Below are positions 1 through 64,000 of a DNA stretch of 64,000 bases, piece by piece. Positions within the stretch are counted from its first letter, which is position 1. Each line of letters opens with the position of its first letter. The DNA comes from a virus (Duplodnaviria > Caudoviricetes): the IMG/VR virus record IMGVR_UViG_3300017589_000168, positions 1 through 64,000 of that record. One strand, 5' to 3'. The notes below the pieces were generated by a model. It worked only from the letters and a program-made list of their open reading frames with translations, was not told the DNA's origin and ran no database searches. A program made the translations under genes and the position numbers.

Positions 1-2
1 CT

Positions 3-161
3 GGAGCGACTGGCGCTAAGGGTGTTACCGGAGCAACCGGTGCTAAAGGTGTTACTGGAGCCACCGGTGCTAAAGGTGTTACTGGAGCCACCGGTGCTAC
101 TGGAGCTACTGGTGCTAAAGGTGCCACTGGTGACTCTGTTATAATTGGACTAAGTAAGTGA
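3..161 (+). CDS. 3' end of a collagen-like (Gly-X-Y repeat) protein, truncated by the window start
   Basis: Frame from 3 reads GATGAKGVT repeats, then [10 protein letters not shown] and stop TGA at 159-161; imperfect 27-bp tandem repeats. Confidence 0.8.
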
Positions 162-260
162 AAGCCGCTATATCAAAGGGTTTTCGCTAATCTTAGTCCA
201 ATTTTTTTACCCTATTTACCCATCACTCAAAATCTTTTTACCCAAGAAAGGAGAACGCCG

Positions 261-1073
261 ATGGCGAAAATCATTGCAATTATCAACGAGAAAGGCGGAG
301 TGGGCAAAACAGCCACGGCTACCACCCTTGCGTATCTCTTGTCCAAGAAAGGACATCGCACCGCCCTGCTTGACTTTGACGGTCAGGGGCATTCGAGCAT
401 CATCTTTGGTGTGAAGAATCCCAATAAACTGGAGGTGACAATAAACACCCTGTTACGCAAGCTGGTTGAGGACGAGCCTTTACCCGAACCCGAAAGCTAT
501 ATCATCAAAACCGGTTGCGGTGTTGACCTGATCCCATCCAATACTCAGCTTTTCACCCTTGAACGCAATCTCTGCAATGTAGATTTTAGAGAGAGGATAC
601 TGACCCAATATATTGACACCATCAAGGACAGCTATGAGTACATCATCATCGACTGTATGCCGCAAATGGGTACGCCGATGATTAACGTGATGATGTGTGC
701 CGACAGCATTATCATTCCAACACAGGCGGAGCTTTTGTCCGCCCAAGGACTTGCGGAGCTGCTCAAGCACCATCAGGCCATTCAGAGGAACAGCAACCAT
801 CGCCTTCGTATTGAAGGCATCTTGATTACCATGGATTCCCCCAACACGATACTTTCCGCACAGGTGAACGACCTGATACAACGTGGTTTTGCTGACAAGG
901 TTCCTATTTTCAAGACCCATATTCCAAGGTCCATCAAGGTTGCGGAAGCCGTGCTTCACCATCAGACCATTTGTGAATTTCTGCCGGGAAATCCTGCGGC
1001 AATCGCCTATGGGCAATTTGTGGACGAACTGCTTTCGGGTGAACACGGTAAAATTGCGGAAAGGAGCGTTTAA
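261..1073 (+). CDS. parA: ParA/Soj family partition ATPase
   Basis: Deviant Walker A KGGVGKT, DFDGQG, IIIDCMP; SD AAGGAG upstream. Confidence 0.93.
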   Translation: MAKIIAIINEKGGVGKTATATTLAYLLSKKGHRTALLDFDGQGHSSIIFGVKNPNKLEVTINTLLRKLVEDEPLPEPESYIIKTGCGVDLIPSNTQLFTLERNLCNVDFRERILTQYIDTIKDSYEYIIIDCMPQMGTPMINVMMCADSIIIPTQAELLSAQGLAELLKHHQAIQRNSNHRLRIEGILITMDSPNTILSAQVNDLIQRGFADKVPIFKTHIPRSIKVAEAVLHHQTICEFLPGNPAAIAYGQFVDELLSGEHGKIAERSV

Positions 1074-1076
1074 CCT

Positions 1077-2093
1077 ATGGCGATACCAAAACCCAAGGCT
1101 CCCTTAATCGATTTTGATGAAATGCTGGGTATAGAACCCCAGCAAGATGCCGCCCCTGCTCCTGTGCAGGGTGGCATCTTGGAAATGGATTTCAGTTTGA
1201 TGGAGTCCTTTCCAAATCACAGGTTCAAACTCTATGAAGGACAGCAGCTTGACGATATGGTGGATAGTATCCGCCAGTTTGGTATTCTGCTCCCCATTAT
1301 CCTGTGGTACACTGAGGACGGACGGTACATTATTCTCAGCGGACATAACCGTAAAAACGCCGCCCAGCTTGCCGGGTTTACAAAAGGCCCTGTCATCATC
1401 AGGGAAAATCTGACCTATGAAGATGCTGTCCTGATTGTAACAGAAACCAATTTGCGCCAACGTTCCTTTGGCGATATGAGCTATTCAGAACGTGCTTACT
1501 GTCTTGCCCAGCACTATGCGGCACTCAAATCACAAGGCAAGAGAAATGACCTTTTGGCAGAGATTGAAATGCTCTTGAACCCGCATGATACCGAGGAAAA
1601 TTCAACTTCGTCTGAGGTTCAGACGAAGTTGAGATCAGATGAAAAACTCGGACAAAATTACGGTCTTTCACGGGACAAGGTGGCAAAATACATCCGTATT
1701 TCAAACCTTATCGAACCTCTCATTTCCCGTGTTGATAGTGGTGAGATTGCCTTTCTTGCCGCTTATGACCTCTCTTTTGTTGAGGATGAAGCACAACAGC
1801 AGAGAATTGCCGACCTCATGGAGTCCGACAACTATAAGGTAGATACGAAAAAGGCAGAGTTGTTCCATAGCTACTATAAGGCTGGCAAGCTGACTGACAC
1901 CGCCATTGTACAAATTCTTTCAGGTGAGAAAACTCGCAAGCCCAAAAGCAATAAGCCACAGCCGGTCAAAATCAAGCCTGCGGTCATTTCCAAGTATTTC
2001 ACACCACAGCAGACCCAAAAGGAAATTGAGGAAGTCATTGATAAGGCTTTGGCACTGTACTTTGAAAATCAAGAATCGGAGGTGACAGCTTGA
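1077..2093 (+). CDS. parB: ParB family partition protein
   Basis: ParB N-domain (SIRQFGILLPII...LSGHNR...AA, ETNLRQR), HTH region; adjacent to parA. Confidence 0.9.
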   Translation: MAIPKPKAPLIDFDEMLGIEPQQDAAPAPVQGGILEMDFSLMESFPNHRFKLYEGQQLDDMVDSIRQFGILLPIILWYTEDGRYIILSGHNRKNAAQLAGFTKGPVIIRENLTYEDAVLIVTETNLRQRSFGDMSYSERAYCLAQHYAALKSQGKRNDLLAEIEMLLNPHDTEENSTSSEVQTKLRSDEKLGQNYGLSRDKVAKYIRISNLIEPLISRVDSGEIAFLAAYDLSFVEDEAQQQRIADLMESDNYKVDTKKAELFHSYYKAGKLTDTAIVQILSGEKTRKPKSNKPQPVKIKPAVISKYFTPQQTQKEIEEVIDKALALYFENQESEVTA

Positions 2094-5000
2094 GCAAGGC
2101 GACCATTCTTGCCGACCTATATAAAAAGTCGGTGCAGGAATACACGAAAAACCCTGTGGAGTGGAAAGGTCTGCTGTCCTGTGTGGCGAGGTATTATAAG
2201 CGTTCCTTTGACAATGCGGTACTCGTTTACGCACAGCGACCTGATGCAACTCAACTTGCCACCTTTGACGAATGGCATGACAAGCGAATTGACCGAAATA
2301 TCAATGCAGGGGCAAAGGGCATTGCGGTCATCGACATGACGAACCCCACGGCAAGTTTGAAGTATCTGTTTGATTTCATGGATACCAACGGCAGTGAACA
2401 GAGTTTCAAAAAAGTTATGAGTTACCTATGGGAGTTGGAGGATCAGTATAAACCCAGCGTGTTGGCGAGATTTCACGAGAAGAATAGCACTCCAACCTCC
2501 AGTATCGAAATGTGCCTGTATAAGCTGGTACAGCAACGGGTTCGTCAGGTTTTACCACAGTACATGGAAAATTTCAAGGTGCGTGACGAAAGCAGCGTAC
2601 TCTACGATGCTCCCATTGAAGCGGTAAAAGCGGAGTTTATGGAGCTTGTTACCGACAGCGTAGCTTATACCGTGTTTTGCAAATGTGGGCTTTCCACCGA
2701 GATGTTTGATGAACACACCTTTGAGAACATCAGCCACTTTAACAGCATGGATCTGTTTATGACTATGGGAAACTGTACGGTTTCCCTTGCAAGACCCATC
2801 CTGAGAGAAATCCATCAGGAAATCCAACAAATTAAAATCGAAAGGAGCCAAATTTATGAGAACCGAACCGTTAATGAACCTCAATTACCGGAAGAGCGAG
2901 GACGGTCTGCTCTACCCCGAACTGCAAATCTCGGAGAACGAGAAAATCGACCGGACACCGGTGGGCAGATTCGGGAACCTGTGGAAGAACTTCATGCTGG
3001 AGAACCACCCGCACCGCCTGTCGGAGCTGGTAGCACAGGGCAAAATCAACGAGATGATTTTGAAAGTGGACGAGGAAGCCGAGAGTCGCAAGGAACGGCT
3101 GATACAGGAACTTCTGACCGCACAGCCGATGCCGGACACCGAGGACACGATGGAGAGAGCCGCCCACATGGGCATGATAACCGACACAGCGGAGGAAATC
3201 GTAATCAACGAATTGGTACTGCAACCCCGATAACACAAAGAACAGAGCCGCCCACAGATGGTAAACAGCCGTCTGTGGGCGGCTTTTTTTCTGTCCCTCC
3301 TACATCGCCGCCTGCACCTGTTTCCGTGCAGGAAGCCCCTGAACAGGTTCCTGCACTGGATGAGGAAGAAATCTCCGACCTCATTGATGTGGTGCTGTGT
3401 GCTGATGATATTACCCCTGATACAAGGGAATGGACAGCGGAAATCCATAAATTCTTTGAGGGCGGACACAAGCAGACTACGAAAGCCAAAATCCTGAAAG
3501 CCTTTTATGGCAAGCTGGATACTGACTACATCACGGAAACCGGAGAATATTTATATCTCACCGCAGGCGATGATGGGCTGACTTTTGAAATCGAGGGTCA
3601 GCAATTCACCGAGGACTATGGCACGCTCGTCAGCCGGATTGACCGCTTGATTCTGACCGGGGCATATCCGTTTAGCTCCGCAGACACCGTGATTGACGAT
3701 TATGCCATCCCCGATGAACAGGAGGAAATGCAGGGCTTTACAGACGAGGACGAAAATAGTCCTGATGAACCGCTTGCGTCTACCGAGTTGTCTGAAACGG
3801 ACAGACAAAAAATCATTGACCAATACCTCCAGCATGGCAGCGGCACACAAGGCGGCAGGCAACGAATTTTTCAAGTTATGCTGTCCATGCCTGCCAAGAA
3901 GGATCGTATGTCGTTTATTAGGAAGGAATACAATTCCTACGGCTGTTACAGCAAATCCCCCAATGGCGACCAATGGCATTTGGAATCTACCCCCAAGGGG
4001 CTGACGATTGATTACCGGCTCGGTTCGCTGGAATTGCATGAAGTCCTTTCATGGAATCAGGTGGAAAGCGGTATCTCTGACCTGATCCGCCAAGAACGCT
4101 ATCTGGCGGAAAAGGATAAAACGGAGATGGAAGCCGAGGGGCAGACTGTGTACTTGCCAACTCCCGAAGTGTCAGAGCAGGAAGCTCCCGATAGGCAACT
4201 CAATTTATTTGATACCATCCCTGCCATGCAGGACAGCTATGAGGACGCCGCCGAGGACAGTAATGACGGTCTGATTGATGGAAATTCCATCATGCCGGTG
4301 CAACTGCCTTTTCAGGAGGGCGACCGAATTTATTATAACGACTGTGTATATGAAATCGTGAAATTTCTGCACGATGGGCGCACAGTTGAAATCGGGGATA
4401 TTGCACAGCTTAAAAATCTGAATAGCCTTAAAATTACCGAGCGTGTGCCGCTTTCTGCTATTGCGGACTGCAAACCGCTGAAAGACCATTACACAGATGG
4501 CGAGATTGCCACCATGGTAGTGGAAAGTGTCCAAAGCGGCGATTTCTCGGAAGAAACGCAGGCTGCTATTCAAGCCGCCGCCCTTGTCAACCAGTCCAAT
4601 GAGGAGTACAACAATGCCATCATGGACGATTTTTTTGCCCGTGCGTGGGGCGAGGGTTTCAATTACCGCTATTCCTCCGACCATCATCTTTACGATGGCG
4701 GTCCGAAAACTAAATTCAAAAACAACATTGCAGCCATTCGGCTTCTAAAGGAACTGAAAGCACAAGGGCGCCCAGCAACAGCGGAGGAACAGATCATCCT
4801 TGCCCGTTTTGTCGGCTGGGGTGGGCTTGCAAATGCCCTTACACCGGATAAAAGCGGATGGGAAACAGAATATGCGGAAATTAAAGAACTGCTGACAGAC
4901 GAGGAATTGCAGGCGGCACAGAAAAGCACCCTGACCTCCTATTACACGGAACAGAGCATCGTTAGCCACATCTATAAAGGGCTGGAGCGTATGGGGTTTC

Positions 5001-8000
5001 GGGGCGGCAATATCTTAGACCCCGCCCTTGGTACAGGCAACTTCTTTTCCGTACTGCCGGAGAGCATGGAGTCCTCCAAGCTCTACGGCTGTGAAATCGA
5101 CCCAATCCCCGGACAGATTGCAAAACACCTTTATCCTGATGCGGACATTCAGGTGATGGGCTTTGAAAAGACGGCTTTCCCTGACCATTTTTTCGATATG
5201 ATGGTGGGCAACGTGCCGTTTAACTCCATCAAGGTGGATGACCCTCGCTACAATAAGCATAATTTCCATATTCACGATTATTTTATCGCAAAATCACTGG
5301 ATAAGGTTCGTCCGGGCGGCATGATGGCGCTTATTACCTCCAAGTTTACGATGGATAAGGCAAATTCCAGTATGCGCCGTTACATTGCCGGAAAAGCCGA
5401 GCTGATTGGCGCAGTCCGTCTGCCAAACAATGCGTTCAAACAGGTTGCCGGAACCGAGGCCACCACAGACATTCTTTTTCTGAAAAAGCGGGAACGGGAA
5501 ATTGTGCCGGACGAGGAAAGCAGTCCTTGGCTGACCGTAGAGCAAGACGAAAACGGCATTCCCATGAACACCTATTTTATCGACCACCCGGAAATGGTGC
5601 TGGGTGAGATGGTGTTTGACGAGTCCATGTTCGGCAACGAAAAGGCCACCGCCTGCCACCCGATAGCCGGAGAGGACTTGAATGAACGGCTGGAGCGTGC
5701 CATTTCCTATCTGGACGGCGAATATACCGAGGCCACCTCTGAATATGAGGGTGAAAAAGAAGTGCTGCCAGAATCCATTCCTGCTGATCCCAATGTGCGC
5801 AATTTCAGCTATGGGCTGGTAGATGGTGAGCTATACTACCGTGAAAATTCTCGGATGTATAAGCAAAATATCACCGGCCGGAAAGCCGAGCGTATTCGTG
5901 GCATGGTGGAGGTTACGGCATCCATCCGCAGTCTGATTGACTTCCAAAACAGCGAATATGCAGACCTACATGAGCTGCCCACCATGGAATATGAAAAGCA
6001 GCTTCAGGAGCATATCGCCCATCTCAACCATGTTTATGATGGCTTTGTCAAAAAGCAGGGCTATCTCAATTCTTATGCCAATGTAATCGCATTTTCAAGG
6101 GATTCCAATGCCCCTTTGCTCCGTTCCATCGAGGCGGAGAAAAAAGACCAAAAGGATGTATGGGAAAAGACCGCTATCTTCTACAAAGCGACCATCAAGC
6201 CCAAGATTATGCTCAAGGCAGTGTTTTCGGCTGAGGAAGCCCTGATGGTTTCCCTCAATGTGAAGGGCAAGGTTGACCTTGCCTATATGTCCTGGCTCTA
6301 TCAGTATCCCGATCACCACAAGGCTACACCGGAGGAAATCATTGATGAGCTGGGGGATAAGATTTACCAAGACCCCGATGATTACACCGGCAACCCGCAC
6401 ACCGGCTGGAAAACCGCCGACGAGTATCTAAGCGGCTATGTCAAGGATAAGCTGGCGACGGCAATCTTGAAAGCAGAGGAAGAACCGGAACGGTTCAGCC
6501 GAAATGCAGAGGCATTGAAGCTGGTACAGCCGGTTCCCCTGACCCCACAGGACATCAGCTTTACCCTTGGTTCCACATGGATTCCAACGGAGATTTACCA
6601 GCAATTCATGTACGATACCTTCCAGACTACGCCCGGAAATCAAGTCGGTCGCTTTAGCATCTCCCTTGAGTTTTCCAAATACAGCGGCGCCTATCATATT
6701 ACCAATAAAAGTGCAGAAAGCAACTCTGTAACGGTCAACCAGTCCTACGGCACAGGACGGCTCAATGCTTACGAAATACTGGAAACCACACTAAACCTCC
6801 GTTCAGTGGAGGTCAAAGACCCGGTTGACTATATTGACCCGAATACCGGAGAGGAAAAAACGAAGTACGTCCTCAATAAAAAGGAAACCATCTTGGCTCG
6901 TGAAAAACAGGCGGAAATCAAGATGGCTTTTGAAAGCTGGCTGTTTGCCGACCCGGAGCGTGGGGCAAGCCTGACGAAGCTCTACAATGACCGTTTCAAT
7001 AACATCCGCCCCCGTGAATACAGCGGTGACACCCTGCTCATGCCGGATATGGCGGAGGGCATCAAGCTGCGCAAGCATCAGAGTGATGTAATCGCCCATG
7101 GGCTTTACAGTGACGGAAATCTGCTGATGGCGCACGAAGTTGGTGCTGGAAAAACCTACGCTGCTGTTGGCCTTGGCTATGAAATGAAACGGCTGGGTGC
7201 AGTCCATAAGCCCCTTTATGCCGTGCCAAATCACCTTGTAGGCGAATGGGCAGCTCACTATATGAAGATGTACCCCAACGCCAATATTTTGGTGGCCGAA
7301 AAAAAGGATTTTGAGCGAAAGAACCGCCGCCGCTTTGTCAGCAGGATTGCCACCGGTGAGCATGACGCCATCATCATGGGGCATAGCAGCTTTGAACTGA
7401 TTGGCTTATCCAGAGAGCGCCAGCTTGCGGCTATGGAATCGGAAATGGCGGCCATTACAGAGGCAATAGCGGAGGTAAAAGCCCGTGACGGCAAGGACTG
7501 GACACTCAAACAGATGCAGATTTTCAAGTCCAACCTCCAGTTTCGCTATGACAGGCTGTTCAACGCAGAGAAAAAGGACAGTGTTATCAACTTTGAGGAA
7601 TTGGGCGTGGACGCCCTGTTTGTGGACGAGGCCCATGCCTATAAAAACAATTTTTCCTACACCAAAATGCGTAACGTGGCCGGAGTAACCGGGGTCAGCA
7701 GCCAGCGCGCCATGGATATGCACCAAAAATGCCAGTATATCAATGACCTGAACAATGGCAAAGGTGTGGTTTACCTGACCGGCACTCCCATCTCCAACAC
7801 GATGGCAGAGTTGTATGTCCTGCAAAAGACCTTGCAGCCATGGGAGCTGGAAAAGCGTGGCCTGCTGATGTTTGACGCATGGGCAAGTACCTTTGGCGTG
7901 GTGGAGTCCTCATTGGAAATCAAACCGGAGGGCAACGGCTACCAGATGAAAAATCGTTTTGCACGGTTTCACAATTTGCCTGAGCTGATGGCCATGTTCC

Positions 8001-8713
8001 ACATGATTGCGGACATTAAAACCGCTGATATGCTGGACTTGCCTACTCCAAAGCTGAAAACCGGCGGTTCACAGGTTATCAAAACGGAATGTACCCCGGA
8101 GCAGAAACGCCTTGTAATGGAGTTGGGAGAACGGGCGGAGAAAATACGCAACGGCCAAGTGGATAGCTCCGAGGATAATTTCCTGAAGCTCACGCTGGAG
8201 GCTCGCCTGCTGTCCACTGATCCGAGAGCCATTGACCCGGATTTACCGGATGACCCCAATACAAAACTCAATGTCTGCGCACGGAAAGCGGCTGAAATCT
8301 ACCATGAAACCGCTGAGAACCGCTTGACACAGCTTATTTTCTGCGACCAAGGCACGCCCAAGGGTGACGGCAGCTTTAATTTTTACGAGGCTACCAAGGC
8401 GGTGCTGATTGCACAGGGGGTAAAGCCGGAGGAAATCGCCTTTATCCACGATGCCAAGACGGACGTACAGCGGGAGCAGCTTTTTGAAAAGGTGCGAACC
8501 GGTGAAATCCGCATCTTAATGGGCAGCACCGGAAAAATGGGCACCGGCATGAATGTTCAAAATAAGCTGGTGGCTCTCCATCATCTCGATGTGCCGTGGC
8601 GCCCCTCTGATCTCATTCAGCGCAATGGCCGCATTCTCCGTCAGGGCAATGACAACGAGGAAATTTCTATCTTCAACTACATCACAGAGAATACCTTTGA
8701 TGCGTACCTGTGG
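2090..8713 (+). CDS. Exon 1 of a giant polyvalent protein: ArdC-like N-domain, N6-adenine DNA methylase, SNF2-like helicase (DarB-like)
   Basis: LDPALGTGNFF and GNVPF methylase motifs; AHEVGAGKT, VDEAH, TGTPISN, QRNGRILRQGN helicase motifs; ends ...FDAYLW at the intron 5' boundary. Confidence 0.9.
2856..3233 (+). CDS. tnpV: TnpV-like protein nested in the +1 frame of the helicase gene
   Basis: 125-aa ORF with AAAGGAG SD 8 nt before ATG; LLYPEL...VGRFG...KVDEEAESR...AEEIV pattern resembles the TnpV family; terminator follows. Confidence 0.72.
   Translation: MRTEPLMNLNYRKSEDGLLYPELQISENEKIDRTPVGRFGNLWKNFMLENHPHRLSELVAQGKINEMILKVDEEAESRKERLIQELLTAQPMPDTEDTMERAAHMGMITDTAEEIVINELVLQPR
3247..3290 (+). 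terminator. Intrinsic terminator inside the helicase ORF, just after the nested ORF
   Basis: 15-bp stem GCCGCCCACAGATGG/CCGTCTGTGGGCGGC (one G-U), 7-nt loop, followed by T7. Confidence 0.75.
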
Positions 8714-11061
8714 GTGCGACATGAAGTCGCCTGATTTAACTGTCTGGCATTGTGACCAGACCAACTTTTCCGTAAGTTGAGCCTAATATCAACTGCATTG
8801 CTGGTAACGGCGGTGTGGTAAGCTGATATGAAAATGTAGCCCTATTTGGAGGCGAAGCCGTGAGGCAGAGCCGAAACTGTTAGCACAATACGGTTAGGGA
8901 GCAGGCTTGATAGTATGGTTAACGTAAGTGAACTACTGATAAACGTCGTTAAGGCGAACAGGTCAAAGTTGCTGATAGACCTGAACCAAAATGGTATGCA
9001 GTCGGATAATCCTTTCCATAGTGGGATTACACGGACACAAGACTGCCGGCGGAGAGGTAGAACCTAAACTATCATTGTTAATCAGGTGGAACATGGTAAG
9101 CCCGTACTGTTGCTTTTAGCAAAGCAGACTGTAAGGAATGCCGATAACAGTGCGGGTACAGGAAAACGGAAAAAGCGAATGCCATTTTGTAATGAGATGG
9201 ATAGGAGTTTCAATGTTACTCCACACGAAAGTGGGCAGACTTCCGTTCGGTTTCTAATCACAAGATAATTTACAGAATTTTGAAAGGAGAAAGCAAATGA
9301 ACATGAAAATGTGTGCTACTTCTGACGTGGCTATGCAATGGGAAAGCATTGACTGGAACAAAGCCGACCGCTACGTTAAAAACCTGCAAATGCGTATTGT
9401 GAAAGCATTTCAGGAGGGCAAGAAAAACAAAGTGAAATCACTGCAGCACTTGCTCACTACCTCTTTTTATGCTAAAGCATTGGCAGTAAAAAGAGTCACA
9501 GAAAATCAAGGCAAAAAGACAGCAGGGGTTGACGGAGAAATCTGGACAACACCAAAGGACAAATATCAGGCAATAGAAAGGTTACAACGCAGAGGTTACA
9601 ACCCAATGCCGTTAAAAAGGGTATATATCCCCAAGAAAAATGGCAAGAAAAGACCTTTGAGCATTCCGACCATGACAGACAGAGCCATGCAGACTTTATA
9701 TAAGTTTGCATTAGAGCCGATTGCAGAAACCACCGCCGACCCCAACTCTTATGGGTTTCGAGCGAAAAGATGTACGCAAGACGCTATTGAACAATGCTTT
9801 ACCAGTCTGAATAAAGGTAAATCTCCAAAATGGGTGCTTGAGGGAGATATAAAGGGTTGCTTTGACAACATTAGGCACGAATGGATACTGGAACACATCC
9901 CTATGGACAAGGAAATACTGCAAAAATGGCTCAAATGCGGATATATTGAAACCAAGAAACTATTTCCGACAGAGTTCGGAAGTCCGCAGGGTTCGCCGAT
10001 TTCACCGACTATCAGCAACATGGTACTTGATGGCTTGGAAAAGGTAATCAAGAATAAATACCACAAGCATAAGGTGAATGGAAAGGCATATTTTCCAAAG
10101 GTTAATTTTGTCCGTTACGCTGATGACTTTATCGTCACAGGAGAAAGCAGAGAAATTCTTGAAAACGGTGTAAAGCCCATTATCATTGAGTTTCTCGCTG
10201 AAAGAGGTTTGGAATTGTCAGAGGAAAAGACACTGATTACCCACATCAATGACGGTTTCGACTTCTTAGGCTGTAATGTCAGGATGTATGGAAATAAACT
10301 CTTGACCAAGCCCTCTAAGAAAAACTTTGAAGCGATAGTCAGAAAAATCAGGGATGTCATCAAAAGTAACCAGTCAGCAAAGCAGGACTTCTTGATTAGA
10401 AAGCTCAATCCTATCATTCGGGGTTGGGTAAATTATCAGAAGTATAACGTATCTGCACAAGCCTTTGAAAAGCTTGATTATGAAATTTGGCAATGCCTGT
10501 GGCAATGGTGCAAAAGACGGCACCCCAAGAAAAGTCGGAAATGGATTGCAAAGAAATATTTCCACACAATCGGAAATCGGACATGGACTTTTAGCGTTCC
10601 GACTGACGGTAAAATGGAAAATGGCGAAGATTACTATATCCGCTTGATTTACGCAACAGATACAGACATCAAGAGATTTACAAAAATTAAAGCGGACGCA
10701 AATCCATTCGATGAAAATTGGCAGTTGTATTTTGAAGAAAGAGCCGACAAGCAGATGAGGAATGAAATCAAGGGAAGAACCATCATAAATAGGCTGTACA
10801 AAGCCCAACAGGGTTGTTGCAGTCATTGTGGCGGTAAAATCACTCTTGAAACAGATTTCCAAATCCACCAAGTTGGTAATGGAAAGAATATGACAAAAAG
10901 TCTTGTACACCCTGAGTGCCACCAAAAACTCCATGCCTTGGCAAAATGTGAAATGCTGGCTCTCGAAGGAGAGTTTATAGAAGCTTGAGCCGTGTGAGGG
11001 GAAACTCTCATGCACGGTTCTTAGGGGGGAAGGTGGCAGTAATGCCGCCGACCTACCCGAC
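8714..11061 (+). mobile_element. Group II intron (IIB, CL1-like) inserted in phase 0 in the helicase gene
   Basis: Starts GTGCG; domain V GAGCCGTGTGAGGGGAAACTCTCATGCACGGTTC at 10987-11020; ends ...CCCGAC; removal restores FDAYLW|QILEQKQRYISQIMT; EBS1/EBS2 match the exon. Confidence 0.95.
9297..10988 (+). CDS. ltrA: Group II intron reverse transcriptase/maturase with a degenerate HNH domain
   Basis: RVYIPKKNGKKRPL, EGDIKGCFD, PQGSPISP, RYADDF, GFDFLG; C-terminal CSHC...HPECH. Confidence 0.95.
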   Translation: MNMKMCATSDVAMQWESIDWNKADRYVKNLQMRIVKAFQEGKKNKVKSLQHLLTTSFYAKALAVKRVTENQGKKTAGVDGEIWTTPKDKYQAIERLQRRGYNPMPLKRVYIPKKNGKKRPLSIPTMTDRAMQTLYKFALEPIAETTADPNSYGFRAKRCTQDAIEQCFTSLNKGKSPKWVLEGDIKGCFDNIRHEWILEHIPMDKEILQKWLKCGYIETKKLFPTEFGSPQGSPISPTISNMVLDGLEKVIKNKYHKHKVNGKAYFPKVNFVRYADDFIVTGESREILENGVKPIIIEFLAERGLELSEEKTLITHINDGFDFLGCNVRMYGNKLLTKPSKKNFEAIVRKIRDVIKSNQSAKQDFLIRKLNPIIRGWVNYQKYNVSAQAFEKLDYEIWQCLWQWCKRRHPKKSRKWIAKKYFHTIGNRTWTFSVPTDGKMENGEDYYIRLIYATDTDIKRFTKIKADANPFDENWQLYFEERADKQMRNEIKGRTIINRLYKAQQGCCSHCGGKITLETDFQIHQVGNGKNMTKSLVHPECHQKLHALAKCEMLALEGEFIEA

Positions 11062-12333
11062 CAGATTTTAGAGCAGAAACAGCGGTATATCAGTCAGATT
11101 ATGACCGGTCGCTCTACCCTCAGAACCTGTGAGGATGTAGATAGCACTATGCTCCAGTATGCCGAATTTAAGGCCCTTGCAACCTCCGACCCAAGAATTA
11201 AGGAGAAGATGGAAACGGATAACGAGATCAGCCGCCTGACGGTGCTGAAATCCGCATGGCAGAGCCAGCGCAACGACCTTCAGTACAGGATTGGAAAACA
11301 CTATCCAAGCCAGATTGCCGCCACCGAGCGTAAAATAGCAGGGATGGAAGCTGACCTTTCTACCTACACAGGAAATAAGCCGGCCGAGTTTCAAATGACT
11401 ATTGACGGCAGGCTCCATGATGAGCGAACGAAGGCTGCCGAACATTTCATGGTTCGTTCCCGCAAGCTGGGACGAAACACCGGGGACACCCTTGATGTGG
11501 GCAGCTATGCAGGCTTTCCAGTCCGGTTGATACGGCGTATGGGAGATGGAGTTGGCATCCAGCTATGCGGCAAATGCACCTATACTACAGATTTGGGCGA
11601 GTCGGAGCTGGGAAACATTACCCGTATTGAAAATCTTGCGGAACGCATTTCATCAGAACTGGAAGTCGCCAAGAACGACCTTGCGGATTTGCACCGCCAG
11701 CTTGATGCGGCGAAGCTGGAGAGTGAAAAACCCTTTGCCGGTGAAGAAAAATTGGTGCAGTTACAGAGAAAAAAAGTTGAGCTTGACCTTGCCTTAGAAT
11801 TTAAGGATACCCCTGATCCTGTTTTAGAGCCGGACGAGGACAATGAGAATGTTATGAATTATGAGCCGGACGGGGAAGCAGATGCACCAATCAGAACGGC
11901 TCCCCCCTCTGCACACCTCACGCTGGAACAGCGGCTGTATCAGAAGCTGGCGGTTTTCGCAAGCCCCATCCTTGAGGGGGACGCCTATTACATGAAGTTG
12001 AAAAGTGAAGGATTTGAGGATTTGGTGCTGGAGGCCATTGGTGGGGATGAATACAGTATCGCCCATTATTACAGACAAAATGGTGATTCCATGCGTGACC
12101 CTGAGATTACCTTTACCATTGATAGACAGACCTGTTCCATTCACCCTACATCGTTCTTACAGGACGATATAGGGCTTTTTTATGATACGGACAGCGTACC
12201 GCCATCAAGGGTGCGTGATTTGAAGGATTTCATGTCACAGTGGTTTACCAACATCAAGGAGCAGGGGTTTGAGCCTGAAAAGGTATCCGTATATTCATCG
12301 GAAAATGAAGATGAAAGCGAATTTGAAAGATAG
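11062..12333 (+). CDS. Exon 2 of the helicase/methylase gene (spliced product about 2631 aa)
   Basis: In frame from CAG at 11062 (QILEQKQ...); coiled-coil region and C-terminal domain; ends ESEFER. Confidence 0.88.
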   Translation, partial: QILEQKQRYISQIMTGRSTLRTCEDVDSTMLQYAEFKALATSDPRIKEKMETDNEISRLTVLKSAWQSQRNDLQYRIGKHYPSQIAATERKIAGMEADLSTYTGNKPAEFQMTIDGRLHDERTKAAEHFMVRSRKLGRNTGDTLDVGSYAGFPVRLIRRMGDGVGIQLCGKCTYTTDLGESELGNITRIENLAERISSELEVAKNDLADLHRQLDAAKLESEKPFAGEEKLVQLQRKKVELDLALEFKDTPDPVLEPDEDNENVMNYEPDGEADAPIRTAPPSAHLTLEQRLYQKLAVFASPILEGDAYYMKLKSEGFEDLVLEAIGGDEYSIAHYYRQNGDSMRDPEITFTIDRQTCSIHPTSFLQDDIGLFYDTDSVPPSRVRDLKDFMSQWFTNIKEQGFEPEKVSVYSSENEDESEFER

Positions 12334-12343
12334 GAGGGATTTT

Positions 12344-13015
12344 TTGAAACACGATATTTCACCAGAGCTGACCGAGCTTTTCAAGAAAAAAGCATCAGTC
12401 TTAGGGTATTCTGTTCGTGAAGAAGCTGCGGAGCATGACCCGCAGCTTCTTTTATCTGCTTTTCGGGATCAGGAGGAAATCTGCAAATTTGAAAAGACCG
12501 GCGCCATGCGTTTCAGGCGGGACAGCCCTTATGTGACGGAGCGTAAGGAACTGCACAATCTGCTGTTAGACCTAAAAGAACGCTATGATTTATACCTGAA
12601 CGCAAAACCGCTTGACTGTGAAGGGGTCCGTGATTTTCGGCTGATTTCAGAGTTTGGAAATCATCTTCTTGCCGCCAAGCAGTCCAAGGACAATGAAATC
12701 CGCTTTGTCACATGGCAGTATGATTATGACCGCAGCGGCGTGTCCCTCGGACATTACTATGAAACCAATTATGAGGGCGCTTTGAAGGATTTTACCGTGC
12801 GCTCCGGCCTGCTTGACGAAAATCAGCTTTTCACGAAGGATGAAATGGCGGTATTGTATGCCTCCTGCGTATTTCGTGGACGGAATGACGATGACCTGAC
12901 CTTTGAAAGCGAAAAGGAATTGCAGGCCGTCATAGAAAAACTGGAAAGCAATCTGCCCCAGCAGAGTATGGAGCAGGAAACCGCAGCGGAACAGGAGGTT
13001 GAGCATGGAATATAG
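12344..13015 (+). CDS. Hypothetical protein, paralog of 24204..24875 and 24887..25570
   Basis: SD GGAGG then TTG at 12344; RFVTW...DF.RSGL motif shared with the paralogs. Confidence 0.75.
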   Translation: MKHDISPELTELFKKKASVLGYSVREEAAEHDPQLLLSAFRDQEEICKFEKTGAMRFRRDSPYVTERKELHNLLLDLKERYDLYLNAKPLDCEGVRDFRLISEFGNHLLAAKQSKDNEIRFVTWQYDYDRSGVSLGHYYETNYEGALKDFTVRSGLLDENQLFTKDEMAVLYASCVFRGRNDDDLTFESEKELQAVIEKLESNLPQQSMEQETAAEQEVEHGI

Positions 13016-14384
13016 CCAAATCAACACCATTACCAAATTTGGCCCGGACGATTATTCCCTATGGACTCTCACCATGCCCCGTGACCAAATAGGACAAATC
13101 AGGCAAGGCGCGCCTGTTGTGGAGGGCGATATGCGCCGGGTGTTTGAGGAAATCCGTTCCGTCGATTACCAGCCGGAATCGGTATGCAACTTTGTCCTCC
13201 CCCAAAGCAAGGGCTTGCGCCTGTTTCGGGTTGATATGGGTGAAGATTTTGCAGACAGAAACCGGCATAACGGCTGCTCCGTCCGTGGCTCCAGAGAAGA
13301 AATCATGGCAGAGCTGCGTGAGGTACTCAAGGGGCAGGGATACCACCTATACGGAAATGCCCATTTTCAGAATGTAGATGTGCTGGAAACCCTGCAAAAG
13401 ATTGTGGAGCATAACACCGACTATTATAAAACGGACTTCCAGTATGATGTAGAAAAACTGCGAGCGGCTGCTGCTGACCGCAATGCGCAGCGGCATTTCC
13501 TCTGGATGAGCAGGGGCGGCGGAACATGGTGCTTTGCGGAACCGGAGGTCTATATCCGCAGAACCAATGCACATAACACATGGAATTACTACGGCGCCGG
13601 GAATAACAGCGAACACGTTAAAACCTTTTGGATTGAACTGAAAGGTATGCGGGATGAAAAGGTTATGGGCGATATTGTGGAGATAGATTATCAGAAGCAC
13701 TTGGATTATCTCTGCACCCATTCCTTTGAACCGGCTGCCGTAGAGGTAGTGTTCAAGAACCCCAACGGTCTGCGCACCTTTTCCTATCGGGAGTATAACG
13801 AAAATTATCAATCCATTGCCCAGCGTTACGGTACGGTGGAACGCATTGCATTTCAGGTGGAAAACTCCGACCAGTTTGCCCGTGCCGTTATTCAGGCACA
13901 TGGACTGTTTTGGGACGCCACAGAGCCGATGAAAATTGATGATTATGTGAAACGGCTGGATCGTGACCGGCTCCATGATTATGGCTATACCGCCGACAAT
14001 CTGGTTCTGACCGGCCCTTTAGATGCGGAAAAGGCGGTAAAAAACGCTCTTGCCTGCTATGCCCTTTCCCCTGACGGCTCCAAGGAGCTGATTGCCAACC
14101 GTGACGATTTCCAAAAGCACCAGTACAGAGGCGCACTGTTCGGCATGACAGCCGAGGAACGGGACACCCTGCAATATTTCAAGCAGGACTGCACTCCGCT
14201 GTTTTCCCATGAAGAAATGCGGGAAATCTGTGCTCTTGCGGTACAAGCAGGGATGGAAAATAGCCCTGAAAAGGCTTCCCTGCTGGATCGCATTATCCAT
14301 AAGGCGGAGTGCGCCATGTCAAAGGCGGAAATCTCATCTGCTTTGGAGCAAGAACATGAATTTGAGATGGAGGATAGAGAATGA
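13005..14384 (+). CDS. Hypothetical protein
   Basis: Long ORF coupled to both neighbours; SD GGAGG upstream. Confidence 0.75.
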   Translation: MEYSQINTITKFGPDDYSLWTLTMPRDQIGQIRQGAPVVEGDMRRVFEEIRSVDYQPESVCNFVLPQSKGLRLFRVDMGEDFADRNRHNGCSVRGSREEIMAELREVLKGQGYHLYGNAHFQNVDVLETLQKIVEHNTDYYKTDFQYDVEKLRAAAADRNAQRHFLWMSRGGGTWCFAEPEVYIRRTNAHNTWNYYGAGNNSEHVKTFWIELKGMRDEKVMGDIVEIDYQKHLDYLCTHSFEPAAVEVVFKNPNGLRTFSYREYNENYQSIAQRYGTVERIAFQVENSDQFARAVIQAHGLFWDATEPMKIDDYVKRLDRDRLHDYGYTADNLVLTGPLDAEKAVKNALACYALSPDGSKELIANRDDFQKHQYRGALFGMTAEERDTLQYFKQDCTPLFSHEEMREICALAVQAGMENSPEKASLLDRIIHKAECAMSKAEISSALEQEHEFEMEDRE

Positions 14385-17300
14385 AAAAGAAGATGAATCC
14401 CAAAACCAAACGGGCGGTGATGGTTCTTGCCATCATCGCCCTCCTTATTTTTATCATCGGGCTGGTAAGCTGTTCTATTCAGCTTTCGCAGAAAGCCCAG
14501 CCGCAGCCTGCTGTGACGGACACCGATAATCCGGTTCCCACCCCTGACGATAAAATTATAATCCCCAAAATCGACCCTCAAAACCCCGACAATCTGATTG
14601 ACGATGCACCTCCGCAGGAAACCATGGATAGCAAGCCGGAGGAAACCGGGAACGGCGGCAAAGATACGGAACAGGGAAAGAATACGCCTTCCCCTGCAAA
14701 ACCTACGGAGAAACCGCTGGTATCGCCCAAGCCGGTAAAGCCAGCCGATTCTGCCATACCACCGGTTACTCCAACCCCCAAGCCTACTATGCCGCCTGCT
14801 ACTCCCACACCAAAGCCGAGTGAGCCTGTGAAGCCGACAAAGCCCACCGAGCCACCGAAGCAGGAAGAAAAGCCAAGTACGCCCGACAAACCGGGCGGCG
14901 GCAGTACCAGCCATCCCGCCGCTGTGGTAGAAATCCTTATCCCTGAGTACAGTCACGCAGATAGGGATTTTGAAGTAAAGACCACTCTGCGCAACGTGAA
15001 GTCGCTGGACTGGACGATTGCCGTGGACGGAAAAGATACCCCGCAGGGGGATTTTCTGAAAGGCACGCTTGATATAAACGGTGGAAAAATCACCATTACC
15101 AAGCCGGGGCAGTATGTTTTGACCGCTGCCGCTAAAAATCATGGTAATCGTGCCTATACCTTTACCAAGGTAATTACCATTTATCCTACCTTTGACATCA
15201 AGATAGGGGCAGACGAAACTGCCCATACGGATCAATCCTTTGCAGTAAAAACCACGCTTTCCAACAACGTGAAGCAGCAATTAAACTGGCATATCTACAA
15301 AGATGGCAGCGAGGTAAAATGGCAGGAGGCCGTAACAGGCTCCCTCACCAATGCCGGAGGCTCCATTCAAATCAAGGATAAGGGCAGCTACACGCTGAAG
15401 GCTGCCGCCTACGATGAAACCAGCCGGGAATTTTTCGGCAAAGCTGATGTAGAGGTTTATCCTATTATCGAAATCGGCGTACAGGCTCCTGTCGCCGCCC
15501 ACACCGATACCCCTGTTACCGTTACTGTGAATACCAAGGAGTTGGGAGATCTCACACTTGCATGGACTGCGACCAAAGACGGCAAAGAAATCCCCCTGGC
15601 CGACTGTATGGAGGGCAAACTGGACAATACCGGCGGCACGGTGCGTTTCCTCGGCAAAGGAGGTTACAGCCTGATCGCCACAGCTACTGATAAGGCTGGC
15701 AGGGCATTTAGTGGAAAAGCGGATATTAAAATCTATCCTGTGACCGCTTTTTCGTTTTACCTTCCTGCCACTACCCACACCGATAAACCTGTTGAGGTAA
15801 AGGTGGTGTCCTCTGAATTGCAGGACATGACCGCTGAATGGACGGTGCTTTATAACGGTGAAATCACACCTCTTGCATCGGTGCTGGAGGGCAACCTGAC
15901 CAATGAGGGCGGCACGATCCGGTTTAAGCAGAAAGGCGCCTATACGCTGAAAGCTACCCTGATTGATGCCCTCGGACGAGAATACAGCCATGAGGCCAGC
16001 ACTGTGATTTATCCTGTTGCGGAAACAGGTTTTTATATTCCCCCTCAGACCCACACCGATACGGCCGTAGAGGTCAAGACCAGCTTTCAGGAAACAGCGG
16101 GATTGACTGCCGAATGGAGCTTGACGAAGGGCGGCAAGCCAATCACGCTGGAGAGCGGCTTTGACGGAACGCTCACCAATGAGGGCGGCAAAATCCGCTT
16201 TTCCGAGATTGGTGAATATGTTTTGAAGGCGGCTGTTACCGACAGCACCGGCCGCAGCTTTACCTATACCGCCCCTGTAAAAGTATATCCTGTCATCACG
16301 GTTGCAATGGAACTCACCAAGGAAACCCACACGGATAAGGTGGCAACGGCTTCTGTCAAGCTGTCAAACGCCGGTTCCCTGCCTGTGGCTTGGAGCATGG
16401 CAAAAGACAATGTGCCGGTACAGCCTGAGCAGGAGTTGACCGACAAGGGCGGTTCTATCCACTTTTCAGAAAAAGGCAGCTATACCGTGACCGCAGCCGT
16501 AACCGATGAGGCTGGGAGGACTTTTGAGGACAGCAAGACTGTCAAGGTTTACCCAATCCCCGGCATTGCTTTCAGTCTGCCTGCCGCTGTCCACACCGAT
16601 GACATGGTGACGGTTGATACTGCCCTCACCGATATGGAGGGACTGGCGGCGGTATGGTATGTTGACAATACCTATGGTTTTCAGGATTGGGCGGTCTACA
16701 TCGACGGGCAACTAAGCAATCAGGGCGGCTCCATTCACTTCAAGCGTGCGGGTGTTTATGACTTGCAGGCCCGTGTCACTGATCCGACCGGACGGGTATT
16801 CTTCTATAACAGCGGAAAAATCGAAGTCTTGCCGGTGCTCTCCCTCTCCTTTGAACTTCCTGCCACTGGGCATACCGATACACAGATTGAGGTCAGAACG
16901 AGGGGAAACAATAATGTGCTGCCGGTGGAATGGGCGCTGATGAAAAATGGCACAGTCATTCCTTTGGATCAGGCTGTCAGCGGCTCTCTCAATGCACAGG
17001 GCGGTAAAATCCGCTTTACCGGGAATGGTGAATACCGCCTGACAGCAACCATGACAGATGCGCTGGGCAGGATGTTTACCGCCAGCAGTCAGATCAGTAT
17101 TTTCCCCCTTTACAACTGCGATTTCTCTATGCCAGCGGCGATTCATACAGGTCAAAACTTTGTTGTCAACATGAGCAGCTCCATCAACCTGAATGGAAAG
17201 AGCATCGTATGGACGGCAACGAAGGATGGCGCAGCCGTATCCGTTCCCGACTTCTTTAAGGGAGCGCTGGGCAATGGGGGCGGCACGGTTCATGTGGATA

Positions 17301-18439
17301 CGGCAGGCAGTTATCAGCTCACCGCATCCATCACGGATGAGCTGGACAGGGTATTTTCTTGTACCCAAACCATCACGATTTCCAATACTGCACCCTCCAA
17401 ACCGACCCTGACCGCTGATGTGACGAGGACATATGCAGACGGCAAATTCTTAGTGAACCTCACAGCCGCCAGCACTGACCCGGACGGAGATACAGTCATT
17501 TATGAGTTTGAGGGCAAGAACGCAGACAATTATTACCCCCTTGGAACGCATACTGTCAAAGTAAGAGCGAAAGACAGTTATGGCGGGGTTTCGGATTGGA
17601 CAGCGGCAACCTTTACTGTCGCCAATGCCGCACCCGGCAAGCCTGCTTTCTCAGCCAGCGTGACGAGAACAGCCAAAGACGGAAGTTTCCTTGTGAACTT
17701 CTCCGTAAGCAGCACCGATCCTGACGGTGATGCGGTCAGCTATGAGTATCAGAACATGACCGCTGATCGCTATTACCCTGTTGGTACGCATACCGTCAAG
17801 GTAAAGGCGAAAGACAATTATGGCAGTGTTTCCGATTGGGCGGTAGTTACATTTACCGTTGCCAACTCTGCGCCGACCCGCCCTGAGATTACGAGGACAC
17901 CGGGCGGCAACAGCGTGGTGCCGGGAACGCCTGTTACCATCACCGCAAGCAGTGTTGACCCGGACGGAGATAGTATCACCTATGTTTGGGAGGGCAGACC
18001 GTCACAGACGGCTACCTATCCCCTCGGCAAAAACACCGTAAGGGTGAAAGCCGTTGACAGCACCGGCGCAGAGTCGCCATGGGCAGCTATTGTTTTCTTT
18101 GTTATGGATGCAAACGGCAGCGGTGGCATGATGCTGACCGGTCCTGATTCCACCATCAACGAAAACGGGATTGAGGGGGCGACCATTGCAAATTATACCT
18201 TTAATGTACCTCCCGTTTCCGGTCACAGTGGGCAGGACTATGGTAGAGTGCGTGGATACAATGTAACAACCGGCGCGTGGGATCAGCTTGACTACGGGAC
18301 GACCAGCAACGGCATATCCTTCAGCCGGAATTTAACACCCGGCGTATATTCCAAGCTGGAATTTTACTATTATACCAACCACTCGTGTATGTATAACAAA
18401 TCCAATATTACCTATACGGTGGAATATCACTTTGAATAA
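14381..18439 (+). CDS. Large surface protein: N-terminal TM anchor, Pro-rich stalk, tandem Ig/PKD-like repeats; candidate mating adhesin
   Basis: Hydrophobic N-terminus; PTP/KP-rich linker; about 8 repeats with HTD and G.L.N.GG.I.F motifs; three DPDGD-containing repeats. Confidence 0.8.
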   Translation: MKKKMNPKTKRAVMVLAIIALLIFIIGLVSCSIQLSQKAQPQPAVTDTDNPVPTPDDKIIIPKIDPQNPDNLIDDAPPQETMDSKPEETGNGGKDTEQGKNTPSPAKPTEKPLVSPKPVKPADSAIPPVTPTPKPTMPPATPTPKPSEPVKPTKPTEPPKQEEKPSTPDKPGGGSTSHPAAVVEILIPEYSHADRDFEVKTTLRNVKSLDWTIAVDGKDTPQGDFLKGTLDINGGKITITKPGQYVLTAAAKNHGNRAYTFTKVITIYPTFDIKIGADETAHTDQSFAVKTTLSNNVKQQLNWHIYKDGSEVKWQEAVTGSLTNAGGSIQIKDKGSYTLKAAAYDETSREFFGKADVEVYPIIEIGVQAPVAAHTDTPVTVTVNTKELGDLTLAWTATKDGKEIPLADCMEGKLDNTGGTVRFLGKGGYSLIATATDKAGRAFSGKADIKIYPVTAFSFYLPATTHTDKPVEVKVVSSELQDMTAEWTVLYNGEITPLASVLEGNLTNEGGTIRFKQKGAYTLKATLIDALGREYSHEASTVIYPVAETGFYIPPQTHTDTAVEVKTSFQETAGLTAEWSLTKGGKPITLESGFDGTLTNEGGKIRFSEIGEYVLKAAVTDSTGRSFTYTAPVKVYPVITVAMELTKETHTDKVATASVKLSNAGSLPVAWSMAKDNVPVQPEQELTDKGGSIHFSEKGSYTVTAAVTDEAGRTFEDSKTVKVYPIPGIAFSLPAAVHTDDMVTVDTALTDMEGLAAVWYVDNTYGFQDWAVYIDGQLSNQGGSIHFKRAGVYDLQARVTDPTGRVFFYNSGKIEVLPVLSLSFELPATGHTDTQIEVRTRGNNNVLPVEWALMKNGTVIPLDQAVSGSLNAQGGKIRFTGNGEYRLTATMTDALGRMFTASSQISIFPLYNCDFSMPAAIHTGQNFVVNMSSSINLNGKSIVWTATKDGAAVSVPDFFKGALGNGGGTVHVDTAGSYQLTASITDELDRVFSCTQTITISNTAPSKPTLTADVTRTYADGKFLVNLTAASTDPDGDTVIYEFEGKNADNYYPLGTHTVKVRAKDSYGGVSDWTAATFTVANAAPGKPAFSASVTRTAKDGSFLVNFSVSSTDPDGDAVSYEYQNMTADRYYPVGTHTVKVKAKDNYGSVSDWAVVTFTVANSAPTRPEITRTPGGNSVVPGTPVTITASSVDPDGDSITYVWEGRPSQTATYPLGKNTVRVKAVDSTGAESPWAAIVFFVMDANGSGGMMLTGPDSTINENGIEGATIANYTFNVPPVSGHSGQDYGRVRGYNVTTGAWDQLDYGTTSNGISFSRNLTPGVYSKLEFYYYTNHSCMYNKSNITYTVEYHFE

Positions 18440-18452
18440 GTAACATTTGCTA

Positions 18453-18492
18453 CGGGGCATCGCCAGCCATGGTGATGCCCCGATACTTTTTT
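18453..18492 (+). terminator. Intrinsic terminator
   Basis: 13-bp stem CGGGGCATCGCCA/TGGTGATGCCCCG followed by ATACTTTTTT. Confidence 0.7.
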
Positions 18493-18508
18493 GGAAAAGG
18501 AGGTCACG

Positions 18509-19189
18509 ATGCAGGGATTTTTGAAGCCTTATCAAGTGGAGCAGATTAAAAAGAAATATCCGCCCGGCACACGCATCCAGCTTGACCACATGGAAGGAGA
18601 ACATGATATGCCTGACGGCTTGCAGGGCGTGGTGAAGCACATTGATGACCAAGGGCAGCTACACATGGCATGGCAGAATGGGCGTTCCCTTGCGCTTATA
18701 CCAAATGCGGATCAGTTTCACATTCTCCCGCCTGAACAGCAATCGGAGGAAAATAAAATCCGTGTGCTAGTGGTGGAGCTGGGCAAAGCACCCTATGCCA
18801 AGCAGATGGAGAATGACTACCGGACTATGCAGGAGTTGGTGGACGGCTGCATTGAGTTTGTTCCCTTGCCGGAACTGGGCTGCCGCCTTTACTGCAATAA
18901 TGAAGGCAAGCTGACCGGTATACCCGGAAACCGCCGCCTTGATAACAAAGATATTATCTGCGGCACATTTTTCGTCTGCGCTGTTGATGAGCATGGAAAT
19001 GACATTTCCCTGAACGATGAGCAACTCCAATACTACACCGCGCGTTTCCGGGCGCCGGAACACTACACTGATGAGGAAGTCCATCATTCAGAGCGTGAAC
19101 TCAAGATTATGCCCTCCGCAAGCGACAGCATAGAGGATGTCATGCGTATGCTTGGACTTTTGGACGGCAATGACGAAATGGAGAGATAA
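18509..19189 (+). CDS. DUF4314 plus DUF3846-like protein
   Basis: YPPGTRIQL...G.V..IDD.G.LH..W.NG.SL.LIP; then QELVDG.IE...CNNEGKL...ICGTFFV. Confidence 0.65.
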   Translation: MQGFLKPYQVEQIKKKYPPGTRIQLDHMEGEHDMPDGLQGVVKHIDDQGQLHMAWQNGRSLALIPNADQFHILPPEQQSEENKIRVLVVELGKAPYAKQMENDYRTMQELVDGCIEFVPLPELGCRLYCNNEGKLTGIPGNRRLDNKDIICGTFFVCAVDEHGNDISLNDEQLQYYTARFRAPEHYTDEEVHHSERELKIMPSASDSIEDVMRMLGLLDGNDEMER

Positions 19190-19190
19190 C

Positions 19191-19745
19191 ATGGAAGAAA
19201 ATCAAAGTAAGCTGGACAGCTATATTGACTATATCAATGCACATATCCTGCCTTTTATCGACTACAACGAGCTTGACCGTTCTTACCGGACGGAGGAAAA
19301 GGCGTATGCAAAAGGGATTTTGAACCGCCTGCATACGGCTATGCTGGAGCAGTATGGGAACACCCGGCTTGTTTGCGGTCATGGCGATATACATGAGGAT
19401 TATGCCGTGGTTCCCGGCGTGGTACAGGGGAAGAAAACCGGAGAAGTCGCCCTTGCGCTGCTGGGCATAGACCTCTCATCCTCCGGGGAGCATTGTCAAA
19501 CAGAATTTCTCTGTAAATATGGCATCGTTTCACAGGGGCATAATGATTTACCGAAGGCTCTTGCCGGTGAAGTTACCGCAAGGTATCTTCCCTATGACTA
19601 CTGCTACACAGCGGATATTTCCGGTGACATTCATATTTCCAAGAGTAGGCTGCCGGAGGGTATCAAGGAGATGCTGCAAACCTTTCAGGAGCATACGGCG
19701 GAGCTTTTGTTTGAAGAAAGCACGGATATGGATATGGAACGCTGA
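19191..19745 (+). CDS. Hypothetical protein
   Basis: ORF starts 2 nt after the upstream stop; ends DMDMER. Confidence 0.7.
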   Translation: MEENQSKLDSYIDYINAHILPFIDYNELDRSYRTEEKAYAKGILNRLHTAMLEQYGNTRLVCGHGDIHEDYAVVPGVVQGKKTGEVALALLGIDLSSSGEHCQTEFLCKYGIVSQGHNDLPKALAGEVTARYLPYDYCYTADISGDIHISKSRLPEGIKEMLQTFQEHTAELLFEESTDMDMER

Positions 19746-19788
19746 CCGTCCTGTTTGCAGGGCGGTTTTCGATTGGAGGTGAATCAAT

Positions 19789-20835
19789 TTGAGAACGCAG
19801 CCAAGGAGAATGCCATTTACCGAGGAACAGATGAAACAGGTTTTTGACACCAGTATTATTGATTTTGCGCTCACTAACCATTTGCAGCTCGAAAAAGGAG
19901 ACCATGCGACCATGCATGTTAAGGGGCTGCCTGACGGCTGTGGTGGCCTGTACCTCTTTAATCATGGGCGTGGGTATTACTGGTTTGCGAAAGAAACCAA
20001 AGGCAATATTCTCGATTTTGCTATGGATTATTTTGAGCTTTCTACAAAAACACAGGCGATTGAAATGATTTTGGGCTGCTGCGCGCATGATCATTCGGAG
20101 GACTATGCGCGGCTGAATTTTACCCCATCAGAAAAGCCGCCAAGGGGGGAACTGGTTCTGCCTCCCAAAGACAGGGATTTTAACCGTACCATTGCCTACC
20201 TGACAGGAACCCGTGGGATTGATAAGGAGATTGTCTATGCCATGATCAATGCAGGGAAGGTCTACGGAGCCAGAACAGAGGTAAAGAAGGACGGACAGAC
20301 CTACTCGTTTCACAACTGCGCTTTTGTCGGATACGACGAAGCGGGTAAGCCCCGGTACTGCGCTTTACGGGCACCCAGCGCAAACAGCAGCTTTCGGCAG
20401 GATGTGGAGAATTCGGATAAGACCTACGGCTTTTGCATGGAGGGAAAATCAAACCGGGTGTATGCCTTTGAAGCCCCCATTGACGCCATGAGCCATGCCA
20501 CCCTTTGCAAATTCCACGGCATTGACTGGCGAGAGGATCATCGGGTAGCCGAGGGCTGCCTGTCAGATAAGGCGCTATACCGTTACCTTCAGCACCATCC
20601 TGAAATCACCGAGATTGTGTTCTGCTACGATAACGATATGGACGGCAAGCTGAAAGACGGTATCCCCCACAATCATGGTCAGGTGCAAGCCGAGCTTTCC
20701 GCTGAAACTTTTGCGGATTTGGGGTATAGGACTATGATACAAACACCGGTCAACAAGGATTTTAACCTTGACCTCCTTGCATTTAGAAAAGTATTGGCAC
20801 AGGAAAAGCGCCCATTGGAAGAATGGGAGAGATAA
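19789..20835 (+). CDS. DUF3991/Toprim-domain protein (primase-like)
   Basis: YLTGTRGIDKEIV; VYAFEAPIDAMSH; CYDNDMDG Toprim DxD motif. Confidence 0.8.
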   Translation: MRTQPRRMPFTEEQMKQVFDTSIIDFALTNHLQLEKGDHATMHVKGLPDGCGGLYLFNHGRGYYWFAKETKGNILDFAMDYFELSTKTQAIEMILGCCAHDHSEDYARLNFTPSEKPPRGELVLPPKDRDFNRTIAYLTGTRGIDKEIVYAMINAGKVYGARTEVKKDGQTYSFHNCAFVGYDEAGKPRYCALRAPSANSSFRQDVENSDKTYGFCMEGKSNRVYAFEAPIDAMSHATLCKFHGIDWREDHRVAEGCLSDKALYRYLQHHPEITEIVFCYDNDMDGKLKDGIPHNHGQVQAELSAETFADLGYRTMIQTPVNKDFNLDLLAFRKVLAQEKRPLEEWER

Positions 20836-20869
20836 TCAGTCCGGGGGTCCTCGGAGAAAGGAGGCTGCC

Positions 20870-21211
20870 ATGCGCCCGGTTTATATTTGTCAGCTTTCCG
20901 AGAAAGAGCAGAATGAGATACGGAAGCTGTTAGAGGGCTTGATTCTCCATGGCTGCGGCGGGGATAAGTCCGAGGTGCAGCGTTACTATGGCATGAGCTT
21001 TGAAGAAGCGGTACAGAACGGTATGGATTCCAAGATTGTGGATTTAGACTATCTGATGGTTTTCTACGCAGAGGAATATCAGACCTCCAGCGTGGATGAA
21101 CAGTTTCGTCTGGCTGACGCCGCTGTGATCTCCCATATTCTCAGGGAAGCGAGAAAGCATGAAACAGATAATCCATTGATTCCATGTCAGGAAGATGAAT
21201 GGGAACGGTAG
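20870..21211 (+). CDS. Hypothetical protein
   Basis: SD AAGGAGG then ATG at 20870; ends EDEWER. Confidence 0.65.
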   Translation: MRPVYICQLSEKEQNEIRKLLEGLILHGCGGDKSEVQRYYGMSFEEAVQNGMDSKIVDLDYLMVFYAEEYQTSSVDEQFRLADAAVISHILREARKHETDNPLIPCQEDEWER

Positions 21212-21224
21212 TATAGACTTTTGT

Positions 21225-21410
21225 TTTCGCCCTTTCAGGGAGCGAAGCGACCACGCCCCCACCGCTTGCGGTGGGGGCTACTTAATGCCAAAATCTTAGA
21301 TTTTGGAGTTAAGGCAGGAATAGGCGGGTTCCACCCGCCAAGAAAACAGCTTACAGGCAAAGCCTGTAACGGGGTTCCCCATCATATAGAGGTGTTCTAA
21401 ACGGAACACC
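21225..21410. other. Cluster of 6-7 inverted repeats; candidate oriT, single-strand origin or structured RNA
   Basis: Perfect stems at 21255-21278 (11 bp), 21288-21306 (9 bp), 21323-21339, 21351-21369 and 21391-21410, directly upstream of the RHH gene. Confidence 0.55.
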
Positions 21411-21427
21411 GTGGAAAGGAGGCTGCT

Positions 21428-21898
21428 ATGCCTGAAAAAAGTCTGAAACGGTCTATCAATTTTTCACCTGAAACCTTAAAAGCATTGGATACCCTTGCGG
21501 CGAAAAACAGCACGACCACCTCGGAACTGGTTCGCCAGTATGTTGAAAAAGGACTGTCCATTGAGGGATATAGTCAGGACATTGATTTCATTGCACGGAT
21601 TGTCCGGCAGGAGCTGATGGCGGTTTACCATCTTGAGGACATCAAGGCTGTGGTGGAGCAGCAGACAAACCGCATTGCCAAAATGCACATGAAGTCCGGC
21701 AAGATTGACGCCGCTGCTTTCTTTCTGCTTATTAAGGTTTTGATGAACATTGCCCATGAGGGTACGGAGGATCAGTTTGACCAAATGCTGAATGAGGCCG
21801 TCACGCTGGGCGTGGACTATATGCAGAAAAAAGATTTTCAGATCAACAGCTTTTTGCAGGACACGGACAATCTGCGCCGTCTTGCGGATAAGCTGTGA
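21428..21898 (+). CDS. Ribbon-helix-helix protein, probable relaxosome accessory factor
   Basis: KRSINFSPETLKALDTLA...SELVRQYVEKGL RHH pattern; upstream of the relaxase. Confidence 0.7.
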   Translation: MPEKSLKRSINFSPETLKALDTLAAKNSTTTSELVRQYVEKGLSIEGYSQDIDFIARIVRQELMAVYHLEDIKAVVEQQTNRIAKMHMKSGKIDAAAFFLLIKVLMNIAHEGTEDQFDQMLNEAVTLGVDYMQKKDFQINSFLQDTDNLRRLADKL

Positions 21899-21917
21899 TT
21901 AAGAAATGGAGGCATTT

Positions 21918-22412
21918 ATGACACAGGCAGACAGATACAGAAAACTTACCGCGCTGACAACGCGGGCAGATAACCTCGATCCGGCTTATCATGCGGCTTT
22001 TTATCTGCTATCCTATGACCCGGAGCTTTACGAAACCGCCCGCAGATTTGTGAACGTGGACGGCATCGGCTTTACTGACATAAAACGAGCAACCCTTGAC
22101 TTTGACGAGCGCACACGCTTTGTTGTTGACATTGCCCACAACTTGTTTTCCTATAACAGTGCTTGCAAAGCCACTCCCTTTGAGATTTCACGGCTGGGTT
22201 ATCCCTACTTGGAAATGGTGTGCAACTCTTTCTATATTGCCACGGGAGAGGTTCGGGTTATTTTGGAGCAGGGGCAGGACGGACAGCATGAAATCAAGCT
22301 GGATAATAGCCGTTATCAGCAAAGCAAGCGTATCCAGCAGCAGTTTGAGCAGCTACAAAAAGCCATGACTGCGGACATGGTGCAGGACGAGGCCATAGAG
22401 CCAGAAAGGTAA
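21918..22412 (+). CDS. Hypothetical protein
   Basis: SD GGAGG then ATG at 21918; ends EAIEPER. Confidence 0.7.
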   Translation: MTQADRYRKLTALTTRADNLDPAYHAAFYLLSYDPELYETARRFVNVDGIGFTDIKRATLDFDERTRFVVDIAHNLFSYNSACKATPFEISRLGYPYLEMVCNSFYIATGEVRVILEQGQDGQHEIKLDNSRYQQSKRIQQQFEQLQKAMTADMVQDEAIEPER

Positions 22413-22424
22413 GGTGAATTTATT

Positions 22425-22946
22425 TTGATTACAGGAGTTATCCGTTATCGGGGCGGCACGCTGGTGGTAGAACTGCCCTGCGGAGCTTATGAGCTGGCGG
22501 AGCATTTGGGCAGTATCGGCATCCGTTCCCCGGCTTCGGAGATTTTGGCCCATGGCACGGAACAGGTTGAAGTAAAGCTGGCAGCCGGTGAACCGATTGG
22601 AGCATTTATTCTTGCCAACCTTCGGGACAGCGACACGCTCTCCGGCGTGAACCTTGCCTGTCAGGAGGTGAACCGTGTCTGCCCCTTTGGGTATGATGAA
22701 TTTCTGGATATGCTCGATCCCGATCCGCAAGCCGGTTTTAACCGCTATGCGTTTTACAAGCCCTATGAAAGTTTGCCGCCCAGCACCGCAGGGGGCATGA
22801 AATTCATTTTGGAGGAAAGCAGGCGCTATCACTCCACGATGGAGAATTACCGCACTGTATGCGAAGCGGAGGCTGCGGAGGACGACTGCAATATCAGGGA
22901 AGTAAATCGGATGTTGGATTCCGGCGAGGATGAATGGGAACGCTGA
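22425..22946 (+). CDS. Hypothetical protein
   Basis: TTG start after AAGGTGA; ends EDEWER. Confidence 0.7.
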   Translation: MITGVIRYRGGTLVVELPCGAYELAEHLGSIGIRSPASEILAHGTEQVEVKLAAGEPIGAFILANLRDSDTLSGVNLACQEVNRVCPFGYDEFLDMLDPDPQAGFNRYAFYKPYESLPPSTAGGMKFILEESRRYHSTMENYRTVCEAEAAEDDCNIREVNRMLDSGEDEWER

Positions 22947-22962
22947 CGGGAGGTGATGGGCA

Positions 22963-24183
22963 ATCTCCCTTTTAGTCTATAAGCAGAGATTCAAGAATCC
23001 CAATTACAAAAGCACGCCCAGCAAAAATTATGCCCATGTGCGCTATATTGCTACCCGTCCAAGGGTTTCTAAAAACGATGGCATGAACCATGGACTGTTC
23101 GGAAAGCTCTCCCCTGGTCCCATTACCGACTTTGAGGACTGGCGTGATGTGGCAAGGTTGGTATATGCCAATTCAAAAAAGCATATCACCATGTACCGCA
23201 GCGTAATTTCTTTTGACGAGGAAACGGCTGCTGAACTAAACCTGACCGACCAAAAAGCATGGCAGAGATATATTGAAAACCACATGATGACGATTGCCGA
23301 AAAAAACAATATTCGGCGTGAGCATTTACAATGGGCGTGCGCACTCCATAAAGAAAAGCACCATCCCCATATCCATGTAGTGTTTTGGGATACCTCGTCA
23401 CGGGTTAAAAATCCCTTTACCCCGCCTGCTATCCCCAATGCTATCAGAAAGCAGCTCATCAAAGATACCTTTGCGGAGCGTATCCGTGCCTACGGGGAGG
23501 AAAAGAACAAGTCTGCCGCTGAACTCCGCAGTATTAGCAATGAACTAGTAGACGAGTTTGAACAGCATCTGCGGCGGCTGGGCAAAGACCAGTACAAACG
23601 GCACCGTGCTGACTATGACGAGGAAAACGAGCTGTCGGGCAGCTTTGATTTTGACGATGATGTGCTGAATGAAACTGCTGACCGTGTATTCCGCCTTAAA
23701 TCCGCACTTCCAACCACCGGCCGTATTGCCTATCAGCTTTTGACTCCAGAGATGAAAGCCAAGGTGGATGGGCTGGTAGAGTATCTTCTTGAAAATGTTC
23801 CGGTACTTAGGGAGCAAAAGGAACGCTACATAGACAGCAAAATGAAGATGGCCCTGCTCTACGGCGGCAGTGATGAATACCTTGACAGCCTGCGGAAGCG
23901 GTTTTCCGAGGAAGCCGATAAAATCATTGCAAACCGTCTGCTGGGTATGGTAAAGACCTTGAACCGGCTGGATTATGAGATGAAGTCCGAGGAATACAAA
24001 AATGCCCGCCGTTCCTATTTTGCCGAGCAGATGCTGATGGAGGCGCTGGATATGCTTTCCGGTCTGACCCGTGACAACGACAGCCGTTTCAGCGATTGGG
24101 AGAAAGCAAACGGCCGTGAGCTGTCAAAGGACGCTAAAAAGGAGCTATTTTTGAAATTACAGGATAAAGGCTATGAACATTAA
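22963..24183 (+). CDS. MOBP-type (MobP3-like) relaxase; the SD-supported start is ATC at 22963, first canonical start GTG at 23038
   Basis: YIATRP motif I; MYRSVISF motif II; ALHKEKHHPHIHVVFW HUH motif; frame open upstream to 22957. Confidence 0.85.
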   Translation: MSLLVYKQRFKNPNYKSTPSKNYAHVRYIATRPRVSKNDGMNHGLFGKLSPGPITDFEDWRDVARLVYANSKKHITMYRSVISFDEETAAELNLTDQKAWQRYIENHMMTIAEKNNIRREHLQWACALHKEKHHPHIHVVFWDTSSRVKNPFTPPAIPNAIRKQLIKDTFAERIRAYGEEKNKSAAELRSISNELVDEFEQHLRRLGKDQYKRHRADYDEENELSGSFDFDDDVLNETADRVFRLKSALPTTGRIAYQLLTPEMKAKVDGLVEYLLENVPVLREQKERYIDSKMKMALLYGGSDEYLDSLRKRFSEEADKIIANRLLGMVKTLNRLDYEMKSEEYKNARRSYFAEQMLMEALDMLSGLTRDNDSRFSDWEKANGRELSKDAKKELFLKLQDKGYEH

Positions 24184-24203
24184 CCTTCAGGGAGGAATGT
24201 GGA

Positions 24204-24875
24204 TTGAAAACAAGAAAAGAGTTTTTTGAGGATTTTTTTGCACGGCTGACCAGAACGGGTTTCCGTGTGGAAAGCATGATGGAAAGCGATGTCGCCGCCG
24301 AAGTCTATGACGAAAGCTCCCTGTTCTGTGTGGTTACACAGGATGGGGAGCTTATTTTTGAAAGCTATGGAGGCGAGAAGGTCCGGGCTTTGGAACAGGC
24401 GGCCAGAGAAACCCGCACCGACCTTTCCTGCTGTATGCAGCCGCCTTTTGCGGATATGGAACGGACGGAAACCGTTCTGCTGACAGGCGGTTCCTATATC
24501 AAGGTGTTTGAGAGTGCGGGAGTAGTATTGCTCTGCCGCCGCACTACGCTGTTTGGATATGAGTTTGTCACCTGTCAGAAAGCTATGCCGAAGCATAACA
24601 CCAAACGCTTTTACAGGGAACATTTCTTCTATGATCCCATATTGGCGCAGGACGATTTTTTGGAGCGCAGCGGCTTAAAAATCCCGGCGCCGCTTTCCTT
24701 TTCCCACGATGAGCTTCGGGCGCTGGTATCCTGCTGTGCAAGGTGTGTCATGCTGGATAATGAGATGGACGGCGGACAGGAAAGCCGTATCCGTGAACTG
24801 ATGGCAAAGATTGAGGAAAGCCTGCCGGGGCAGCTTGACCTCTCTCCCCACCACTATTTTCAGAATGAAATGTAA
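24204..24875 (+). CDS. Hypothetical protein, paralog family member
   Basis: E..GVVL.C...LF.Y.F.T and RSGL motifs shared with the neighbour. Confidence 0.7.
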   Translation: MKTRKEFFEDFFARLTRTGFRVESMMESDVAAEVYDESSLFCVVTQDGELIFESYGGEKVRALEQAARETRTDLSCCMQPPFADMERTETVLLTGGSYIKVFESAGVVLLCRRTTLFGYEFVTCQKAMPKHNTKRFYREHFFYDPILAQDDFLERSGLKIPAPLSFSHDELRALVSCCARCVMLDNEMDGGQESRIRELMAKIEESLPGQLDLSPHHYFQNEM

Positions 24876-24886
24876 GGAGTATGCCT

Positions 24887-25570
24887 ATGAAAACCAAAAC
24901 CGAGTTTTATCAAAGCTATTTTGAAATCCTGCAAAAAAAGGGCTTTACCGTGCAGCCCTCCACTTCGCCAGACTATGTGGCGGACATTTACCACAAGGAT
25001 AAGCTGATCGCCTTTTTTACCAAGAACGACATGGTAATGAAAAACCCCTTTGTTGAAGTACAGGATAAGCTCATGGACAGGATACAGACCCTTGCCAAAT
25101 CTACGGCGGTAGCGTGCGGGATCTGTTCGGATAAGCCTTACGACGAGGAAACTGCCGTGAAGCTGTCCAACAACCTGTATCGGCTCAATGAGCACAACGG
25201 CGTAGTGTTGGCCTGCAAGCATCACCCTCTATTCGAGTATGTGCTTTCCACCTACCGCTGTGACGAAACTAAAAACCCGATCCAGCGCCAGTATTTCTAC
25301 AACAAAGAGGACGCCTTTGAGAGCTTCGCTACCAGAAGCGGCCTGATTGATGAAAAACGGCTTTTCTCTGAAACTGATTTGAAGGTCATCTATGCAGGGC
25401 TTGTCAAAATGCGTACCATTGACAATGACATGACGCAGGACGATCTCAACTCTGTGGAACGGCTGGTGGATAAAATCGAGGACATTGTGCCGGAGTTGCA
25501 AAAAAGAGAAAAGGCACTGGATTTCTCCTGGCTCTTTGGCAGTATGGAGCGAGGAATCGAACGGGAATAA
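24887..25570 (+). CDS. Hypothetical protein, paralog family member
   Basis: Full-length similarity to 24204 and 12344; SD AAGGAG. Confidence 0.7.
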   Translation: MKTKTEFYQSYFEILQKKGFTVQPSTSPDYVADIYHKDKLIAFFTKNDMVMKNPFVEVQDKLMDRIQTLAKSTAVACGICSDKPYDEETAVKLSNNLYRLNEHNGVVLACKHHPLFEYVLSTYRCDETKNPIQRQYFYNKEDAFESFATRSGLIDEKRLFSETDLKVIYAGLVKMRTIDNDMTQDDLNSVERLVDKIEDIVPELQKREKALDFSWLFGSMERGIERE

Positions 25571-25600
25571 AAAAACTGCCGCGAGATATGCGGCAGCCAT
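25570..25600 (-). terminator. Terminator of the xre gene
   Basis: Stem CTGCCGC/GCGGCAG with an A7 run on the plus strand (T7 on the minus strand). Confidence 0.55.
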
Positions 25601-25908
25601 TACTTTGACATCAGCTTCGCAAAGTGAAGCACCGCCAATGCCTTTTCTTCTTCTAATAGCCGGGATGTTTCCACAAGCTCACGTTCATAAGCTGTGGGAT
25701 ACAGTACATTTTCATTCTCACTGAAAAACTCGGCAAGCGTGGTGCCAAGGCGGGTAAGCAGTTTTTCCAGCACAAGAACAGAGGGCTGGCTTTCTCCCTT
25801 TTCAATCTTGCGTATGTAGTTCTGCGATATGTCCGTGTCCTTTGACAGCTTGTAGACACTGATATTTCTATTTGTTCGGAGTGTCCGAAATTTAGTCGGT
25901 AAATCCAT
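25600..25908 (-). CDS. XRE-family HTH repressor, divergent from the transfer operon
   Basis: SVYKLSKDTDISQNYIRKIEKGESQPS HTH_3 pattern; SD GGAAGGAG. Confidence 0.88.
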   Translation of the reverse strand: MDLPTKFRTLRTNRNISVYKLSKDTDISQNYIRKIEKGESQPSVLVLEKLLTRLGTTLAEFFSENENVLYPTAYERELVETSRLLEEEKALAVLHFAKLMSK

Positions 25909-25968
25909 CGTTATTCTCCTTCCCTATGATACTTATTATTATGTTACATAACACAATAAAATTTAAGG

Positions 25969-26009
25969 CAACTATAGTTGTTGATAGTACGGATATTTAG
26001 TTGTACTAT
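25969..26009 (+). promoter_or_regulatory. SigA-type promoter of the transfer operon with an adjacent palindromic operator
   Basis: TTGATA(25981)-17 bp-TACTAT(26004); perfect palindrome CAACTATAGTTG at 25969-25980. Confidence 0.65.
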
Positions 26010-26051
26010 GTATATGTAAGACTTTAACCTAAAGAAAAGGAGCGTGATATT

Positions 26052-26894
26052 ATGAACCATCCAAGCGGAGAATCTATTTGGGGAAACATCAACACCGCCA
26101 TTGAAATTGCCATGAATATCTACCTGATAACCGCCAAAGATGAAAACGGCTTTGAGCGTGAGGGTATTATGATTCCAAAATCCAAGGCAAACGAGGTCCT
26201 TTCACAAAAGGCCGCCTCCATGGCGGAGCAGGACGGCGACTGGCTTTGCTATGGTGAGGACACCAAGGACATCCCCATGTACGAAATGCTTCAGCGCCGT
26301 GTCGCCGCCTGCAAGCGTATGGAGACAAAGGCCATTGAAATGATGCAGGAAATCAAGCGTGACGGAAGCCTGCGCCTGACTGATTATTTCGGAGAGTGCG
26401 CACCGCCTGTTGCATTGGACAAAAACAACCCGGAACAGCTTAATCGTGTACGCAACGGCATCTATCTTGTTCATTCGGAAGGCGAGGATTATTTTGCCGT
26501 CCATGAATCGGTAGCAGATAATTTTATGTCGGATATAGCAGAAGCCTTTGGGAAAAGGCAGGGTGAATACCTGCTCTACGACTTGACTACTGCCGCCATT
26601 CCCCTCTTTGAATTGCGTCAAATCTACAATGAGGTGGATGATTTAATCGTATCGGAGGACAGCCTGCTTGCCACGCTGAACAAGAACTTCCTCACCTATA
26701 TCACATTCTATAATGACATGGTGGAGGAGGAATCCAAAATACCGCCCACAAAAGCCCCGGTATGCCTTTTTCTGCAAAAGCAGCTTGATCGGGCGGCACG
26801 GGAACCGAATCTGTCCGTTGATAACGGGCTGGAGAACAACTTGATTACCCCTTCTTTTGGAGAGGAAGCGGAGGATTTTGGTTTCGAGCCGTAA
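26052..26894 (+). CDS. Hypothetical protein, first gene of the transfer operon
   Basis: SD AAAGGAG; acidic C-terminus. Confidence 0.75.
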   Translation: MNHPSGESIWGNINTAIEIAMNIYLITAKDENGFEREGIMIPKSKANEVLSQKAASMAEQDGDWLCYGEDTKDIPMYEMLQRRVAACKRMETKAIEMMQEIKRDGSLRLTDYFGECAPPVALDKNNPEQLNRVRNGIYLVHSEGEDYFAVHESVADNFMSDIAEAFGKRQGEYLLYDLTTAAIPLFELRQIYNEVDDLIVSEDSLLATLNKNFLTYITFYNDMVEEESKIPPTKAPVCLFLQKQLDRAAREPNLSVDNGLENNLITPSFGEEAEDFGFEP

Positions 26895-26922
26895 AGATAG
26901 ATTCAGAACATAAATTAAGATG

Positions 26923-26965
26923 ATATGCCCTGCACCGTGGATATTAGTGCAGGGCATATTTTTTG
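26923..26965 (+). terminator. Intrinsic terminator after the first gene of the operon
   Basis: Perfect 13-bp stem ATATGCCCTGCAC/GTGCAGGGCATAT followed by a T run. Confidence 0.75.
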
Positions 26966-26978
26966 GAGGTGAGAAGAT

Positions 26979-27662
26979 TTGAAAATGGTGTATATCGCCA
27001 GTCCTCTGCGCGGGGACTACAACACCAATATAAAAAACGCTGTGGAATACTGCCGACTTGCCGCGGAGAAAGGCGTACTTCCCCTTGCGCCCCACATTAT
27101 TTTCAGCCAGTGGTGCAATGACACCATTCCGGAACAGAGGGAACAGGGCTTGAGCCTTGGTCTTGCTTTGCTTCAAAAAGCAGACGAACTGTGGGTGATG
27201 GGAACTACCTTCAGCCAAGGTATGCAGGGTGAGGTGGGATTTGCACAGGAACATGGGATACCGATGTTTTTTGTAACACACCCCCATGACCTGAATTACT
27301 ACCCGGTCAGTGCCGACGAAAATCGGCTTTTGTCCAAGTTAGACTGTGTTACTGAAAGCAGTCGGGAGAGTTACAAGGATCAGCTTGTGGTGCTGCGGCA
27401 TGAACATCTGAGGCCGGAATATCGTACCTCACGGAATCAGGTGTGGCTTGTGACTCACGGCCCCGGCTGCCGACCGGATTATGTTCATAGCGATACCATC
27501 CATCTAACACATCCTGTGGACGGCGACCGCATGGCGGTTCGTCGCGGTGATGTGTGGGGCGTTCCAAAGCCTGAGATGATGGACTGTATCAGGCAGGCTT
27601 ATCCTGAATTTGATGCCGCTTTGCAGTCAGCCGCAGAACCGGAGGGGGATCTTTGCCAATGA
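26979..27662 (+). CDS. DUF4406/nucleoside 2-deoxyribosyltransferase-like domain protein
   Basis: VYIASPLRG...PLAPH...ADELWV...SQGMQGE. Confidence 0.7.
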   Translation: MKMVYIASPLRGDYNTNIKNAVEYCRLAAEKGVLPLAPHIIFSQWCNDTIPEQREQGLSLGLALLQKADELWVMGTTFSQGMQGEVGFAQEHGIPMFFVTHPHDLNYYPVSADENRLLSKLDCVTESSRESYKDQLVVLRHEHLRPEYRTSRNQVWLVTHGPGCRPDYVHSDTIHLTHPVDGDRMAVRRGDVWGVPKPEMMDCIRQAYPEFDAALQSAAEPEGDLCQ

Positions 27663-29932
27663 AGAAAAAGGAAAAGCTCATATTAGGTGCGGTCATTCTC
27701 GGTATCGGCACAATATTCAACCTGTTCTTTACCGCTGCCCTGCATGGCCTGCTGTCACGAAAATTGTCTGCCCTGTCACTCATTCCCTTATGGGACTGCG
27801 TGGCAGGGCTTTTTCTTTACCGTCAGCAGCTTCTATTGTTTTTGTCCTTTGAGGGATTTATCTGCCTGTGCAGCGTCCTCTTTTGGGTACAGAACAACCG
27901 CCCCTATCAAAGTGAACTTGTGCGGGTGGCCGAGGACATTTATACGCCTGCATCGGTAGGACAGTATCAGCATGGCTCGGCCCGGTGGCTGCGGGAAGAA
28001 GAAAAAGGAAAAGTGTTTGGAACACAGGTCATCCATCCGGTAAATCCCCTTATTCGTAAGCTGTTGGATACCGGCTTTGATGATCTGCCGTTTATGCAGA
28101 AGAACGAAAAAAAGACAAATCACTTCAATCAAGCGGAAATCGGGCAAGACACGGCGGCACAGGACGAACACACCGCACCGCCCGATTCTGTAAACCCAAA
28201 GGAAGAAAAGGAGGAATTGATACAGGATGAGGACTTTGAAACTGTGGATTATGACCTTGCGGCTGCGCATTTAACCAAAGCACAGACACAGGATACCCCA
28301 CCTGCACCACAGGATAAATCGGAGAAAGAAAAGAAAGACCCCTACAAGCTGTTTGATGAGGGCGGCATCGTGGTAGGCACGGAGAAAATCAGAGCCAAAG
28401 AGCTTGGGGCGCCGTCCGAACGGCTTTACTACATTCCCGATGATACCCATACCTTGACCATCGGCGCCACCCGTTCAGGAAAGACACGGTGCCTTGTCAT
28501 CCAGTCCATCTGCCTGCTGGGGCTTGCCGGGGAAAGCCTTGTCATCAGTGACCCCAAGGCCGAGTTGTTCCACTACACATCGGTATTTCTTAAAAAGCTG
28601 GGCTATGAGGTAATCTGTCTGGATTTTAAGAACCCCGAAAAAAGCACCCGATACAATCTCCTTCAGCCAGTTATCGACGCGGTAAATAAGGGGGATATGG
28701 AACGGGCGGAAATGTATGCGTGGGATATTACAAATATCCTTGTGGGAGATGATGTTTCCAACGAGAAGATTTGGGAAAACGGTGAGAAATCCACCATAGC
28801 GGCGGCGATTCTCTGCGTGGTGGTGGACAACAAAAAGCGGCCGGAGTATCAGAACCTGACCAATGTGTACTGGTTTATTGCGGAAATGAGTAAATCCGTG
28901 GGCGGCAAAACCCCTATGAGCGAGTACATGAAAAAACTGCCCAGTGCTCATCCGGCACGGGCGCTTATGTCAATTGCCGAGGTTGCGCCAAGCCGCACCA
29001 AGGGCAGCTTCGACACCTCGGCGCTGACTACCCTGCGTCTGTTTACCAGCCGTTCGGTCTATTCCGTTACCCACAAGAGCGACTATAACATCTCGGAGAT
29101 CGGACAGAAAAAGCAGGCTCTGTTTATGATTTTGCCGGACGAGAAAACGACCTATTATCCTATCGCCAGTCTGATGGTATCCCAGCTTTATGAGTTGCTG
29201 GTCCGTCAATCAGATCAGCGGGGCGGCAGGCTGGAGCGCCGGGTCAATTTTGTGCTTGATGAATTTGGAAATTTTACAAAATTGAGTGATTTTCCAAACA
29301 AACTGACAGTGGCAGGCGGACGGGGGTGCAGATTTAACCTCTATCTGCAATCCTTTGAACAACTTTCCCTAAAATACGACAAAGAAACGGCGGCCATCGT
29401 TAAGTCCAACTGTCAGACATGGATATACCTACAAGCGGACGATAAGGAAACCTTACAGGAGGTGTGCGATAAGCTGGGCAAGTACACCACCAGCGCCTAT
29501 CAGCTTTCCAGCCAGCACGGGAGGTATGTCAACCCGTCCAGCTCCCACAGCATCAGCCTTGTAGCAAGGGAGCTTTTGACCACAGATGAAATCCGCAGAA
29601 TCCAGCGGCCGGCTCAAATCGTTATCAGCCGTTCCCATCCGGCTATGATGAACGCCCCCGATCTGTCACAGTGGTATTTTAATCAGATGTGCGGATTGGG
29701 AGGCAAGGAGCATAACCGCCTGGTTCGGGAAGCGAGAGAAGCAGCCCGGCCGGTTTTATCCAACATGACAGGCGATATTCCCCTGTGGAACATATGGGTG
29801 TATTACGCCAAGGACTTGCAGATGAAAGAAGCCCAGCAGAAGTCACAGGCTTTTGCTTCTCAGATGGGTGCGATTTTTTCAGAAAAAGGCTTTCGGAAAG
29901 GAGGAACAAGTAAAGATGAAGATGACGATTAA
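27659..29932 (+). CDS. virD4: VirD4/TraG type IV coupling protein
   Basis: Two N-terminal TMs; IGATRSGKT Walker A; ISDPKAEL; FVLDEFGN Walker B; LQSFEQL. Confidence 0.93.
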   Translation: MKKKEKLILGAVILGIGTIFNLFFTAALHGLLSRKLSALSLIPLWDCVAGLFLYRQQLLLFLSFEGFICLCSVLFWVQNNRPYQSELVRVAEDIYTPASVGQYQHGSARWLREEEKGKVFGTQVIHPVNPLIRKLLDTGFDDLPFMQKNEKKTNHFNQAEIGQDTAAQDEHTAPPDSVNPKEEKEELIQDEDFETVDYDLAAAHLTKAQTQDTPPAPQDKSEKEKKDPYKLFDEGGIVVGTEKIRAKELGAPSERLYYIPDDTHTLTIGATRSGKTRCLVIQSICLLGLAGESLVISDPKAELFHYTSVFLKKLGYEVICLDFKNPEKSTRYNLLQPVIDAVNKGDMERAEMYAWDITNILVGDDVSNEKIWENGEKSTIAAAILCVVVDNKKRPEYQNLTNVYWFIAEMSKSVGGKTPMSEYMKKLPSAHPARALMSIAEVAPSRTKGSFDTSALTTLRLFTSRSVYSVTHKSDYNISEIGQKKQALFMILPDEKTTYYPIASLMVSQLYELLVRQSDQRGGRLERRVNFVLDEFGNFTKLSDFPNKLTVAGGRGCRFNLYLQSFEQLSLKYDKETAAIVKSNCQTWIYLQADDKETLQEVCDKLGKYTTSAYQLSSQHGRYVNPSSSHSISLVARELLTTDEIRRIQRPAQIVISRSHPAMMNAPDLSQWYFNQMCGLGGKEHNRLVREAREAARPVLSNMTGDIPLWNIWVYYAKDLQMKEAQQKSQAFASQMGAIFSEKGFRKGGTSKDEDDD

Positions 29933-30278
29933 AGGCTTGACCCAAAGGGTTAAGACCAAAATCAAGGCGGTGGGCGCAGGGTTGCTCACTGCTTTTCTTA
30001 TGCTCCAGAACAGCACGGTAGCTTATGCCGCCGGGATTGGTGACAGCCAGATTGCCAAGGGTACGGAAAAGCTCATTCAGGACGCTACCACATGGCTGAT
30101 GATTCTGGCCCCCGTGGTGGCAGGTCTGCTCATCATCTATTTCTGCATCCGCAGGAGTGCGGCAGACGAGATGGATCAGAAAAAGTGGAACAACCGCATT
30201 GTGGTTGCCATTGTATCCTGCATCGGTGCGGTGCTGGGCAGCGCCACATTAAACATCATTATCGGCTACTACCAGTAA
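29916..30278 (+). CDS. TrbC/VirB2-like pilin-like protein
   Basis: Signal-like N-terminus (AYA) and two hydrophobic helices; follows virD4. Confidence 0.6.
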   Translation: MKMTIKGLTQRVKTKIKAVGAGLLTAFLMLQNSTVAYAAGIGDSQIAKGTEKLIQDATTWLMILAPVVAGLLIIYFCIRRSAADEMDQKKWNNRIVVAIVSCIGAVLGSATLNIIIGYYQ

Positions 30279-30296
30279 GCCGTAAAACCATGTGTG

Positions 30297-30326
30297 AAGC
30301 TGCGGGAAAATTCCTGCGGCTTTTCT
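30297..30326 (+). terminator. Probable terminator
   Basis: 12-bp stem AAGCTGCGGGAA/TTCCTGCGGCTT with G-U pairs, then TTCT. Confidence 0.45.
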
Positions 30327-30368
30327 GATAACCCCCAAAATTTATTATTGAAAAGGAGAACAACTATT

Positions 30369-30653
30369 ATGAAAAATCTCATGAACAAAATCGTTTCCAA
30401 AGCACAGGACACCGCTGGCAGACTGAAAGATAAGGCTATCCGCACCTATCTCCGTTTTACGCAGGCAAGGCAGCGCACTGCCGCTGTCCTGTCCAGCCAG
30501 TCCGGGGAAGGCTTCGTGGATACCGCCCTCAAAATCTTGATTTCTGTTGTGGTTGGTGCGTTGCTGCTTGCCGGGCTTTATATGCTCTTTAATGATACGA
30601 TTCTGCCCACCCTGACCGATCGTATCAAGAGCCTTTTCAACTACAAGGGCTAA
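30369..30653 (+). CDS. DUF6133-like protein, probable Flp-type major pilin
   Basis: Long basic leader, SG|EGFVD, then a hydrophobic helix and a short tail. Confidence 0.65.
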   Translation: MKNLMNKIVSKAQDTAGRLKDKAIRTYLRFTQARQRTAAVLSSQSGEGFVDTALKILISVVVGALLLAGLYMLFNDTILPTLTDRIKSLFNYKG

Positions 30654-30732
30654 AGGAAAAGGCGGTCCGTCCCTTCGGCTTAGAGCCAAGGGCGGACATT
30701 CTATTTTATTCAAACATTGAGGAGGAACCAAC

Positions 30733-31008
30733 ATGAACGTAACAGCAAAAATCGTTGCCAACCTGACCGATCAGGGCAGGCTCAAGGCCATTTCCACCGT
30801 TTGCTTAAACGGTGAGTTTCTGATTACCGGGGTCCGCATCGTGGACTGTGAAAAGGGGCTGGGTGTATTTATGCCCAGCCGCAAAACCAAGAGTGAGGAA
30901 TACCGGGACATCTGCTTTCCCATCACCCCGGAGCTTCACCAAACCATCAAAGAAACGGTGCTGGAAGCCTACCAAAACCAGTCGGAACAGGCGAATGAAG
31001 CAGAATAA
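30733..31008 (+). CDS. spoVG: SpoVG-family nucleic-acid-binding protein
   Basis: LKA...GVRIV...GVFMPSRK...YRDICFPIT. Confidence 0.85.
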   Translation: MNVTAKIVANLTDQGRLKAISTVCLNGEFLITGVRIVDCEKGLGVFMPSRKTKSEEYRDICFPITPELHQTIKETVLEAYQNQSEQANEAE

Positions 31009-31065
31009 ACGATGTGCAGCAAACGCCCTGCGGGATCTCCCGCAGGGCAAGGAGGTGAAAATCAC

Positions 31066-31908
31066 TTGGAGATAATCCTTGTACTGCTCATCGTAGCGGT
31101 GTTAAACGGTGCGGTAGCTTTTATAGATGAAATGCTTTCCGACCTCGTTCCCATGACCTTAAACGCCGACCAGTATATGATCGCCGCAGGCGGCGGCAGT
31201 ATGGTATCTGTGCTGTTTGACATCCTGCTGGGCTTTGGTGTGTCCCTGATTATCCTGAAGTTTCTGAAAAAAGGATTTGAGTGCTATGTCATGTGGACGG
31301 ACGGCGACCCGGATGTGGAGCCGGTCCACCTCGTTATCCGCTTTATTCAGGCCATAGCAGTAGCGGTCTGTTTTCCGGTCATGTACGGCTGGCTTGCAGA
31401 AATCACCCAAAACCTGACGGATGAACTAATGGCCGCTATCGGTGCCGCCACCAATTATAACTGGCAGGCATGGGTAAACGGTCTTAGCTCCCTTGGACTG
31501 GTAACGGCGATTTTCGGTCTGATTTTCGTGGTCTGCTACTTTGTGCTGTATTTCCAGTTTTTAATGCGCGGGCTTGAAATCATGATTCTGCGCATTGGTC
31601 TGCCACTTGCCTGCGTGGGACTTTTGGACAATGACAAGGGCGTGTTCAAGACCTATATCAATAAGTTTTTTCAGTCCACCCTTGCCGTAGTCGTACAGAT
31701 ATGCCTATGCAAACTGGGAGTCGGCATGATGATGAACGTAGGCATCAACATGAATATCTTTTGGGGAATTGCCTGTATCGTGCTTGCCATCAAGACTCCT
31801 CGTTTCCTCAGTGAATTTATGGTTCCCGCAGGCGGCGGTGCCGGTATGATTAACAATGTATATCACTCTGTCAGGCTGGTTGGCATGGCAAAGGGCATGA
31901 TCAAGTAA
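31066..31908 (+). CDS. VirB6/TrbL-like polytopic membrane protein
   Basis: Multiple TM helices; R.LEI.ILR.G.PLA.VG motif; TTG start after GGAGGTG. Confidence 0.75.
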   Translation: MEIILVLLIVAVLNGAVAFIDEMLSDLVPMTLNADQYMIAAGGGSMVSVLFDILLGFGVSLIILKFLKKGFECYVMWTDGDPDVEPVHLVIRFIQAIAVAVCFPVMYGWLAEITQNLTDELMAAIGAATNYNWQAWVNGLSSLGLVTAIFGLIFVVCYFVLYFQFLMRGLEIMILRIGLPLACVGLLDNDKGVFKTYINKFFQSTLAVVVQICLCKLGVGMMMNVGINMNIFWGIACIVLAIKTPRFLSEFMVPAGGGAGMINNVYHSVRLVGMAKGMIK

Positions 31909-31924
31909 AGGCGGTGATGGCGGG

Positions 31925-32137
31925 ATGATAACTCTTGACGATATTTCCATGGCGGTCATTGCCCTCATTCGCCTTGGTGCTGTGTTTCGCTTTGTTTACT
32001 GCATGGTACAGTTGCAGGGCGCCGAGGAAGAACAGGCGAGGTACAAAAAACGGGCAAAAAATACCGTAGTGTTCTATGTGATTGCCGAGTGCATCTGGCA
32101 GATCAAAGAGATTATTTTTTTCTACTATGGGGCGTAG
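31925..32137 (+). CDS. Small 2-TM protein, second VirB2-like paralog
   Basis: Same architecture as 29916..30278 (TM, AEEE..KK, TM, YY). Confidence 0.55.
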   Translation: MITLDDISMAVIALIRLGAVFRFVYCMVQLQGAEEEQARYKKRAKNTVVFYVIAECIWQIKEIIFFYYGA

Positions 32138-32153
32138 AGAGAGTTACTAAATG

Positions 32154-32212
32154 CCTGACGGATACGGTTATACAAGTGCAACTATATCTGTCAGGTGCTT
32201 TTGTATTTTTTA
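32154..32212 (+). terminator. Hairpin and T-rich tract upstream of the cargo gene
   Basis: CCTGACGGATA/TATCTGTCAGG stem, followed by GCTTTTGTATTTTTT. Confidence 0.45.
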
Positions 32213-32216
32213 AGTA

Positions 32217-32245
32217 TTGACATCCCTTGCCATTTGCTGTAAACT
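32217..32245 (+). promoter_or_regulatory. SigA promoter of the HTH-GTPase gene
   Basis: TTGACA-17 bp-TAAACT. Confidence 0.75.
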
Positions 32246-32309
32246 ATGTTCACAATCATGTGAATTAAGTTAACAAAGAAGTGAATATGATTAACAGGAG
32301 GGTGTTGGC

Positions 32310-34130
32310 ATGATTATTGAAAAAGAATTGTTGGCATTAAGTGACGTAGCAAAATTGTGTGGGACTAGCAACAGCAACGTTTCAAATTGGAGAACCCGTG
32401 ACTCAAAGTTCCCTGCTCCTTATACAGAGACGTCTGCTGGTCCGATATGGAAAGCAGAGGATATTGTTACATATCTCCAAAAGAAATTTGATGATGAGTA
32501 CGATGTGATTTCAACAGGTAACATATCCTCAAAGCGCATGGCAATAATAGGACGAGCACGAGGTGGAAAGTCGTTCTTTAATTCAAGATTTGTCTTTGAT
32601 CGAACAGGATTTGTTGCTTTATTTTGTGGAAATAACAGCGATAAAACCGCTTGCCCGATATATATAAAAATCTCAGAGTATATTACATTGGAGAATTTTA
32701 TATTCCATTCAGATTTCAATAGTATTTATCAGGCAGATGATGAAGATAACGAACTTAAGACATTAAAAGAGAAAGTATCAGCACTGGTTGATCACTCATA
32801 TTTACAGGATGACATCGAAAAGATGAATGAAATTGAGGGTATCATTAGGGAAATTAGAACCGTAGAAGAGCGATACCCAAATCGAAGGAACAGTAACACA
32901 TATATTGATACGTTTCAAAGACCAAGTGCTTTTTGTAAGGAGATTCTCAGAATATGTGGTCTTGGAAGCATTGAGATTGTTGATACACCGGGTGTTTCGG
33001 GTAATGTAGAGGCATCCAAAATTGCCAAATCTGATATTTATTTATTTTTACTAAAGCCAGACAATGGCGATGAATCACAGACAATACGGAAAATTGTAAC
33101 AGAGATTAAAGCAGATGTTGCAACCAGCAAAGCAGTCTTTTTGTATAAGAAAGAAGGGGTGTTTCTTACAAAGAAGAAGTATGATGACGCACGGTTAGCA
33201 GTACGCAGAGATATGGCTGCGTATAGCGAGCTGTTTAAGGATCTTAAAGGAAATATTATTTCTACAGAATTGGATGTTTTGGATCCAGCAAGTCACTGCA
33301 TCCTTTTTCCCACAATGGATCCGGATGAAATTATTCTTCCAGAAGAATTGTTTCTTGAAGAAATAAAAGAAAAGTTGTTGGAAGCGTTTAAGCCAGAAGA
33401 TCCAAGCAGTAAAGACGAAGCATTCAAAAGTATAATTTCAGAACTTGGAGTACAGGCAGAGGAATTTATGCTGAATATCATGAGGAATATTCCAAAGCAT
33501 AAACTTGGTGTGGGTGAGAATAAATACTCTGTCGAACAGGTAATTACGGGACAGCATGATAGAGTTATGACAAAAGATAATTACAGGTTTCATAACGATC
33601 TAGATCATGCATATGCTAGCGAAAGTAGGATCTTGGACAATTACTTTTCATCTTTTAAAGCTACAGAATATCCAGAAGAATGGAAACAGATTATAATCAA
33701 GTATGTGCATAAAAAGTTGACAGCTAGCGTTAGAGCAGACCGTGGGTTGGGTGTTGGAACGCATCCTTGGGAAGAAAGACCTGCTAGAACGATGTTGATT
33801 GAAGAGTCAATTTTGGCTGATAGAATTCTTGCTAATATCCTAGATAAGGATGAGAGGAACAGAAATGCACCATACAGAAAAGCATTGATAGATAGTAATA
33901 TCACCAGTGCAACATGGAATTATGTGGGGTGTGTAAATGAGGATGATGCAGTTACAAAGCTGAAAATAGTTGAGGAATGCCTGTTAAACGTTAGTGTGTC
34001 ATCTCGTCAAGAAATGGTATTGTGTAGATATGTGGGTGGACTTCGTAAAATCGCACAGTATAAAATCCTTCAAAATATAGGTTATAAAAAGGATAAGTGC
34101 ATGGAGGAAATAAAAAAAATGCCATTCTAA
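32310..34130 (+). CDS. AT-rich cargo: N-terminal HTH fused to a dynamin-like P-loop GTPase
   Basis: HTH LSDVAKLCGTSNSNVSNWR; G1 GRARGGKS, G2-like KTACP, G3 DTPG; helical C-terminus. Confidence 0.75.
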   Translation: MIIEKELLALSDVAKLCGTSNSNVSNWRTRDSKFPAPYTETSAGPIWKAEDIVTYLQKKFDDEYDVISTGNISSKRMAIIGRARGGKSFFNSRFVFDRTGFVALFCGNNSDKTACPIYIKISEYITLENFIFHSDFNSIYQADDEDNELKTLKEKVSALVDHSYLQDDIEKMNEIEGIIREIRTVEERYPNRRNSNTYIDTFQRPSAFCKEILRICGLGSIEIVDTPGVSGNVEASKIAKSDIYLFLLKPDNGDESQTIRKIVTEIKADVATSKAVFLYKKEGVFLTKKKYDDARLAVRRDMAAYSELFKDLKGNIISTELDVLDPASHCILFPTMDPDEIILPEELFLEEIKEKLLEAFKPEDPSSKDEAFKSIISELGVQAEEFMLNIMRNIPKHKLGVGENKYSVEQVITGQHDRVMTKDNYRFHNDLDHAYASESRILDNYFSSFKATEYPEEWKQIIIKYVHKKLTASVRADRGLGVGTHPWEERPARTMLIEESILADRILANILDKDERNRNAPYRKALIDSNITSATWNYVGCVNEDDAVTKLKIVEECLLNVSVSSRQEMVLCRYVGGLRKIAQYKILQNIGYKKDKCMEEIKKMPF

Positions 34131-34191
34131 ATTTTAAACAACAATTTTTAATGTATGCACTCTATATCAGGATGCATCAGTGTTGTGAAAG

Positions 34192-34233
34192 CTCCTTTGA
34201 GGCCATGGACTTGTGCTTCAAAGGAGTCTTTTT
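34192..34233 (+). terminator. Terminator of the cargo gene
   Basis: 12-bp stem CTCCTTTGAGGC/GCTTCAAAGGAG followed by TCTTTTT. Confidence 0.65.
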
Positions 34234-34267
34234 ATATATAAAAAATCAAGGAAAGGAGGTTCTCTAT

Positions 34268-34591
34268 GTGTTAAACGAAATCAATCTGTATATCCCCACC
34301 GGAGTCAAGGCTGAAAATGAGCTATTTAACGGCTTTGGTAAACGGGAACTGATGCAAAGCGTCATCGGCTCCCTGTTCGGCGGTGCGGTGGCTGCCCTTT
34401 TATGGCTGATTGCCGGAAATGTGGCATTGACCGTAGTGGCAGTCTTATCCGGCATTTTCGGCTCGGTAATGATGTGTACGAAAGACCAGAACAATCAAAG
34501 TGTGGTAGACCAAATCCGGGATATGATACGGTTTTGGCGCAGCCAGCAGATTTACCCCTACCGTATGGGGGATGAGTGGGGTATGAAGTAA
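34268..34591 (+). CDS. PrgI/VirB3-like small membrane protein
   Basis: YIP..VKAE.ELF.GFG..EL, two TMs; SD AAGGAGG before GTG. Confidence 0.6.
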   Translation: MLNEINLYIPTGVKAENELFNGFGKRELMQSVIGSLFGGAVAALLWLIAGNVALTVVAVLSGIFGSVMMCTKDQNNQSVVDQIRDMIRFWRSQQIYPYRMGDEWGMK

Positions 34592-34604
34592 AGGAGGATG
34601 AAAA

Positions 34605-36314
34605 TTGACATTTCTTGACCTTTTTTCAGGGATCGGCGGATTCCGTAGAGGTCTCGAAAGAAGCGGACATACCTGTGTGGGTCATGTCGAAATTGATAAA
34701 TACGCAAACAAGAGCTATATGGCAATGTACGAGCTTGCGCCCTGCCCTTACCGGGAGGATGCAGGCTCTAATTTTTCTATGATGTGTAAACCGGAGGTGA
34801 GGAAAAACTGTGACGGAACAAACTGTAAAGGCGAATGGTACGCCAAAGACATTAAGCAAATCCGAGCAGGAGAAATTCCAAAAGCTGAAATCTGGACTTT
34901 TGGATTTCCTTGCACTGACATTTCCATCGCAGGCCGAATGGAAGGTCTTAGAGGAAGCCGAAGCGGACTGTTTTTTACAGTCGTTGGCCTGCTCAAAAGC
35001 ACGAATCCCGAAGATCGACCCCAGCAGCTTATCGTTGAAAATGTTAAGCATCTTTTGTCAAGCGAGCGGGGCGGGGCATTTACCACTGTTCTTACTGAAT
35101 TATGGGAAGCTGGGTATGACTGTGAATGGCAGGCCGTCAATTCAAAAGACTTCTTCGTCCCCCAGAACCGGGAGCGGGTGTACCTTGTTGGACATTTTGG
35201 AGGAAACCGTGGACGAAAAGTATTTCCTATCGGCGGAGCAAACACAGCGCCTGTTAAGCAGCTTATCGGGGGAAGCCAAGGAAAACGGGTCTATGACATA
35301 AGCGGTGTTTCCGTCACCCTGACGGCAGAGGGCGGCGGCTTTGCCGGACGCACGGGGCTTTATGCTGTGTCGGTCAACCGAAGGGAGGGTATTACAGGCG
35401 CTATCAGCCATGCCCATACCTTGACCGCCAGTGATTTTAGGGGATTGAACCGAAATCAGGATCAGAATGCCGTGCTTTCAGAAATTCCGCCTTGTGAGGC
35501 GTTCACCGCCTTCAATCAGGATATCAGGCGGAGTAGTCATGTGGGAGGTATTGTCTGCTTGGGCAATACCAATCCGAGCGGCAATGGTATGAATGGAAAC
35601 GTATACGACACGCACGGCCTTTCGCCAACACTCACGACGAATAAGGGGGAGGAATTAAAGGTCGCCGTTCCCGCACAAGTCCAGACCTGTGCCGCTTTTA
35701 TTGATATGAATGAGGATGCGGAGCTGACGGAAAATGCCCGGTGCATCCGGGCAAGACAATATTCAGGTATCGGCAACCACCGGGGGGAAACCTCCGGCAT
35801 TTTTTTATGCCATGGGCACCCGGACTGCGTGATGGCGGTCATCACCCCCGACCGCATGGAAAAGCGCCAGAACGGCAGGCGGTTCAAAGAACCGGGAGAA
35901 CCCAGCTTTACGCTGACAACACAGGATCAGCACGGTATTTTGCTGTGCTGCTGTGAAGGGTGGAAAGATGGACTTCCTATCCGTGAGGATAAAAAAGACG
36001 GCCATACAATGGCATACCCCGGTGATGGAATCAATCTGGCTTATCCAAACAGCAAGAAAAGCAGAGGGCGTGTCGGCCGCCAGTGTTCCCAAACTTTGAT
36101 GACAGGCGGCAGCATGGGCGTTCTTCTGTGCTGTCGTATCCGCAGGCTGACACCGAGGGAGTGCTGGAGGCTTCAAGCCTTTGAAGATTACCTGTTTGAC
36201 CGTGTGAAAGCTGCCGGTATCAGCGACGCCCAGCTTTACCGGCAGGCGGGCAATGCCGTGACCGTCAATATTGTCTATGAAATTGGCCTGCGGCTGCCGG
36301 GAGGTAGACGATGA
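34605..36314 (+). CDS. Orphan DNA (cytosine-5) methyltransferase with a long multi-TRD variable region
   Basis: FSGIGG, GFPC, ENV, PQNRERVY, RRLTPRECWRLQ, YRQAGNAV. Confidence 0.93.
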   Translation: MTFLDLFSGIGGFRRGLERSGHTCVGHVEIDKYANKSYMAMYELAPCPYREDAGSNFSMMCKPEVRKNCDGTNCKGEWYAKDIKQIRAGEIPKAEIWTFGFPCTDISIAGRMEGLRGSRSGLFFTVVGLLKSTNPEDRPQQLIVENVKHLLSSERGGAFTTVLTELWEAGYDCEWQAVNSKDFFVPQNRERVYLVGHFGGNRGRKVFPIGGANTAPVKQLIGGSQGKRVYDISGVSVTLTAEGGGFAGRTGLYAVSVNRREGITGAISHAHTLTASDFRGLNRNQDQNAVLSEIPPCEAFTAFNQDIRRSSHVGGIVCLGNTNPSGNGMNGNVYDTHGLSPTLTTNKGEELKVAVPAQVQTCAAFIDMNEDAELTENARCIRARQYSGIGNHRGETSGIFLCHGHPDCVMAVITPDRMEKRQNGRRFKEPGEPSFTLTTQDQHGILLCCCEGWKDGLPIREDKKDGHTMAYPGDGINLAYPNSKKSRGRVGRQCSQTLMTGGSMGVLLCCRIRRLTPRECWRLQAFEDYLFDRVKAAGISDAQLYRQAGNAVTVNIVYEIGLRLPGGRR

Positions 36315-36901
36315 GGTTTGGTGTCCTGTATGTAGACCCGCCCTGGTCCTATAAGGTCTATTCCAGAAAGGGGCAGGGGCGCAGTGCTGAAAATCACTAT
36401 TCCACCATGAGCGCTGAGGATATTTACAATCTTGATGTGGATGGGATCGCAGATGATGACTGTGTTCTATTCTTATGGGTCACATTCCCTTGTCTGCTGG
36501 AGGGCTTGGAAGCAATCAGGCGCTGGGGCTTTACCTATAAAACCCTCGGTTTTTGCTGGGTCAAGCGGTGCAAAAAACAAACGGAAAAATGGTTTTGGGG
36601 ATTGGGATTCTGGACAAGAGCCAACCCCGAACTGTGCCTGATTGCCACCAAAGGCAGACCGAAACGGTTATCAAAGGCGGTTCACTGCATTGTAGATACG
36701 CCGGTGGAGCGCCACAGCAAAAAGCCGGACGAGGTACGCCGCCGCATTGAACAGCTTATGGGGGATATTCCCCGTGCGGAACTGTTCGCAAGACAGCAGT
36801 ATGATGGCTGGGTCTGCCTTGGAAATGAAATTGACGGCCTTGATATTCGGGAGGCAATAAAGCAAGTAAAGGCGGTGGATAACCTGAATGGCATGGAATG
36901 A
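36311..36901 (+). CDS. MT-A70 family adenine methyltransferase
   Basis: VDPPW, LFLWVT, HSKKP, ELFAR. Confidence 0.9.
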   Translation: MRFGVLYVDPPWSYKVYSRKGQGRSAENHYSTMSAEDIYNLDVDGIADDDCVLFLWVTFPCLLEGLEAIRRWGFTYKTLGFCWVKRCKKQTEKWFWGLGFWTRANPELCLIATKGRPKRLSKAVHCIVDTPVERHSKKPDEVRRRIEQLMGDIPRAELFARQQYDGWVCLGNEIDGLDIREAIKQVKAVDNLNGME

Positions 36902-37451
36902 ACACCTAAATAGTTTTCTGGCCTGCGTCCTGCTTGCCTTTTTTGTCGGCTGGCTGTGTGATATGACCATCCGAAAAATCATAAAGAAAGACACGGCCTT
37001 TACCGCCCATATCTTTACGGCGGTAGCGGCTGTTTTTCTTGCCCTATATGGTTTTACGCCCACGGCACTTCGCTGTATCCTGCTGTGCGGGGTGCTGATT
37101 GTGGCAGGTGTGTTTGACCTTGCCACCTATGAAATCCCTGATTCCCTGCATCTGCTCATTGCTATGGCGGGGTTAGTACACTTCCAACCCCTGCCCGCAT
37201 TTTTGGGTTTCCTGCTGGTTCCCCTGCCATTTCTGATTGCCGCCCTGAAAACAGAAAAAATCGGTGGCGGTGATGTAAAGCTGATGGCGGCCAGCGGCTT
37301 TGCCCTCGGTGTGACAGGGGGTGTCTGGATGATGATATGGGGGCTTGTGGCTGCTCTGCTCTGGAATCGTGCTTTTTGCAGAGAGCAAAAGAGCCTTCCC
37401 CTTGCGCCCTTTCTTGCCTTTGGGTGCTTTATGGCGCTTTTCCCAACTTAA
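36888..37451 (+). CDS. A24 prepilin peptidase (TadV/CpaA-like)
   Basis: DLATYEIPD and GGGDVKL aspartate motifs; P.APFL. Confidence 0.9.
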   Translation: MAWNEHLNSFLACVLLAFFVGWLCDMTIRKIIKKDTAFTAHIFTAVAAVFLALYGFTPTALRCILLCGVLIVAGVFDLATYEIPDSLHLLIAMAGLVHFQPLPAFLGFLLVPLPFLIAALKTEKIGGGDVKLMAASGFALGVTGGVWMMIWGLVAALLWNRAFCREQKSLPLAPFLAFGCFMALFPT

Positions 37452-37476
37452 ATTTTGATATGGAGGAAAAAACAAA

Positions 37477-38328
37477 ATGAAAAACCTACTGAAAAACCGA
37501 ATTGTCGTGGGGCTGCTGTGTATCATCACAGCCCTGCTCATCTGCTTTGGACTGACGCCCATGTTCAACGATGCTCTCAAATCCAAGGTGGAGCTGGTGC
37601 GTGTTACCACTGAAATCAAAAAGGGCGATCAGATTACTGCAGGGCAGATTTCTACCGTAGAAGCAGGCGGCTATAATCTGCCCTTTGATGTGGTGTATAA
37701 AAAAGAGGATGTCATCGGCAAATACGCCAATGCTGACCTCTACAAAGGTGATTACATCCTGAAAACCAAGCTGTCCGACACACCTATGCTGAAAAATGAG
37801 TATTTAAGCAAACTCAATGGAGAGAACAGAGCCATTTCCATTACCATCAAGAGTTTTGCGGCAGGGCTTTCCGGCAAGCTGGAGCGCGGCGACATTGTTT
37901 CCCTGATTGCCAGTGATGTGGGAGAGGCCCGTAAAACGCTGATTCCCACGGAACTGCAATATGTTGAAATCATTGCAGCTACCGACAGCAGCGGCAACGA
38001 CCGCAACCTTCAGGAGCAGCCCAAAGACGACAGAGATACAGAGCTTGCCAGCACCATTACCGTTCTTGCCACTCCCGAACAGGCAACGCTTCTTGCTGAA
38101 CTGGAGCAGACCGGAAAGCTCCATGCTGCCCTTGTGTATCGTGGGAGTGCGGAAAATGCACAGAAGTTCTTGGATGAGCAGATGAAGGTGCTGGAGGCCC
38201 TTTATCCTGTGAAAAGCGAGGGGTTGACCTATGAAAGCGAAGATAACCATAGCGCGGGGGCATCGCCTGCCGGTATTTCTTCCGATGACACAGCGGAAAG
38301 CGGTACAGAATCCGCAGGGCAGGAATAA
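37477..38328 (+). CDS. cpaB: Flp pilus assembly protein CpaB/RcpC
   Basis: N-terminal TM, SAF-like domain, GLSGKL..GD.V, T.LATPEQA. Confidence 0.85.
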   Translation: MKNLLKNRIVVGLLCIITALLICFGLTPMFNDALKSKVELVRVTTEIKKGDQITAGQISTVEAGGYNLPFDVVYKKEDVIGKYANADLYKGDYILKTKLSDTPMLKNEYLSKLNGENRAISITIKSFAAGLSGKLERGDIVSLIASDVGEARKTLIPTELQYVEIIAATDSSGNDRNLQEQPKDDRDTELASTITVLATPEQATLLAELEQTGKLHAALVYRGSAENAQKFLDEQMKVLEALYPVKSEGLTYESEDNHSAGASPAGISSDDTAESGTESAGQE

Positions 38329-38348
38329 GGAATGGAGGGCAAAATTTT

Positions 38349-39212
38349 ATGATAAAAGATAAGATGATTGCCGTCATGGGCAGTCCGGGCAGCGGGAAAA
38401 CCATCGCTGCCCTTAAACTTGCCCTGACGCTTTCGGCGGCAAAAAAGAATGTCATTGTGGTATTCTGCGATCCGTTTACACCGGTCATTCCCACAGTCCT
38501 GCCTGCCGATACGAACCACGACACTTCGCTGGGCAGTCTTTTGACGTCTCCGGCACTGACACAGGCCAAGCTCCTGAATGCCTGCGTGCCGACAGAAAAG
38601 AACGAATACATCAGCTTTTTGGGATACCGGGCTGGAGAAAGCCTGATGCGGTATCCGCAAATCACACGGGATAAGGCAGTAGAGTTTTTTATCCTGCTTC
38701 GGTATCTGGCCGATTATGTCATCATCGACTGTACCTCTGCATTTGAAGCTGACCCGGCCTCCATTGTGGCGATAGAGCTTGCCGACAAGGTTTTAAGGCT
38801 GGGGACAGCCAACTTAAAAGGCGTTTCCTATTATCTGACCCATAATCCCATGCTGGCGGACAGCCGTTTCCGAACGGACACCCATCAGACCGTAATCGGC
38901 AACCTGAAAGCAGGGCAGGATTGGGAGTCTGCCGCCCAGCAATACGGCGGCACGGATTTTGTGCTGCCCTATGTACCGGAACTGGAGCAGCAGTATGATG
39001 AACTGGCATTGCTGACCCCGCTGGCCCAGCCGGAAAGCACCGGATATACCGCTGGAGTGGAACGGCTTTTGGGAATACACGCAGTGAAATCCAAGACAAG
39101 GTCTGCTTCACCCGCTGCGGCAACGGACACAGAGGGCGCAAAGCAGAAAGAAAAGCAAAAAGCAAAACCGGCTTTTCGATTGCCCTTTGCAAAAAACCGG
39201 GGTGAGTTTTAG
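38349..39212 (+). CDS. CpaE/TadZ-like MinD/ParA ATPase
   Basis: GSPGSGKT, YVIIDC; lies between cpaB and cpaF. Confidence 0.75.
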   Translation: MIKDKMIAVMGSPGSGKTIAALKLALTLSAAKKNVIVVFCDPFTPVIPTVLPADTNHDTSLGSLLTSPALTQAKLLNACVPTEKNEYISFLGYRAGESLMRYPQITRDKAVEFFILLRYLADYVIIDCTSAFEADPASIVAIELADKVLRLGTANLKGVSYYLTHNPMLADSRFRTDTHQTVIGNLKAGQDWESAAQQYGGTDFVLPYVPELEQQYDELALLTPLAQPESTGYTAGVERLLGIHAVKSKTRSASPAAATDTEGAKQKEKQKAKPAFRLPFAKNRGEF

Positions 39213-39685
39213 TGCTCACCATCAGCCATATAGAACTGAACGATGCCAATGCCTATGTGACGGCACATCACCGGCATCACGGAGCTGTGCGGGGACACCG
39301 ATTTTCTCTTGCCTGTTTCGAGGATAGCAGGCTGTGCGGTGTCGCTATTGTGGGCAGACCGCGCTCCCGCCGTATTGACCAGTGTATGACTGTGGAGGTT
39401 CTGCGGCTCTGTACGGACGGCACGAGGAACGCCTGCTCTAAACTATACGGAGCCTGCCGCCGTGCGGCAAAGGCGCTGGGCTATCAGCGGCTCATTACCT
39501 ATATTTTAGCGGAGGAAAACGGCAAAAGTCTTTTGGCAAGCGGGTTTTCCTACTGCTATACCAGCAAGGGCGGTAGCTGGAACCAACCGGGCAGACCGAG
39601 AACCGATAAGGCTCCAGTCTGCCCGAAGTATTTGTATGAAATTATACTGGTCCGAAAGGAGGACAAAACTTGCAGAACATCTTAA
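39212..39685 (+). CDS. XF1762-like GNAT-fold protein
   Basis: HHRHH.AV.GH.FS, GVAIVGRP, EVLRLCTDG..NACS.LYGA, TY.L.EE.G.SL. Confidence 0.7.
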   Translation: MLTISHIELNDANAYVTAHHRHHGAVRGHRFSLACFEDSRLCGVAIVGRPRSRRIDQCMTVEVLRLCTDGTRNACSKLYGACRRAAKALGYQRLITYILAEENGKSLLASGFSYCYTSKGGSWNQPGRPRTDKAPVCPKYLYEIILVRKEDKTCRTS

Positions 39686-41025
39686 ATATCCATGATAACG
39701 CCGGACTGATGGGTGGGGAAATCCATCTGCGCCCTTTTGCCGAGGTTTTGAGGGAAGTACAGGAACACATCAGCAAAAATTATGCAGGAACCCTAAAGGA
39801 TGACCCCGACCAGAGCCGTGCTCTGATTCACAGCTACATCCGAAAATACCTTGAAGAACAGCGGCTTGGTGTGGACGGCATGGAGCAGGGGGAGCTTGCC
39901 GAGCTTCTGTACGGAGAAATGACCGGATTTTCATTCCTGTCCAAATACCTCTACCGCAATGATGTGGAGGAAGTGAATATCAACCAGTGGGATGATGTGA
40001 AGGTCATTTACGCAAACGGCGAGGTGCTGCCCACCAAGGAACGGTTTACCTCACCCCAGCACGCCCTTGATGTCATCAAGCGTATGCTGCATAAGTCCGG
40101 CATGATACTCGATAATGCCAAACCCTATGTCATTGGGCATCTGTCCAACAAAATCCGTATTACGGCTACCTCTCCGGGTATCGTGGACGAGGACAAGGGT
40201 TTGTCTGTATCCATTCGTATCGTCAATCCCCGCAAGCTGAAAAAAGAGGAATTTGTCACTTATGGCACAGCCACCGCCGAGATGCTGGATATGCTCTCGG
40301 TGTTTTTTAATTATGGCGTTTCCATGTGTATGACCGGAGCCACTTCCTCCGGCAAAACCACTTTGATGAGCTGGATACTCGACCAGATTTCAAATGATAA
40401 GCGGCTAATTACCATTGAAAAGGGCTGCCGTGAGTTCGACAGCGTGAAGCGTGACGAGCTGGGCAGGGTCCTGAATAATGTCATTCACTTTATTACCAAG
40501 GAGTCCGACGATCCCAAACAGGTGGTATCCATGGTAAAGCTCTTGGAACTGGCCCTTACTATGCACCCGGATTTTCTGGTGGTTGCGGAGATGAAAAGCG
40601 AGGAAAGCCTGCAAGCAATTAAGGCGGCCAATACCGGGCATACCTCTTTGACCACCATTCACGCCAACGGCTGTGAGGACACCTATTACCGCATGGCGGC
40701 ACTCTGCAAGGAAAGCAGTTCCATGGATGACGCCACCCTGATGGGGCTTGCTACAAGGGGTTTTCCCATCGTGGCCTTTGCCAAGAAGCTGGAGGACAAC
40801 AGCCGCCGCCTGATGGAAATTGCCGAGTGCGTGGGAGTAAAAGCCGGTGTGCCGATTATGCGCACCTTGTACCGCTTTAACATCACCGACAACCGCATGG
40901 AAAACGGAAAAGCCAAGATCATAGGGCATTATGAAAAAGTAAACGGTCCATCAGAAAGCCTGTGCAAGCGGCTTCGTGAAAACGGTATGCCGCTGTCCTT
41001 GCAGCAGCGGCTTTTAAGTGCATAA
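39670..41025 (+). CDS. cpaF: CpaF/TadA pilus assembly ATPase
   Basis: GATSSGKTT, ITIEK..E, MHPD...V.EM, TTIHAN. Confidence 0.9.
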   Translation: MQNILNIHDNAGLMGGEIHLRPFAEVLREVQEHISKNYAGTLKDDPDQSRALIHSYIRKYLEEQRLGVDGMEQGELAELLYGEMTGFSFLSKYLYRNDVEEVNINQWDDVKVIYANGEVLPTKERFTSPQHALDVIKRMLHKSGMILDNAKPYVIGHLSNKIRITATSPGIVDEDKGLSVSIRIVNPRKLKKEEFVTYGTATAEMLDMLSVFFNYGVSMCMTGATSSGKTTLMSWILDQISNDKRLITIEKGCREFDSVKRDELGRVLNNVIHFITKESDDPKQVVSMVKLLELALTMHPDFLVVAEMKSEESLQAIKAANTGHTSLTTIHANGCEDTYYRMAALCKESSSMDDATLMGLATRGFPIVAFAKKLEDNSRRLMEIAECVGVKAGVPIMRTLYRFNITDNRMENGKAKIIGHYEKVNGPSESLCKRLRENGMPLSLQQRLLSA

Positions 41026-41040
41026 AGGAGGTGCATTTTT

Positions 41041-41910
41041 ATGAGTATGGTCGCTTATAAAGCGCCGTATCTTCTACAAATTATGATGGATGATGAACCC
41101 TTAAATCCCCGCACTGATTATGATAACTTCGGCCATATGGCTTGCTGGCACAGGCGGTATAACCTTGGGGATGAACATAATTTTGAGGATACAAACGAGC
41201 TGTTCAAAGAGTTGGTGATGAACAGCGTTTCGCCGGATACAGTCATTGATTATGTGAAATCCGGCAAGGCAGACAGCGTGAAACTGGAATATGACCGCGC
41301 TGCGGGAAACTGGGAAATCAGGAGCTATGATACCCACTTCAAGAAATGGTATGATGAGGCTTCCTTTCCCGGCAAGCTGGAAGCAAACCGGCAGGAGATT
41401 TTTGAAAGCCTTGTAGACACCCTGCCAACCCCTGACCTTTATCTGCTGGCTTCGGAAAAGAATATCATCCTGCCCTTAAACCTCTACGACCACTCCATGC
41501 TGCATATGTCAACCGGCTCCTTTTTGGGGAGAGCGCAGCACGCCGAATGGGATTCCGGTCAGGTGGGATGGATTTACGCCACGCCGGAGGATATGGAAAA
41601 GGAATACGGCAGCCTAACCCCGGAAAGCAGAGAAAAGGCCGAAGCCCTGCTGAAATCTGAGGTGGAGAGCTATGACTGCTATCTTTCCGGGCAGTGCTAC
41701 GGCTTTCGGCTTTATGAAAACGGCGAGGAAACGGATAGCTGCTGGGGCTTCTTGGGGAGCTATTCCGATATGAGAAAGGAAATTGCTTCTCAGAGCCTGC
41801 CGGAAAGCCACCGGGATATGGTTGACCATCTGCATGAGGTGACGGATACCGTGACCCGGTATAAAGGCTATGAGGATTTAATGGAGGATTTAGAGGAAAT
41901 GGAGGCATAG
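41041..41910 (+). CDS. Hypothetical acidic protein
   Basis: SD AAGGAGG; LYDHS...WDSGQVGWIY; soluble. Confidence 0.7.
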   Translation: MSMVAYKAPYLLQIMMDDEPLNPRTDYDNFGHMACWHRRYNLGDEHNFEDTNELFKELVMNSVSPDTVIDYVKSGKADSVKLEYDRAAGNWEIRSYDTHFKKWYDEASFPGKLEANRQEIFESLVDTLPTPDLYLLASEKNIILPLNLYDHSMLHMSTGSFLGRAQHAEWDSGQVGWIYATPEDMEKEYGSLTPESREKAEALLKSEVESYDCYLSGQCYGFRLYENGEETDSCWGFLGSYSDMRKEIASQSLPESHRDMVDHLHEVTDTVTRYKGYEDLMEDLEEMEA

Positions 41911-41914
41911 AACA

Positions 41915-42847
41915 TTGACAATACTGATAACAATAGCGTTTTTACTGGCGGTAACGGGCAGCTTTATTCTGCTTTCGTTATCGCCCTTTACTTTCTTTGA
42001 AGGGCTGGCGGATTATGTCCGTCCACAGAAAACCTCAATGAAAAGTAAAATCAGAAAGAGCCGGAAGAACAAACAGCCAAAGGGCTTAAAGCTGCTCTTT
42101 CTGGAAACAAGAGAGATTTTGCGTGTCACAGGCAAGAGCGGTATGTTTACCGCCCTTTGCATCCTGTCCATGCTGCTGTTTGTGGTAGGGGCTATGATTG
42201 CCCTTTCTATGAAGAACGGCTATCTTGTACCGGTACTGGCGGCAGGCTTGGCGCTCCTGCCTTTTTATTATGTGAAGCTCACGGCAGGGCGGCATAAAAA
42301 GCAGATCAACACGGAATTGGAAACCGCCTTATCCATCATCACCACCAGCTACCTAAGAGGAAAGAACACCATCATCCGTGCCATTGAAGAAAACCAGCCT
42401 TATTTGAATCCGCCGGTAGCAGAGGTATTCCGCAACTTCCTATTGCAGGCCAAGCTGATTAACTCCAATACCAAGGAAGCTTTGGAGGGATTAAAGGTTG
42501 GGATTGACAACAGTGTCTTTCACGAATGGGTGGATGCGGTCATTGCGTGTCAGGACGATTACAACCTGAAAACAATCCTGCCGCCCATCGTTGCCAAGCT
42601 GTCGGATATGCGTGTGGTGTCGGCAGAGCTTGACCTTCTTTTGTTTGAGCCGGTCAAGGAATACATCACCATGGTGGTGCTTCTGCTTGGCAGTATTCCA
42701 CTCATGTACTTTCTCAATCGGGACTGGTATCATACCCTGATGTTCACCGAGTTTGGAAAGGTGCTGCTGGCAATCTGCGCCGGAGTGATTTTCCTGTCGG
42801 TGGCCGCCGTCGCCAAGCATACCCGCCCCATTGAATATAAGCGTTAG
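41915..42847 (+). CDS. tadB: TadB-like pilus platform protein
   Basis: T2SSF-like topology with N-, central and C-terminal TMs; follows cpaF. Confidence 0.8.
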   Translation: MTILITIAFLLAVTGSFILLSLSPFTFFEGLADYVRPQKTSMKSKIRKSRKNKQPKGLKLLFLETREILRVTGKSGMFTALCILSMLLFVVGAMIALSMKNGYLVPVLAAGLALLPFYYVKLTAGRHKKQINTELETALSIITTSYLRGKNTIIRAIEENQPYLNPPVAEVFRNFLLQAKLINSNTKEALEGLKVGIDNSVFHEWVDAVIACQDDYNLKTILPPIVAKLSDMRVVSAELDLLLFEPVKEYITMVVLLLGSIPLMYFLNRDWYHTLMFTEFGKVLLAICAGVIFLSVAAVAKHTRPIEYKR

Positions 42848-42861
42848 GAGGTGCTTTCACT

Positions 42862-43737
42862 ATGCAGAATATGATTCTACTTTTCTTTGCCCTGTTTTTC
42901 ACAGCAGGGCTTTATCTGATTTCGGCAGAGCTGCTGAACGTACCGACCTATAAGGCGACCAAGGCAATTCTTGGAATGGGAAAACGGGAACGAAAAAAGG
43001 CACGGGACTCGGACGCCTTTATCATGGAGCTGGCGGCAAGGCTTTCCAAGGTTCTGCCCATGGACGAATACAGAAAACGCAAGCTCACGGCAGTGTTAAA
43101 GTCTGCGGAAATCCCCATGACTGCCGAAGTATATGCGGCACAGTCCATGGTAAAAGCCGGTCTGATCTTTGCAGGGGTATTTCCCTGCCTGTTGCTTGCT
43201 CCCATCCTTTCCCCGGTGTTTGTGATTATCGGCATTGCGGTGTATTTTACAGAAAGCACCAAAGCGGAAAAGCTCATTACCGTAAGGCGGCAGGAGATTG
43301 AATACGAATTGCCCCGCTTTGTTGCGACGCTGGTACAGGAACTGAAAGCAACCCGTGATGTACTTTCCATTTTGGAAAGCTATCAGAAAAATGCTGGGAA
43401 AGCTCTGAAAAATGAGCTTGCCATCACCACCTCGGATATGCGTACCGGCAACTATGAGGGAGCGCTGACACGCTTTGAGGCCAGAGTATCCAGCGCCATG
43501 CTATCAGATGTGGTGAGGGGGCTGATCGGCGTGCTCCGGGGGGACGATGGCGTTACCTTCTTCCAAATGTTATCCCATGACATGAAGCAGCTCGAATTAC
43601 AGAGATTAAAAAGGCTGGCTATGGAACGCCCGCCCAAAATCCGCAAGTTTTCCTTTCTACTCCTTGGCTGTATGCTGCTCCTGTATATGGGCGTTATGGG
43701 CTATCAGATTCTCGGCGCTATGTCGGGAATGTTCTAA
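42862..43737 (+). CDS. tadC: TadC-like pilus platform protein
   Basis: I..ELP.F...L...L; AL.RF..R; C-terminal TM. Confidence 0.8.
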   Translation: MQNMILLFFALFFTAGLYLISAELLNVPTYKATKAILGMGKRERKKARDSDAFIMELAARLSKVLPMDEYRKRKLTAVLKSAEIPMTAEVYAAQSMVKAGLIFAGVFPCLLLAPILSPVFVIIGIAVYFTESTKAEKLITVRRQEIEYELPRFVATLVQELKATRDVLSILESYQKNAGKALKNELAITTSDMRTGNYEGALTRFEARVSSAMLSDVVRGLIGVLRGDDGVTFFQMLSHDMKQLELQRLKRLAMERPPKIRKFSFLLLGCMLLLYMGVMGYQILGAMSGMF

Positions 43738-43749
43738 GGGGGTGCAACT

Positions 43750-44151
43750 ATGCTGAAAAAGATACTGAAAGGAAAGCGCGGCGAAGGCTACATTGATGTT
43801 GCGGTGGGCATCCTCTGCCTGCTGCTGGTGGTGGCCTTTGCGGTGCAGCTATTCCCTGTGTTTACCGCCAAACAGCAGCTTGACATTTTTGCTGTGGAGA
43901 TTGTGCGGGAGGCTGAAATCAAGGGCAGCACCAATGTGGATTCCCGGATTACCGATATGCGGGAGCAGACCGGGCTTAACCCAACCATCCGCTGGGACTG
44001 TGATTATTACAGCGGGAAAAAGATACAGCTAAACGGTGATATTGAGGTTTTGCTGACGGACACGGTAGACATCGGGTTTTTCGTCTTTGGTTCCTTTCCC
44101 ATTGAAATACAGGCCAAGGCAACGGGAAAGTCCGAAGTCTATTATAAGTGA
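43750..44151 (+). CDS. TadE-like minor pilin (DUF4320-like)
   Basis: KRG|EGYID class III signal followed by a hydrophobic helix. Confidence 0.7.
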   Translation: MLKKILKGKRGEGYIDVAVGILCLLLVVAFAVQLFPVFTAKQQLDIFAVEIVREAEIKGSTNVDSRITDMREQTGLNPTIRWDCDYYSGKKIQLNGDIEVLLTDTVDIGFFVFGSFPIEIQAKATGKSEVYYK

Positions 44152-44160
44152 GGTGATGCC

Positions 44161-44697
44161 ATGAAATTGTTTAAGATAATGAAAGACAGGCGAGGTAATT
44201 CCACACCTCTTACCATTGCCCTGATTTTAGGGCTTCTGCTTCTGATCTGTGCCCTTTCCGAGTTCTTCAGGCTGGGCATTATTGTGAGCGGTGTCCGTGA
44301 CGGACTCCAGCAGGCGGTGATTACCGTGGCAACCACCAATTACGATGAAGCCTATAACGGTCTGCGGGAAGGGTATTCCGGGGGGTATATCCTGTCCGGC
44401 GAAAGCTGGCAGGAGAACCTTGATTATGACGATGTATATTACCGGCTCGACAATCTGCTGGGAACTGCGGAAGTCGGAGGGTATCACATCAAAGAGGACA
44501 AGGGCGGCTATGAGTACCGCCTTTCCGGGCTTTCGGTGGATATTGCAAACGCACCCCTGACGCCGGGCGGTGCGGGGCATAATTTAGAAGCTGACGCCCG
44601 CATTACCATTGAAATCCCCTTGTCCTTTGGCTGGGATAGACTCCCGCCGCTTACCATGGAGATACGCACAAAATCAACCTATATGCCTAAGTTCTGA
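44161..44697 (+). CDS. TadE/TadG-like minor pilin
   Basis: DRRG|NSTPL followed by a hydrophobic helix. Confidence 0.65.
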   Translation: MKLFKIMKDRRGNSTPLTIALILGLLLLICALSEFFRLGIIVSGVRDGLQQAVITVATTNYDEAYNGLREGYSGGYILSGESWQENLDYDDVYYRLDNLLGTAEVGGYHIKEDKGGYEYRLSGLSVDIANAPLTPGGAGHNLEADARITIEIPLSFGWDRLPPLTMEIRTKSTYMPKF

Positions 44698-44732
44698 GTC
44701 TGCACAAATCACCGACACTCCATCAAAATGTC

Positions 44733-44761
44733 TGGACGCGCAGGAAGATTCAGGATATAAT
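44733..44761 (+). promoter_or_regulatory. Internal SigA-type promoter
   Basis: TGGACG-17 bp-TATAAT in a 137-bp intergenic gap. Confidence 0.5.
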
Positions 44762-44834
44762 GGAGTCGGGTAAACTAAGTGAAATGGGTATATAGGCTTA
44801 AACCTTCATTTAACATGAAAGTGAGGCCATCATT

Positions 44835-45377
44835 ATGAAAAAAGAATATACAACAAAGAAAAAAGCGGTCATTGCCGCATTGTCCCTTGTGGCAGTCTGC
44901 CTTGCAGGAGGACTTTTCTATTATATTGGCACGATGGGCGGACAGCCGCAGGAAACGCCTGTTGAAAGCACGGCTCCTGTGGAAACACAGGTCGTTGTGT
45001 CGGAGATCAAGCCGGAGACAACGCCGAAAACAGATAGTGGCACATCAGAGGCTACCCCATCAGAAGCCCCGGCAGAACCATTGCAGGAACCTTCTGCGCC
45101 TGCCAGCAGTGATACACAGGACACGACACAAAGCAAGCCCTCTGATGGTAAGCCGAAATCTCCGACAGAAGCCACTCCCCCCGCCAAGCCCCCTGCTGAA
45201 ACAAACCAAGGCTCCGAAAATAGCTCGAATAGCAAGCAGGAGCAGCCGCAGGCAGGTGAAAAGCGTTCGGATGGAAAGGTGTACTTTCCGGGCTTTGGAT
45301 GGGTGGAAGATGAGGGCGAAAACTCTCAAGGGACTGCCCCCAATGCCGGAACCGGCGAAGCGGTTGGGGATATGTAA
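44835..45377 (+). CDS. DUF6550-like bitopic membrane protein
   Basis: One TM, P/T/S-rich linker, VYFPGFGWV tail. Confidence 0.7.
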   Translation: MKKEYTTKKKAVIAALSLVAVCLAGGLFYYIGTMGGQPQETPVESTAPVETQVVVSEIKPETTPKTDSGTSEATPSEAPAEPLQEPSAPASSDTQDTTQSKPSDGKPKSPTEATPPAKPPAETNQGSENSSNSKQEQPQAGEKRSDGKVYFPGFGWVEDEGENSQGTAPNAGTGEAVGDM

Positions 45378-45395
45378 AACAGAATAATCTTTCCG

Positions 45396-45437
45396 ATGGG
45401 ATACAGTCATACACGGCTGTATCCCATTTTTCATTTT
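45396..45437 (+). terminator. Intrinsic terminator
   Basis: 13-bp stem ATGGGATACAGTC/GGCTGTATCCCAT followed by TTTTCATTTT. Confidence 0.65.
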
Positions 45438-45451
45438 CGGAGGTGATAAAA

Positions 45452-47128
45452 TTGAAGAAACTAATCTGTGCATTGCTTTTATGGGCAATGCTTTTTTCTT
45501 TGCCTGTGCCTGCTTTTGCCGCCGATTCAAACATTGACGGCGGTGGCGGCGGTATGAATCAAGGCACTGCACAAAACTCATGGACACCGGGGCGTGACGG
45601 AGTGCGGATTACAGTTATCCGTGACAGTGACAATATGCCAGTATCCACTCCCATTGATTTTGCAAACGGCTCAAATGGCGATATTTCTTTTCACTTTGGA
45701 ACCGTAAGCAAAATATCATACCGCTCTAATGGGCTAACTCCCCATATGGGAAATTACTATTCTATAAAGCCAGCCAATACCATGCCCCGGATTGTCAGTT
45801 CCAACGGCTCCAGTAATATTGCGGCAATCCGAAGCTATTTCTGCCGTGAGGGAACGATTCGTGACATTGCCAATGCCACGGGTATGGATTACGATACCTT
45901 GATAAATGGCAAGTACAAGATTTTATTGGAACCGATAGCGTATTTCAAATACAACAGCGTCATGTTTGCTATGACAGCCACGGAAGCTGCTTTATACAAC
46001 AAACAGGTAGGAAACGGTCTGCGGAGCAAGATGGTATCTCTATCCCACAAGAACTTACCGCTTTCCATGTTCCTTGAAACTCCTGATTTGGGTTTTGCCG
46101 CATGGAGCGGCTCCACAACCATGGCGCAGAGCGACGAAACCATTATCACATATTTGGGAATGGGTATTATCCGCTTTTCAGAACCTGACCCCGAACCGCC
46201 CAAGGAAAGTAATGTGACCTACCGCTGCGATACGGAGGTCATCACAGCCGTTACGCTTACAACCGGCTCACAGAAAACGCCGGATAATCCGGCATATGCA
46301 CGGTTTTCCATCAATGGAAAGACCTATTCCCACAGCGGTATCTATATCCCGGAGGGAGGTTCGCAGCTTGCATGGGTCAAATGGCGCACCCCGAAAGAAC
46401 CGGGCTATATTACCATCACCGTTGCCAGCAACTGTTCCGTGAGCAGCAGTGAGATTGTGGCGCAGATTGTAAACCTTGATAAAAACCCGCCGCCCGACCC
46501 GCAGGCCAATGACCGCAACGATGGATTTTCCATTCCAGCCAAACCTGTCAAACCGAATGTGACCTCCCTGACATGGGGCGAATGGGACTGCTGGTGGCAT
46601 GAATATTGGGTCTGGCACAGCGGTGACGAGGATGAGGACGGCTGGTGGGAGGACTGCGGCTGGTGGGAATATGCCTGGCTCTCCTACTCCGCAAGCCTGA
46701 CGGCGGAGCTGCGTACCAAGCCGGATGAAAAGTCGCCCACGGCTTCCGGCAAAATAATGAAAAGCGGATACGGTTTAAATGCGGATGGATCGGCACAGGT
46801 TCGTTCCTCCGCACCCAGCAGTCACATTACAGGGGTGCAAAACGTGGTGGCTTATTTTCCCGAATTTAATTACTCCACCTACTGGCGGCTCTTGAAGCGG
46901 CTTAACACCGGCTATTCCAGCACCTTTGCCTTTCAGAAAAACAAATACAGCACCTATGGGCAATCCTGCCACTTTTCGCCGGTGTGGTTCCCGGATGGGC
47001 GGTACACGACCTATGCGGAATATCTTGACGCATGGACGCCTGCCGGTATGCTTCAAATCAATCTGACGGACGATTTGACCATTCGTGGATCACTTTTTGA
47101 CGATTGGCATATCCGTCCGCTCAAGTGA
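45452..47128 (+). CDS. Secreted hypothetical protein of the transfer region
   Basis: Signal peptide (AFA|A); Trp/Asp-rich segment WDCWWHEYWVW. Confidence 0.75.
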   Translation: MKKLICALLLWAMLFSLPVPAFAADSNIDGGGGGMNQGTAQNSWTPGRDGVRITVIRDSDNMPVSTPIDFANGSNGDISFHFGTVSKISYRSNGLTPHMGNYYSIKPANTMPRIVSSNGSSNIAAIRSYFCREGTIRDIANATGMDYDTLINGKYKILLEPIAYFKYNSVMFAMTATEAALYNKQVGNGLRSKMVSLSHKNLPLSMFLETPDLGFAAWSGSTTMAQSDETIITYLGMGIIRFSEPDPEPPKESNVTYRCDTEVITAVTLTTGSQKTPDNPAYARFSINGKTYSHSGIYIPEGGSQLAWVKWRTPKEPGYITITVASNCSVSSSEIVAQIVNLDKNPPPDPQANDRNDGFSIPAKPVKPNVTSLTWGEWDCWWHEYWVWHSGDEDEDGWWEDCGWWEYAWLSYSASLTAELRTKPDEKSPTASGKIMKSGYGLNADGSAQVRSSAPSSHITGVQNVVAYFPEFNYSTYWRLLKRLNTGYSSTFAFQKNKYSTYGQSCHFSPVWFPDGRYTTYAEYLDAWTPAGMLQINLTDDLTIRGSLFDDWHIRPLK

Positions 47129-47136
47129 GGTGGCTT

Positions 47137-47781
47137 ATGGGAAACCGAGCAATTTACATCATTCGGGAGGGCGGAGAAAACAACTTCTTTTCCGTATATC
47201 ACGGAGCAAATGCCCTGTCACCGCTTCTGCGGATGTTTCAGGCACAGCAGCTTCAGGAAACCTTTTCACAGCCACAGTCCATCAGCCATATTTTTGAACA
47301 CTTGGATTATGAGGGAGTCTACCAAAATCCTCGGCTGGAGGATTCAGATATGTTCTGCGCACGCATCCCTCCGGCAGAAATGCCGGAATACAACAAGGCT
47401 TATGCACAGCGCAGCGAGTTTCAAATGCGGATGGTATTTGACCTCGATAAGAACGATTTTATGATGGAGTATAACCCCAACTGCCCATGGTATCGCACCA
47501 TGGGCAGTTTCTCCATTAACCTCGATGTGGGGCTGGAAAACGTACAAAAGCTCCTTGCTCATGCCGAGCAGAGAGGCATTACCGATTTTGGCAGGCTGCT
47601 TACCATCTATCATCGCAGCACCGGTCTTGAAGATAAGCTGGAATCTGCCCGTGGATATATGCGTTTTGAGGAATATTTGGAATCTCCGCAGGCACAGGAG
47701 GATAGAGAACGCTACCGGCGGCTGCTCGATCACCAGGAGGAGTTGGACGAAGAAACCGCTGAAGAAATGGAGGAACGATAA
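47137..47781 (+). CDS. Hypothetical protein
   Basis: Starts after GAGGTG; ends EEMEER. Confidence 0.7.
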   Translation: MGNRAIYIIREGGENNFFSVYHGANALSPLLRMFQAQQLQETFSQPQSISHIFEHLDYEGVYQNPRLEDSDMFCARIPPAEMPEYNKAYAQRSEFQMRMVFDLDKNDFMMEYNPNCPWYRTMGSFSINLDVGLENVQKLLAHAEQRGITDFGRLLTIYHRSTGLEDKLESARGYMRFEEYLESPQAQEDRERYRRLLDHQEELDEETAEEMEER

Positions 47782-48477
47782 ATGCAGGGACTTTTATTCC
47801 CGATTATTATGCTGGCCGTCACCCTTGTGGGTGGCGGCCTTTTGCTTTTGTTTTTGAAAACGGCTAAGAAACGGCCGGTATCAGACGAAGCCACCATATC
47901 CATGCAGACCGCACAGCAGTTTATCAATGTGCGGGATGTAAAAGACAAATACCTATATACCAAAGATGGGTTGGTTCTGATTTTTCTGCGTATCCACTCA
48001 ATCAGCATTGATCTATTCAGCAAAGCTGAAAAAAGTGTCTTGATTCGGCAGCTTACCGCAGAGCTGTCCGATATTCAGTACCCCTTTAAGTTTATGGGGG
48101 TCAGCAGGCCCGTGGATATTTCTCCCCTGATCGCTGATATGCAGGGAATGCTTAAAACCGCCGATGACCGGCGCAAGGAGCTGTTGCGGCAGGAGATTTT
48201 GCAGATGAGCAGCTACGCCCTGTCCGGCGAAATCGTGGAGCGTCAGTTTTATATCTCCATGTGGGATCGGTGCGAGGACGGCGTGGAAAAGGACTTATTT
48301 AAGCGGGCATCCCTTCTAGCAGAGAAGTTTACCACCAATGGAATTGGCTGCGATGTACTGGCAGAAAAGGAGATTGTACGGCTTTTGAACCTCGTAAACA
48401 ATCCGTCCTACACCCATCTGGAGGATACGGAGTTTGAGGCCAGTATCCCTATGTTAAAGGAGGACATTTATGCCTAA
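47782..48477 (+). CDS. VirB4-associated protein with an N-terminal TM
   Basis: TAQQFINV..V...; stop overlaps the virB4 start. Confidence 0.65.
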   Translation: MQGLLFPIIMLAVTLVGGGLLLLFLKTAKKRPVSDEATISMQTAQQFINVRDVKDKYLYTKDGLVLIFLRIHSISIDLFSKAEKSVLIRQLTAELSDIQYPFKFMGVSRPVDISPLIADMQGMLKTADDRRKELLRQEILQMSSYALSGEIVERQFYISMWDRCEDGVEKDLFKRASLLAEKFTTNGIGCDVLAEKEIVRLLNLVNNPSYTHLEDTEFEASIPMLKEDIYA

Positions 48478-50308
48478 AAAACAAGCCGTTCAAGAGCGCC
48501 ATATTACGAATACAGCTTTGCTCAATGTCATTACCCCCATGGGGCTGGAATTTACGAAAAACAGCCTTTCCGTGGGAGAAAACTTCGGTAAGATTTACGG
48601 ACTGATTCGCTATCCCCAAAAAGTAGAAACAGAATGGCTGTCCAAAATCACGAATATACCGTCCACCATTGTATCTATTGGCTTTAAGCCGGTGGATAAT
48701 GCAACCTTAATTAACGCCATTTCCCGAAGTGTGGTTCAGCAGCGCGGTTTTGCCGAGGGTGCAAAAGACCCTCTGACCCGTCAACGTGCGGAGAAAGCGG
48801 CCGAGGACGGCGAGAAGATCATCATGCAGATTGACCGTGAGGGTGAAACCGTAGGGCTTATGAATGTGTCGGTCATGCCCATTGCCAAGGATGAGCGCAC
48901 CTTCAAAAAGGTCTGCCGCCGTGCGGAAAGCATGATAAGTGTCTTGAAGTGCAAAATGCGTGTCATTCCCAATCTGCAAAAAGAGTGTTTTCAGCACATC
49001 TCACCATCCTTTCCGTCTGACGGTAAGATAGAAAGCATCCTGCAAAAAATCGTTCCCCTGTCTACCTTTGTGGGTGGCTTTCCTTTTGCCAGTTCCGGCT
49101 TTAATGACGGTGAGGGCTATTATTTTGCACAGGATGCAAGCGGAAGCCTTGTTATTGTGGACATATGGAAACGCGGAAGTGACCGCACCAACAGCAATTT
49201 TGTCATCATGGGCAATTCCGGCGTAGGCAAATCCACCGCTATCAAGCATATCATCCTGTCCGAGTACATGAAAGGCACCAAAATCCTTGTGGTAGACCCG
49301 GAATCCGAATATAAAGATCTTTGCTTTAACCTTGGCCTTGGAAGTGGCTGGATCAATGCCGTAGGAGGTTCCGCAGGCAGGATTAACCCCTTGCAGGTCC
49401 GGCCATCTCCCCGTGATGATGAGCAGGAAAAAGAACCCGACCGCCTGTACCGTGACGAGGGCTACGGCATGAACGACCTGGCTCTGCATATGAAAAACCT
49501 TGAAATCTTTTTCAGCCTGTATATTCCGTCCCTAACGGATATGCAGAAAGCGGTATTGAAGAAAAGCCTTGTGGAGCTATACAGAAAGTTCCATATCACA
49601 TGGGATACCGACATTACCGCTTTGAAGCCGGAGGATTTCCCGATTTTCTCCGACCTTTATACGCTCGTTCAGGAAAAAGCGGATACCGAGCAGGACAGGC
49701 AGGCATATGCCGACCTGTCTTTGCTTCTGTATGATATTGCCGAGGGTGCGGATAGCTTTATCTGGAACGGTCACAGCACCATTGTCAGTGACAGCCCCTT
49801 TATTTGCCTTGATACCAATGCCTTGCAGGAAACCAGCGACAGTATCAAACGGACACAGTATTTCAATATTCTTACCTATTGCTGGGAGCAGATGAGCCGG
49901 AACCGTGACGAGAGAGTGCTGCTCATTTGTGATGAAGCGTATCTGATGATTGACCAAAAGGTGCCGCAATCCCTTGTCTATCTGCGAAATGCGATGAAGC
50001 GGGCAAGAAAATATGAGGCTGCGCTGGGGATCATCTCCCACAGCGTGATTGACTTTCTTTCGGAAAGCATTAGGCAGTATGGGCAGGCTCTGCTGGATGT
50101 ACCTTGCTACAAGCTCCTGATGGGAACGGATGGCCCCAACTTAAAAGAAACCGCCAAGCTCTACGATCTGACGGAAGCGGAGCAGGAGCTTTTGCTGGCA
50201 AGAAAGCGAGGTCATGCCCTATTTATGGTGGGGGCAAAGCGGCTGCATATCAACTTTGAAATCCCGGATTACAAGATGATGTATATGGGAAAAGCGGGAG
50301 GAAGATAA
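48470..50308 (+). CDS. virB4: VirB4/TraE family T4SS ATPase
   Basis: GNSGVGKS, VDPESEY, ICDEAY, RARKY. Confidence 0.93.
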   Translation: MPKKQAVQERHITNTALLNVITPMGLEFTKNSLSVGENFGKIYGLIRYPQKVETEWLSKITNIPSTIVSIGFKPVDNATLINAISRSVVQQRGFAEGAKDPLTRQRAEKAAEDGEKIIMQIDREGETVGLMNVSVMPIAKDERTFKKVCRRAESMISVLKCKMRVIPNLQKECFQHISPSFPSDGKIESILQKIVPLSTFVGGFPFASSGFNDGEGYYFAQDASGSLVIVDIWKRGSDRTNSNFVIMGNSGVGKSTAIKHIILSEYMKGTKILVVDPESEYKDLCFNLGLGSGWINAVGGSAGRINPLQVRPSPRDDEQEKEPDRLYRDEGYGMNDLALHMKNLEIFFSLYIPSLTDMQKAVLKKSLVELYRKFHITWDTDITALKPEDFPIFSDLYTLVQEKADTEQDRQAYADLSLLLYDIAEGADSFIWNGHSTIVSDSPFICLDTNALQETSDSIKRTQYFNILTYCWEQMSRNRDERVLLICDEAYLMIDQKVPQSLVYLRNAMKRARKYEAALGIISHSVIDFLSESIRQYGQALLDVPCYKLLMGTDGPNLKETAKLYDLTEAEQELLLARKRGHALFMVGAKRLHINFEIPDYKMMYMGKAGGR

Positions 50309-50346
50309 AGGGAAGCCCACTTTATCCACACAACAGGAGGTGTTCC

Positions 50347-51171
50347 ATGGCAGTAGACCCGATTACCGCCAAAATACTGGCACAACTGGCGGCACAGGCC
50401 GTAACCGATGAGCAGGCGCGAAAGCGCCTGCTCTGTATTATTTTAGCGCCAATCATTGCCCTGCTTTTGCTGATTTCCCTGATTCTCTATATCCTGACCA
50501 GCCCGTTATCCATATTCGCAGAGTGGGCAATGGGTGATGAATTGGACGCCATGAAAGATTTACAGATCAATTACGGATACAATCAGACCCTTGGCATTTA
50601 TGAGCAGGATTACATTGATGGGAGTGGACAGAACTATGACGGCGTGGTGTTTACGGACGGGGGCATGGAGGTTGTCTACTACAACCAGCTTGATGAACGC
50701 TGGGCGAATGTCATGTATGGGCAGTCCAGTACCATCGGAGAGGCAGGCTGTGGCCCCACCTCCATGTCCATTGTCATATCTACCCTGACCGGCACAGCGC
50801 ACGACCCCATAGAGCTTTCCAAATGGTCTGTAAAAAACGGACACCGCTGTGAGGGGAACGGTTCTTATCACAGCTTGATACCGGCTGCGGCTGAAAGCTA
50901 TGGATTATCCTGCAAGGGGGATTTATCCGCACAGGATATTGTGGATGCCTTATCAAGCGGAAAGCTGGTGGTTGCCATTATGAGCAAAGGTCATTTTACG
51001 ACCAGTGGACATTTTATTGTCCTGCGTGGTGTTACCAGCGAGGGGAAAATCCTTGTAGCCGACCCCGCCAGCCACAAACGCAGCCAGCAGGAATGGGATC
51101 TGTCGCTGATTATGAATGAGGCACGGAAAGGTGCTGCCGCAGGCGGTCCTTTTTGGGCAATAGGAAACTAA
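50347..51171 (+). CDS. Membrane-anchored C39-like (papain-fold) peptidase; candidate cell-wall hydrolase
   Basis: YYNQLD.RW, GCGPTSM, GHFIV, VADP. Confidence 0.8.
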   Translation: MAVDPITAKILAQLAAQAVTDEQARKRLLCIILAPIIALLLLISLILYILTSPLSIFAEWAMGDELDAMKDLQINYGYNQTLGIYEQDYIDGSGQNYDGVVFTDGGMEVVYYNQLDERWANVMYGQSSTIGEAGCGPTSMSIVISTLTGTAHDPIELSKWSVKNGHRCEGNGSYHSLIPAAAESYGLSCKGDLSAQDIVDALSSGKLVVAIMSKGHFTTSGHFIVLRGVTSEGKILVADPASHKRSQQEWDLSLIMNEARKGAAAGGPFWAIGN

Positions 51172-51186
51172 CAGGAGGGAAACGAC

Positions 51187-52191
51187 ATGATTTTATATCT
51201 TTCATCTACACAGCACACCAACTTGCTGGACTTCACAGGGTTTTATGACAATGACAGTGAACTGCCCATCAAGAAAATGGTGGGTAATTTTGTTCTCAAA
51301 CAGTTTATCATCTACGATATGCGCAACTTCTCCCATTTTTCCGAGGTGGTTTTGGATCGCATTGCCTTTGGGGACAGCGATGAGGAATTTGCCGAAGCCA
51401 TCGAAGAATTTCTGACCATGTATAGTCCACGCATTACGGTGATTTGTGAGGGGTTAGGACAGGACAGCAGCCTATTTCAATCACTTTTGAACAGCGGCGT
51501 GGGTAATATTGTCTGTGATACGGAGATTGCCGCTATCCAGCGTGAAATAGCCGAGTGTCTGAGCGAGCAGGGAATGACGCGCTACCAGCCCAAGGAACGA
51601 GTAAAAAAAGCGGAAAGTTGTAAAAGGTATCGGTTTGACTGTGAAAATATCCACATCGCCGTGATTTCCTCACAGCCGAGAATGGGGGCAACCACCACGG
51701 CAATCGGTCTGTCCTCATGGCTTGCCGCTGTGGGGGCTTCTGTTTATTATATAGAGGAAAATGATAGCGGTATTTTAACCGGCATGGTGGCTGATTATGA
51801 TATGGAGCAGTCTGGTGACGGCTGGCGGCTGGATGGTGTATATTACGGCAATTCCCCCATCAAAGAGCCTGCGAACTTCATTGTTCACGACATTGGCTTT
51901 ACGACAAGCCTGAATAAAACAGTACAGACCGCCGATCTGCTGATGGCGGTCTGCGGTACAAAACCCTATGAGCTTCCCCATTCCATGCTTTTGATGAAAA
52001 GGCTGGAAACCATGGACGCCTATGTGCTATGCCCTTTTACCCATGAAAAGGTAAAGGGGGACTATGCGGCCTTTTTACAAAATGATTTTCACAAAGTATT
52101 ATTTTTAGAGTACCAGCCTGAACTTACAGACGGTATGAGCAATGCCAAAACATATAAAACCATGCTGACAAAATATATCGCCGGAGCGTAA
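51187..52191 (+). CDS. Hypothetical protein with a degenerate ParA/TadZ-like C-domain
   Basis: IAVISSQPRMGATT (Walker-A-like, lacking Lys); IVHDIG. Confidence 0.6.
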   Translation: MILYLSSTQHTNLLDFTGFYDNDSELPIKKMVGNFVLKQFIIYDMRNFSHFSEVVLDRIAFGDSDEEFAEAIEEFLTMYSPRITVICEGLGQDSSLFQSLLNSGVGNIVCDTEIAAIQREIAECLSEQGMTRYQPKERVKKAESCKRYRFDCENIHIAVISSQPRMGATTTAIGLSSWLAAVGASVYYIEENDSGILTGMVADYDMEQSGDGWRLDGVYYGNSPIKEPANFIVHDIGFTTSLNKTVQTADLLMAVCGTKPYELPHSMLLMKRLETMDAYVLCPFTHEKVKGDYAAFLQNDFHKVLFLEYQPELTDGMSNAKTYKTMLTKYIAGA

Positions 52192-52218
52192 TGCTCCGGC
52201 GTAAGGAGGACTTTGATT

Positions 52219-52869
52219 ATGACAAAGCAAGCTGAACTGAAAAAGCAGGCATATGCCAGCAGTCTGAAAAGCCGTGCGCTTTCCGTGCTGATTTATTTGA
52301 TTGATCGTTCCAATAAAGACCTAACCTGTTTCCCGGCGATTCCAACCATGGCCGAGCAACTTCATATCTCCGTATCCACCGTGAAACGTGCATTAAAAGA
52401 ACTTGTGGCCGCAGGTTATCTTGAAAAAACTGCCCGTTTCCGTGATAAAAACCGTGGACAAAGCTCAAACCTTTATACTTTGCTTTTTATGGAGCAGCCC
52501 CCGGCACCTGATTATGATAATACCTCTGGAAAAGAACACAGAGATGATATAAATACACCTGACGAAGAAAAACAGTCAAAAGGCTACGTTGTAAAACACA
52601 TCACATTCGATACACTCGCTGAAAAGACAAAAACAGAGCAGAAACCAAGCCCACCTGAAATAGTACAGGAAGATGAAATAGAGTGCTCCGATTGTTATGA
52701 TAGGCCAATACGGTCTGTTTTTTGCACCCCCGTTCAAGTTGCTATTCTGTCAAAGGATAGGAAACCTCAGAGAATATTTGACAAACTAAATTGCCCTCTT
52801 TTGCTCCAGCCTATTCAATCTCCTTTTTTGCAGTGGACGGGGGCGGAGTCCATTTTGGTGCCCCCTTGA
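52219..52869 (+). CDS. Winged-HTH (HTH_36-like) protein, possible replication initiator
   Basis: CFPAIPTMAEQL.IS.STVKRALKEL...GYL...R...Q.SN.Y. Confidence 0.65.
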   Translation: MTKQAELKKQAYASSLKSRALSVLIYLIDRSNKDLTCFPAIPTMAEQLHISVSTVKRALKELVAAGYLEKTARFRDKNRGQSSNLYTLLFMEQPPAPDYDNTSGKEHRDDINTPDEEKQSKGYVVKHITFDTLAEKTKTEQKPSPPEIVQEDEIECSDCYDRPIRSVFCTPVQVAILSKDRKPQRIFDKLNCPLLLQPIQSPFLQWTGAESILVPP

Positions 52870-52919
52870 ACTACTCAGGTGAACTGATATAAATAGCGGA
52901 AAATAAGTTAATTAAGAGA

Positions 52920-54191
52920 TTACGCCGTAGCCTGAAAGATAAACCAGCCATCCTTAACCGAAAACTGAAATACACCGCCATGCTTTTCCACGATATGGGC
53001 TATGCTTTTTGTGCCAAAGCCATGTCCCTGTTCTTTTGATACAGGAAGCCCTTGCCTGAATACTGGTTCTGCCTGATAGCTATTGTGTAGATCAATGCAC
53101 AACTTATTATTTTTGGAATACATACGCAGCCGGATGATGCGTTTGTTGCGGTCAGGTATCTGTTCACAGGCATGGATAGCATTTTCCAAAGCGTTTGACA
53201 AGAGCGAGCAAAGCTCAGTATCGCTAAAGGGAAGCAAATCAGGCAGTTTTGCATCCACCGTCAGCATGATTTCCGCTTGTTTCGCTTTCGTAGCGAAAGC
53301 GGACAAAATCAGGTTGACGGTTTCGTTTTCACAAAAGCGTGTGGGCGTGATGGCATCCATGTCGGACTGGGCAGTTCGTAGGTACTCTTTAATCCCCTCG
53401 ATGTGTTCCTTGGAGGCCAGTCCCTGTAAAAGCGCAAAATGATGGCGCATATCATGCCGATAGGATGCGGCGTTCTGCTGTAACTGCCGCAGAGAAGCAA
53501 ACTCTGTCTGCGCCAGTCTAAACTGTGCATCCAGCATATCCTTTTCTCTTTGAAGGCTTGCCTGTTTTTGTGTCTCAGCGTAGTAAAGGATCACAAACAC
53601 AAAATAGAAAACAGATATTGTTGAGGGCATGAACTGTACCGCCCATTCGGTTCCGCTGTAAAGCACATCGGTGTAGATGGCGGTCACATAGTCAAACAGA
53701 TAGTAAAAAAGTGGGACTCCGCCTAAAAATAAGCAAGATTTCGTGGACTTCTCCATCAACTGCCGAACAGATCCGGCTACATATCTTTTCAAGAAATAAT
53801 AGGCCAAAAACACGGATGCTATGTAAAAAATATGGTCTGCAAGCCTGCTGTCTAAAGCGGCTCCTGCAAGAAAACCAAACCAGCGTGGTGCCTGACAGCA
53901 AAGATAACCGGAAAGCACGCTGACGGCGGATATGAGCCACGGGCACTTATAGTATAGGGTGAATATCACAATCAGCGGCAGATGGATAATCAGCGGATAC
54001 AGCTTTGATGTCAAATCCAAGCCCAAAAGCCACCAACTGGCGGTTTGAACGAAAAGGAAAATGACACAGAGCAAACCGGTAGTGAACCTGTTTTTCTTTG
54101 TGGGTTCTATTCCCGCAAAGAGAGCAGTCACCGTGAGGCCAAAGACCAAAGAAACACCAAATCGTAAGAGCCCGATCACGATTACTGCCAT
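52920..54191 (-). CDS. GHKL sensor histidine kinase (AgrC-like, polytopic N-terminus)
   Basis: RHDMRHH H-box, SNALENA N-box, HGFGTKSI G-box. Confidence 0.93.
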   Translation of the reverse strand: MAVIVIGLLRFGVSLVFGLTVTALFAGIEPTKKNRFTTGLLCVIFLFVQTASWWLLGLDLTSKLYPLIIHLPLIVIFTLYYKCPWLISAVSVLSGYLCCQAPRWFGFLAGAALDSRLADHIFYIASVFLAYYFLKRYVAGSVRQLMEKSTKSCLFLGGVPLFYYLFDYVTAIYTDVLYSGTEWAVQFMPSTISVFYFVFVILYYAETQKQASLQREKDMLDAQFRLAQTEFASLRQLQQNAASYRHDMRHHFALLQGLASKEHIEGIKEYLRTAQSDMDAITPTRFCENETVNLILSAFATKAKQAEIMLTVDAKLPDLLPFSDTELCSLLSNALENAIHACEQIPDRNKRIIRLRMYSKNNKLCIDLHNSYQAEPVFRQGLPVSKEQGHGFGTKSIAHIVEKHGGVFQFSVKDGWFIFQATA

Positions 54192-54192
54192 T

Positions 54193-54921
54193 TTAAGCGC
54201 CCCCCTCCATTTGATAATTCAGATATTGCTGCTTAATCTCCTTTGCCTTGCCCTGTGCGACAGGAACAGCGGAAAGGGTCTGTAAGGTGATCTGATGGTT
54301 TTCGATGGTATCCACATACTGCATATTCACAAGATAGGAGCGGTGGGGCTTAATAAAACATCCATATTTCAGCAGGCTATCGCAGACAGAGGAAAAAGGC
54401 TCCGTACATTCGGCCACCTTGCCGGAGCGCAGATGATAGAGGACGTTTCTGCCGATAACCTCGACAAAGACCAAATTGGAGATAAGTAATTTTTGAATCC
54501 CCTCGTTGCTCTTTACGATGACGGCATCCTCTTCCTTTTCCAATTTAATCTGCTCCAACAGCTCATCAAAGGTGAAGAACAGCTTCTCCTTTGAAATTGG
54601 CTTGAGTACATAGTTGATGGCTTTCACCGAATAGCTTTCCAAAGCAAACTCAGGTGATGAGGTGAAAAATAAAATCGGTGCGGTTTTGTCAAAGTTGCGG
54701 ATTTCCTTTGCCGCATCAATACCTGTAAAGCCCGGCATCATAATATCCAGACAGTATATATCAAACCGCTTTCCTTTTTCCAAGGCTGAAACCAGCTCAA
54801 ACCCGTTTGGAAAGACAGCGTGGTCACAGTTTAGATTTCTTGATGTTCGGTACAGGTCTATAAGCTGTACCATATTGGACAGCTCGTCAATATTGTCGTC
54901 ACAGACCGCAATTTGCAGCAT
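54193..54921 (-). CDS. LytTR-family response regulator
   Basis: IAVCDD, LDIMMP, YVLKP; F.KPHRSYLVN. Confidence 0.93.
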   Translation of the reverse strand: MLQIAVCDDNIDELSNMVQLIDLYRTSRNLNCDHAVFPNGFELVSALEKGKRFDIYCLDIMMPGFTGIDAAKEIRNFDKTAPILFFTSSPEFALESYSVKAINYVLKPISKEKLFFTFDELLEQIKLEKEEDAVIVKSNEGIQKLLISNLVFVEVIGRNVLYHLRSGKVAECTEPFSSVCDSLLKYGCFIKPHRSYLVNMQYVDTIENHQITLQTLSAVPVAQGKAKEIKQQYLNYQMEGGA

Positions 54922-54940
54922 AAGCACACCTCCTGTTCTA

Positions 54941-55231
54941 TTAGACTTCTTCGGAAACTCTCGCAGGCTCTCCCACCTGTAAATCGGGTAGTTGCCGATT
55001 ACTGGGTTCAAATTTTATAACGGCATTTTCATCAGGAACATACTCCATAATGTCGCCGAAGTCGCAGCCCAAAACGCCACAAATCCGAACCAAAATATCG
55101 ACATATATGTTTTCATCTTTTGATATTTTCAGAAGCGAGCCGCTGCTGATACCCGCCGCCTTGCATAGCTCGCCTTTTCTTATTTTTCTGTCGATCATCA
55201 GTTTGAATAATTTGTTATAACTGACACCCAT
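54941..55231 (-). CDS. Cro/C1-type (HTH_26-like) regulator
   Basis: VSYNKLFKL...L.RIC.VL.C..GDIMEY. Confidence 0.8.
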   Translation of the reverse strand: MGVSYNKLFKLMIDRKIRKGELCKAAGISSGSLLKISKDENIYVDILVRICGVLGCDFGDIMEYVPDENAVIKFEPSNRQLPDLQVGEPARVSEEV

Positions 55232-55287
55232 AACACGCCTCACGTCCCTCTAAAAGTCGAAAATCGTTTATACAAGTAACAGATTAC

Positions 55288-55316
55288 AGTATATCATCAA
55301 ATCATGGCAAAAACAA
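55288..55316 (-). promoter_or_regulatory. SigA promoter for the HTH-RR-HK operon
   Basis: Minus strand TTGTTT-17 bp-TATACT with an extended TG. Confidence 0.5.
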
Positions 55317-55405
55317 GATAAAATTCGTGCGTACTCGTCGATTTTCGTGTGATATTGTGTTGCTTCACATCTAAAAGCAAAAAAGACAGGAGCCTACTTT
55401 CCTCC

Positions 55406-55456
55406 AAAATCATGTTTCATGTCGAAAAAATCATGTTTCATGCAGCGGACGGTTTT
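55406..55456 (+). repeat. 51-bp direct repeat, copy 1 (tandem boxes with 21-bp period); putative LytTR-dependent promoter
   Basis: Identical to 57704-57754; TG-A-TAGATT at 55473. Confidence 0.85.
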
Positions 55457-55528
55457 GCAGAGAGATTTCTGATAGATTGAACGTGGAGAAATAAATGTTA
55501 TTTCGTTCAATCAAAAAGGAGGAAAACT

Positions 55529-57667
55529 ATGAAAAAGCAATTTATGGGCATACTGCTCACTCTGTGTATGGTACTTACCCTGCTGCCGACAACGGCGTTT
55601 GCATCAGGCTGGGCAGCAGAAAACACGATTACCAAAGGTTGGTACCATCTCCGCTGTATGAACAATTACCTCAATTTCACTGCTGACGGAGCTGCAGAGC
55701 TACGCAAGCTTTCTGAAAATGAAGCCTTTTATGTGGAAAGCCAAGGCGACGGCCAATATACCTTGAAAATGAAAAACGGCAGATATTTGGGGCTTGAGGG
55801 CACGAGAAAAGATGGTGTGCGAGTAAAAGCGGTAGATAGCCCTTATACTTGGCTTATCCATTGGGAAGCGACTAACTTTAACAAAGAAAAGTCGGACATT
55901 TTCAGTTTGCGTCCGCCCGAAGCTTCAAAAATGGTCGTTAATGCATCCGGTGAGAAAAATGCTGACGGAACTTCCATTATTATATGGAAACATGAGAAGT
56001 TAGACGCCCCCAATCATGCTGAATTTCGGTTTGTTCCTGCAACCACAACAGCAGATCCTACCGGTGAGAGATGGACAACCTATAAAGAAAACGGGTTGAT
56101 GGGCTACAAAGACCAGAGCGGCAAAGTGGTGATTAAGGCGCAGTTTAATGACGCTGAAAAGTTTTCTCAAGGAATAGCCAGGGTTTACGATAAAGTCAAA
56201 GGTGCGGCCGCCTATATAGACACCACAGGCAAACTCATCACGCCGTTCAAATATTACTCTGCTGCGAGTAGTCATATCGTTTATAACGGTTTGATGCTGG
56301 TAGGTATCTATGGAGATGACGTAGTCAAGGCCATTATGAATGGGGACGGCGTAGAGTACACCGAGTCGGTAGGGAGCGATACTGTAGTCGTGATGAAAAG
56401 CGGCAAGAAACTTAAATATGACCTCAAATACGGCTTTATCGACACAAAAGGAAAAGAAGTAATACCGCTGCAATTCGATGGAGCCTACTCCTTTCAGGAC
56501 GGTCTGGCGGCTGTGCTCCAGTTTCAAGGCCGCCAATATGGATTTTCTTATAGCAAGATAGGCTATATTGACACAACCGGGAAACTGGTCATCCCTTATC
56601 AGTACGGCGGCGATAACCTCTACGATGCGAGTGTCTTCTCTTACAAAGACGGCTTGACGTGCTTCTTCAAGTACCTCGGAAAGGATGGCTTGTCTGCTGA
56701 CGGGTGGGTTTCATATGCTCAGGGAGGCATAATGGATAAGACAGGTAAGGTTATCGTCCCGTCCAACCCTGATAGATATTATCATTCAGATCAGTTTGGT
56801 CTCCAATGGAAAGATGGCGTTATTGTGAACAACTACTCCACGGAAGTGAATGCGAAAGGTATACCCACAAAAGGCGGGGGGAAAGAGTGGTCATTCACGG
56901 AGTTATACGACTATTCGGGTAAGTTAATCAAAAAACTCGATGAATACACCGATGCTATGCCTATAGGCGGTGGCTATACGCTGGCTCTTCACCAAGTACC
57001 CTATGGTAAAACGGTAAAATATCTGGATACCGAAGCCTATGAGGGTTATTGGACTGTCTTTGACCGCAACGGCAAGATTGTGGTTGATAACGTGCAAAAG
57101 AATAACTTCTACCTTCTTAACAGTGCTTATGGCTATGCGAACGGCTACGTCTATTTCGGCGGCGAAGGCTATAAGGTCTCTGAGACGCCTGCCCCGGTCA
57201 CACCGACTCCCAAAACAGAAGTGACCGCCACACCAAGCAAGACGAGCTTTGTTATGAGCAGCAAGCCCGTATCTGTTACAGCGGCATACAGCATAAACAG
57301 CACTAATTACTTACAGCTTCGCGCAATCGCAGCGATGCTGAATGGCACCGCCGCACAGTTTGATGTAGGCTGGGACGGACAGTTTGCCGTGATTGAACCC
57401 ACCAAGCCATACAGCGGTGCGGTTACCGAAACCAAGCTCCAAAATACAACGAATGTCAGGCAGAGCGGAACGAAGTTCAAGCTGGATGGTGAAGTTTTTA
57501 CATTCTCAGATGCACGGCTGATAGACGGTGACACCAACTACCTTCAACTGCGCGAGTTTGCACAAAAACTCTCCGGCACAGCATCGCAGTTCAACGTGTA
57601 CTGGGACAGTGCGGCAGGTCAGGCGGTTATTCAGCCCGGCATGGCCTATACGGGGTCAGCATCATAG
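55529..57667 (+). CDS. Secreted WG-repeat protein with a ricin-B-like N-domain and a duplicated C-terminal wall-anchoring-type domain
   Basis: Signal peptide; about five G[YF]ID..GK.VIP repeats; two TNYLQLR repeats. Confidence 0.85.
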   Translation: MKKQFMGILLTLCMVLTLLPTTAFASGWAAENTITKGWYHLRCMNNYLNFTADGAAELRKLSENEAFYVESQGDGQYTLKMKNGRYLGLEGTRKDGVRVKAVDSPYTWLIHWEATNFNKEKSDIFSLRPPEASKMVVNASGEKNADGTSIIIWKHEKLDAPNHAEFRFVPATTTADPTGERWTTYKENGLMGYKDQSGKVVIKAQFNDAEKFSQGIARVYDKVKGAAAYIDTTGKLITPFKYYSAASSHIVYNGLMLVGIYGDDVVKAIMNGDGVEYTESVGSDTVVVMKSGKKLKYDLKYGFIDTKGKEVIPLQFDGAYSFQDGLAAVLQFQGRQYGFSYSKIGYIDTTGKLVIPYQYGGDNLYDASVFSYKDGLTCFFKYLGKDGLSADGWVSYAQGGIMDKTGKVIVPSNPDRYYHSDQFGLQWKDGVIVNNYSTEVNAKGIPTKGGGKEWSFTELYDYSGKLIKKLDEYTDAMPIGGGYTLALHQVPYGKTVKYLDTEAYEGYWTVFDRNGKIVVDNVQKNNFYLLNSAYGYANGYVYFGGEGYKVSETPAPVTPTPKTEVTATPSKTSFVMSSKPVSVTAAYSINSTNYLQLRAIAAMLNGTAAQFDVGWDGQFAVIEPTKPYSGAVTETKLQNTTNVRQSGTKFKLDGEVFTFSDARLIDGDTNYLQLREFAQKLSGTASQFNVYWDSAAGQAVIQPGMAYTGSAS

Positions 57668-57703
57668 TGATGATCAGAAAGGTGTGAACCCTCTTCATAC
57701 CTA

Positions 57704-57754
57704 AAAATCATGTTTCATGTCGAAAAAATCATGTTTCATGCAGCGGACGGTTTT
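57704..57754 (+). repeat. 51-bp direct repeat, copy 2
   Basis: Identical to 55406-55456; TG-A-TAGAGT at 57771. Confidence 0.85.
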
Positions 57755-57829
57755 AGATGCAGATTTTTGATAGAGTGAACGCATGGGAATTTGCCTGATA
57801 CAACCCAACAGAAAATGGAGGATTTAGAA

Positions 57830-58234
57830 ATGAAAAAGTTACTGGTACTTATCATGGCACTTGCCATGACACTGAACCTTGCAGCCTGCGGAGGAAGCAA
57901 TGCTGCTCCTGCAACGTCTCCTTCTCCACCCGCACAAGTCGAGGAAGCAGGATTTACAGCAGAACAGCAAGCTCTTGCACAGGATTTTATGAGCATGGCG
58001 GAAGAATTTGATGCAATTGCTGACAAGGTAAATGCAAGTCCTGAGCTTTTGGAAAATGAAGAGCTTGTCACTGCGATGAATGACCTTTCCAGTGAAATTA
58101 TCAAGGCAGACGAATACTTTGCCAGTCCAGAAACGCTCACACCAGAGATTATGGGTGCCCTGACAGTAGCTATCGAGGTAGGCCGTTCATTCATCGCTGA
58201 AGCCGGTGCCGCTTTAGAAGAAATCGGCCATTGA
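57830..58234 (+). CDS. Lipoprotein
   Basis: Lipobox LAAC; SD GGAGG. Confidence 0.8.
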   Translation: MKKLLVLIMALAMTLNLAACGGSNAAPATSPSPPAQVEEAGFTAEQQALAQDFMSMAEEFDAIADKVNASPELLENEELVTAMNDLSSEIIKADEYFASPETLTPEIMGALTVAIEVGRSFIAEAGAALEEIGH

Positions 58235-58284
58235 TATTCCCTGAACACTACAAAATTAAAAGAAAGAAAATGGAGGAATTTATA

Positions 58285-58707
58285 ATGAAAAAATTACTGG
58301 TACTTATGATGGCGCTTGCCATGACACTGAGCCTTGCAGCCTGCGGAGGCAATGCCGAACCCCCTGCATCCACGCCTGCATCCACCCCCGCCGCTGCGGA
58401 ACGACAGGACAACGTAACCCCCGAGCAGGCAGCGGCAATTGTAGACATCATGGCGAAGATGGGCCCGCTGTACAACGAGGCGGCTGAAGCTGCCGCGGCA
58501 AACGGCTGGGATAAGGACGAGGCAGCGGTGCAGGAGCTGAACGCAGTATATGCCACTATGGACTCCGCAAGGGTTGGACTTGGAGAACTTGACGGATACG
58601 GGGACACCAGCACAGAGAAAATTGACGCCGTTGTGGCAATGTATCAGGCTATGCTGGACGAAATGCCCAACTTAGTTGCCAAGTATAGCGAGCCCTACAG
58701 CAACTAA
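58285..58707 (+). CDS. Lipoprotein
   Basis: Lipobox LAAC; signal nearly identical to the upstream gene. Confidence 0.8.
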   Translation: MKKLLVLMMALAMTLSLAACGGNAEPPASTPASTPAAAERQDNVTPEQAAAIVDIMAKMGPLYNEAAEAAAANGWDKDEAAVQELNAVYATMDSARVGLGELDGYGDTSTEKIDAVVAMYQAMLDEMPNLVAKYSEPYSN

Positions 58708-58755
58708 CAACTGCTGTTTTATCAGATGAATAAAATATAAAAAGCAATCTCATGA

Positions 58756-58790
58756 CAAAAGCGGATGCGGAACACCCGCATCCGCTTTTG
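58756..58790. terminator. Perfect 15-bp hairpin, probably a bidirectional terminator
   Basis: CAAAAGCGGATGCGG-AACAC-CCGCATCCGCTTTTG. Confidence 0.65.
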
Positions 58791-58808
58791 CAAAAAGGAG
58801 GAAAGACT

Positions 58809-59363
58809 ATGCTGCCAACTTTCATCACAATCGCCGTAATTATTGCGGTCATTGTTCTATGGATCATCTCCACCCAGCGCAGACTGGTGGTGCTGGATGA
58901 GAATATCAGCAATGCCATGAGCCAGATCGGGGTGCAGCTTTCCAGCCGTTTTGACGCACTGACGGCCCTTTTGGATTTGACAAAGGGCTATGCCAAGCAC
59001 GAAAGCGAAACGCTGATTGAGACAATCAAATCAAGAAGAAGCGTTATCACGGCAAAATCCACACCGGATGAAGTCATGCGTCAAGAAGGAGTTATTTCCG
59101 AGGCCTTGGGCAGAATTGCCATGGTAACGGAGCAATACCCCGACCTAAAAGCAAACCAAACATATATCAAAACCATGGACGCAGTGCAGACCTTTGAAAA
59201 CATGGTGCGCACCAGCCGCCTGATCTACAACGACAGCGTGACCAAATTAAACCGTGAAATCCGGATGTTCCCGGTCTCTGCCATTGCCGGGATGCTGGGT
59301 TTCCGGCAAAGAGAGTATCTTGTGGAGCAGGCGGATAAAGCAGATATGCCAAGCATGAAATGA
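58809..59363 (+). CDS. lemA: LemA family protein
   Basis: TM, I.VQL..RFD, YAKHE, YP.LKAN, YND.V..N...FP..IAG..GF. Confidence 0.9.
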   Translation: MLPTFITIAVIIAVIVLWIISTQRRLVVLDENISNAMSQIGVQLSSRFDALTALLDLTKGYAKHESETLIETIKSRRSVITAKSTPDEVMRQEGVISEALGRIAMVTEQYPDLKANQTYIKTMDAVQTFENMVRTSRLIYNDSVTKLNREIRMFPVSAIAGMLGFRQREYLVEQADKADMPSMK

Positions 59364-59371
59364 GGTGCCCT

Positions 59372-61057
59372 ATGCGAAAAAAAGTGCATGGCCTGATTCT
59401 ATGCATTGTCCTGCTGTTTTCCCTTTCACTCCCCGCATATGCTGCGAATCGGGTGGATACCATGGATATTCAGGCTGTCATTTACGAGGACGGCTCCATG
59501 TATGTGACGCAGGTTTGGGACGGCGATTTTGACGAGGGAACAGAAATTTATATCCCCATGAATGCGCCCGATTATCTGACCATCAGCCAGCTTACGGTCT
59601 CCGACCAAAACGGAGTTTATGAAACCGTGCCGGATTGGAATGTAGATTGGAGCTTTGAGGAAAAAGCAGGAAAATGCGGCATCCATGATACGGACAGCGG
59701 GTATGAAATTTGCTTTGGCATCAGCCGGTACGGGCAGAACCGTTATTCCATTGAATATAAGCTGGACAATGCGGTGGGCGGTTACAGCGACAGGGATGGG
59801 GTCAATTTTCGATTTGTAAACGATGGGATGAACACCACCCCCACTGATGTGAAGGTGGAAATTCGGCTGGCGGATGGTACGCCCATCACTGATGAAACCG
59901 CCGATGTATGGGGCTTTGGATATGTCGGACAGGTAGGTTTTTCAGAGGTTGCCATTCTTGCCTACACGGAAAGTCCCATTGCTCCAGAAAACCATGTGAC
60001 GGTACTGTTTTCTTTGGAGAAAGGAATCCTGTCCCCCTCACGGCAAGAACCGGGCAGCTTTGAGGAAGTAAAAGAAACTGCCTTTTCAGGCAGTGATTAC
60101 AATGATACCGGTGAAGAAGTATCCACATTTGAAGCGATTGTCACGATGCTTTTGTCCATCGGACTTCCCATTGGGCTGATTATTTGGTTTTTCAGGATGA
60201 AAAAGAAACGTGCGGAGAAAAAAAGGCAAAGATTCGCAGAGCGATTTGGGTATTTCAGGGATATTCCCAACGGCGGCAATCTGAGCGCCACCTATGCGCT
60301 GGGACGGCTGTTTGATGTGTGTGAGGACGGCGCAATTCTCTCCACAGGAATGCTGCGGCTGATTCAGTTAGGCTGTCTGTCCCCGGTGGAAACGCAGGAA
60401 ATCGGGTTTATGGGCAAGACCAAAGAAACCGTAAGCCTGCGGCTCATGGGCAGCAATCACGCTAACATGAACGAGTATGACGAGTACCTTTATACGGTGT
60501 TGGAGGGCGCGGCCGGTTTGGACTCCATTTTGCAGCCAAAGGAGCTGGAACGCTTTGTAAGTCAAAACGACAAGCTGCTGTGTACCTACATACAGAAATG
60601 CGACAGCGCGGGCAGAACCTATTTGAACCAAAAGCACTGCCTGAAACGGTGGAATACGCCGGTAAAGCTCACCGACCTGACCCCTGCCGGGGAGCAGGAG
60701 CTGGGCGAGCTGATGGGGCTGAAACGGTATTTGACGGATTTTTCATTGATCGCCGAACGAGGTGTCAAGGAAATGCCGATTTGGCGGGAGCTTTTGACCT
60801 ATGCCATGCTCTTTGGTATTGCCGATCAGGTGGCGGAGCAGATGAAAGAGCTGTACCCACAAATTTCTGCCGAGCTGACCGATTACAGTCAAAACATGGC
60901 GACTGCCTATTCCTACCACTACTTGCTTTACAGCAATATGAAGCAAGCCGAACAGCGGCGTGAGCAGGAAAAACGCAGCGGCGGAGGCGGTGGATTTGCT
61001 TCCCTTGGCGGAGGCGGCGGCTCCATCGGCGGCGGTTCGGGCGGCGGAACACGATAA
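59372..61057 (+). CDS. DUF2207 family membrane protein
   Basis: Signal peptide, extracellular domain, TM, W...L.YA..FG.A..V, Gly-rich tail; follows lemA. Confidence 0.8.
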   Translation: MRKKVHGLILCIVLLFSLSLPAYAANRVDTMDIQAVIYEDGSMYVTQVWDGDFDEGTEIYIPMNAPDYLTISQLTVSDQNGVYETVPDWNVDWSFEEKAGKCGIHDTDSGYEICFGISRYGQNRYSIEYKLDNAVGGYSDRDGVNFRFVNDGMNTTPTDVKVEIRLADGTPITDETADVWGFGYVGQVGFSEVAILAYTESPIAPENHVTVLFSLEKGILSPSRQEPGSFEEVKETAFSGSDYNDTGEEVSTFEAIVTMLLSIGLPIGLIIWFFRMKKKRAEKKRQRFAERFGYFRDIPNGGNLSATYALGRLFDVCEDGAILSTGMLRLIQLGCLSPVETQEIGFMGKTKETVSLRLMGSNHANMNEYDEYLYTVLEGAAGLDSILQPKELERFVSQNDKLLCTYIQKCDSAGRTYLNQKHCLKRWNTPVKLTDLTPAGEQELGELMGLKRYLTDFSLIAERGVKEMPIWRELLTYAMLFGIADQVAEQMKELYPQISAELTDYSQNMATAYSYHYLLYSNMKQAEQRREQEKRSGGGGGFASLGGGGGSIGGGSGGGTR

Positions 61058-61081
61058 TGAGAACAAATGGAGGAAATGATG

Positions 61082-61990
61082 ATGGGTCTATTTTCTAAAA
61101 AACCCCCTTGCCCCATCTGCGGCGGCAAGATTCCACTGATTCTGCCATCGAAAATTGAGGGCGAATATATTTGTAACGACTGTTATAACAAGATTGATAT
61201 GGATGCCGACAAGGAAAGCAATCTGACAATGCAGGGCTTTCGGGAATATCTGGCATTCTACAATCAAAACCAAATACTGAAAGACCGGTTCGTGATTTCT
61301 GAGCGGATTGATTTCGGCCTTTGGGATACCAAAATTATCTTTGATCACCAGAACAAGCTGTTCTGTATGAGCAAAAACCCGGATAAAACGGTGTTTGAAG
61401 GCAGCCAGTTGAAATCCTTTACCATCCGGGAGGACAGCACCCCTCTGTTTGAGGGTTCAGCGGCAGGCATACGCCGTTATACCAGCACCGTAACCGAGCG
61501 GGCTATGGCGATGGCGCCGCAAATCGCACAGATTGCAGCGAGCAAGCGGATGGCACGAACCCTTGACAGGATGGACGACGGTAAAGTAAACAACTCTGCA
61601 CCGGTGCAGTATTTTGACATTCCTGAACCCTTTCAGGTGTTTAACGTGGAGCTGCATTTCGACCATCCCTACTGGACGGTGCTCAAATGTGATATGGACG
61701 GCCCCCGGTTTGATAACAACCTCCCGGATGTGAACAACTACCTTCGCTCCTATCAGCAAAGCATAGAAGAACTTGAAAAGCTGGTGGCTGCACTCAGGAC
61801 GGTGGCCTTTCCCGACGCAGCCGAGCAATCTATTGGCCCAGGTATGATGGGAATGGGGGAGTTATACACCAACATGGCTCCGCCTGCCGACGCCATCGAA
61901 GAAATCAAGAAATACAAGGCGCTCATGGAGGACGGCGTGATTTCCCAGCAGGAGTTTGAGGCAAAGAAGCGCCAGCTCCTTGGGATTTGA
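61082..61990 (+). CDS. DUF4428-like Zn-finger plus SHOCT domain protein
   Basis: CPIC...ICNDC; EIKKYKALMEDGVISQQEFEAKKRQLL. Confidence 0.75.
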   Translation: MGLFSKKPPCPICGGKIPLILPSKIEGEYICNDCYNKIDMDADKESNLTMQGFREYLAFYNQNQILKDRFVISERIDFGLWDTKIIFDHQNKLFCMSKNPDKTVFEGSQLKSFTIREDSTPLFEGSAAGIRRYTSTVTERAMAMAPQIAQIAASKRMARTLDRMDDGKVNNSAPVQYFDIPEPFQVFNVELHFDHPYWTVLKCDMDGPRFDNNLPDVNNYLRSYQQSIEELEKLVAALRTVAFPDAAEQSIGPGMMGMGELYTNMAPPADAIEEIKKYKALMEDGVISQQEFEAKKRQLLGI

Positions 61991-62027
61991 AGAAAATCAA
62001 CCTGTCTATGCGGAAGGGGGGCATGAC

Positions 62028-62207
62028 ATGACCTACGCCTGCGAGGACTGCGGCTTTTTATTCTGCCGGGTGGGAGGGGTAAAGGAATGCCCTTCCTGTG
62101 AGAAACCCCATATTCGCCCCGCCACCGGGGAAGAAGCCGATAGGCTACAGAAACTTTTGGAACAAGGAAACACAAATTTACAAATCAAGGAGGAACAGAC
62201 CTTATGA
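62028..62207 (+). CDS. Small Zn-ribbon protein
   Basis: CEDC and CPSC; stop overlaps the next start. Confidence 0.6.
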   Translation: MTYACEDCGFLFCRVGGVKECPSCEKPHIRPATGEEADRLQKLLEQGNTNLQIKEEQTL

Positions 62208-64000
62208 ACAAACGACTATTAAGTATGTTTCTTGCGCTGTGCATGATTGTGACCATGCTGCCGGTATCGGCAATGGCGGAAGAAATCCATACAACCATTG
62301 GCGGGAGCGGAGAAATTATCAGCTTTGCGCCGCTTGCAGAAACAGAAAAAGCGGTATCACTCGGAACATCCATTGAAGATTTGGAATTACCCGAAACATT
62401 GACCGCTACGGTACGGACAGCCGTATCTATCGGGGAGGATGCCGTACAGGATTCCGGCAGCCCGAAAACGGCAACCCCCACAACGGCAACAGAACCCGAA
62501 TGGGAAGAAACCACAGGGGATATTCCGGTAACATGGGATTGGCCTGACTACGACCCAAACACCGAGGGCGTTTATGTCTTTACGCCGGTCATAGAGGGTT
62601 ACACAGTCAGCGCCAAATTGCCGGAGCTTACCGTAACGGTGGGTGCGGCGATAATGGGACGCGGAATGGTCGCTCCCCTGTCAGTCACAACCTATAATAT
62701 ATGGGTGGGCGGCGTGCAAGTGACCAGTGATAACAAAGCGGATGTGCTTGGCGCAGCAGATGGTGAGGGCGCAACCGTCACCTATGACAGCACGACAAAT
62801 ACCCTTACACTGAATGATGCGGAAATTACCACTCCACACATGGTTTCAGCAGCTAACTACGGTATTTATGCCCCAGAGGGTCTTAACCTCAAATTGGTGG
62901 GCGCAAATTCTATTAATCTTCCGAATTCTATATACACTGTATATGGAATTTCTTCTGACGAGAGTAACCTCCAAATCAGTGCGGAAAATAACGGCTCCCT
63001 CACTGTAACCGCCGGCAATAACTTTGGAATTTATAGCGAAAATCTAACGATCAACAGCGGTGCAATTACCACTGTGAGTTCGGTGATTTTTGTGGGGGAA
63101 TCCGTATCTATCAGCGGAGGAACCGTGACAAGCACCGGAGGCACTCAAGGAATTGTAGGGGAAACAATAACCGTTAGCGGCGGAACGGTGACCGCAAGCG
63201 GTAGTGGTAAGGCATTGACCAACTCTGTCGGGTCTCCTAATTTCACAGGTATGCAGGTGACCGCAAGCCTCAATGAGAACGGAACCCCCGCTGTTTCATA
63301 TAATGCGGCGAATCTTTCAACCTACAAATACATCAAGGTGGAGCCTGCGCCGGAATCTGACGATGTCGCCCAAATTGGCAGTACAGGCTACGCTACCCTG
63401 CAACAGGCCGTTGATTCGGCGGCCGAGGGGCAGATAATCAAGCTGGTCGCCGATATTACGATTACATCGGCTATTCAAGTGAATACGGCCCACAGCTTTA
63501 CCCTTGACCTGAATGGTCATCCTATAAGCTGCAGTGCAGCCGTAAACACCATCGTCAAAGCAGGCGAGGGTGCGCTGACAATTACAGACAGTCAGGAAGA
63601 TGGAGCGATTGTGGGTAATACCGGTGCCGGTGCTTCTACGGTACGTGTCTTAGCCGGGACATTGATTATCAATGGCGGCACGATAAGTCAGAGTAATATA
63701 AACAATAGAGTGATTCATAACGGCAGTTCATCAGAATCACAATTCGGAACCGTTGAAATCCGAGGCGGCTCCATCAATGGAATAATTAGTAATGCTGGCA
63801 ATTTGACCATCACGGACGGTACGATTGATGGTGGTGCCGGGGTTGCGATTTATAATTATAAAACCGCATTAGTTAGCGGAGGCACCATTACCAGCAACAG
63901 CATGATAACAATTTCTAATACTGCCGACGCAAGTTTAACCATCACGGGCGGCACAATATCCAATTCATGCACGACCGGAAGTTATGGGGCAATCCTTAAT
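62204..64000 (+). CDS. Large secreted surface protein with beta-helix-like repeats, truncated by the window end
   Basis: SD AAGGAGG; MNKRLLSMFLALCMIVTMLPVSAMA signal; recurring I.GGT. motifs; reading frame spot-checked by eye, not fully verified. Confidence 0.75.
   Translation, partial: MNKRLLSMFLALCMIVTMLPVSAMAEEIHTTIGGSGEIISFAPLAETEKAVSLGTSIEDLELPETLTATVRTAVSIGEDAVQDSGSPKTATPTTATEPEWEETTGDIPVTWDWPDYDPNTEGVYVFTPVIEGYTVSAKLPELTVTVGAAIMGRGMVAPLSVTTYNIWVGGVQVTSDNKADVLGAADGEGATVTYDSTTNTLTLNDAEITTPHMVSAANYGIYAPEGLNLKLVGANSINLPNSIYTVYGISSDESNLQISAENNGSLTVTAGNNFGIYSENLTINSGAITTVSSVIFVGESVSISGGTVTSTGGTQGIVGETITVSGGTVTASGSGKALTNSVGSPNFTGMQVTASLNENGTPAVSYNAANLSTYKYIKVEPAPESDDVAQIGSTGYATLQQAVDSAAEGQIIKLVADITITSAIQVNTAHSFTLDLNGHPISCSAAVNTIVKAGEGALTITDSQEDGAIVGNTGAGASTVRVLAGTLIINGGTISQSNINNRVIHNGSSSESQFGTVEIRGGSINGIISNAGNLTITDGTIDGGAGVAIYNYKTALVSGGTITSNSMITISNTADASLTITGGTISNSCTTGSYGAILN

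Follow-up and report, generated by a model that had tools for sequence, protein, structure and literature searches.

The window, i.e. the whole stretch of 64,000 nucleotides that was analysed, carries a tnpV-like gene inside the first exon of a gene for a giant multidomain protein. The features of the locus, all of them on the plus strand, are the following.

261-1073 (+): parA, recognised by Pfam AAA_31/CbiA
1077-2093 (+): parB, recognised by Pfam ParB_N/HTH_ParB
2078-2092 (+): translation start of the giant gene, with a strong Shine-Dalgarno (SD) sequence GGAGG at 2078-2082 and TTG at 2090, read from the sequence
2090-2854 (+): ArdC-like N-terminal domain of the giant protein, 255 aa, assigned by a structure model match
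2841-2848 (+): SD sequence of tnpV
2856-3233 (+): tnpV, 125 codons
2855-3290 (+): linker in the giant frame, aa 256-400, over tnpV and the hairpin, characterised by composition, dN/dS and openness
3244-3293 (+): terminator-like hairpin and T7 run inside the giant ORF, from folding and covariation
3291-8734 (+): remaining part of the first exon of the giant gene, supported by Pfam and by the frame of the N-terminal domain in all relatives
8761-11061 (+): group II intron splitting the giant gene, Rfam RF02012 and RF00029
9297-10988 (+): ORF for the reverse transcriptase/maturase of the intron, Pfam RVT_1, RVT_N and GIIM

parA and parB are the upstream genes of a tightly packed operon that includes the giant gene, and the stop codon of parB (TGA, 2091-2093) overlaps the TTG at which the giant gene begins. 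Exon 1 of the giant ORF (2090-8734, +) comprises 2214 codons, and the ORF resumes beyond the group II intron, where exon 2 extends to 12333 and carries the Pfam domain DUF6908, which in an intact relative (L076) is located at the C-terminus of the giant protein. Pfam also revealed a methyltransferase at about aa 975-1108 and SNF2/ResIII/Helicase_C at aa 1658-2186. The ArdC-like domain is conserved from TTG 2090 onward in all relatives, and no usable match for its 255 aa was obtained in Pfam (E up to 1) or NCBIfam. Its AlphaFold model (pLDDT 91.5) had ArdC of R388 (6i89) as the top PDB match, which is a weak one (E 4e-3, probability 1.0, TM 0.44). A polyvalent protein unites several enzymatic or DNA-binding domains of unrelated kinds on one giant polypeptide, often with ArdC-N at its N-terminal end, and this description is met here, with the reservation that the ArdC match is weak.

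A complete tnpV gene lies in the +1 frame of the giant gene

The initial annotation, made from the sequence alone, had claimed a 125-codon ORF nested in the +1 frame of the helicase gene with a strong SD of its own, and both points are borne out. The tnpV gene (125 aa, ATG start at 2856) is wholly contained in the giant ORF, whose strand but not frame it shares; a giant codon begins 1 nt ahead of every tnpV codon, and tnpV is therefore in the +1 frame. Its SD sequence GAAAGGAG is located 7 nt 5' of the ATG, is conserved in close and distant relatives, and doubles as the code for a Glu-Arg pair that ends the ArdC-like domain and is itself conserved in an alignment of N-terminal domains. A promoter scan directly 5' of tnpV gave no sigma-70-like site and, without such a site, tnpV has to rely on transcription of the operon.

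Ahead of the ATG, the tnpV frame lacks stops over 17 codons, and SD-like sequences stimulate frameshifting in prfB and dnaX. An internal SD-like sequence just upstream might therefore point to a programmed ribosomal frameshift that generates an ArdC-like/TnpV fusion instead of an independent small protein. However, the bases between SD and ATG vary among relatives, which led us to reject a conserved slippery site at this position, and an in-frame slippery heptamer is absent. Furthermore, a conserved ATG follows the SD at 6-9 nt, a spacing characteristic of translation initiation, and standalone TnpV proteins begin at the homologous position. We give this possibility next to no credence.

The suggested TnpV-like identity was confirmed by a search against the Pfam profile TnpV (PF14198), which gave E 4.8e-22 and 78.5 bits (cut-off 27) and spanned profile positions 4-111 of 111; in NCBIfam no match for TnpV was found. 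With 125 aa the product also has the size expected of the family, whose members are small proteins of about 110-125 aa from mobile genetic elements, and the element in the window encodes a MobL relaxase, a T4 coupling protein and VirB4/VirB11-like ATPases. An AlphaFold model of TnpV (pLDDT 82.6) predicts a beta-hairpin and four helices, for which no significant relative was found in the PDB (Foldseek against the PDB; VIA-align wide). The fold matches obtained were generic helical ones only (best E 0.83; best Z 6.5), and no functional inference was drawn from them.

The nested layout is kept across Bacillota

About 60 relatives across Bacillota were compared, namely 29 close loci and about 30 distant ones. 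In all 29 close loci both frames are open over tnpV, whereas the remaining four frames contain 45-346 stops, and the SD, ATG and stop of tnpV are all intact (29/29). Similarly, the roughly 30 distant homologues have retained an uninterrupted nested tnpV frame together with its SD, ATG and stop, the SD being kept in 16 of 17 and in 10 of 10 distant nested loci. The layout is identical on AT-rich plasmids of Clostridium botulinum, C. perfringens, Bacillus cereus and Virgibacillus, always with the +1 offset. Lacrimispora sp. HJ-01, Kineothrix alysoides, Anaerocolumna and B. cereus pBFI_3 are among the carriers of such elements. In distant loci the frame of tnpV does not vary, and the gene lies about 250-340 codons into the giant gene, always after the ArdC-like domain. 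In a sample of 70 TnpV loci taken from 300 Clostridia genomes, 21 were nested.

An ArdC-like domain is present upstream of every nested tnpV and of none of the standalone ones. Distances between TnpV proteins and between the corresponding N-terminal domains are strongly correlated (Mantel r 0.865; 0/2000 permutations as high), from which we infer that TnpV and the ArdC-like domain have diverged together since the origin of nesting. A single origin of nesting was considered, but the TnpV tree requires at least four switches between the nested and the standalone state and has no reliable root, so that the direction of the change in nesting has to be left open. Because TnpV of nested loci always accompanies the ArdC-like domain, one may guess at joint action with the giant protein or at a part in the establishment of the element, the biochemical role of TnpV being unknown.

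Stop codons are avoided in the host frame, and amino acids are conserved in the tnpV frame

Across nested tnpV, the host frame was free of stops in 30 of 31 unique genes from the survey, the plasmids and further loci. The exception is one locus (L097) with a single TGA, formed by CCT followed by GAC, which indicates that the giant frame can be lost. In contrast, each of the 48 standalone tnpV genes used as controls contained 2-23 stops in the corresponding frame. In nested genes, T3 occurred only once among 803 cases in a stop-making context (before AA, AG or GA), compared to 359/1632 (22%) elsewhere; in standalone genes the respective values were 360/1235 in stop-making and 1034/2551 in harmless contexts. 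For the tnpV locus of the window alone, synonymous resampling gave a chance of about 0.02-0.04 for an open host frame, and within the GC-rich family the chance per gene was 0.02-0.14. For distant loci, resampling with the codon usage of the flanks gave an open-frame chance of ≤1e-4 in 7 of 10 cases. As judged from the relatives taken together, the openness of the host frame is overwhelmingly non-random and exceeds chance.

These data bear on the view that there are three separate genes, for an ArdC-like protein, TnpV and a methylase-helicase that begins after the hairpin, and that the open frame is an accident of composition. The chances in the GC-rich family are not tiny, a terminator would lie exactly between the second and the third gene, and two NCBI records contain tnpV and a giant gene that starts at a GTG inside the hairpin, with the N-terminal domain dropped. 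However, the ORF of the ArdC-like domain is stop-less in all of the about 60 loci but one, the frame is open even on AT-rich plasmids despite a chance of less than 1e-4, and standalone tnpV always has stops in the frame concerned. In addition, the downstream domains are always in the frame of the N-terminal domain although the linker varies in length, no conserved SD and start are present 3' of the hairpin, and a conserved 255-aa domain with its own SD and a dN/dS of 0.13 would be left uncalled. Three separate genes are therefore very improbable.

As the initial annotation had supposed, annotation pipelines mishandle the locus: the RefSeq plasmids of C. botulinum, C. perfringens, B. cereus and Virgibacillus have a single SNF2 CDS in which tnpV is uncalled, and the two NCBI records have tnpV with a truncated giant gene. 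Gene callers thus either hide TnpV or shorten the giant gene, losing the ArdC-like domain, and as a consequence protein databases and domain architectures are systematically wrong for a large family.

The selection acting on the two frames was estimated from relatives of which the TnpV proteins differ by up to about 85% of their amino acids. A dN/dS of 0.15 was obtained for the tnpV frame and of 1.84 for the host frame in the overlap, compared to 0.13 for the host frame in the ArdC-like domain and 1.1-1.4 for off-frame controls. By this measure, protein-level constraint shows in the tnpV frame and is lacking in the host frame of the overlap, indicating that the linker is unconstrained in sequence and merely held open and in frame. 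Its low complexity, which had also been pointed out, is evident from a content of 79% G/R/E/D/P/S/T/Q/N and 10% hydrophobic residues in aa 256-400, compared to 51% and 33% elsewhere in the protein.

That only the giant frame is translated and that the TnpV-like frame is the silent relic of a captured gene would fit with the annotation of the giant CDS alone on RefSeq plasmids and with the absence of evidence for TnpV expression. A relic would decay, though, and a dN/dS of 0.15 over such divergence, the conserved SD, ATG and stop, and the lack of amino acid constraint in the host frame make this explanation hardly credible.

A conserved hairpin and T-run follow tnpV inside the giant ORF

A terminator-like element just past the tnpV stop had been predicted as well, and it was found: a hairpin (3244-3286; stem of 15-19 bp) begins 10-14 nt past the stop and is followed by T7, which is read as Phe-Phe in the giant frame. 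Its free energy amounts to -39.7 kcal/mol (z -8.7), and the sequence criterion for an intrinsic (Rho-independent) terminator, a GC-rich stem-loop followed directly by a U-run, is met. In an alignment, 97.8% of the cells are paired and 7 of 15 pairs have compensatory, double-sided changes, a result that none of 500 shuffles equalled. Hairpin and T-run were detected in 24/30 nested loci, compared to 3/30 control windows, and a hairpin follows 15 of 49 standalone tnpV genes. The position of the tnpV stop is kept in close and distant loci, such that a ribosome in the tnpV frame would stop 5' of the hairpin.

The available RNA data consist of assembled contigs only, from which neither true 3' ends nor expression levels can be read, and what they do demonstrate is limited to transcription of the region in relatives. 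In two runs of one study, contigs ended at 3228 and 3252 with a depth of 16-20, and pieces beyond had a depth of 2-4. Contigs of a third study covered 1351-3118 and then left a gap to 5553, and in a fourth run (X13) contigs were present on both sides of the hairpin. Uncovered stretches (3173-5460 for X16; past 3600 for X7 and X8) are not evidence of absence. As only contigs are available and one run spans both sides, the data no more than weakly suggest that transcripts terminate at the hairpin.

The occurrence of the hairpin in an open frame in 24/30 nested loci and after only 15/49 standalone genes, the linker without sequence constraint and the stop of tnpV-frame ribosomes 5' of the hairpin would also be expected if the host frame were kept open mainly so that a ribosome suppresses the terminator, as in pyrBI-type systems, with the covalent linkage of ArdC and enzyme being secondary. 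The linkage would be secondary, for example, if the linker were cleaved afterwards. However, the 6/30 nested loci without a recognisable hairpin and T-run are open nevertheless, and coupling of transcription and translation is reportedly weak in Bacillus subtilis (Johnson et al. 2020). We regard this proposal as improbable, and it is a refinement of the main explanation, not an alternative to dual coding.

Interpretation of the overlap

In our opinion, the locus is very probably a case of true dual coding, in which a single stretch of mRNA serves two reading frames, combined with a terminator that can be read through and with an origin by fusion. The claim of real dual coding had been made from this one sequence, and it is supported by the relatives; translation evidence aside, all the refuting tests proposed with it that can be done on sequence were carried out, and none went against it. 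Selection on both frames is shown by the comparison of relatives, acting on the amino acids in tnpV and on the absence of stops and the maintenance of frame in the host. On these grounds, which are those of sequence comparison only, the gene within a gene is real and old, with both readings and the hairpin selectively kept. Neither product has been shown to be translated, as neither Ribo-seq nor proteomics data are available.

In frame 0, ribosomes starting at TTG 2090, coupled to parB, would translate the ArdC-like domain and continue through a disordered linker of about 145 residues into the methylase/SNF2-helicase body, and the full product, a polyvalent protein of a conjugative element, would comprise about 2,630 aa. 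In the +1 frame, other ribosomes would start at the internal SD and ATG (2841-2858) to give the folded TnpV of 125 aa. The hairpin with its U-run, 10-80 nt past the tnpV stop, is inferred to be an intragenic intrinsic terminator at which most transcripts would end after parA-parB-ardC'-tnpV, so that TnpV and the partition proteins would be the default products. The giant protein in full length, which is costly, would then require read-through of the hairpin, either because a giant-frame ribosome close behind RNA polymerase melts it or by means of an antiterminator encoded by the element. Efficient termination at the hairpin would strand giant-frame ribosomes on short messages without a stop codon, which looks wasteful and is unexplained. 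As to the origin, an ArdC-like gene was likely fused to a methylase-helicase gene across a tnpV cassette, or an equally old event took place.

A more far-reaching joint reading, which we consider unlikely although not to be set aside, is that of a frame-dependent expression switch together with a nesting that is ancestral for much of the TnpV family. Read-through would demand that the polymerase be trailed by a ribosome in the giant frame or by an antiterminator of the element, tnpV-frame ribosomes would halt just short of the hairpin, and depending on the frame chosen either a short 'maintenance' transcript (for ParA, ParB and TnpV) or the complete anti-restriction giant would result. Standalone copies in Tn4451-type transposons would then be escapes from the giant gene.

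Relation to known systems

Nested pairs of the Rz/Rz1 or comS type are marked by full enclosure, own initiation signals, selection on both frames and experimental detection of both products; the first three apply to tnpV and the giant gene, and with regard to the fourth, RNA contigs attest no more than transcription of the region in relatives. As for the spanin gene Rz1 in Rz of phage lambda, another gene on the same strand encloses, at +1, an entire gene that has a start of its own, with both products functional in lambda and inferred to be so here. However, Rz1 is a small, lineage-restricted gene with a product that binds that of the host gene, whereas the tnpV family is old, widespread and also standalone, its host frame is a mere linker and a terminator follows. 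Similarly, comS in srfA-B of B. subtilis is a small out-of-frame gene in a giant multidomain gene of Bacillota on a shared transcript. In contrast to comS, which has 46 codons and occurs only in the immediate relatives of B. subtilis, tnpV has 110-125 codons, occurs in Bacilli and Clostridia and is paired with an intragenic terminator. In pyrBI-type leader attenuation, too, a translated frame runs through hairpin and U-run and a ribosome could decide whether transcription stops, but at the tnpV locus the frame is a 2,600-codon gene and not a leader peptide, a second frame ends just 5' of the hairpin, and such a mechanism is without experimental support.

Evolutionarily well-supported long overlapping genes are rare and disputed in bacteria. 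The overlap described here amounts to about 375 nt and is kept in numerous conjugative plasmids and ICEs of both Bacilli and Clostridia, with standalone tnpV, in which the other frame has many stops, as a natural negative control. Two genes were apparently fused by reading through a third, which is an unusual road to overlap. The conserved terminator within a 2,600-codon ORF offers a tractable model for translation versus termination in Gram-positive mobile elements.

In its combination of an N-terminal ArdC-like domain with methylase and SNF2 helicase on a conjugative element, the giant protein resembles the polyvalent proteins of Iyer et al. (2017; PMC5512222), a paper in which neither TnpV nor overlapping genes are mentioned. 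The nested TnpV belongs to one family with TnpV of Tn4451/Tn4453, as indicated by HMM match and alignment, and is, like these, always on mobile elements. However, the latter genes are standalone, with a large serine recombinase as neighbour or as part of Tn916-like elements, and have 2-23 stops in the frame that is open in nested tnpV. An Xis-like role of TnpV in excision is a postulate only (PMC3158075). Nesting of tnpV in a giant gene was not found in PMC3158075, PMC3845652 and PMC5512222, as searched for TnpV, nor in other publications on TnpV at the level of title or abstract. Several uses of the abbreviation TnpV in this literature are unrelated to the tnpV gene.

Organization of the tnpV locus

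A tight operon carries parA, parB and a gene for a giant polyvalent protein, and tnpV lies inside the last of these, one base out of step with the ORF around it. The features concerned are as follows:

261-1073 (+), parA, first gene of the operon
1077-2093 (+), parB, second gene of the operon
2090-8734 (+), giant ORF of 2214 codons, third gene of the operon
2856-3233 (+), tnpV, 125 codons
3244-3286, hairpin of 15-19 bp, then T7
8761-11061, group II intron (Rfam matches at 8761-8901 and 10985-11061)
9297-10988, RT/maturase ORF within the intron
11066-12333, exon 2 of the giant gene, bearing DUF6908

The giant ORF starts with the TTG at 2090, overlaps the parB stop codon and is preceded by GGAGG 7 nt upstream. 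It ends at 8734, near the C-terminus of the helicase, only because the group II intron interrupts the gene, and as the DUF6908 tail is encoded after the intron, the full-length protein needs splicing. DUF6908 is also present in an uninterrupted relative from Anoxybacterium hadale (CP042469). Three parts of the product are recognisable: a 255-aa N-terminal domain, a methyltransferase region and SNF2/ResIII/Helicase_C domains. The N-terminal domain had no match in Pfam or NCBIfam; the top PDB match of its model (pLDDT 91.5) was 6i89, the ArdC of plasmid R388 (E 4e-3, probability 1.0, TM only 0.44). The region 23038-50308 encodes a MobL relaxase, a type IV (T4) coupling protein, VirB11-like and VirB4/TraG-like ATPases and a C5 DNA methylase. 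Therefore, despite being filed as a virus, this DNA is conjugative and has the appearance of a plasmid or ICE of that kind, not of a phage.

tnpV encodes a conserved protein

The initial annotation had proposed that a TnpV-like gene with its own SD is overprinted in the +1 frame of the helicase gene, and this was borne out: the sequence GAAAGGAG at 2841-2848 precedes the ORF, and the product matches TnpV over the whole Pfam profile (E 4.8e-22, 78.5 bits). The same SD doubles as codons for the conserved Glu-Arg that closes the ArdC-like domain. Likewise, the host frame across tnpV is of low complexity as described, consisting to 79% of G/R/E/D/P/S/T/Q/N with only 10% hydrophobic residues.

When constraint was measured in both frames of the overlap, dN/dS was 0.15 for the tnpV frame and 1.84 for the host frame, with 1.1-1.4 for off-frame controls and 0.13 for the host frame of the ArdC-like domain. 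It follows that TnpV is a conserved folded protein, modelled (pLDDT 82.6) as a beta-hairpin and four helices. That the tnpV frame might be a silent relic is contradicted by its low dN/dS and by conserved initiation signals. Over the overlap, the host frame is an unconstrained linker, required only to be open and in frame. Fold searches with the TnpV model gave nothing usable for function, and an Xis-like role has only been postulated (PMC3158075).

The host frame of nested tnpV genes is kept open

With the N-terminal domain as query, 34 loci were fetched from Clostridia genomes, of which 29 hold a full tnpV. In all 29, tnpV has the same position and offset, the downstream giant-protein domains are in the N-terminal frame and the host frame is free of stops across tnpV, the other four frames totalling 45-346 stops. 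Since a single GC-rich tnpV gene leaves the host frame open with a chance of 0.02-0.14, the close family by itself is only suggestive of a non-random host frame.

A tblastn search of plasmids with TnpV detected copies with 26-39% identity in plasmids of Virgibacillus, C. botulinum, C. perfringens and B. cereus. Each comes with an SD, ATG and stop of its own and lies under one CDS annotated as 'SNF2-related' or 'helicase-related', about 240 codons from the annotated start and with an offset of +1 in every case. The host frame is open in these copies though the overlap in the AT-rich plasmids (L036-L039) has a GC content of 32-40%. When synonymous codons were resampled according to flanking codon usage, 7 of 10 distant loci had an open host frame in ≤1e-4 of trials.

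A Pfam TnpV search of 300 Clostridia genomes gave matches in 111, and among 70 loci examined tnpV was nested in 21 and in one more (L097) with a single host-frame stop. Stops were absent from the host frame in 30 of 31 unique nested genes, and all 48 unique standalone genes had 2-23 stops in the equivalent frame. A T-ending codon makes a host-frame stop when it precedes AA, AG or GA. Counted over unique genes, T-ending codons in nested tnpV amounted to 1/803 in such contexts versus 359/1632 in harmless ones; the values for standalone tnpV were 360/1235 and 1034/2551. This is direct evidence that selection acts against stops in the host frame of nested tnpV, which implies that the host frame is translated. 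Some GenBank records use a solution of three separate genes, with the host frame open by accident; this fails on the stop avoidance and on frame continuity into the downstream domains, and would leave the conserved N-terminal domain orphaned. For a frameshift fusion of the ArdC-like domain and TnpV, no conserved slippery site is present.

In L097 (G115:C52, around 1533 on the minus strand) the sole stop is a TGA arising from a tnpV-synonymous CCT before GAC. Either this is a sequencing error, or the giant frame has been knocked out naturally while tnpV stayed intact.

A hairpin follows tnpV within the giant ORF

A terminator had been noted just past the tnpV stop, and the hairpin with its T-run does begin 10-14 nt downstream. 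Its free energy is -39.7 kcal/mol (z -8.7 versus shuffles), and the host frame reads the T-run as Phe codons. Over 27 close loci, 97.8% of the cells in the stem are paired and both sides have changed in 7 of 15 pairs, a result not approached by any shuffle or slid register. Hairpins of ≤ -8 kcal/mol followed by a T-run within 140 nt of the tnpV stop occurred at 24/30 nested loci, compared with 3/30 control windows in the same ORFs and 15/49 standalone genes.

RNA data were available as assembled contigs only. Two RNA-seq runs from the same study yielded contigs with a depth of 16-20 that extended from parA or parB as far as 3228 and 3252, with only thin pieces beyond; in another study contig cover ended at 3118, and a fourth run had contigs on both sides of the hairpin. 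From such contigs, this is a weak hint, and no more, that many transcripts have their 3' end at the hairpin.

What can be demonstrated from comparison of sequences alone is that both frames are under selection, that tnpV is equipped with its own initiation signals and that the host frame forms one uninterrupted ORF whose start is preceded by an SD. The hairpin is inferred to act as an intragenic terminator, in which case the default transcript would be parA-parB-ardC'-tnpV and the full-length giant protein would depend on read-through, brought about by an antiterminator or by a ribosome that follows closely in the giant frame. This has an awkward side: on short transcripts, ribosomes in the giant frame would encounter no stop codon. 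The host frame might be open chiefly to carry the ribosome through the terminator, which refines dual coding rather than contradicting it.

In locus L004 the ArdC-like domain is cut short by an early stop (4340) and, from 5190 onward, the sequence departs from that of the family within the 3' arm of the hairpin, which suggests that an insertion or rearrangement occurred right at the terminator.

Annotation of nested tnpV genes and known analogues

As had been suspected, annotation pipelines mishandle this arrangement, and they do so inconsistently: some records list only the giant CDS, others tnpV together with a giant gene that has been truncated. In A. hadale (L076, 8238-9420) tnpV is on record and the giant gene is begun after it, at 9420, which aligns with a GTG inside the window's hairpin; in Caproicibacter fermentans CP060286 (L078, 8214-9504) the giant gene also begins after a recorded tnpV. 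The conserved ArdC-like domain is unannotated in these records or hidden under a spurious opposite-strand gene. TnpV proteins of the nested subfamily in a large protein collection come mostly from short contigs, and we suspect, without having tested it, that tnpV is called there because contig ends cut the giant ORF.

Known systems that come nearest are lambda Rz/Rz1 and the comS gene within srfA-B. Unlike in both, the embedded gene belongs here to an old family with standalone forms, the host frame at tnpV is merely a linker and the host ORF contains a conserved terminator. Nesting of tnpV is not reported in the literature, mostly titles and abstracts, found by full-text search for TnpV, alone or with 'overlap'; TnpV is unmentioned in the paper on polyvalent proteins (PMC5512222).

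Association of tnpV with the ArdC-like domain

The ArdC-like domain is encoded upstream of every nested tnpV and upstream of no standalone one. Distances between TnpV proteins and between N-terminal domains, each diverging up to about 85% in amino acids, are strongly correlated (Mantel r 0.865; 0/2000 permutations as high). The pair is old, and its two members have been inherited together. In three loci (L030, L031 and L032) the ArdC-like domain is truncated at about residues 175-208 and no tnpV follows.

Standalone tnpV genes were found in other settings, either following a TnpX-like large serine recombinase or beside a tet(M)-like gene in a Tn916-like element. Both deep clades of the TnpV tree contain nested forms, and one of these clades also encloses the standalone crown group; a minimum of four changes between the nested and standalone states is needed, the tree being unrooted and the ancestral state undecidable. 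An orphan copy that has departed from the giant gene occurs in Kineothrix alysoides (L042, G003:C2): this close homologue of the nested tnpV has stops in the giant-equivalent frame and stands alone, with a HepT-like gene on one side and a class II tRNA synthetase gene on the other.

Follow-up and report, generated by a model that had tools for sequence, protein, structure and literature searches.

A shared acidic Glu-Arg tail on unrelated proteins of a Clostridia conjugative element lineage: a candidate docking or export tag

Genes and features at the locus

The window, by which we mean the whole 64,000-nucleotide stretch of DNA that was analysed, carries an integrative conjugative element in which eight unrelated products end in Glu-Arg (ER) directly before the stop codon (Table 1). 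All eight lie where the initial annotation had placed them, and the RE endings (14384, 25570) and acidic endings (26894, 41910) that it reported alongside are likewise present. Past the window, the 87-kb contig continues for 23 kb, where FERE at 81531 is the single further tail-like ending.

Table 1. Positions of the tailed proteins and of the genes and features considered with them
Feature	Position	Strand	C-terminal end	Basis
Exon 1, giant methylase/SNF2-helicase "polyvalent" gene	2090..8713	+		Pfam Eco57I-type MTase, ResIII, SNF2, Helicase_C
Group II intron interrupting the giant gene (RT/maturase ORF 9297-10988)	8714..11061	+		Rfam, Pfam
Exon 2 of the giant gene (DUF6908)	11062..12333	+	ESEFER (codons 12313-12330)	Orthologue comparison
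DUF4314-DUF3846 protein	18509..19189	+	NDEMER	Pfam
Acidic protein without assigned function	19191..19745	+	DMDMER	Family comparison
DUF3991 + Toprim (primase-like) protein	19789..20835	+	LEEWER	Pfam
Small protein without assigned function	20870..21211	+	EDEWER	3/3 family members end EDEWER
Tight inverted-repeat cluster, candidate oriT	21255..21369	.		Arms 21255-21278, 21281-21313, 21351-21369
Protein between RHH and relaxase genes	21906..22412	+	AIEPER	Orthologues: 8/10 ER, 2 MEC
Protein immediately 5′ of the relaxase gene	22425..22946	+	EDEWER	Orthologue comparison
Relaxase (MobL; relatives named MobP3 family)	23038..24183	+	DKGYEH	Pfam
Member of a 3-copy paralogue family (others 12344-13015, 24204-24875)	24881..25570	+	GIERE (tail plus one residue)	
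DUF7768 (nucleoside deoxyribosyltransferase-like) protein, overlaps virD4 start	26979..27662	+	GDLCQ (variant)	
VirD4-type coupling protein (4 predicted TM segments)	27653..29932	+		Pfam T4SS-DNA_transf, TraG-D_C, TrwB_AAD_bind
Soluble acidic Tad-block protein	41041..41910	+	LEEMEA (variant)	Position in Tad block
Soluble acidic T4SS-block protein, two genes upstream of virB4	47104..47781	+	EEMEER	Relatives compared

The first of the tails sits on what had been annotated as a separate DUF6908 protein (11101-12333), which is actually the 3′ exon of a giant methylase-helicase gene split by a group II intron. Exon 1 shares 93% DNA identity with bases 1-6624 of an intact 2630-codon orthologue in genome G001, whose alignment to the giant gene breaks at 8713 and picks up again at 11062, and the intron between matches Rfam RF02012 at 8761-8901 and RF00029 at 10985-11061 together with Pfam RVT_N, RVT_1, and GIIM. 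The intact G001 gene ends in ENEFER, and 11 of 15 exon 2 orthologues end in [NTEQ]E[FIY]ER. Thus a methylase does carry the tail, and the earlier statement that T4SS genes lack it falls for the T4SS-block protein upstream of virB4. The Tad block was also said to be free of the motif, which does not hold either: at the position equivalent to the LEEMEA protein, the Tad blocks of elements L022-L027 encode proteins, forming a separate BLAST cluster, that end in EWER or EWEI.

The other tails recur in the relatives of their bearers. Homologues of the DUF4314-DUF3846 protein, down to 58% identity, retain [DE][DEG][MFI]ER beyond a variable linker. In the neighboring acidic family 16 of 21 members end in ER, and its DUF4314-fused forms also end in [DE][DE][MFLV]ER. 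Orthologues of the primase-like protein have ER in 12 of 21 cases and E[ED]IR in most of the others. The Shine-Dalgarno site and ATG of the small gene that follows, at 20870, come after the preceding stop. Eleven of 12 orthologues of the protein immediately upstream of the relaxase end in [DE][DG][DE]?[WIL]ER, with a 10-residue linker indel just ahead of the conserved tail. Tailed proteins of related elements include a HipA-like kinase.

Neither NCBIfam nor PHROGs supplied a name for any tailed protein without an assigned function; the LEEMEA protein matches phrog_6186, itself of unassigned function, and only unnamed clusters in the protein atlas. Comparison of the T4SS-block protein with the DUF3846 alignment by hhalign was negative. 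A Foldseek search with the confident DUF4314-DUF3846 model returned only weak matches for DUF4314 (SH3-like, CPH, tudor, and BirA-C; E 0.01-0.1) and none for DUF3846, and an AlphaFold2 (AF2) model of the family upstream of the relaxase, from 9 sequences, reached a pLDDT of 55 and was therefore set aside.

The relaxase has a related ending. Its [YF]EH terminus is found in 119 of 120 relaxase homologue clusters and in all 13 locus orthologues, the most distant having 46% identity, and may be equated with the ER tail through the relaxed form hydrophobic-Glu-[Arg/His]. The inverted-repeat cluster precedes the operon comprising the RHH gene, two genes for tailed proteins, and the relaxase gene, a position that makes it a candidate oriT.

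The tail as a selected peptide

Across 86 unique tails, the consensus runs from an acidic stretch through Asp or Glu at −4 and a hydrophobic residue (M/L/W/F/I) at −3 to Glu, Arg, and the free carboxyl group. Position −4 is acidic in 87% and positions −8 to −5 in about 50%, −3 is hydrophobic in 88%, and basic residues account for at most 8% at each position from −12 to −3. Over the last 15 residues, the eight window bearers have net charges of 0 to −8, negative in seven. Positions −2 and −1 are 60–90% identical among unique orthologues versus 15–39% for −14 to −5, and a linker of variable length precedes the tail in the alignments of the DUF4314-DUF3846 family and of the family upstream of the relaxase. 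In the AF2 model of the DUF4314-DUF3846 protein (mean pLDDT 86), residues 190-226 are of low confidence and the last six fall below a pLDDT of 50.

The initial annotation had proposed selection on the peptide rather than a DNA repeat, and the comparisons bear this out. The eight window tails use AGA three times, CGC twice, and CGG, AGG, and CGA once each for Arg, followed by TAA, TAG, or TGA, and across 98 tails each of the six Arg codons and each of the three stops occurs. Once the last eight residues are removed, the eight bearers have no mutual similarity (best E 0.016 over 20 aa), as expected of the unrelated proteins they had been called. Judged by these comparisons, the ER tail is a peptide kept by selection at the protein level, and is best explained as a short linear motif that soluble proteins of the element bear at their disordered C-terminus.

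Distribution among elements and hosts

Eight of approximately 75 ORFs end in ER, where about 0.4 per 75 genes would be expected by chance (binomial P = 9.6e-9), the background being 3 such endings in 550 ORFs of a 560-kb host chromosome that carries a sister element. Across the window and related elements L001-L025 there are 98 ER ends in 525 ORFs, versus 4 of 991 in other elements and 3 of 550 in the host chromosome; these counts include orthologues and so are not independent, and the L025/L026 lineage boundary was set after the data were seen. The stricter form [DE]-hydrophobic-E-[RH] ends 83 of the 525, 0 of the 991, and 0 of the 550. The enrichment that the initial annotation anticipated is thus about 50-fold, against the host and other elements alike, and the conservation in orthologues that it called for is also found. 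Nine of 41 multi-member families in the lineage are majority-ER, versus 1 of 44 elsewhere. In all, at least 11 unrelated protein families carry the tail, all in a single lineage of integrative conjugative elements from Clostridia that takes in the window element and about 25 related elements.

Within the lineage, the bearers are soluble and acidic (pI 4.5–6.0), with ER on 96 of 342 soluble proteins versus 2 of 107 TM proteins; ParA, ParB, the RHH protein, and the two small methylases do not have it. Phage DUF4314 homologues also lack it, as do many DUF3846 representatives. A DNA pattern for [DE]EWER-stop gave 7 matches in 401 Clostridia genomes versus 4 for the control, the inspected ones being out of frame except that in G001, with one match not listed and the pattern having no power to detect tails outside elements; the tail lineage is therefore rare among the genomes sampled. 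Plasmid and phage collections gave no near match.

Other lineages place a different tail, hydrophobic-x-hydrophobic-G-G-M, on homologous proteins. GG[MI] ends occur in 0 of 525 ORFs of the ER lineage versus 34 of 991 in other elements, on homologues of the DUF4314/DUF3846 and DUF7768 families, and the bearers of this dialect include ArdA and LPD28 proteins. In Lacrimispora and in Hungatella, both dialects occur within a genome, but on separate elements. Tail type thus goes with the element rather than with the host, and this suggests a reader that the element encodes. A search 10 kb to either side of the anchor, meant to show whether relaxases of the G-G-M lineages have a dialect of their own, found none in range.

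Resemblance to known C-terminal signals

The signals of the Legionella/Coxiella Dot/Icm (type IVB) system offer a close parallel, consisting of a Glu-rich E-block at −10 to −17 and a hydrophobic residue near −3. Like them, the tail lies at the extreme unstructured C-terminus, combines an acidic run with a hydrophobic −3, and occurs on many unrelated proteins of one T4SS. However, its acidic run abuts the terminus (−8 to −4), its last two residues are fixed, and its bearers are element-maintenance and anti-defence proteins rather than anti-eukaryote effectors. The system here is Gram-positive and type IVA-like, with VirD4 and without a recognizable DotM or IcmSW: Pfam detected no such adaptor in 50 window ORFs, which are about two thirds of the contig's called ORFs and most of the large ones. 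The likeness to the E-block drawn initially therefore survives as a resemblance and not as membership. Dot/Icm effectors bind DotM of the coupling complex (PMC12857230).

On the tfs3 ICE of Helicobacter pylori, a KRRR tail is common to CtkA, PZ39, and Fic and was read as a T4SS signal, its C-terminal deletion having an effect (PMC5536186). There, as here, a short disordered tail recurs on unrelated proteins of one T4SS element and is missing from homologues elsewhere, but KRRR is basic and borne by three proteins of a Gram-negative, whereas the present tail is acidic with a terminal Arg, on at least 11 families in Clostridia. The Agrobacterium VirB/D4 signal is also C-terminal, with important Arg residues and VirD4 as presumed receptor. 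Its consensus is positively charged overall, with several Arg residues at intervals, unlike the net charge of 0 to −8, the scarcity of basic residues, and the single terminal Arg of the tail. In the F plasmid, an acidic C-terminal peptide of TraD bound by TraM (PDB 3D8A) links the relaxosome and the coupling protein (PMC8829557). Two tailed proteins here occupy the gene positions of relaxosome auxiliary proteins, yet the polarity is reversed, F having the tail on the coupling protein and the pocket on the accessory protein. Finally, the giant methylase-helicase here, and LPD28 and ArdA in sister lineages, belong to classes that, like P1 DarB and other polyvalent proteins, are predicted to be delivered with DNA; the polyvalent-protein work describes no delivery signal (PMC5512222).

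What the tail may do

The reading we favor, with confidence a little below even, is that the tail would be a docking or export tag for the element's coupling ATPase. The tail, with His replacing Arg on the relaxase, would have its reader among the element's own products. Most likely that reader belongs to the part of the conjugative T4SS that receives substrates, being either the VirD4 coupling ATPase or a partner attached to it. The tail could thereby recruit to the channel the giant methylase-helicase, the relaxase with its two small neighbors, the primase-like protein, and a number of small acidic proteins, at least some of which would enter the recipient with the DNA and act before the element's genes are expressed. 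We infer both export and the identity of the reader, for which the VirD4-type coupling protein is the candidate. Counted for this reading is the near-invariant end of the relaxase, a certain T4SS substrate, and the giant methylase-helicase, the primase-like protein, and the HipA-like kinase fit early action in the recipient. Polyvalent proteins have been predicted to travel with DNA (PMC5512222), and known T4SS signals are unstructured C-termini with a hydrophobic or Pro residue at −3/−4 (PMC5536186), the former being what the linker and AF2 model suggest for the tail. A more specific proposal, which we offer tentatively, is that hydrophobic-Glu-[Arg/His]-COOH plus the acidic linker may form a Gram-positive VirD4 address code, with hydrophobic-x-hydrophobic-G-G-M or Lys-rich E-R dialects in sister lineages and a cargo of the relaxase plus an escort of anti-defence and replication proteins.

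Two bearers, one from the Tad block and one from the T4SS block, could be components of the machinery rather than cargo. Together with the tailed proteins beside the relaxase gene and the EWER/EWEI counterparts in other Tad blocks, they would suit docking without export, in which the tail anchors many of the element's proteins, within the donor, to a single hub that the element encodes (a scaffold of the relaxosome or transferosome, a cytoplasmic Tad/T4SS ATPase, or a regulator), concentrating or coordinating them without translocation. The TraD–TraM complex is a precedent for such a non-secretion acidic link from relaxosome to coupling protein (PMC8829557). We consider this account rather unlikely, as it does not account for the tail on polyvalent and anti-restriction-type proteins, which have their targets in the recipient, and no hub candidate emerged. 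The acidity of the bearers and the roughly 50% Asp/Glu in the four to five residues ahead of the core could instead reflect a generic DNA-mimicking or solubilizing tail, acting by auto-inhibition of DNA-binding domains or as an entropic bristle and needing no dedicated reader. Such a tail gives no reason for hydrophobic-Glu-Arg to be fixed as the last three residues in at least 11 families, nor for its replacement by the non-acidic G-G-M in sister lineages, so that we regard this as improbable.

Bacteria have C-terminal degrons, and the initial annotation allowed that the proteins might be clients of one adaptor or protease. They may still share one adaptor; a degron or timing tag, recognized by a protease or adaptor, would make them short-lived in the donor or after establishment. 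Degrons of the ssrA/ClpX type, however, end in non-polar residues such as LAA and are read by a host protease, whereas this tail ends in the polar Glu-Arg and follows the element rather than the host genus. The only peptidase-like products that Pfam detects in the element are a membrane prepilin peptidase and a C39-like protein that has TM segments, neither of them a cytoplasmic protease, and we judge a degron very improbable. Least credible, to the point of being nearly negligible, is an origin at the nucleotide level or by chance, whether through in-frame ribosome-binding sites, a DNA repeat, shared 3′ ancestry, or coincidence. Three of the eight window tails (stops 19189, 22412, and 47781) do overlap the next gene's Shine-Dalgarno site, but the following gene starts no more than 6 nt from the stop for only 14 of 98 tails, and for 62 there is no start within 12 nt, so that Shine-Dalgarno sites read in frame account for a minority overall. 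A DNA repeat or shared 3′ ancestry was rejected on the varying codons and the lack of similarity after tail removal, and coincidence on the binomial P of about 1e-8. Taken as a whole, the initial interpretation is partly supported.

We found no published description of the ER tail, nor of such a tag in Gram-positive conjugation. A December 2025 review describes limited evidence on substrate selection by Gram-positive conjugation machines and names no signal (PMC12857230). The tail bears on how these machines choose their substrates, being short, portable, and lineage-specific and lying on protein classes expected to act first in the recipient. If the tag reading is true, the proteins injected by Gram-positive conjugative elements could be read from sequence, including which anti-restriction, kinase, and polyvalent proteins accompany the DNA; cross-talk between elements would be predictable from tail type, as would the helper that small mobilizable elements can use; and there would be a handle to block or retarget transfer among gut Clostridia.

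Variant tails

Several families depart from the consensus. Orthologues of the DUF7768 protein end in ELCR or DFCR, and homologues in other lineages in MQMGGM and similar. Orthologues of the paralogue that ends in GIERE terminate in TLER (L021) and VLER (L023). Relatives of the T4SS-block protein in L024, L026, and L027 end in ELEVEAE or ELEVES, and across L024-L027 an Arg-to-hydrophobic switch is seen in the tail.

Gene content and tail-bearing proteins

The record that holds the window is a single contig of 87,470 bp labelled in the database as a virus. The whole contig is an integrative conjugative element of Clostridia type and not a phage, as judged from its complete T4SS/Tad conjugation set, its recombinase-sized ORFs and the existence of an integrated chromosomal twin. 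It encodes ParA/ParB, a giant methylase/SNF2-helicase, a large Ig-repeat surface protein, an RHH protein, a MobL/MobP3-type relaxase, VirD4, a pilin, TrbL, a Tad pilus set, VirB4 and a C39-like protein, with three ORFs of serine recombinase size at 74-79 kb of the contig. The twin, 92% similar, is integrated in the chromosome of Lacrimispora sp. HJ-01 (G001, 5.194-5.286 Mb); there, a 15-kb cargo insertion sits in the gap that matches the candidate oriT (Table), and the inserted cargo carries no tails. Relatives of the relaxase are named MobP3 family by NCBI, and Pfam scores it as MobL.

Eight window proteins share the ER tail, an acidic run followed by Asp or Glu at position -4, a hydrophobic residue at -3, Glu and a C-terminal Arg. 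All eight endings reported in the initial annotation (stops at 12333, 19189, 19745, 20835, 21211, 22412, 22946 and 47781) are present, each with the Arg codon reported for it. The gene models around them require some revision. What had been taken for a separate protein at 11101-12333, an ORF named "DUF6908 protein", is the 3′ exon of the giant methylase-helicase gene, which is split by an intron; the G001 orthologue is uninterrupted, runs for 2630 codons, aligns with 2090-8713 and 11062-12333 taken together, and has ENEFER as its tail. The real start codons of four genes are probably those at 18509, 19191, 20870 and 12344. Nor is the motif missing from the T4SS and Tad blocks, whose genes had been described as lacking it: the product of 47104-47781, two genes upstream of virB4, carries the tail, and in the Tad block 41041-41910 (ending LEEMEA) matches in position the EWER- or EWEI-ending Tad-block proteins of related elements.

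The bearers comprise the giant methylase-helicase, the DUF4314-DUF3846 protein, a DUF3991-Toprim primase-like protein and four small acidic families with no assigned function, two of whose genes lie between the RHH and relaxase genes; in relatives, a HipA-like kinase, DUF5688 proteins (with the variant end DMExEL) and DUF4240 proteins join them. None of the eight window bearers has a predicted membrane segment, and their pI values fall between 4.5 and 6.0. Across the whole lineage ER ends are found on 96 of 342 soluble ORFs versus 2 of 107 ORFs with membrane segments.

Features and their coordinates (window positions unless a locus is named; L-numbers are fetched genome loci)
Feature	Position	Remarks
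Group II intron with RT/maturase ORF	8714-11061	Rfam RF02012 and RF00029; splits the giant methylase-helicase gene
Candidate oriT	21255-21369	three tight inverted repeats in a 217-bp gap upstream of the RHH gene and relaxase operon
Three-copy paralogue family	12344-13015, 24204-24875, 24881-25570	no Pfam, NCBIfam or PHROG match
Examples of G-G-M/I-ending proteins	L030:9020-9889, L033:7869-9020, L047:8904-9983	from L029-L078

Enrichment and selection on the peptide

The suspected enrichment over the host holds up: ER ends close 8 of about 75 window ORFs against a background of 3 of 550 in a 560-kb sample of the G001 chromosome (binomial P = 9.6e-9), and none of those three chromosomal ends has the acidic-hydrophobic context. 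For a broader view, 80 genome loci were fetched, reaching 10 kb on each side of homologues of one anchor family, the DUF4314-DUF3846 protein (18509-19189), with ORF sets consisting of the longest non-overlapping ORFs and not of curated gene calls. ER is by far the top C-terminal dipeptide at these loci (94 of 1440 ORFs). It is distributed bimodally: 98/525 ORFs in the window and L001-L025 versus 4/991 in L026-L080, counts that include orthologues and a lineage split drawn after the data were seen. Because of both, a family-level count and a stricter-motif count were made as checks. Multi-member families with a majority of ER ends number 9 of 41 in the ER lineage versus 1 of 44 in the others, and a stricter motif, [DE]-hydrophobic-E-[RH], was found 83 times in the ER lineage versus none among the 991 ORFs of other lineages and none among the 550 chromosomal ORFs.

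In 86 unique 12-residue ends, where Arg at -1 and Glu at -2 are fixed by the way the set was selected, position -3 is M, L, W, F, I, Y or V in 88% and Pro in five, position -4 is Asp or Glu in 87%, and positions -8 to -5 are about half acidic and almost devoid of Lys and Arg. That selection acts on the peptide and not on the DNA, as the initial annotation had argued from codon variation, is now borne out in several ways. DUF4314-DUF3846 orthologues down to 58% identity retain the ER end behind a linker varying in length and sequence, as does another architecture in which DUF4314 is fused to the family of 19191-19745. In seven families, identity among unique orthologues is 60-90% at the last two residues and only 15-39% at residues -14 to -5, versus 60-83% for the protein bodies. 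Over 98 tails, all six Arg codons are in use and stops are divided among TAA (44), TAG (30) and TGA (24). Without their tails, the eight window proteins show no relationship to each other. The next start lies within 6 nt of the stop in 14 of the 98 tails, and 62 have none within 12 nt; by this spacing, embedded ribosome-binding sites explain at most three of the eight window tails (19189, 22412 and 47781).

The DUF4314-DUF3846 protein was modelled with AlphaFold2 on a 42-sequence alignment (mean pLDDT 86): two domains are modelled with confidence, and confidence is low over the C-terminal 35 residues, with the last six below pLDDT 50. In this model DUF4314 is a small SH3-like β-barrel with weak Foldseek matches to CPH, tudor and BirA C-terminal domains; for DUF3846, Foldseek found no solved relative at E < 0.1.

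Tail type across lineages

Tail type goes with the element and not with the host. Among the 80 loci, many unrelated proteins of the other lineages end instead in hydrophobic-x-hydrophobic-G-G-[MI] or near variants, some Met-rich; G-G-[MI] ends occur on 34/991 ORFs in 10 families, versus 0/525 in the ER lineage, and their bearers include DUF4314/DUF3846 and DUF7768 homologues, ArdA, LPD28, DUF3849 and an Imm51-like protein. Lacrimispora and Hungatella genomes are each present in both groups. A second conjugative element of G001 (C1:1853000-1893000, L119-L121) brings a third type of tail into one host: about 10 of its 25 proteins have a basic C-terminal stretch closed by Arg (e.g., EKTR, EMVR, EKVR and TRKR).

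Of 149 representatives of the DUF4314/DUF3846 families at 50% identity, 18 have an ER end (in some cases behind a Lys-rich linker), 11 carry acidic-hydrophobic tails of another kind and many are tailless; tails are also absent from the DUF4314 proteins on phage-like contigs. In the nearest T4SS family (L022 and L024-L027; VirB4 about 68% identical), the last residue is less constrained, since orthologous tails alternate between EWER or DLER and EWEI, DLEL or DLEV. In the T4SS/Tad block of the sister sub-lineage L024-L027, the switch between Arg and Ile, Leu or Val sometimes occurs inside one element. A phage-like IMG/VR contig (L092:8500-11600), with no transfer genes seen within 12 kb, has a run of small ORFs ending in EVQE or EVKE, which may be paralogues.

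A candidate reader

The sequence comparisons make it quite probable that the ER tail is a selected tag read by a partner that the element itself encodes, because the motif is unstructured, C-terminal, portable between families and co-varies with the element and not the host. The other origins considered fit the data poorly: a merely generic acidic tail is improbable, a degron slightly more so, and artefacts at the nucleotide level can be nearly dismissed. Of the machines common to all these elements, only VirD4, the substrate receptor of the T4SS, is known to select soluble cytoplasmic proteins through peptides at their C-termini. VirD4 (27653-29932) would recognize the C-terminal ER tail on soluble element proteins, and a docking or export tag for it is a serious, if tentative, possibility, just short of an even chance. 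Its main rival, in which the tail tethers proteins to a donor hub with no export, draws support from the bearers encoded within the Tad and T4SS blocks and seems rather unlikely.

Several observations fit the VirD4 reading. The relaxase (23038-24183) lacks an ER end, and its DKG[YF]EH is nearly invariant, found in 119/120 homologue clusters and 13/13 locus orthologues down to 46% identity; the YEH, hydrophobic-Glu-basic, may be read as the ER motif with His replacing Arg. Two bearers are encoded where relaxosome auxiliary proteins are, one bearer is primase-like, and the giant methylase-helicase belongs, like P1 DarB, to the polyvalent proteins, for which delivery together with the DNA was predicted in a paper that mentions no delivery signal (PMC5512222). 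T4SS signals are described as typically having a hydrophobic residue or Pro at -3/-4 of a disordered C-terminus (PMC5536186). For pLS20, a related system, how the relaxosome connects to the coupling protein has yet to be established (PMC8829557). Our literature search found no published description of such a tail in Gram-positive systems, for which a December 2025 T4SS review describes limited evidence and names no signal (PMC12857230); nearest in print are three proteins of the Helicobacter pylori tfs3 ICE that share a KRRR tail (PMC5536186).

Separately, the three-copy paralogue family has its own conserved acidic ending in each orthologous subgroup (EDEHGI, YFQNEM and GIERE), and the C-terminal region of 12999-14384 resembles this family, as judged by eye only.

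What the first reader, a model, noticed from the sequence alone, without database searches (positions are those of the whole stretch)
32217..34233. Self-contained AT-rich HTH-dynamin-like GTPase cassette inside the transfer operon: candidate single-gene defence or exclusion system
The gene is visibly more AT-rich than its flanks, has its own consensus promoter and terminator, and has no partner gene. An excisionase/AlpA-like HTH (SNVSNWRTRDSKFPAP) is fused to G1/G2/G3 GTPase motifs, followed by a long helical region with no clear TM or canonical G4. Dynamin-like GTPases act in anti-phage and anti-plasmid defence (for example Eleos/Leo), but I do not recognise this HTH fusion as a described system.
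Basis: partly seen in the sequence, partly recalled or inferred. Interest (0 to 1): 0.7.

Follow-up and report, generated by a model that had tools for sequence, protein, structure and literature searches.

The report
Self-regulated HTH–dynamin-like GTPase cassette
A 2.1-kb self-contained gene cassette, recently dropped into a conjugative element's transfer operon, encodes an uncharacterised DNA-binding, dynamin-like GTPase that travels alone between phages, conjugative elements and defence islands and is a credible but untested candidate for a new single-gene immunity or exclusion system.

Summary
Window 32137-34273 is a discrete AT-rich insert (37% GC against 50% in the flanks). It lies between a T4SS pilin gene and prgI. 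A sister element lacks it, and so do near-identical "empty-site" contigs from two metagenome studies.

The insert carries, in order:
- an upstream insulating hairpin;
- a near-consensus promoter;
- a palindromic operator (TTCACA-N4-TGTGAA);
- one 606-aa ORF;
- a terminator.

The protein has three parts: an excisionase-type winged HTH, a TRAFAC GTPase domain closest in fold to mitofusin/BDLP/IniA with no canonical G4, and a confidently folded 267-aa all-helical C-terminal domain with no solved relative.

No Pfam, NCBIfam or PADLOC family covers the protein. The family is rare, with 8 loci among 185,579 species genomes. It is always solitary and keeps its P-loop.

Homologues lie in conjugative elements, phages and islands. 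In 6 of 16 contexts a known defence system lies within 10 kb (AbiL, Drt4, SpbK, RM, Leo-like).

The hairpin, promoter and operator travel with the gene, which argues that its own HTH regulates it. One metatranscriptome covers the gene but not the flanking T4SS genes.

Defence or exclusion is the best reading (about 0.55) but is untested. The cassette is not a member of Eleos. The scan also noted this same stretch in another window; no prior finding on other DNA.

The parts
32137..34273 (+). Whole inserted cassette (2137 nt). In empty-site variants 20 other letters stand in its place.
   Evidence: Contigs from two DNA runs of different studies join 32136 to 34274. Sister element L027 has only about 50 nt between the pilin stop and prgI. 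GC 0.37 against 0.50 in the flanks.
32150..32213 (+). Upstream hairpin (CCTGACGGATA...TATCTGTCAGG) with a U-rich tail. Terminator-like insulator at the 5' edge of the cassette.
   Evidence: RNA fold -24.5 kcal/mol, z -3.98, 0 of 200 shuffles as good. The same CCTGAC/GTCAGG hairpin stands upstream of the homologues in L016 and in a Coprococcus phage.
32217..32245 (+). Sigma-70/SigA-type promoter TTGACA-17-TAAACT.
   Evidence: 10 of 12 matches. TTGACA plus TATATT/TATTAT-type promoters sit at the same place in homologous loci.
32249..32264 (.). Palindromic operator TTCACAATCATGTGAA, directly after the -10 hexamer.
   Evidence: The only match in the 64-kb window, with 0 expected from shuffles. The same TTCACA-N4-5-TGTGAA lies 45-65 nt upstream of the homologues in L004, L006, L016 and L019 and in the phage L035.
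32269..32295 (.). Second set of half-sites (GTTAAC ... GTGAAT ... ATTAAC) between the operator and the RBS.
   Evidence: Read from the sequence. Recurs in homologous loci. More distant homologues (L007, L010) carry GTTAAC/GTTAAT iterons instead.
32310..34130 (+). ORF of 606 aa (P0001). RBS AGGAGG at 32296-32301.
   Evidence: 177 homologue clusters at 90% identity and 156 representatives at 50%.
32310..32495 (+). Residues 1-62: excisionase/MerR-type winged HTH (HTH_17-like).
   Evidence: Weak hits to PDC-M06B (5e-6), the N terminus of MTase_I, and phrog_66 excisionase. Relatives of this module carry Pfam HTH_17 and are fused to N6_Mtase, ParA-like ATPases, Ogg and Mrr_N. Model topology is strand-helix-helix-strand-strand-helix.
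32526..33329 (+). Residues 73-340: TRAFAC GTPase domain of dynamin/mitofusin/BDLP type. G1 at 81-88, T113, G3 at 225-228, no canonical G4.
   Evidence: All top Foldseek PDB matches are dynamin superfamily (IniA 4e-7, MFN, DynA, BDLP). VIA: MFN1 Z 14.9, rmsd 3.9, 219 aligned. MMR_HSR1 in 26 of 46 relatives and Dynamin_N in 4 of 46. P-loop kept in 166 of 173 relatives.
33327..34127 (+). Residues 340-606: compact all-helical C-terminal domain. The most conserved part of the family, with no solved relative.
   Evidence: AF2 pLDDT 96.5, pTM 0.89. Best VIA Z 4.8 against 48,161 chains and best Foldseek E 0.31. Invariant or near-invariant H416, R418, D423, E488, T494, E499, Y522, S533, W536, K550, Y574.
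34189..34235 (+). Intrinsic terminator hairpin with a U-tract.
   Evidence: RNA fold -28.8 kcal/mol, z -4.4.
34250..34270 (+). RBS (GGAAAGGAGG) and GTG start for the downstream prgI-like gene, supplied by the right end of the insert.
   Evidence: In empty-site contigs the 20-nt filler AGGAGGCGCAGTACATGAAC provides the RBS and ATG instead.

Best explanation
**Proposal.** This is an autoregulated, single-gene conflict module (anti-phage or anti-plasmid defence, or exclusion) that moves between mobile elements as a unit of hairpin, promoter, operator and ORF.

**Shown:**
- It is a recent 2.1-kb insertion, polymorphic among near-identical conjugative elements.
- It is transcriptionally insulated on both sides.
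- It encodes a soluble protein of three domains: winged HTH, dynamin-like G domain and an unknown helical domain.
- It has no conserved partner gene.
- The NTPase motifs are under purifying selection.
- Its homologues sit in conjugative elements, phages and defence islands.

**Inferred:**
1. The N-terminal HTH binds the palindromic operator that overlaps the transcription start and represses its own promoter. Expression therefore stays low but is independent of the host element.
2. The G domain binds GTP, or another NTP since G4 is missing, and dimerises or oligomerises as dynamin-superfamily proteins do.
3. Nucleotide-driven assembly repositions the conserved C-terminal domain. That domain is the effector or target-binding part, and it acts against an incoming phage or competing element. 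It does so either directly on the invader's DNA through the HTH, or by aborting the infected cell.

Step 3 is the least supported.
For: **Insert and polymorphism**
- The sister element lacks the gene.
- Empty-site contigs occur in two studies.
- The cassette is 13 GC points below its flanks.

**Regulatory module conserved with the gene**
- The palindrome is unique in the window, with 0 expected by chance.
- It stands at the same place in L004, L006, L016, L019 and a Coprococcus phage.
- Distant relatives carry a different repeat type.
- DNA homology to L016 starts at 32146, which includes the hairpin.

**Expression**
- The metatranscriptome contigs all lie inside 32268-34123 and none lies on the T4SS flanks.
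- In DNA from the same sample, the flanks are deeper than the cassette.

**Fold**
- The G domain resembles dynamin-superfamily proteins.

**Selection**
- The P-loop is kept in 166 of 173 relatives and D[TS]xG in 162 of 173.

**Context**
- Neighbours within 10 kb include AbiLi/AbiLii, Drt4, AbiLi plus type I RM, SpbK plus a PifA-like protein, a Leo-like pair, and a C5-MTase/HNH/Vsr cluster.
- Homologues also lie in a prophage accessory region beside a RES toxin and in complete Coprococcus phage genomes.
- The family is solitary in every context.
- It is rare and patchy across Clostridia and Bacilli.

**Precedents**
- Two-gene dynamin-like Eleos defence and DynA (preprint 10.1101/2022.05.11.491447; PMC8844932).
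Against:
- Only 6 of 16 contexts hold a known defence system. This is a small, hand-picked sample with no background rate computed.
- One context is plain chromosome between tsf and small ORFs.
- PADLOC gives no whole-protein match.
- The C-terminal domain has no recognisable effector fold or catalytic motif.
- There is no membrane-binding element, unlike the characterised bacterial dynamins.
- Carriage by phages and by at least four conjugative elements, twice directly upstream of parA, also fits maintenance or counter-defence.
- Operator binding by the HTH is inferred from conservation only.
- The RNA evidence is contigs from one sample, without strand or level.
Confidence: 0.55

Rival explanations
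1. A maintenance or competition factor of mobile elements, not host immunity. An HTH-NTPase binds iterated sites next to its own gene and helps stabilise, position or exclude DNA. The analogy is to type Ia ParA autoregulators or TubZ/TubR-type NTPase segregation.
For: - The same HTH module is fused to ParA-like ATPases.
- Homologues lie directly upstream of parA or parAB in two phage- or plasmid-like elements.
- Repeated operators or iterons stand upstream of the gene.
- At least four homologues lie within a few kb of a T4 coupling protein.
Against: - The G domain is TRAFAC/dynamin-like, not a ParA/MinD-type ATPase.
- There is no ParB- or TubR-like partner.
- The gene occurs in integrated islands and in plain chromosome, where partition is pointless.
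- Near-identical elements exist without it.
Confidence: 0.15
2. A counter-defence or host-takeover gene carried by phages and conjugative elements. It would neutralise a recipient's immunity or remodel the recipient cell early after entry.
For: - In the window it sits next to two orphan-looking methyltransferases (C5 and MT-A70), a typical anti-restriction cargo.
- In Coprococcus phages and in L004 it lies in or beside the early replication region.
- It is found on several conjugative elements.
Against: - Counter-defence genes are rarely found in chromosomal defence islands beside AbiL, Drt4 or SpbK.
- At 606 aa, with an NTPase and its own autoregulated constitutive-type promoter, it is unlike most known small anti-defence proteins (established knowledge, not tested here).
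- It is apparently expressed while the T4SS genes are silent.
Confidence: 0.12
3. A GTP-sensing transcription factor. The HTH is the business end, and the GTPase and C-terminal domains only modulate DNA binding to regulate genes of the carrying element or host.
For: - Conserved operator-like palindromes stand at its own promoter.
- The protein is soluble, with no membrane or enzymatic effector signature.
Against: - The exact palindrome occurs only once in the 64-kb window, so no regulon is visible in the element.
- HTH-less variants keep the G and C-terminal domains, so these are the conserved core.
- Contexts share no common target genes.
Confidence: 0.1
4. A housekeeping or ribosome-associated GTPase (Era/Der/MMR_HSR1-like) that happens to lie in the element.
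For: Weak MMR_HSR1 hits in relatives and weak PDB sequence hits to Der/EngA P-loops.
Against: - Only 8 loci in 185,579 species genomes.
- Presence/absence polymorphism.
- Always in variable or mobile regions.
- The fold is closest to the dynamin superfamily.
Confidence: 0.02

Closest known systems
Eleos (LeoA/LeoBC) dynamin-like anti-phage system
   Same: A dynamin-superfamily GTPase found next to defence systems, in which P-loop integrity is expected to matter. A few distant relatives give weak LeoBC (6 of 46) or LeoA (2 of 46) PADLOC hits. One homologue lies 6 kb from a Leo-like pair.
   Different: [quoted passage not shown] Here there is one gene with no conserved neighbour, an N-terminal HTH, no recognisable stalk, and no PADLOC Leo hit for P0001 itself.
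Bacterial dynamin-like proteins BDLP, DynA, IniA, and mitofusins
   Same: Best structural matches for residues 68-362: Foldseek E 4e-7 to 5e-6, and VIA Z 12.3-14.9 over 203-231 residues. DynA also affects phage infection (PMC8844932, PMC12998192).
   Different: Those proteins act on membranes through paddle or TM regions and long neck/trunk helical bundles. P0001 has no hydrophobic segment and no canonical G4. Its C-terminal domain does not align significantly to any stalk or trunk (Z 4.8 or less), and it carries a DNA-binding domain.
SpbK of ICEBs1 (single-gene, element-borne abortive infection)
   Same: The concept is shared: one self-expressed cargo gene on an integrative conjugative element, not needed for transfer. 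A SpbK-like gene (3e-76) lies 4 kb from the Lacrimispora homologue.
   Different: No sequence or domain relationship. SpbK is a TIR protein.
HTH-fused NTPase autoregulators such as type Ia ParA
   Same: An N-terminal HTH fused to an NTPase, with operator repeats at its own promoter. The same HTH module is found fused to ParA-like ATPases.
   Different: A different NTPase class (TRAFAC dynamin-like, not SIMIBI ParA) and no ParB or centromere partner.
SLIP-GC-like dynamins (Dynamin_N + DUF7605)
   Same: Language-model look-alikes for the whole protein and, weakly (0.85), for the C-terminal part. Both are soluble dynamin-like GTPases with a helical C-terminal domain.
   Different: A lead only. 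No alignment or E-value supports homology, and no Pfam DUF7605 hit appeared among 46 relatives at E 0.01 or better.

Membership tests
Dynamin superfamily | Large (about 300 aa) GTPase domain with the dynamin-type fold | tested here: met
   All top Foldseek PDB and BFVD hits are dynamin-family proteins. VIA: MFN1 Z 14.9, rmsd 3.9, 219 aligned, against 160-170 aligned for small GTPases at Z 12-14. The margin over Rag/Era is small.
Dynamin superfamily | G1-G4 nucleotide-binding motifs | tested here: inconclusive
   G1 GRARGGKS, T113 and G3 DTPG are present and conserved. No [NT]KxD is present. The equivalent strand ends in the conserved YKKE at 279-282, so base specificity is uncertain.
Dynamin superfamily | Helical stalk, or neck/trunk bundle, that mediates assembly | tested here: inconclusive
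   The C-terminal 267 aa are all-helical. The best matches to Mgm1, Drp1, dynamin and MxB stalks reach only Z 4.0-4.8, within noise.
Dynamin superfamily | Membrane-binding element and assembly-stimulated GTPase activity | not testable with these tools
   No TM or strongly hydrophobic segment.
Eleos (LeoA/LeoBC) | Two consecutive dynamin-like genes | tested here: not met
   Single gene. No shared neighbour within 3 kb in 16 loci. Definition taken.
Eleos (LeoA/LeoBC) | Match to the PADLOC LeoA, LeoB or LeoBC profiles | tested here: not met
   No Leo hit for P0001 at E 1 or better. Only 6 of 46 and 2 of 46 distant relatives give weak hits.
HTH_17 / excisionase (AlpA, MerR-type) winged HTH | Sequence match to the family profile | tested here: inconclusive
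   No Pfam HTH_17 hit for P0001. Weak hits to excisionase PHROGs (9e-4) and to PDC-M06B (5e-6). Proteins that share this module do match HTH_17 (5e-6 and 9e-11).
HTH_17 / excisionase (AlpA, MerR-type) winged HTH | Helix-turn-helix followed by a beta-hairpin wing and a C-terminal helix | tested here: met
   Model: strand 7-9, helix 10-16, helix 21-30, strands 39-41 and 44-48, helix 49-59. Small phage HTH proteins align to it with TM 0.54-0.82.
Type Ia ParA-like partition ATPase | Deviant Walker A ParA/MinD (SIMIBI) ATPase with a ParB partner | tested here: not met
   The G domain is TRAFAC/dynamin-like. There is no conserved partner.
Known PADLOC defence or candidate families (2023) | Whole-protein profile match | tested here: not met
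   Only the 56-residue HTH matches PDC-M06B and the N terminus of MTase_I.

The most novel reading that the evidence does not exclude
A one-polypeptide immune machine of a new kind: a DNA-binding dynamin-like GTPase. Its HTH both represses its own promoter and engages invading DNA. Nucleotide-driven assembly then deploys a C-terminal effector domain with a fold not yet seen in any solved structure. This would be a soluble bacterial counterpart of Mx-type antiviral dynamins that acts on nucleic acid rather than on membranes.
Probability: 0.2. Interest if true: 0.85.

Novelty: new variant of a known kind. Interest (0 to 1): 0.6.

Why it matters
Dynamin-like GTPases are antiviral in animals (Mx) and, as the two-gene Eleos system, in bacteria, yet how any of them stops a virus is unclear.

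This family offers a minimal, soluble, single-gene version that lends itself to genetics and structural work. It has a fused DNA-binding domain, a conserved operator and a new C-terminal fold.

The cassette also shows a complete expression-insulated module (terminator, promoter, operator, gene, terminator) moving between phages, conjugative elements and defence islands. It can sit inside a transfer operon while that operon's downstream gene keeps its ribosome-binding site and start codon.

If the function proves to be maintenance or counter-defence, the family would still be a new MGE cargo class with a new domain.

Tried and rejected
**Searches that failed or added nothing**
- The search for related loci with the wide alignment A2 failed because no stretch was conserved enough.
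- Scanning 79 neighbour proteins against PADLOC as one alignment returned only duplicate methyltransferase models and gave no usable summary.
- DNA search of PLSDB plasmids found no sister element; only the C5 methylase matched.
- Protein search of plasmids found one partial C-terminal match in a C. perfringens plasmid, not followed up.
- Complex prediction, intended for a homodimer of the C-terminal domain, was unavailable, so nothing can be said about self-association.

**C-terminal domain**
- Foldseek PDB gave a best E of 0.31. VIA against 48,161 chains gave a best Z of 4.8, with mixed stalk, Cas13 and eIF2B helical matches. No fold was assigned.
- An Rx6H (HEPN-like) string at R478-H485 was considered. 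R478 is not conserved in the wider family, so it was rejected.
- An HD-domain reading of H416-D417 was rejected because D417 varies.
- The Pfam DUF1139 hit (E 0.004, below the cut-off) occurs in one member only and was treated as chance.

**Other**
- Literature searches found no description of an HTH-dynamin single-gene system.
- Two distant members had contigs too short, or no DNA, for context.
- Parts of the cassette are uncovered by contigs in the runs laid. This is not read as absence.
Full report
**1. The observation**

- The ORF at 32310-34130 (+) encodes 606 aa.
- GC falls to 0.36-0.38 across it, from about 0.50 on both sides. The gene is 0.369 and the 10-kb flanks 0.502.
- A TTGACA-17-TAAACT promoter lies at 32217-32245, the best-scoring site in the region. 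An AGGAGG RBS follows 8 nt before the ATG.
- A strong hairpin with a U-tract lies at 34189-34235 (z -4.4).
- A second terminator-like hairpin sits at 32150-32213, upstream of the promoter (z -3.98).
- The flanking genes are transfer genes: T4 coupling protein (27653-29932), TrbL_4 (31012-31908), a small T4SS pilin (31925-32137) and a PrgI-like gene (34268-34591). These are followed by a C5 methylase, an MT-A70 methylase and Tad-type pilus genes.

**2. It is a discrete, recent insertion**

- A sister element, L027, has TrbL 84% and PrgI 80% identical. Its pilin stop is followed after about 50 nt by prgI, with no such gene between.
- Contigs from two DNA runs of different studies (wastewater and wetland) match the flanks at about 98%. 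They join window 32136 directly to 34274, with 20 other letters in between.
- The insert is therefore 32137-34273. Its right end provides a new RBS and GTG start for prgI.
- The window's record is filed as a virus in IMG/VR (87,470 b), but the window itself carries conjugation genes.

**3. The protein**

No Pfam, NCBIfam, PHROG or PADLOC family covers it. An AlphaFold model built from 31 relatives has pLDDT 80.9.

- *Residues 1-62* form a winged HTH of the excisionase/MerR type.
  - The module gives weak hits to PDC-M06B and to the N terminus of some type I methylases.
  - Its relatives are fused to N6_Mtase, ParA-like ATPases, Ogg and Mrr_N, some with a Pfam HTH_17 match.
- *Residues 73-340* form a TRAFAC GTPase domain.
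  - The top Foldseek matches in PDB and BFVD are all dynamin-family proteins: IniA, mitofusins, DynA, BDLP and giant-virus dynamins.
  - VIA gives MFN1 Z 14.9 over 219 residues. This is only slightly above Rag or Era GTPases, which align over 160-170 residues.
  - G1, T113 and G3 are present. There is no [NT]KxD.
- *Residues 340-606*, folded alone from 65 sequences, give pLDDT 96.5 and pTM 0.89.
  - They match nothing solved: best VIA Z 4.8 and best Foldseek E 0.31.
  - This is the most conserved part of the family, with a set of invariant polar residues.
- There is no TM segment.

**4. The family**

- There are 177 clusters at 90% identity and 156 representatives at 50%. All are unnamed, and the three-domain layout is kept down to about 20% identity. 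Some members lack the HTH.
- MMR_HSR1 is detected in 26 of 46 relatives and Dynamin_N in 4 of 46.
- The P-loop is kept in 166 of 173 relatives and D[TS]xG in 162 of 173.
- Only 8 loci were found in one genome each of 185,579 species. All are Clostridia or Bacilli.

**5. A conserved regulatory module**

- The palindrome TTCACAATCATGTGAA at 32249-32264 lies directly after the -10 hexamer. It is unique in the window, with none expected by chance.
- The same TTCACA-N4-5-TGTGAA lies 45-65 nt upstream of the homologues in L004, L006, L016 and L019.
- It also occurs in Coprococcus phage NatCom_24345, together with the CCTGAC/GTCAGG hairpin and a TTGACA-17-TATATT promoter.
- More distant homologues carry GTTAAC/GTTAAT iterons instead.
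- DNA homology to the Lacrimispora locus begins at 32146, so it includes the hairpin.
- I infer that the protein's own HTH binds this operator. This is not shown.

**6. Contexts**

There are 16 distinct contexts.

| Context type | Loci and neighbours |
|---|---|
| Conjugative elements | the window, L028, L031, L034 |
| Phage or phage-plasmid-like | L010 and L033 (next to parA; L033 also beside a RES toxin and after the lysis genes); L004 beside a phage-like replication module; two complete Coprococcus phage genomes |
| Chromosomal islands | L001 (AbiLi 8e-88 with AbiLii); L006 (Drt4 4e-125 directly downstream); L007 (smpB-adjacent, AbiLi-like plus type I RM); L016 (SpbK 3e-76, PifA-like KAP NTPase); L013 (integrase, NADAR) |
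| Plain chromosome | one site, between tsf and small ORFs (L002) |

- L028 also carries a Leo-like dynamin pair, and L004 an MTase/HNH/Vsr cluster.
- Known defence systems lie within 10 kb in 6 of 16 contexts.
- No neighbouring ORF is shared across loci.

**7. Expression**

- In a wastewater metatranscriptome, four contigs (0-2 differences) lie at 32268-32489, 32795-32991, 33413-33668 and 33935-34123. None lies on the T4SS flanks.
- In the DNA run of the same sample, the flanks are deeper (9.3) than the cassette (about 3).
- This fits transcription from the cassette's own promoter while the transfer genes are silent.
- It is one sample, and contigs give neither strand nor level.

**8. Interpretation**

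- The best reading (about 0.55) is an autoregulated, single-gene conflict module, defence or exclusion, carried as cargo by mobile elements. The NTPase acts as the switch and the novel C-terminal domain as the effector or assembly part.
- The rivals are:
  - a maintenance or partition-like role (0.15);
  - counter-defence (0.12);
  - a GTP-sensing regulator (0.10);
  - housekeeping (0.02).
- It works like a dynamin-superfamily GTPase in its G domain. The stalk and membrane features of that superfamily are not demonstrable.
- It fails the defining two-gene architecture and the profile match of Eleos.
- Literature searches found no description of this architecture.

**9. Verdict**

This is an unnamed family with a new domain combination and a new fold, plausibly a new variant of dynamin-type immunity, and it awaits a phenotype.

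Noticed in passing
window 32136/34274: Near-identical (about 98%) elements without the cassette exist in wastewater and wetland metagenomes. A 20-nt filler (AGGAGGCGCAGTACATGAAC) stands in its place and supplies the RBS and ATG of prgI. In the window, the insert's right end supplies a different RBS and a GTG start.
   Followed up: yes
window 34605-36901: A C5 cytosine methylase (569 aa) and an MT-A70 methylase (196 aa) sit inside the transfer region right after prgI. No restriction partner was seen in the ORFs examined. ORFs of similar size at the same position in sister element L027 (492 and 180 aa) were not compared. Probably anti-restriction cargo.
   Followed up: partly
window 36888-41025: A Tad/Flp-type pilus cluster is embedded in the conjugation region: A24 prepilin peptidase, RcpC/CpaB, a P-loop ATPase and a T2SSE ATPase. 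A similar T4CP plus T2SSE/T2SSF layout is seen in L028.
   Followed up: no
whole window (G000:C1): The 87,470-b record is filed as a virus in IMG/VR (linear, CheckV 82%). Yet the window carries a MobL-type relaxase, T4CP, TrbL, PrgI and surface adhesins, so it looks like a conjugative element. Possibly misclassified or a composite.
   Followed up: partly
window 32150-32213 and 34189-34235: Two terminator-like hairpins now interrupt what is a continuous pilin-prgI junction in sister elements. The insert could be polar on the downstream T4SS genes unless there is read-through or antitermination.
   Followed up: no
L022:8771-8952 and 8941-10588: An HTH-less family member (Acetatifactor MAG) is preceded by, and overlaps, a small ORF with CxxC...CxxC (zinc-ribbon-like) and an acidic tail. 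This may replace the fused HTH.
   Followed up: partly
L028:15623-21365: On another conjugative element that carries a homologue, the cargo region also holds an AIG1/IIGP-like GTPase, a WYL regulator and two consecutive Dynamin_N genes (Leo-like). This is a cluster of GTPase-based candidate defence genes.
   Followed up: partly
window 26979-27662; L004:13893-14324: DUF7768 proteins (nucleoside 2-deoxyribosyltransferase-like) occur both just upstream of the T4CP in the window and beside a phage-like replication module near another homologue.
   Followed up: no
L021, L023, L020: In three MAG loci the homologue is split into two ORFs. This is either a frameshift or decay, or an assembly error.
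   Followed up: no
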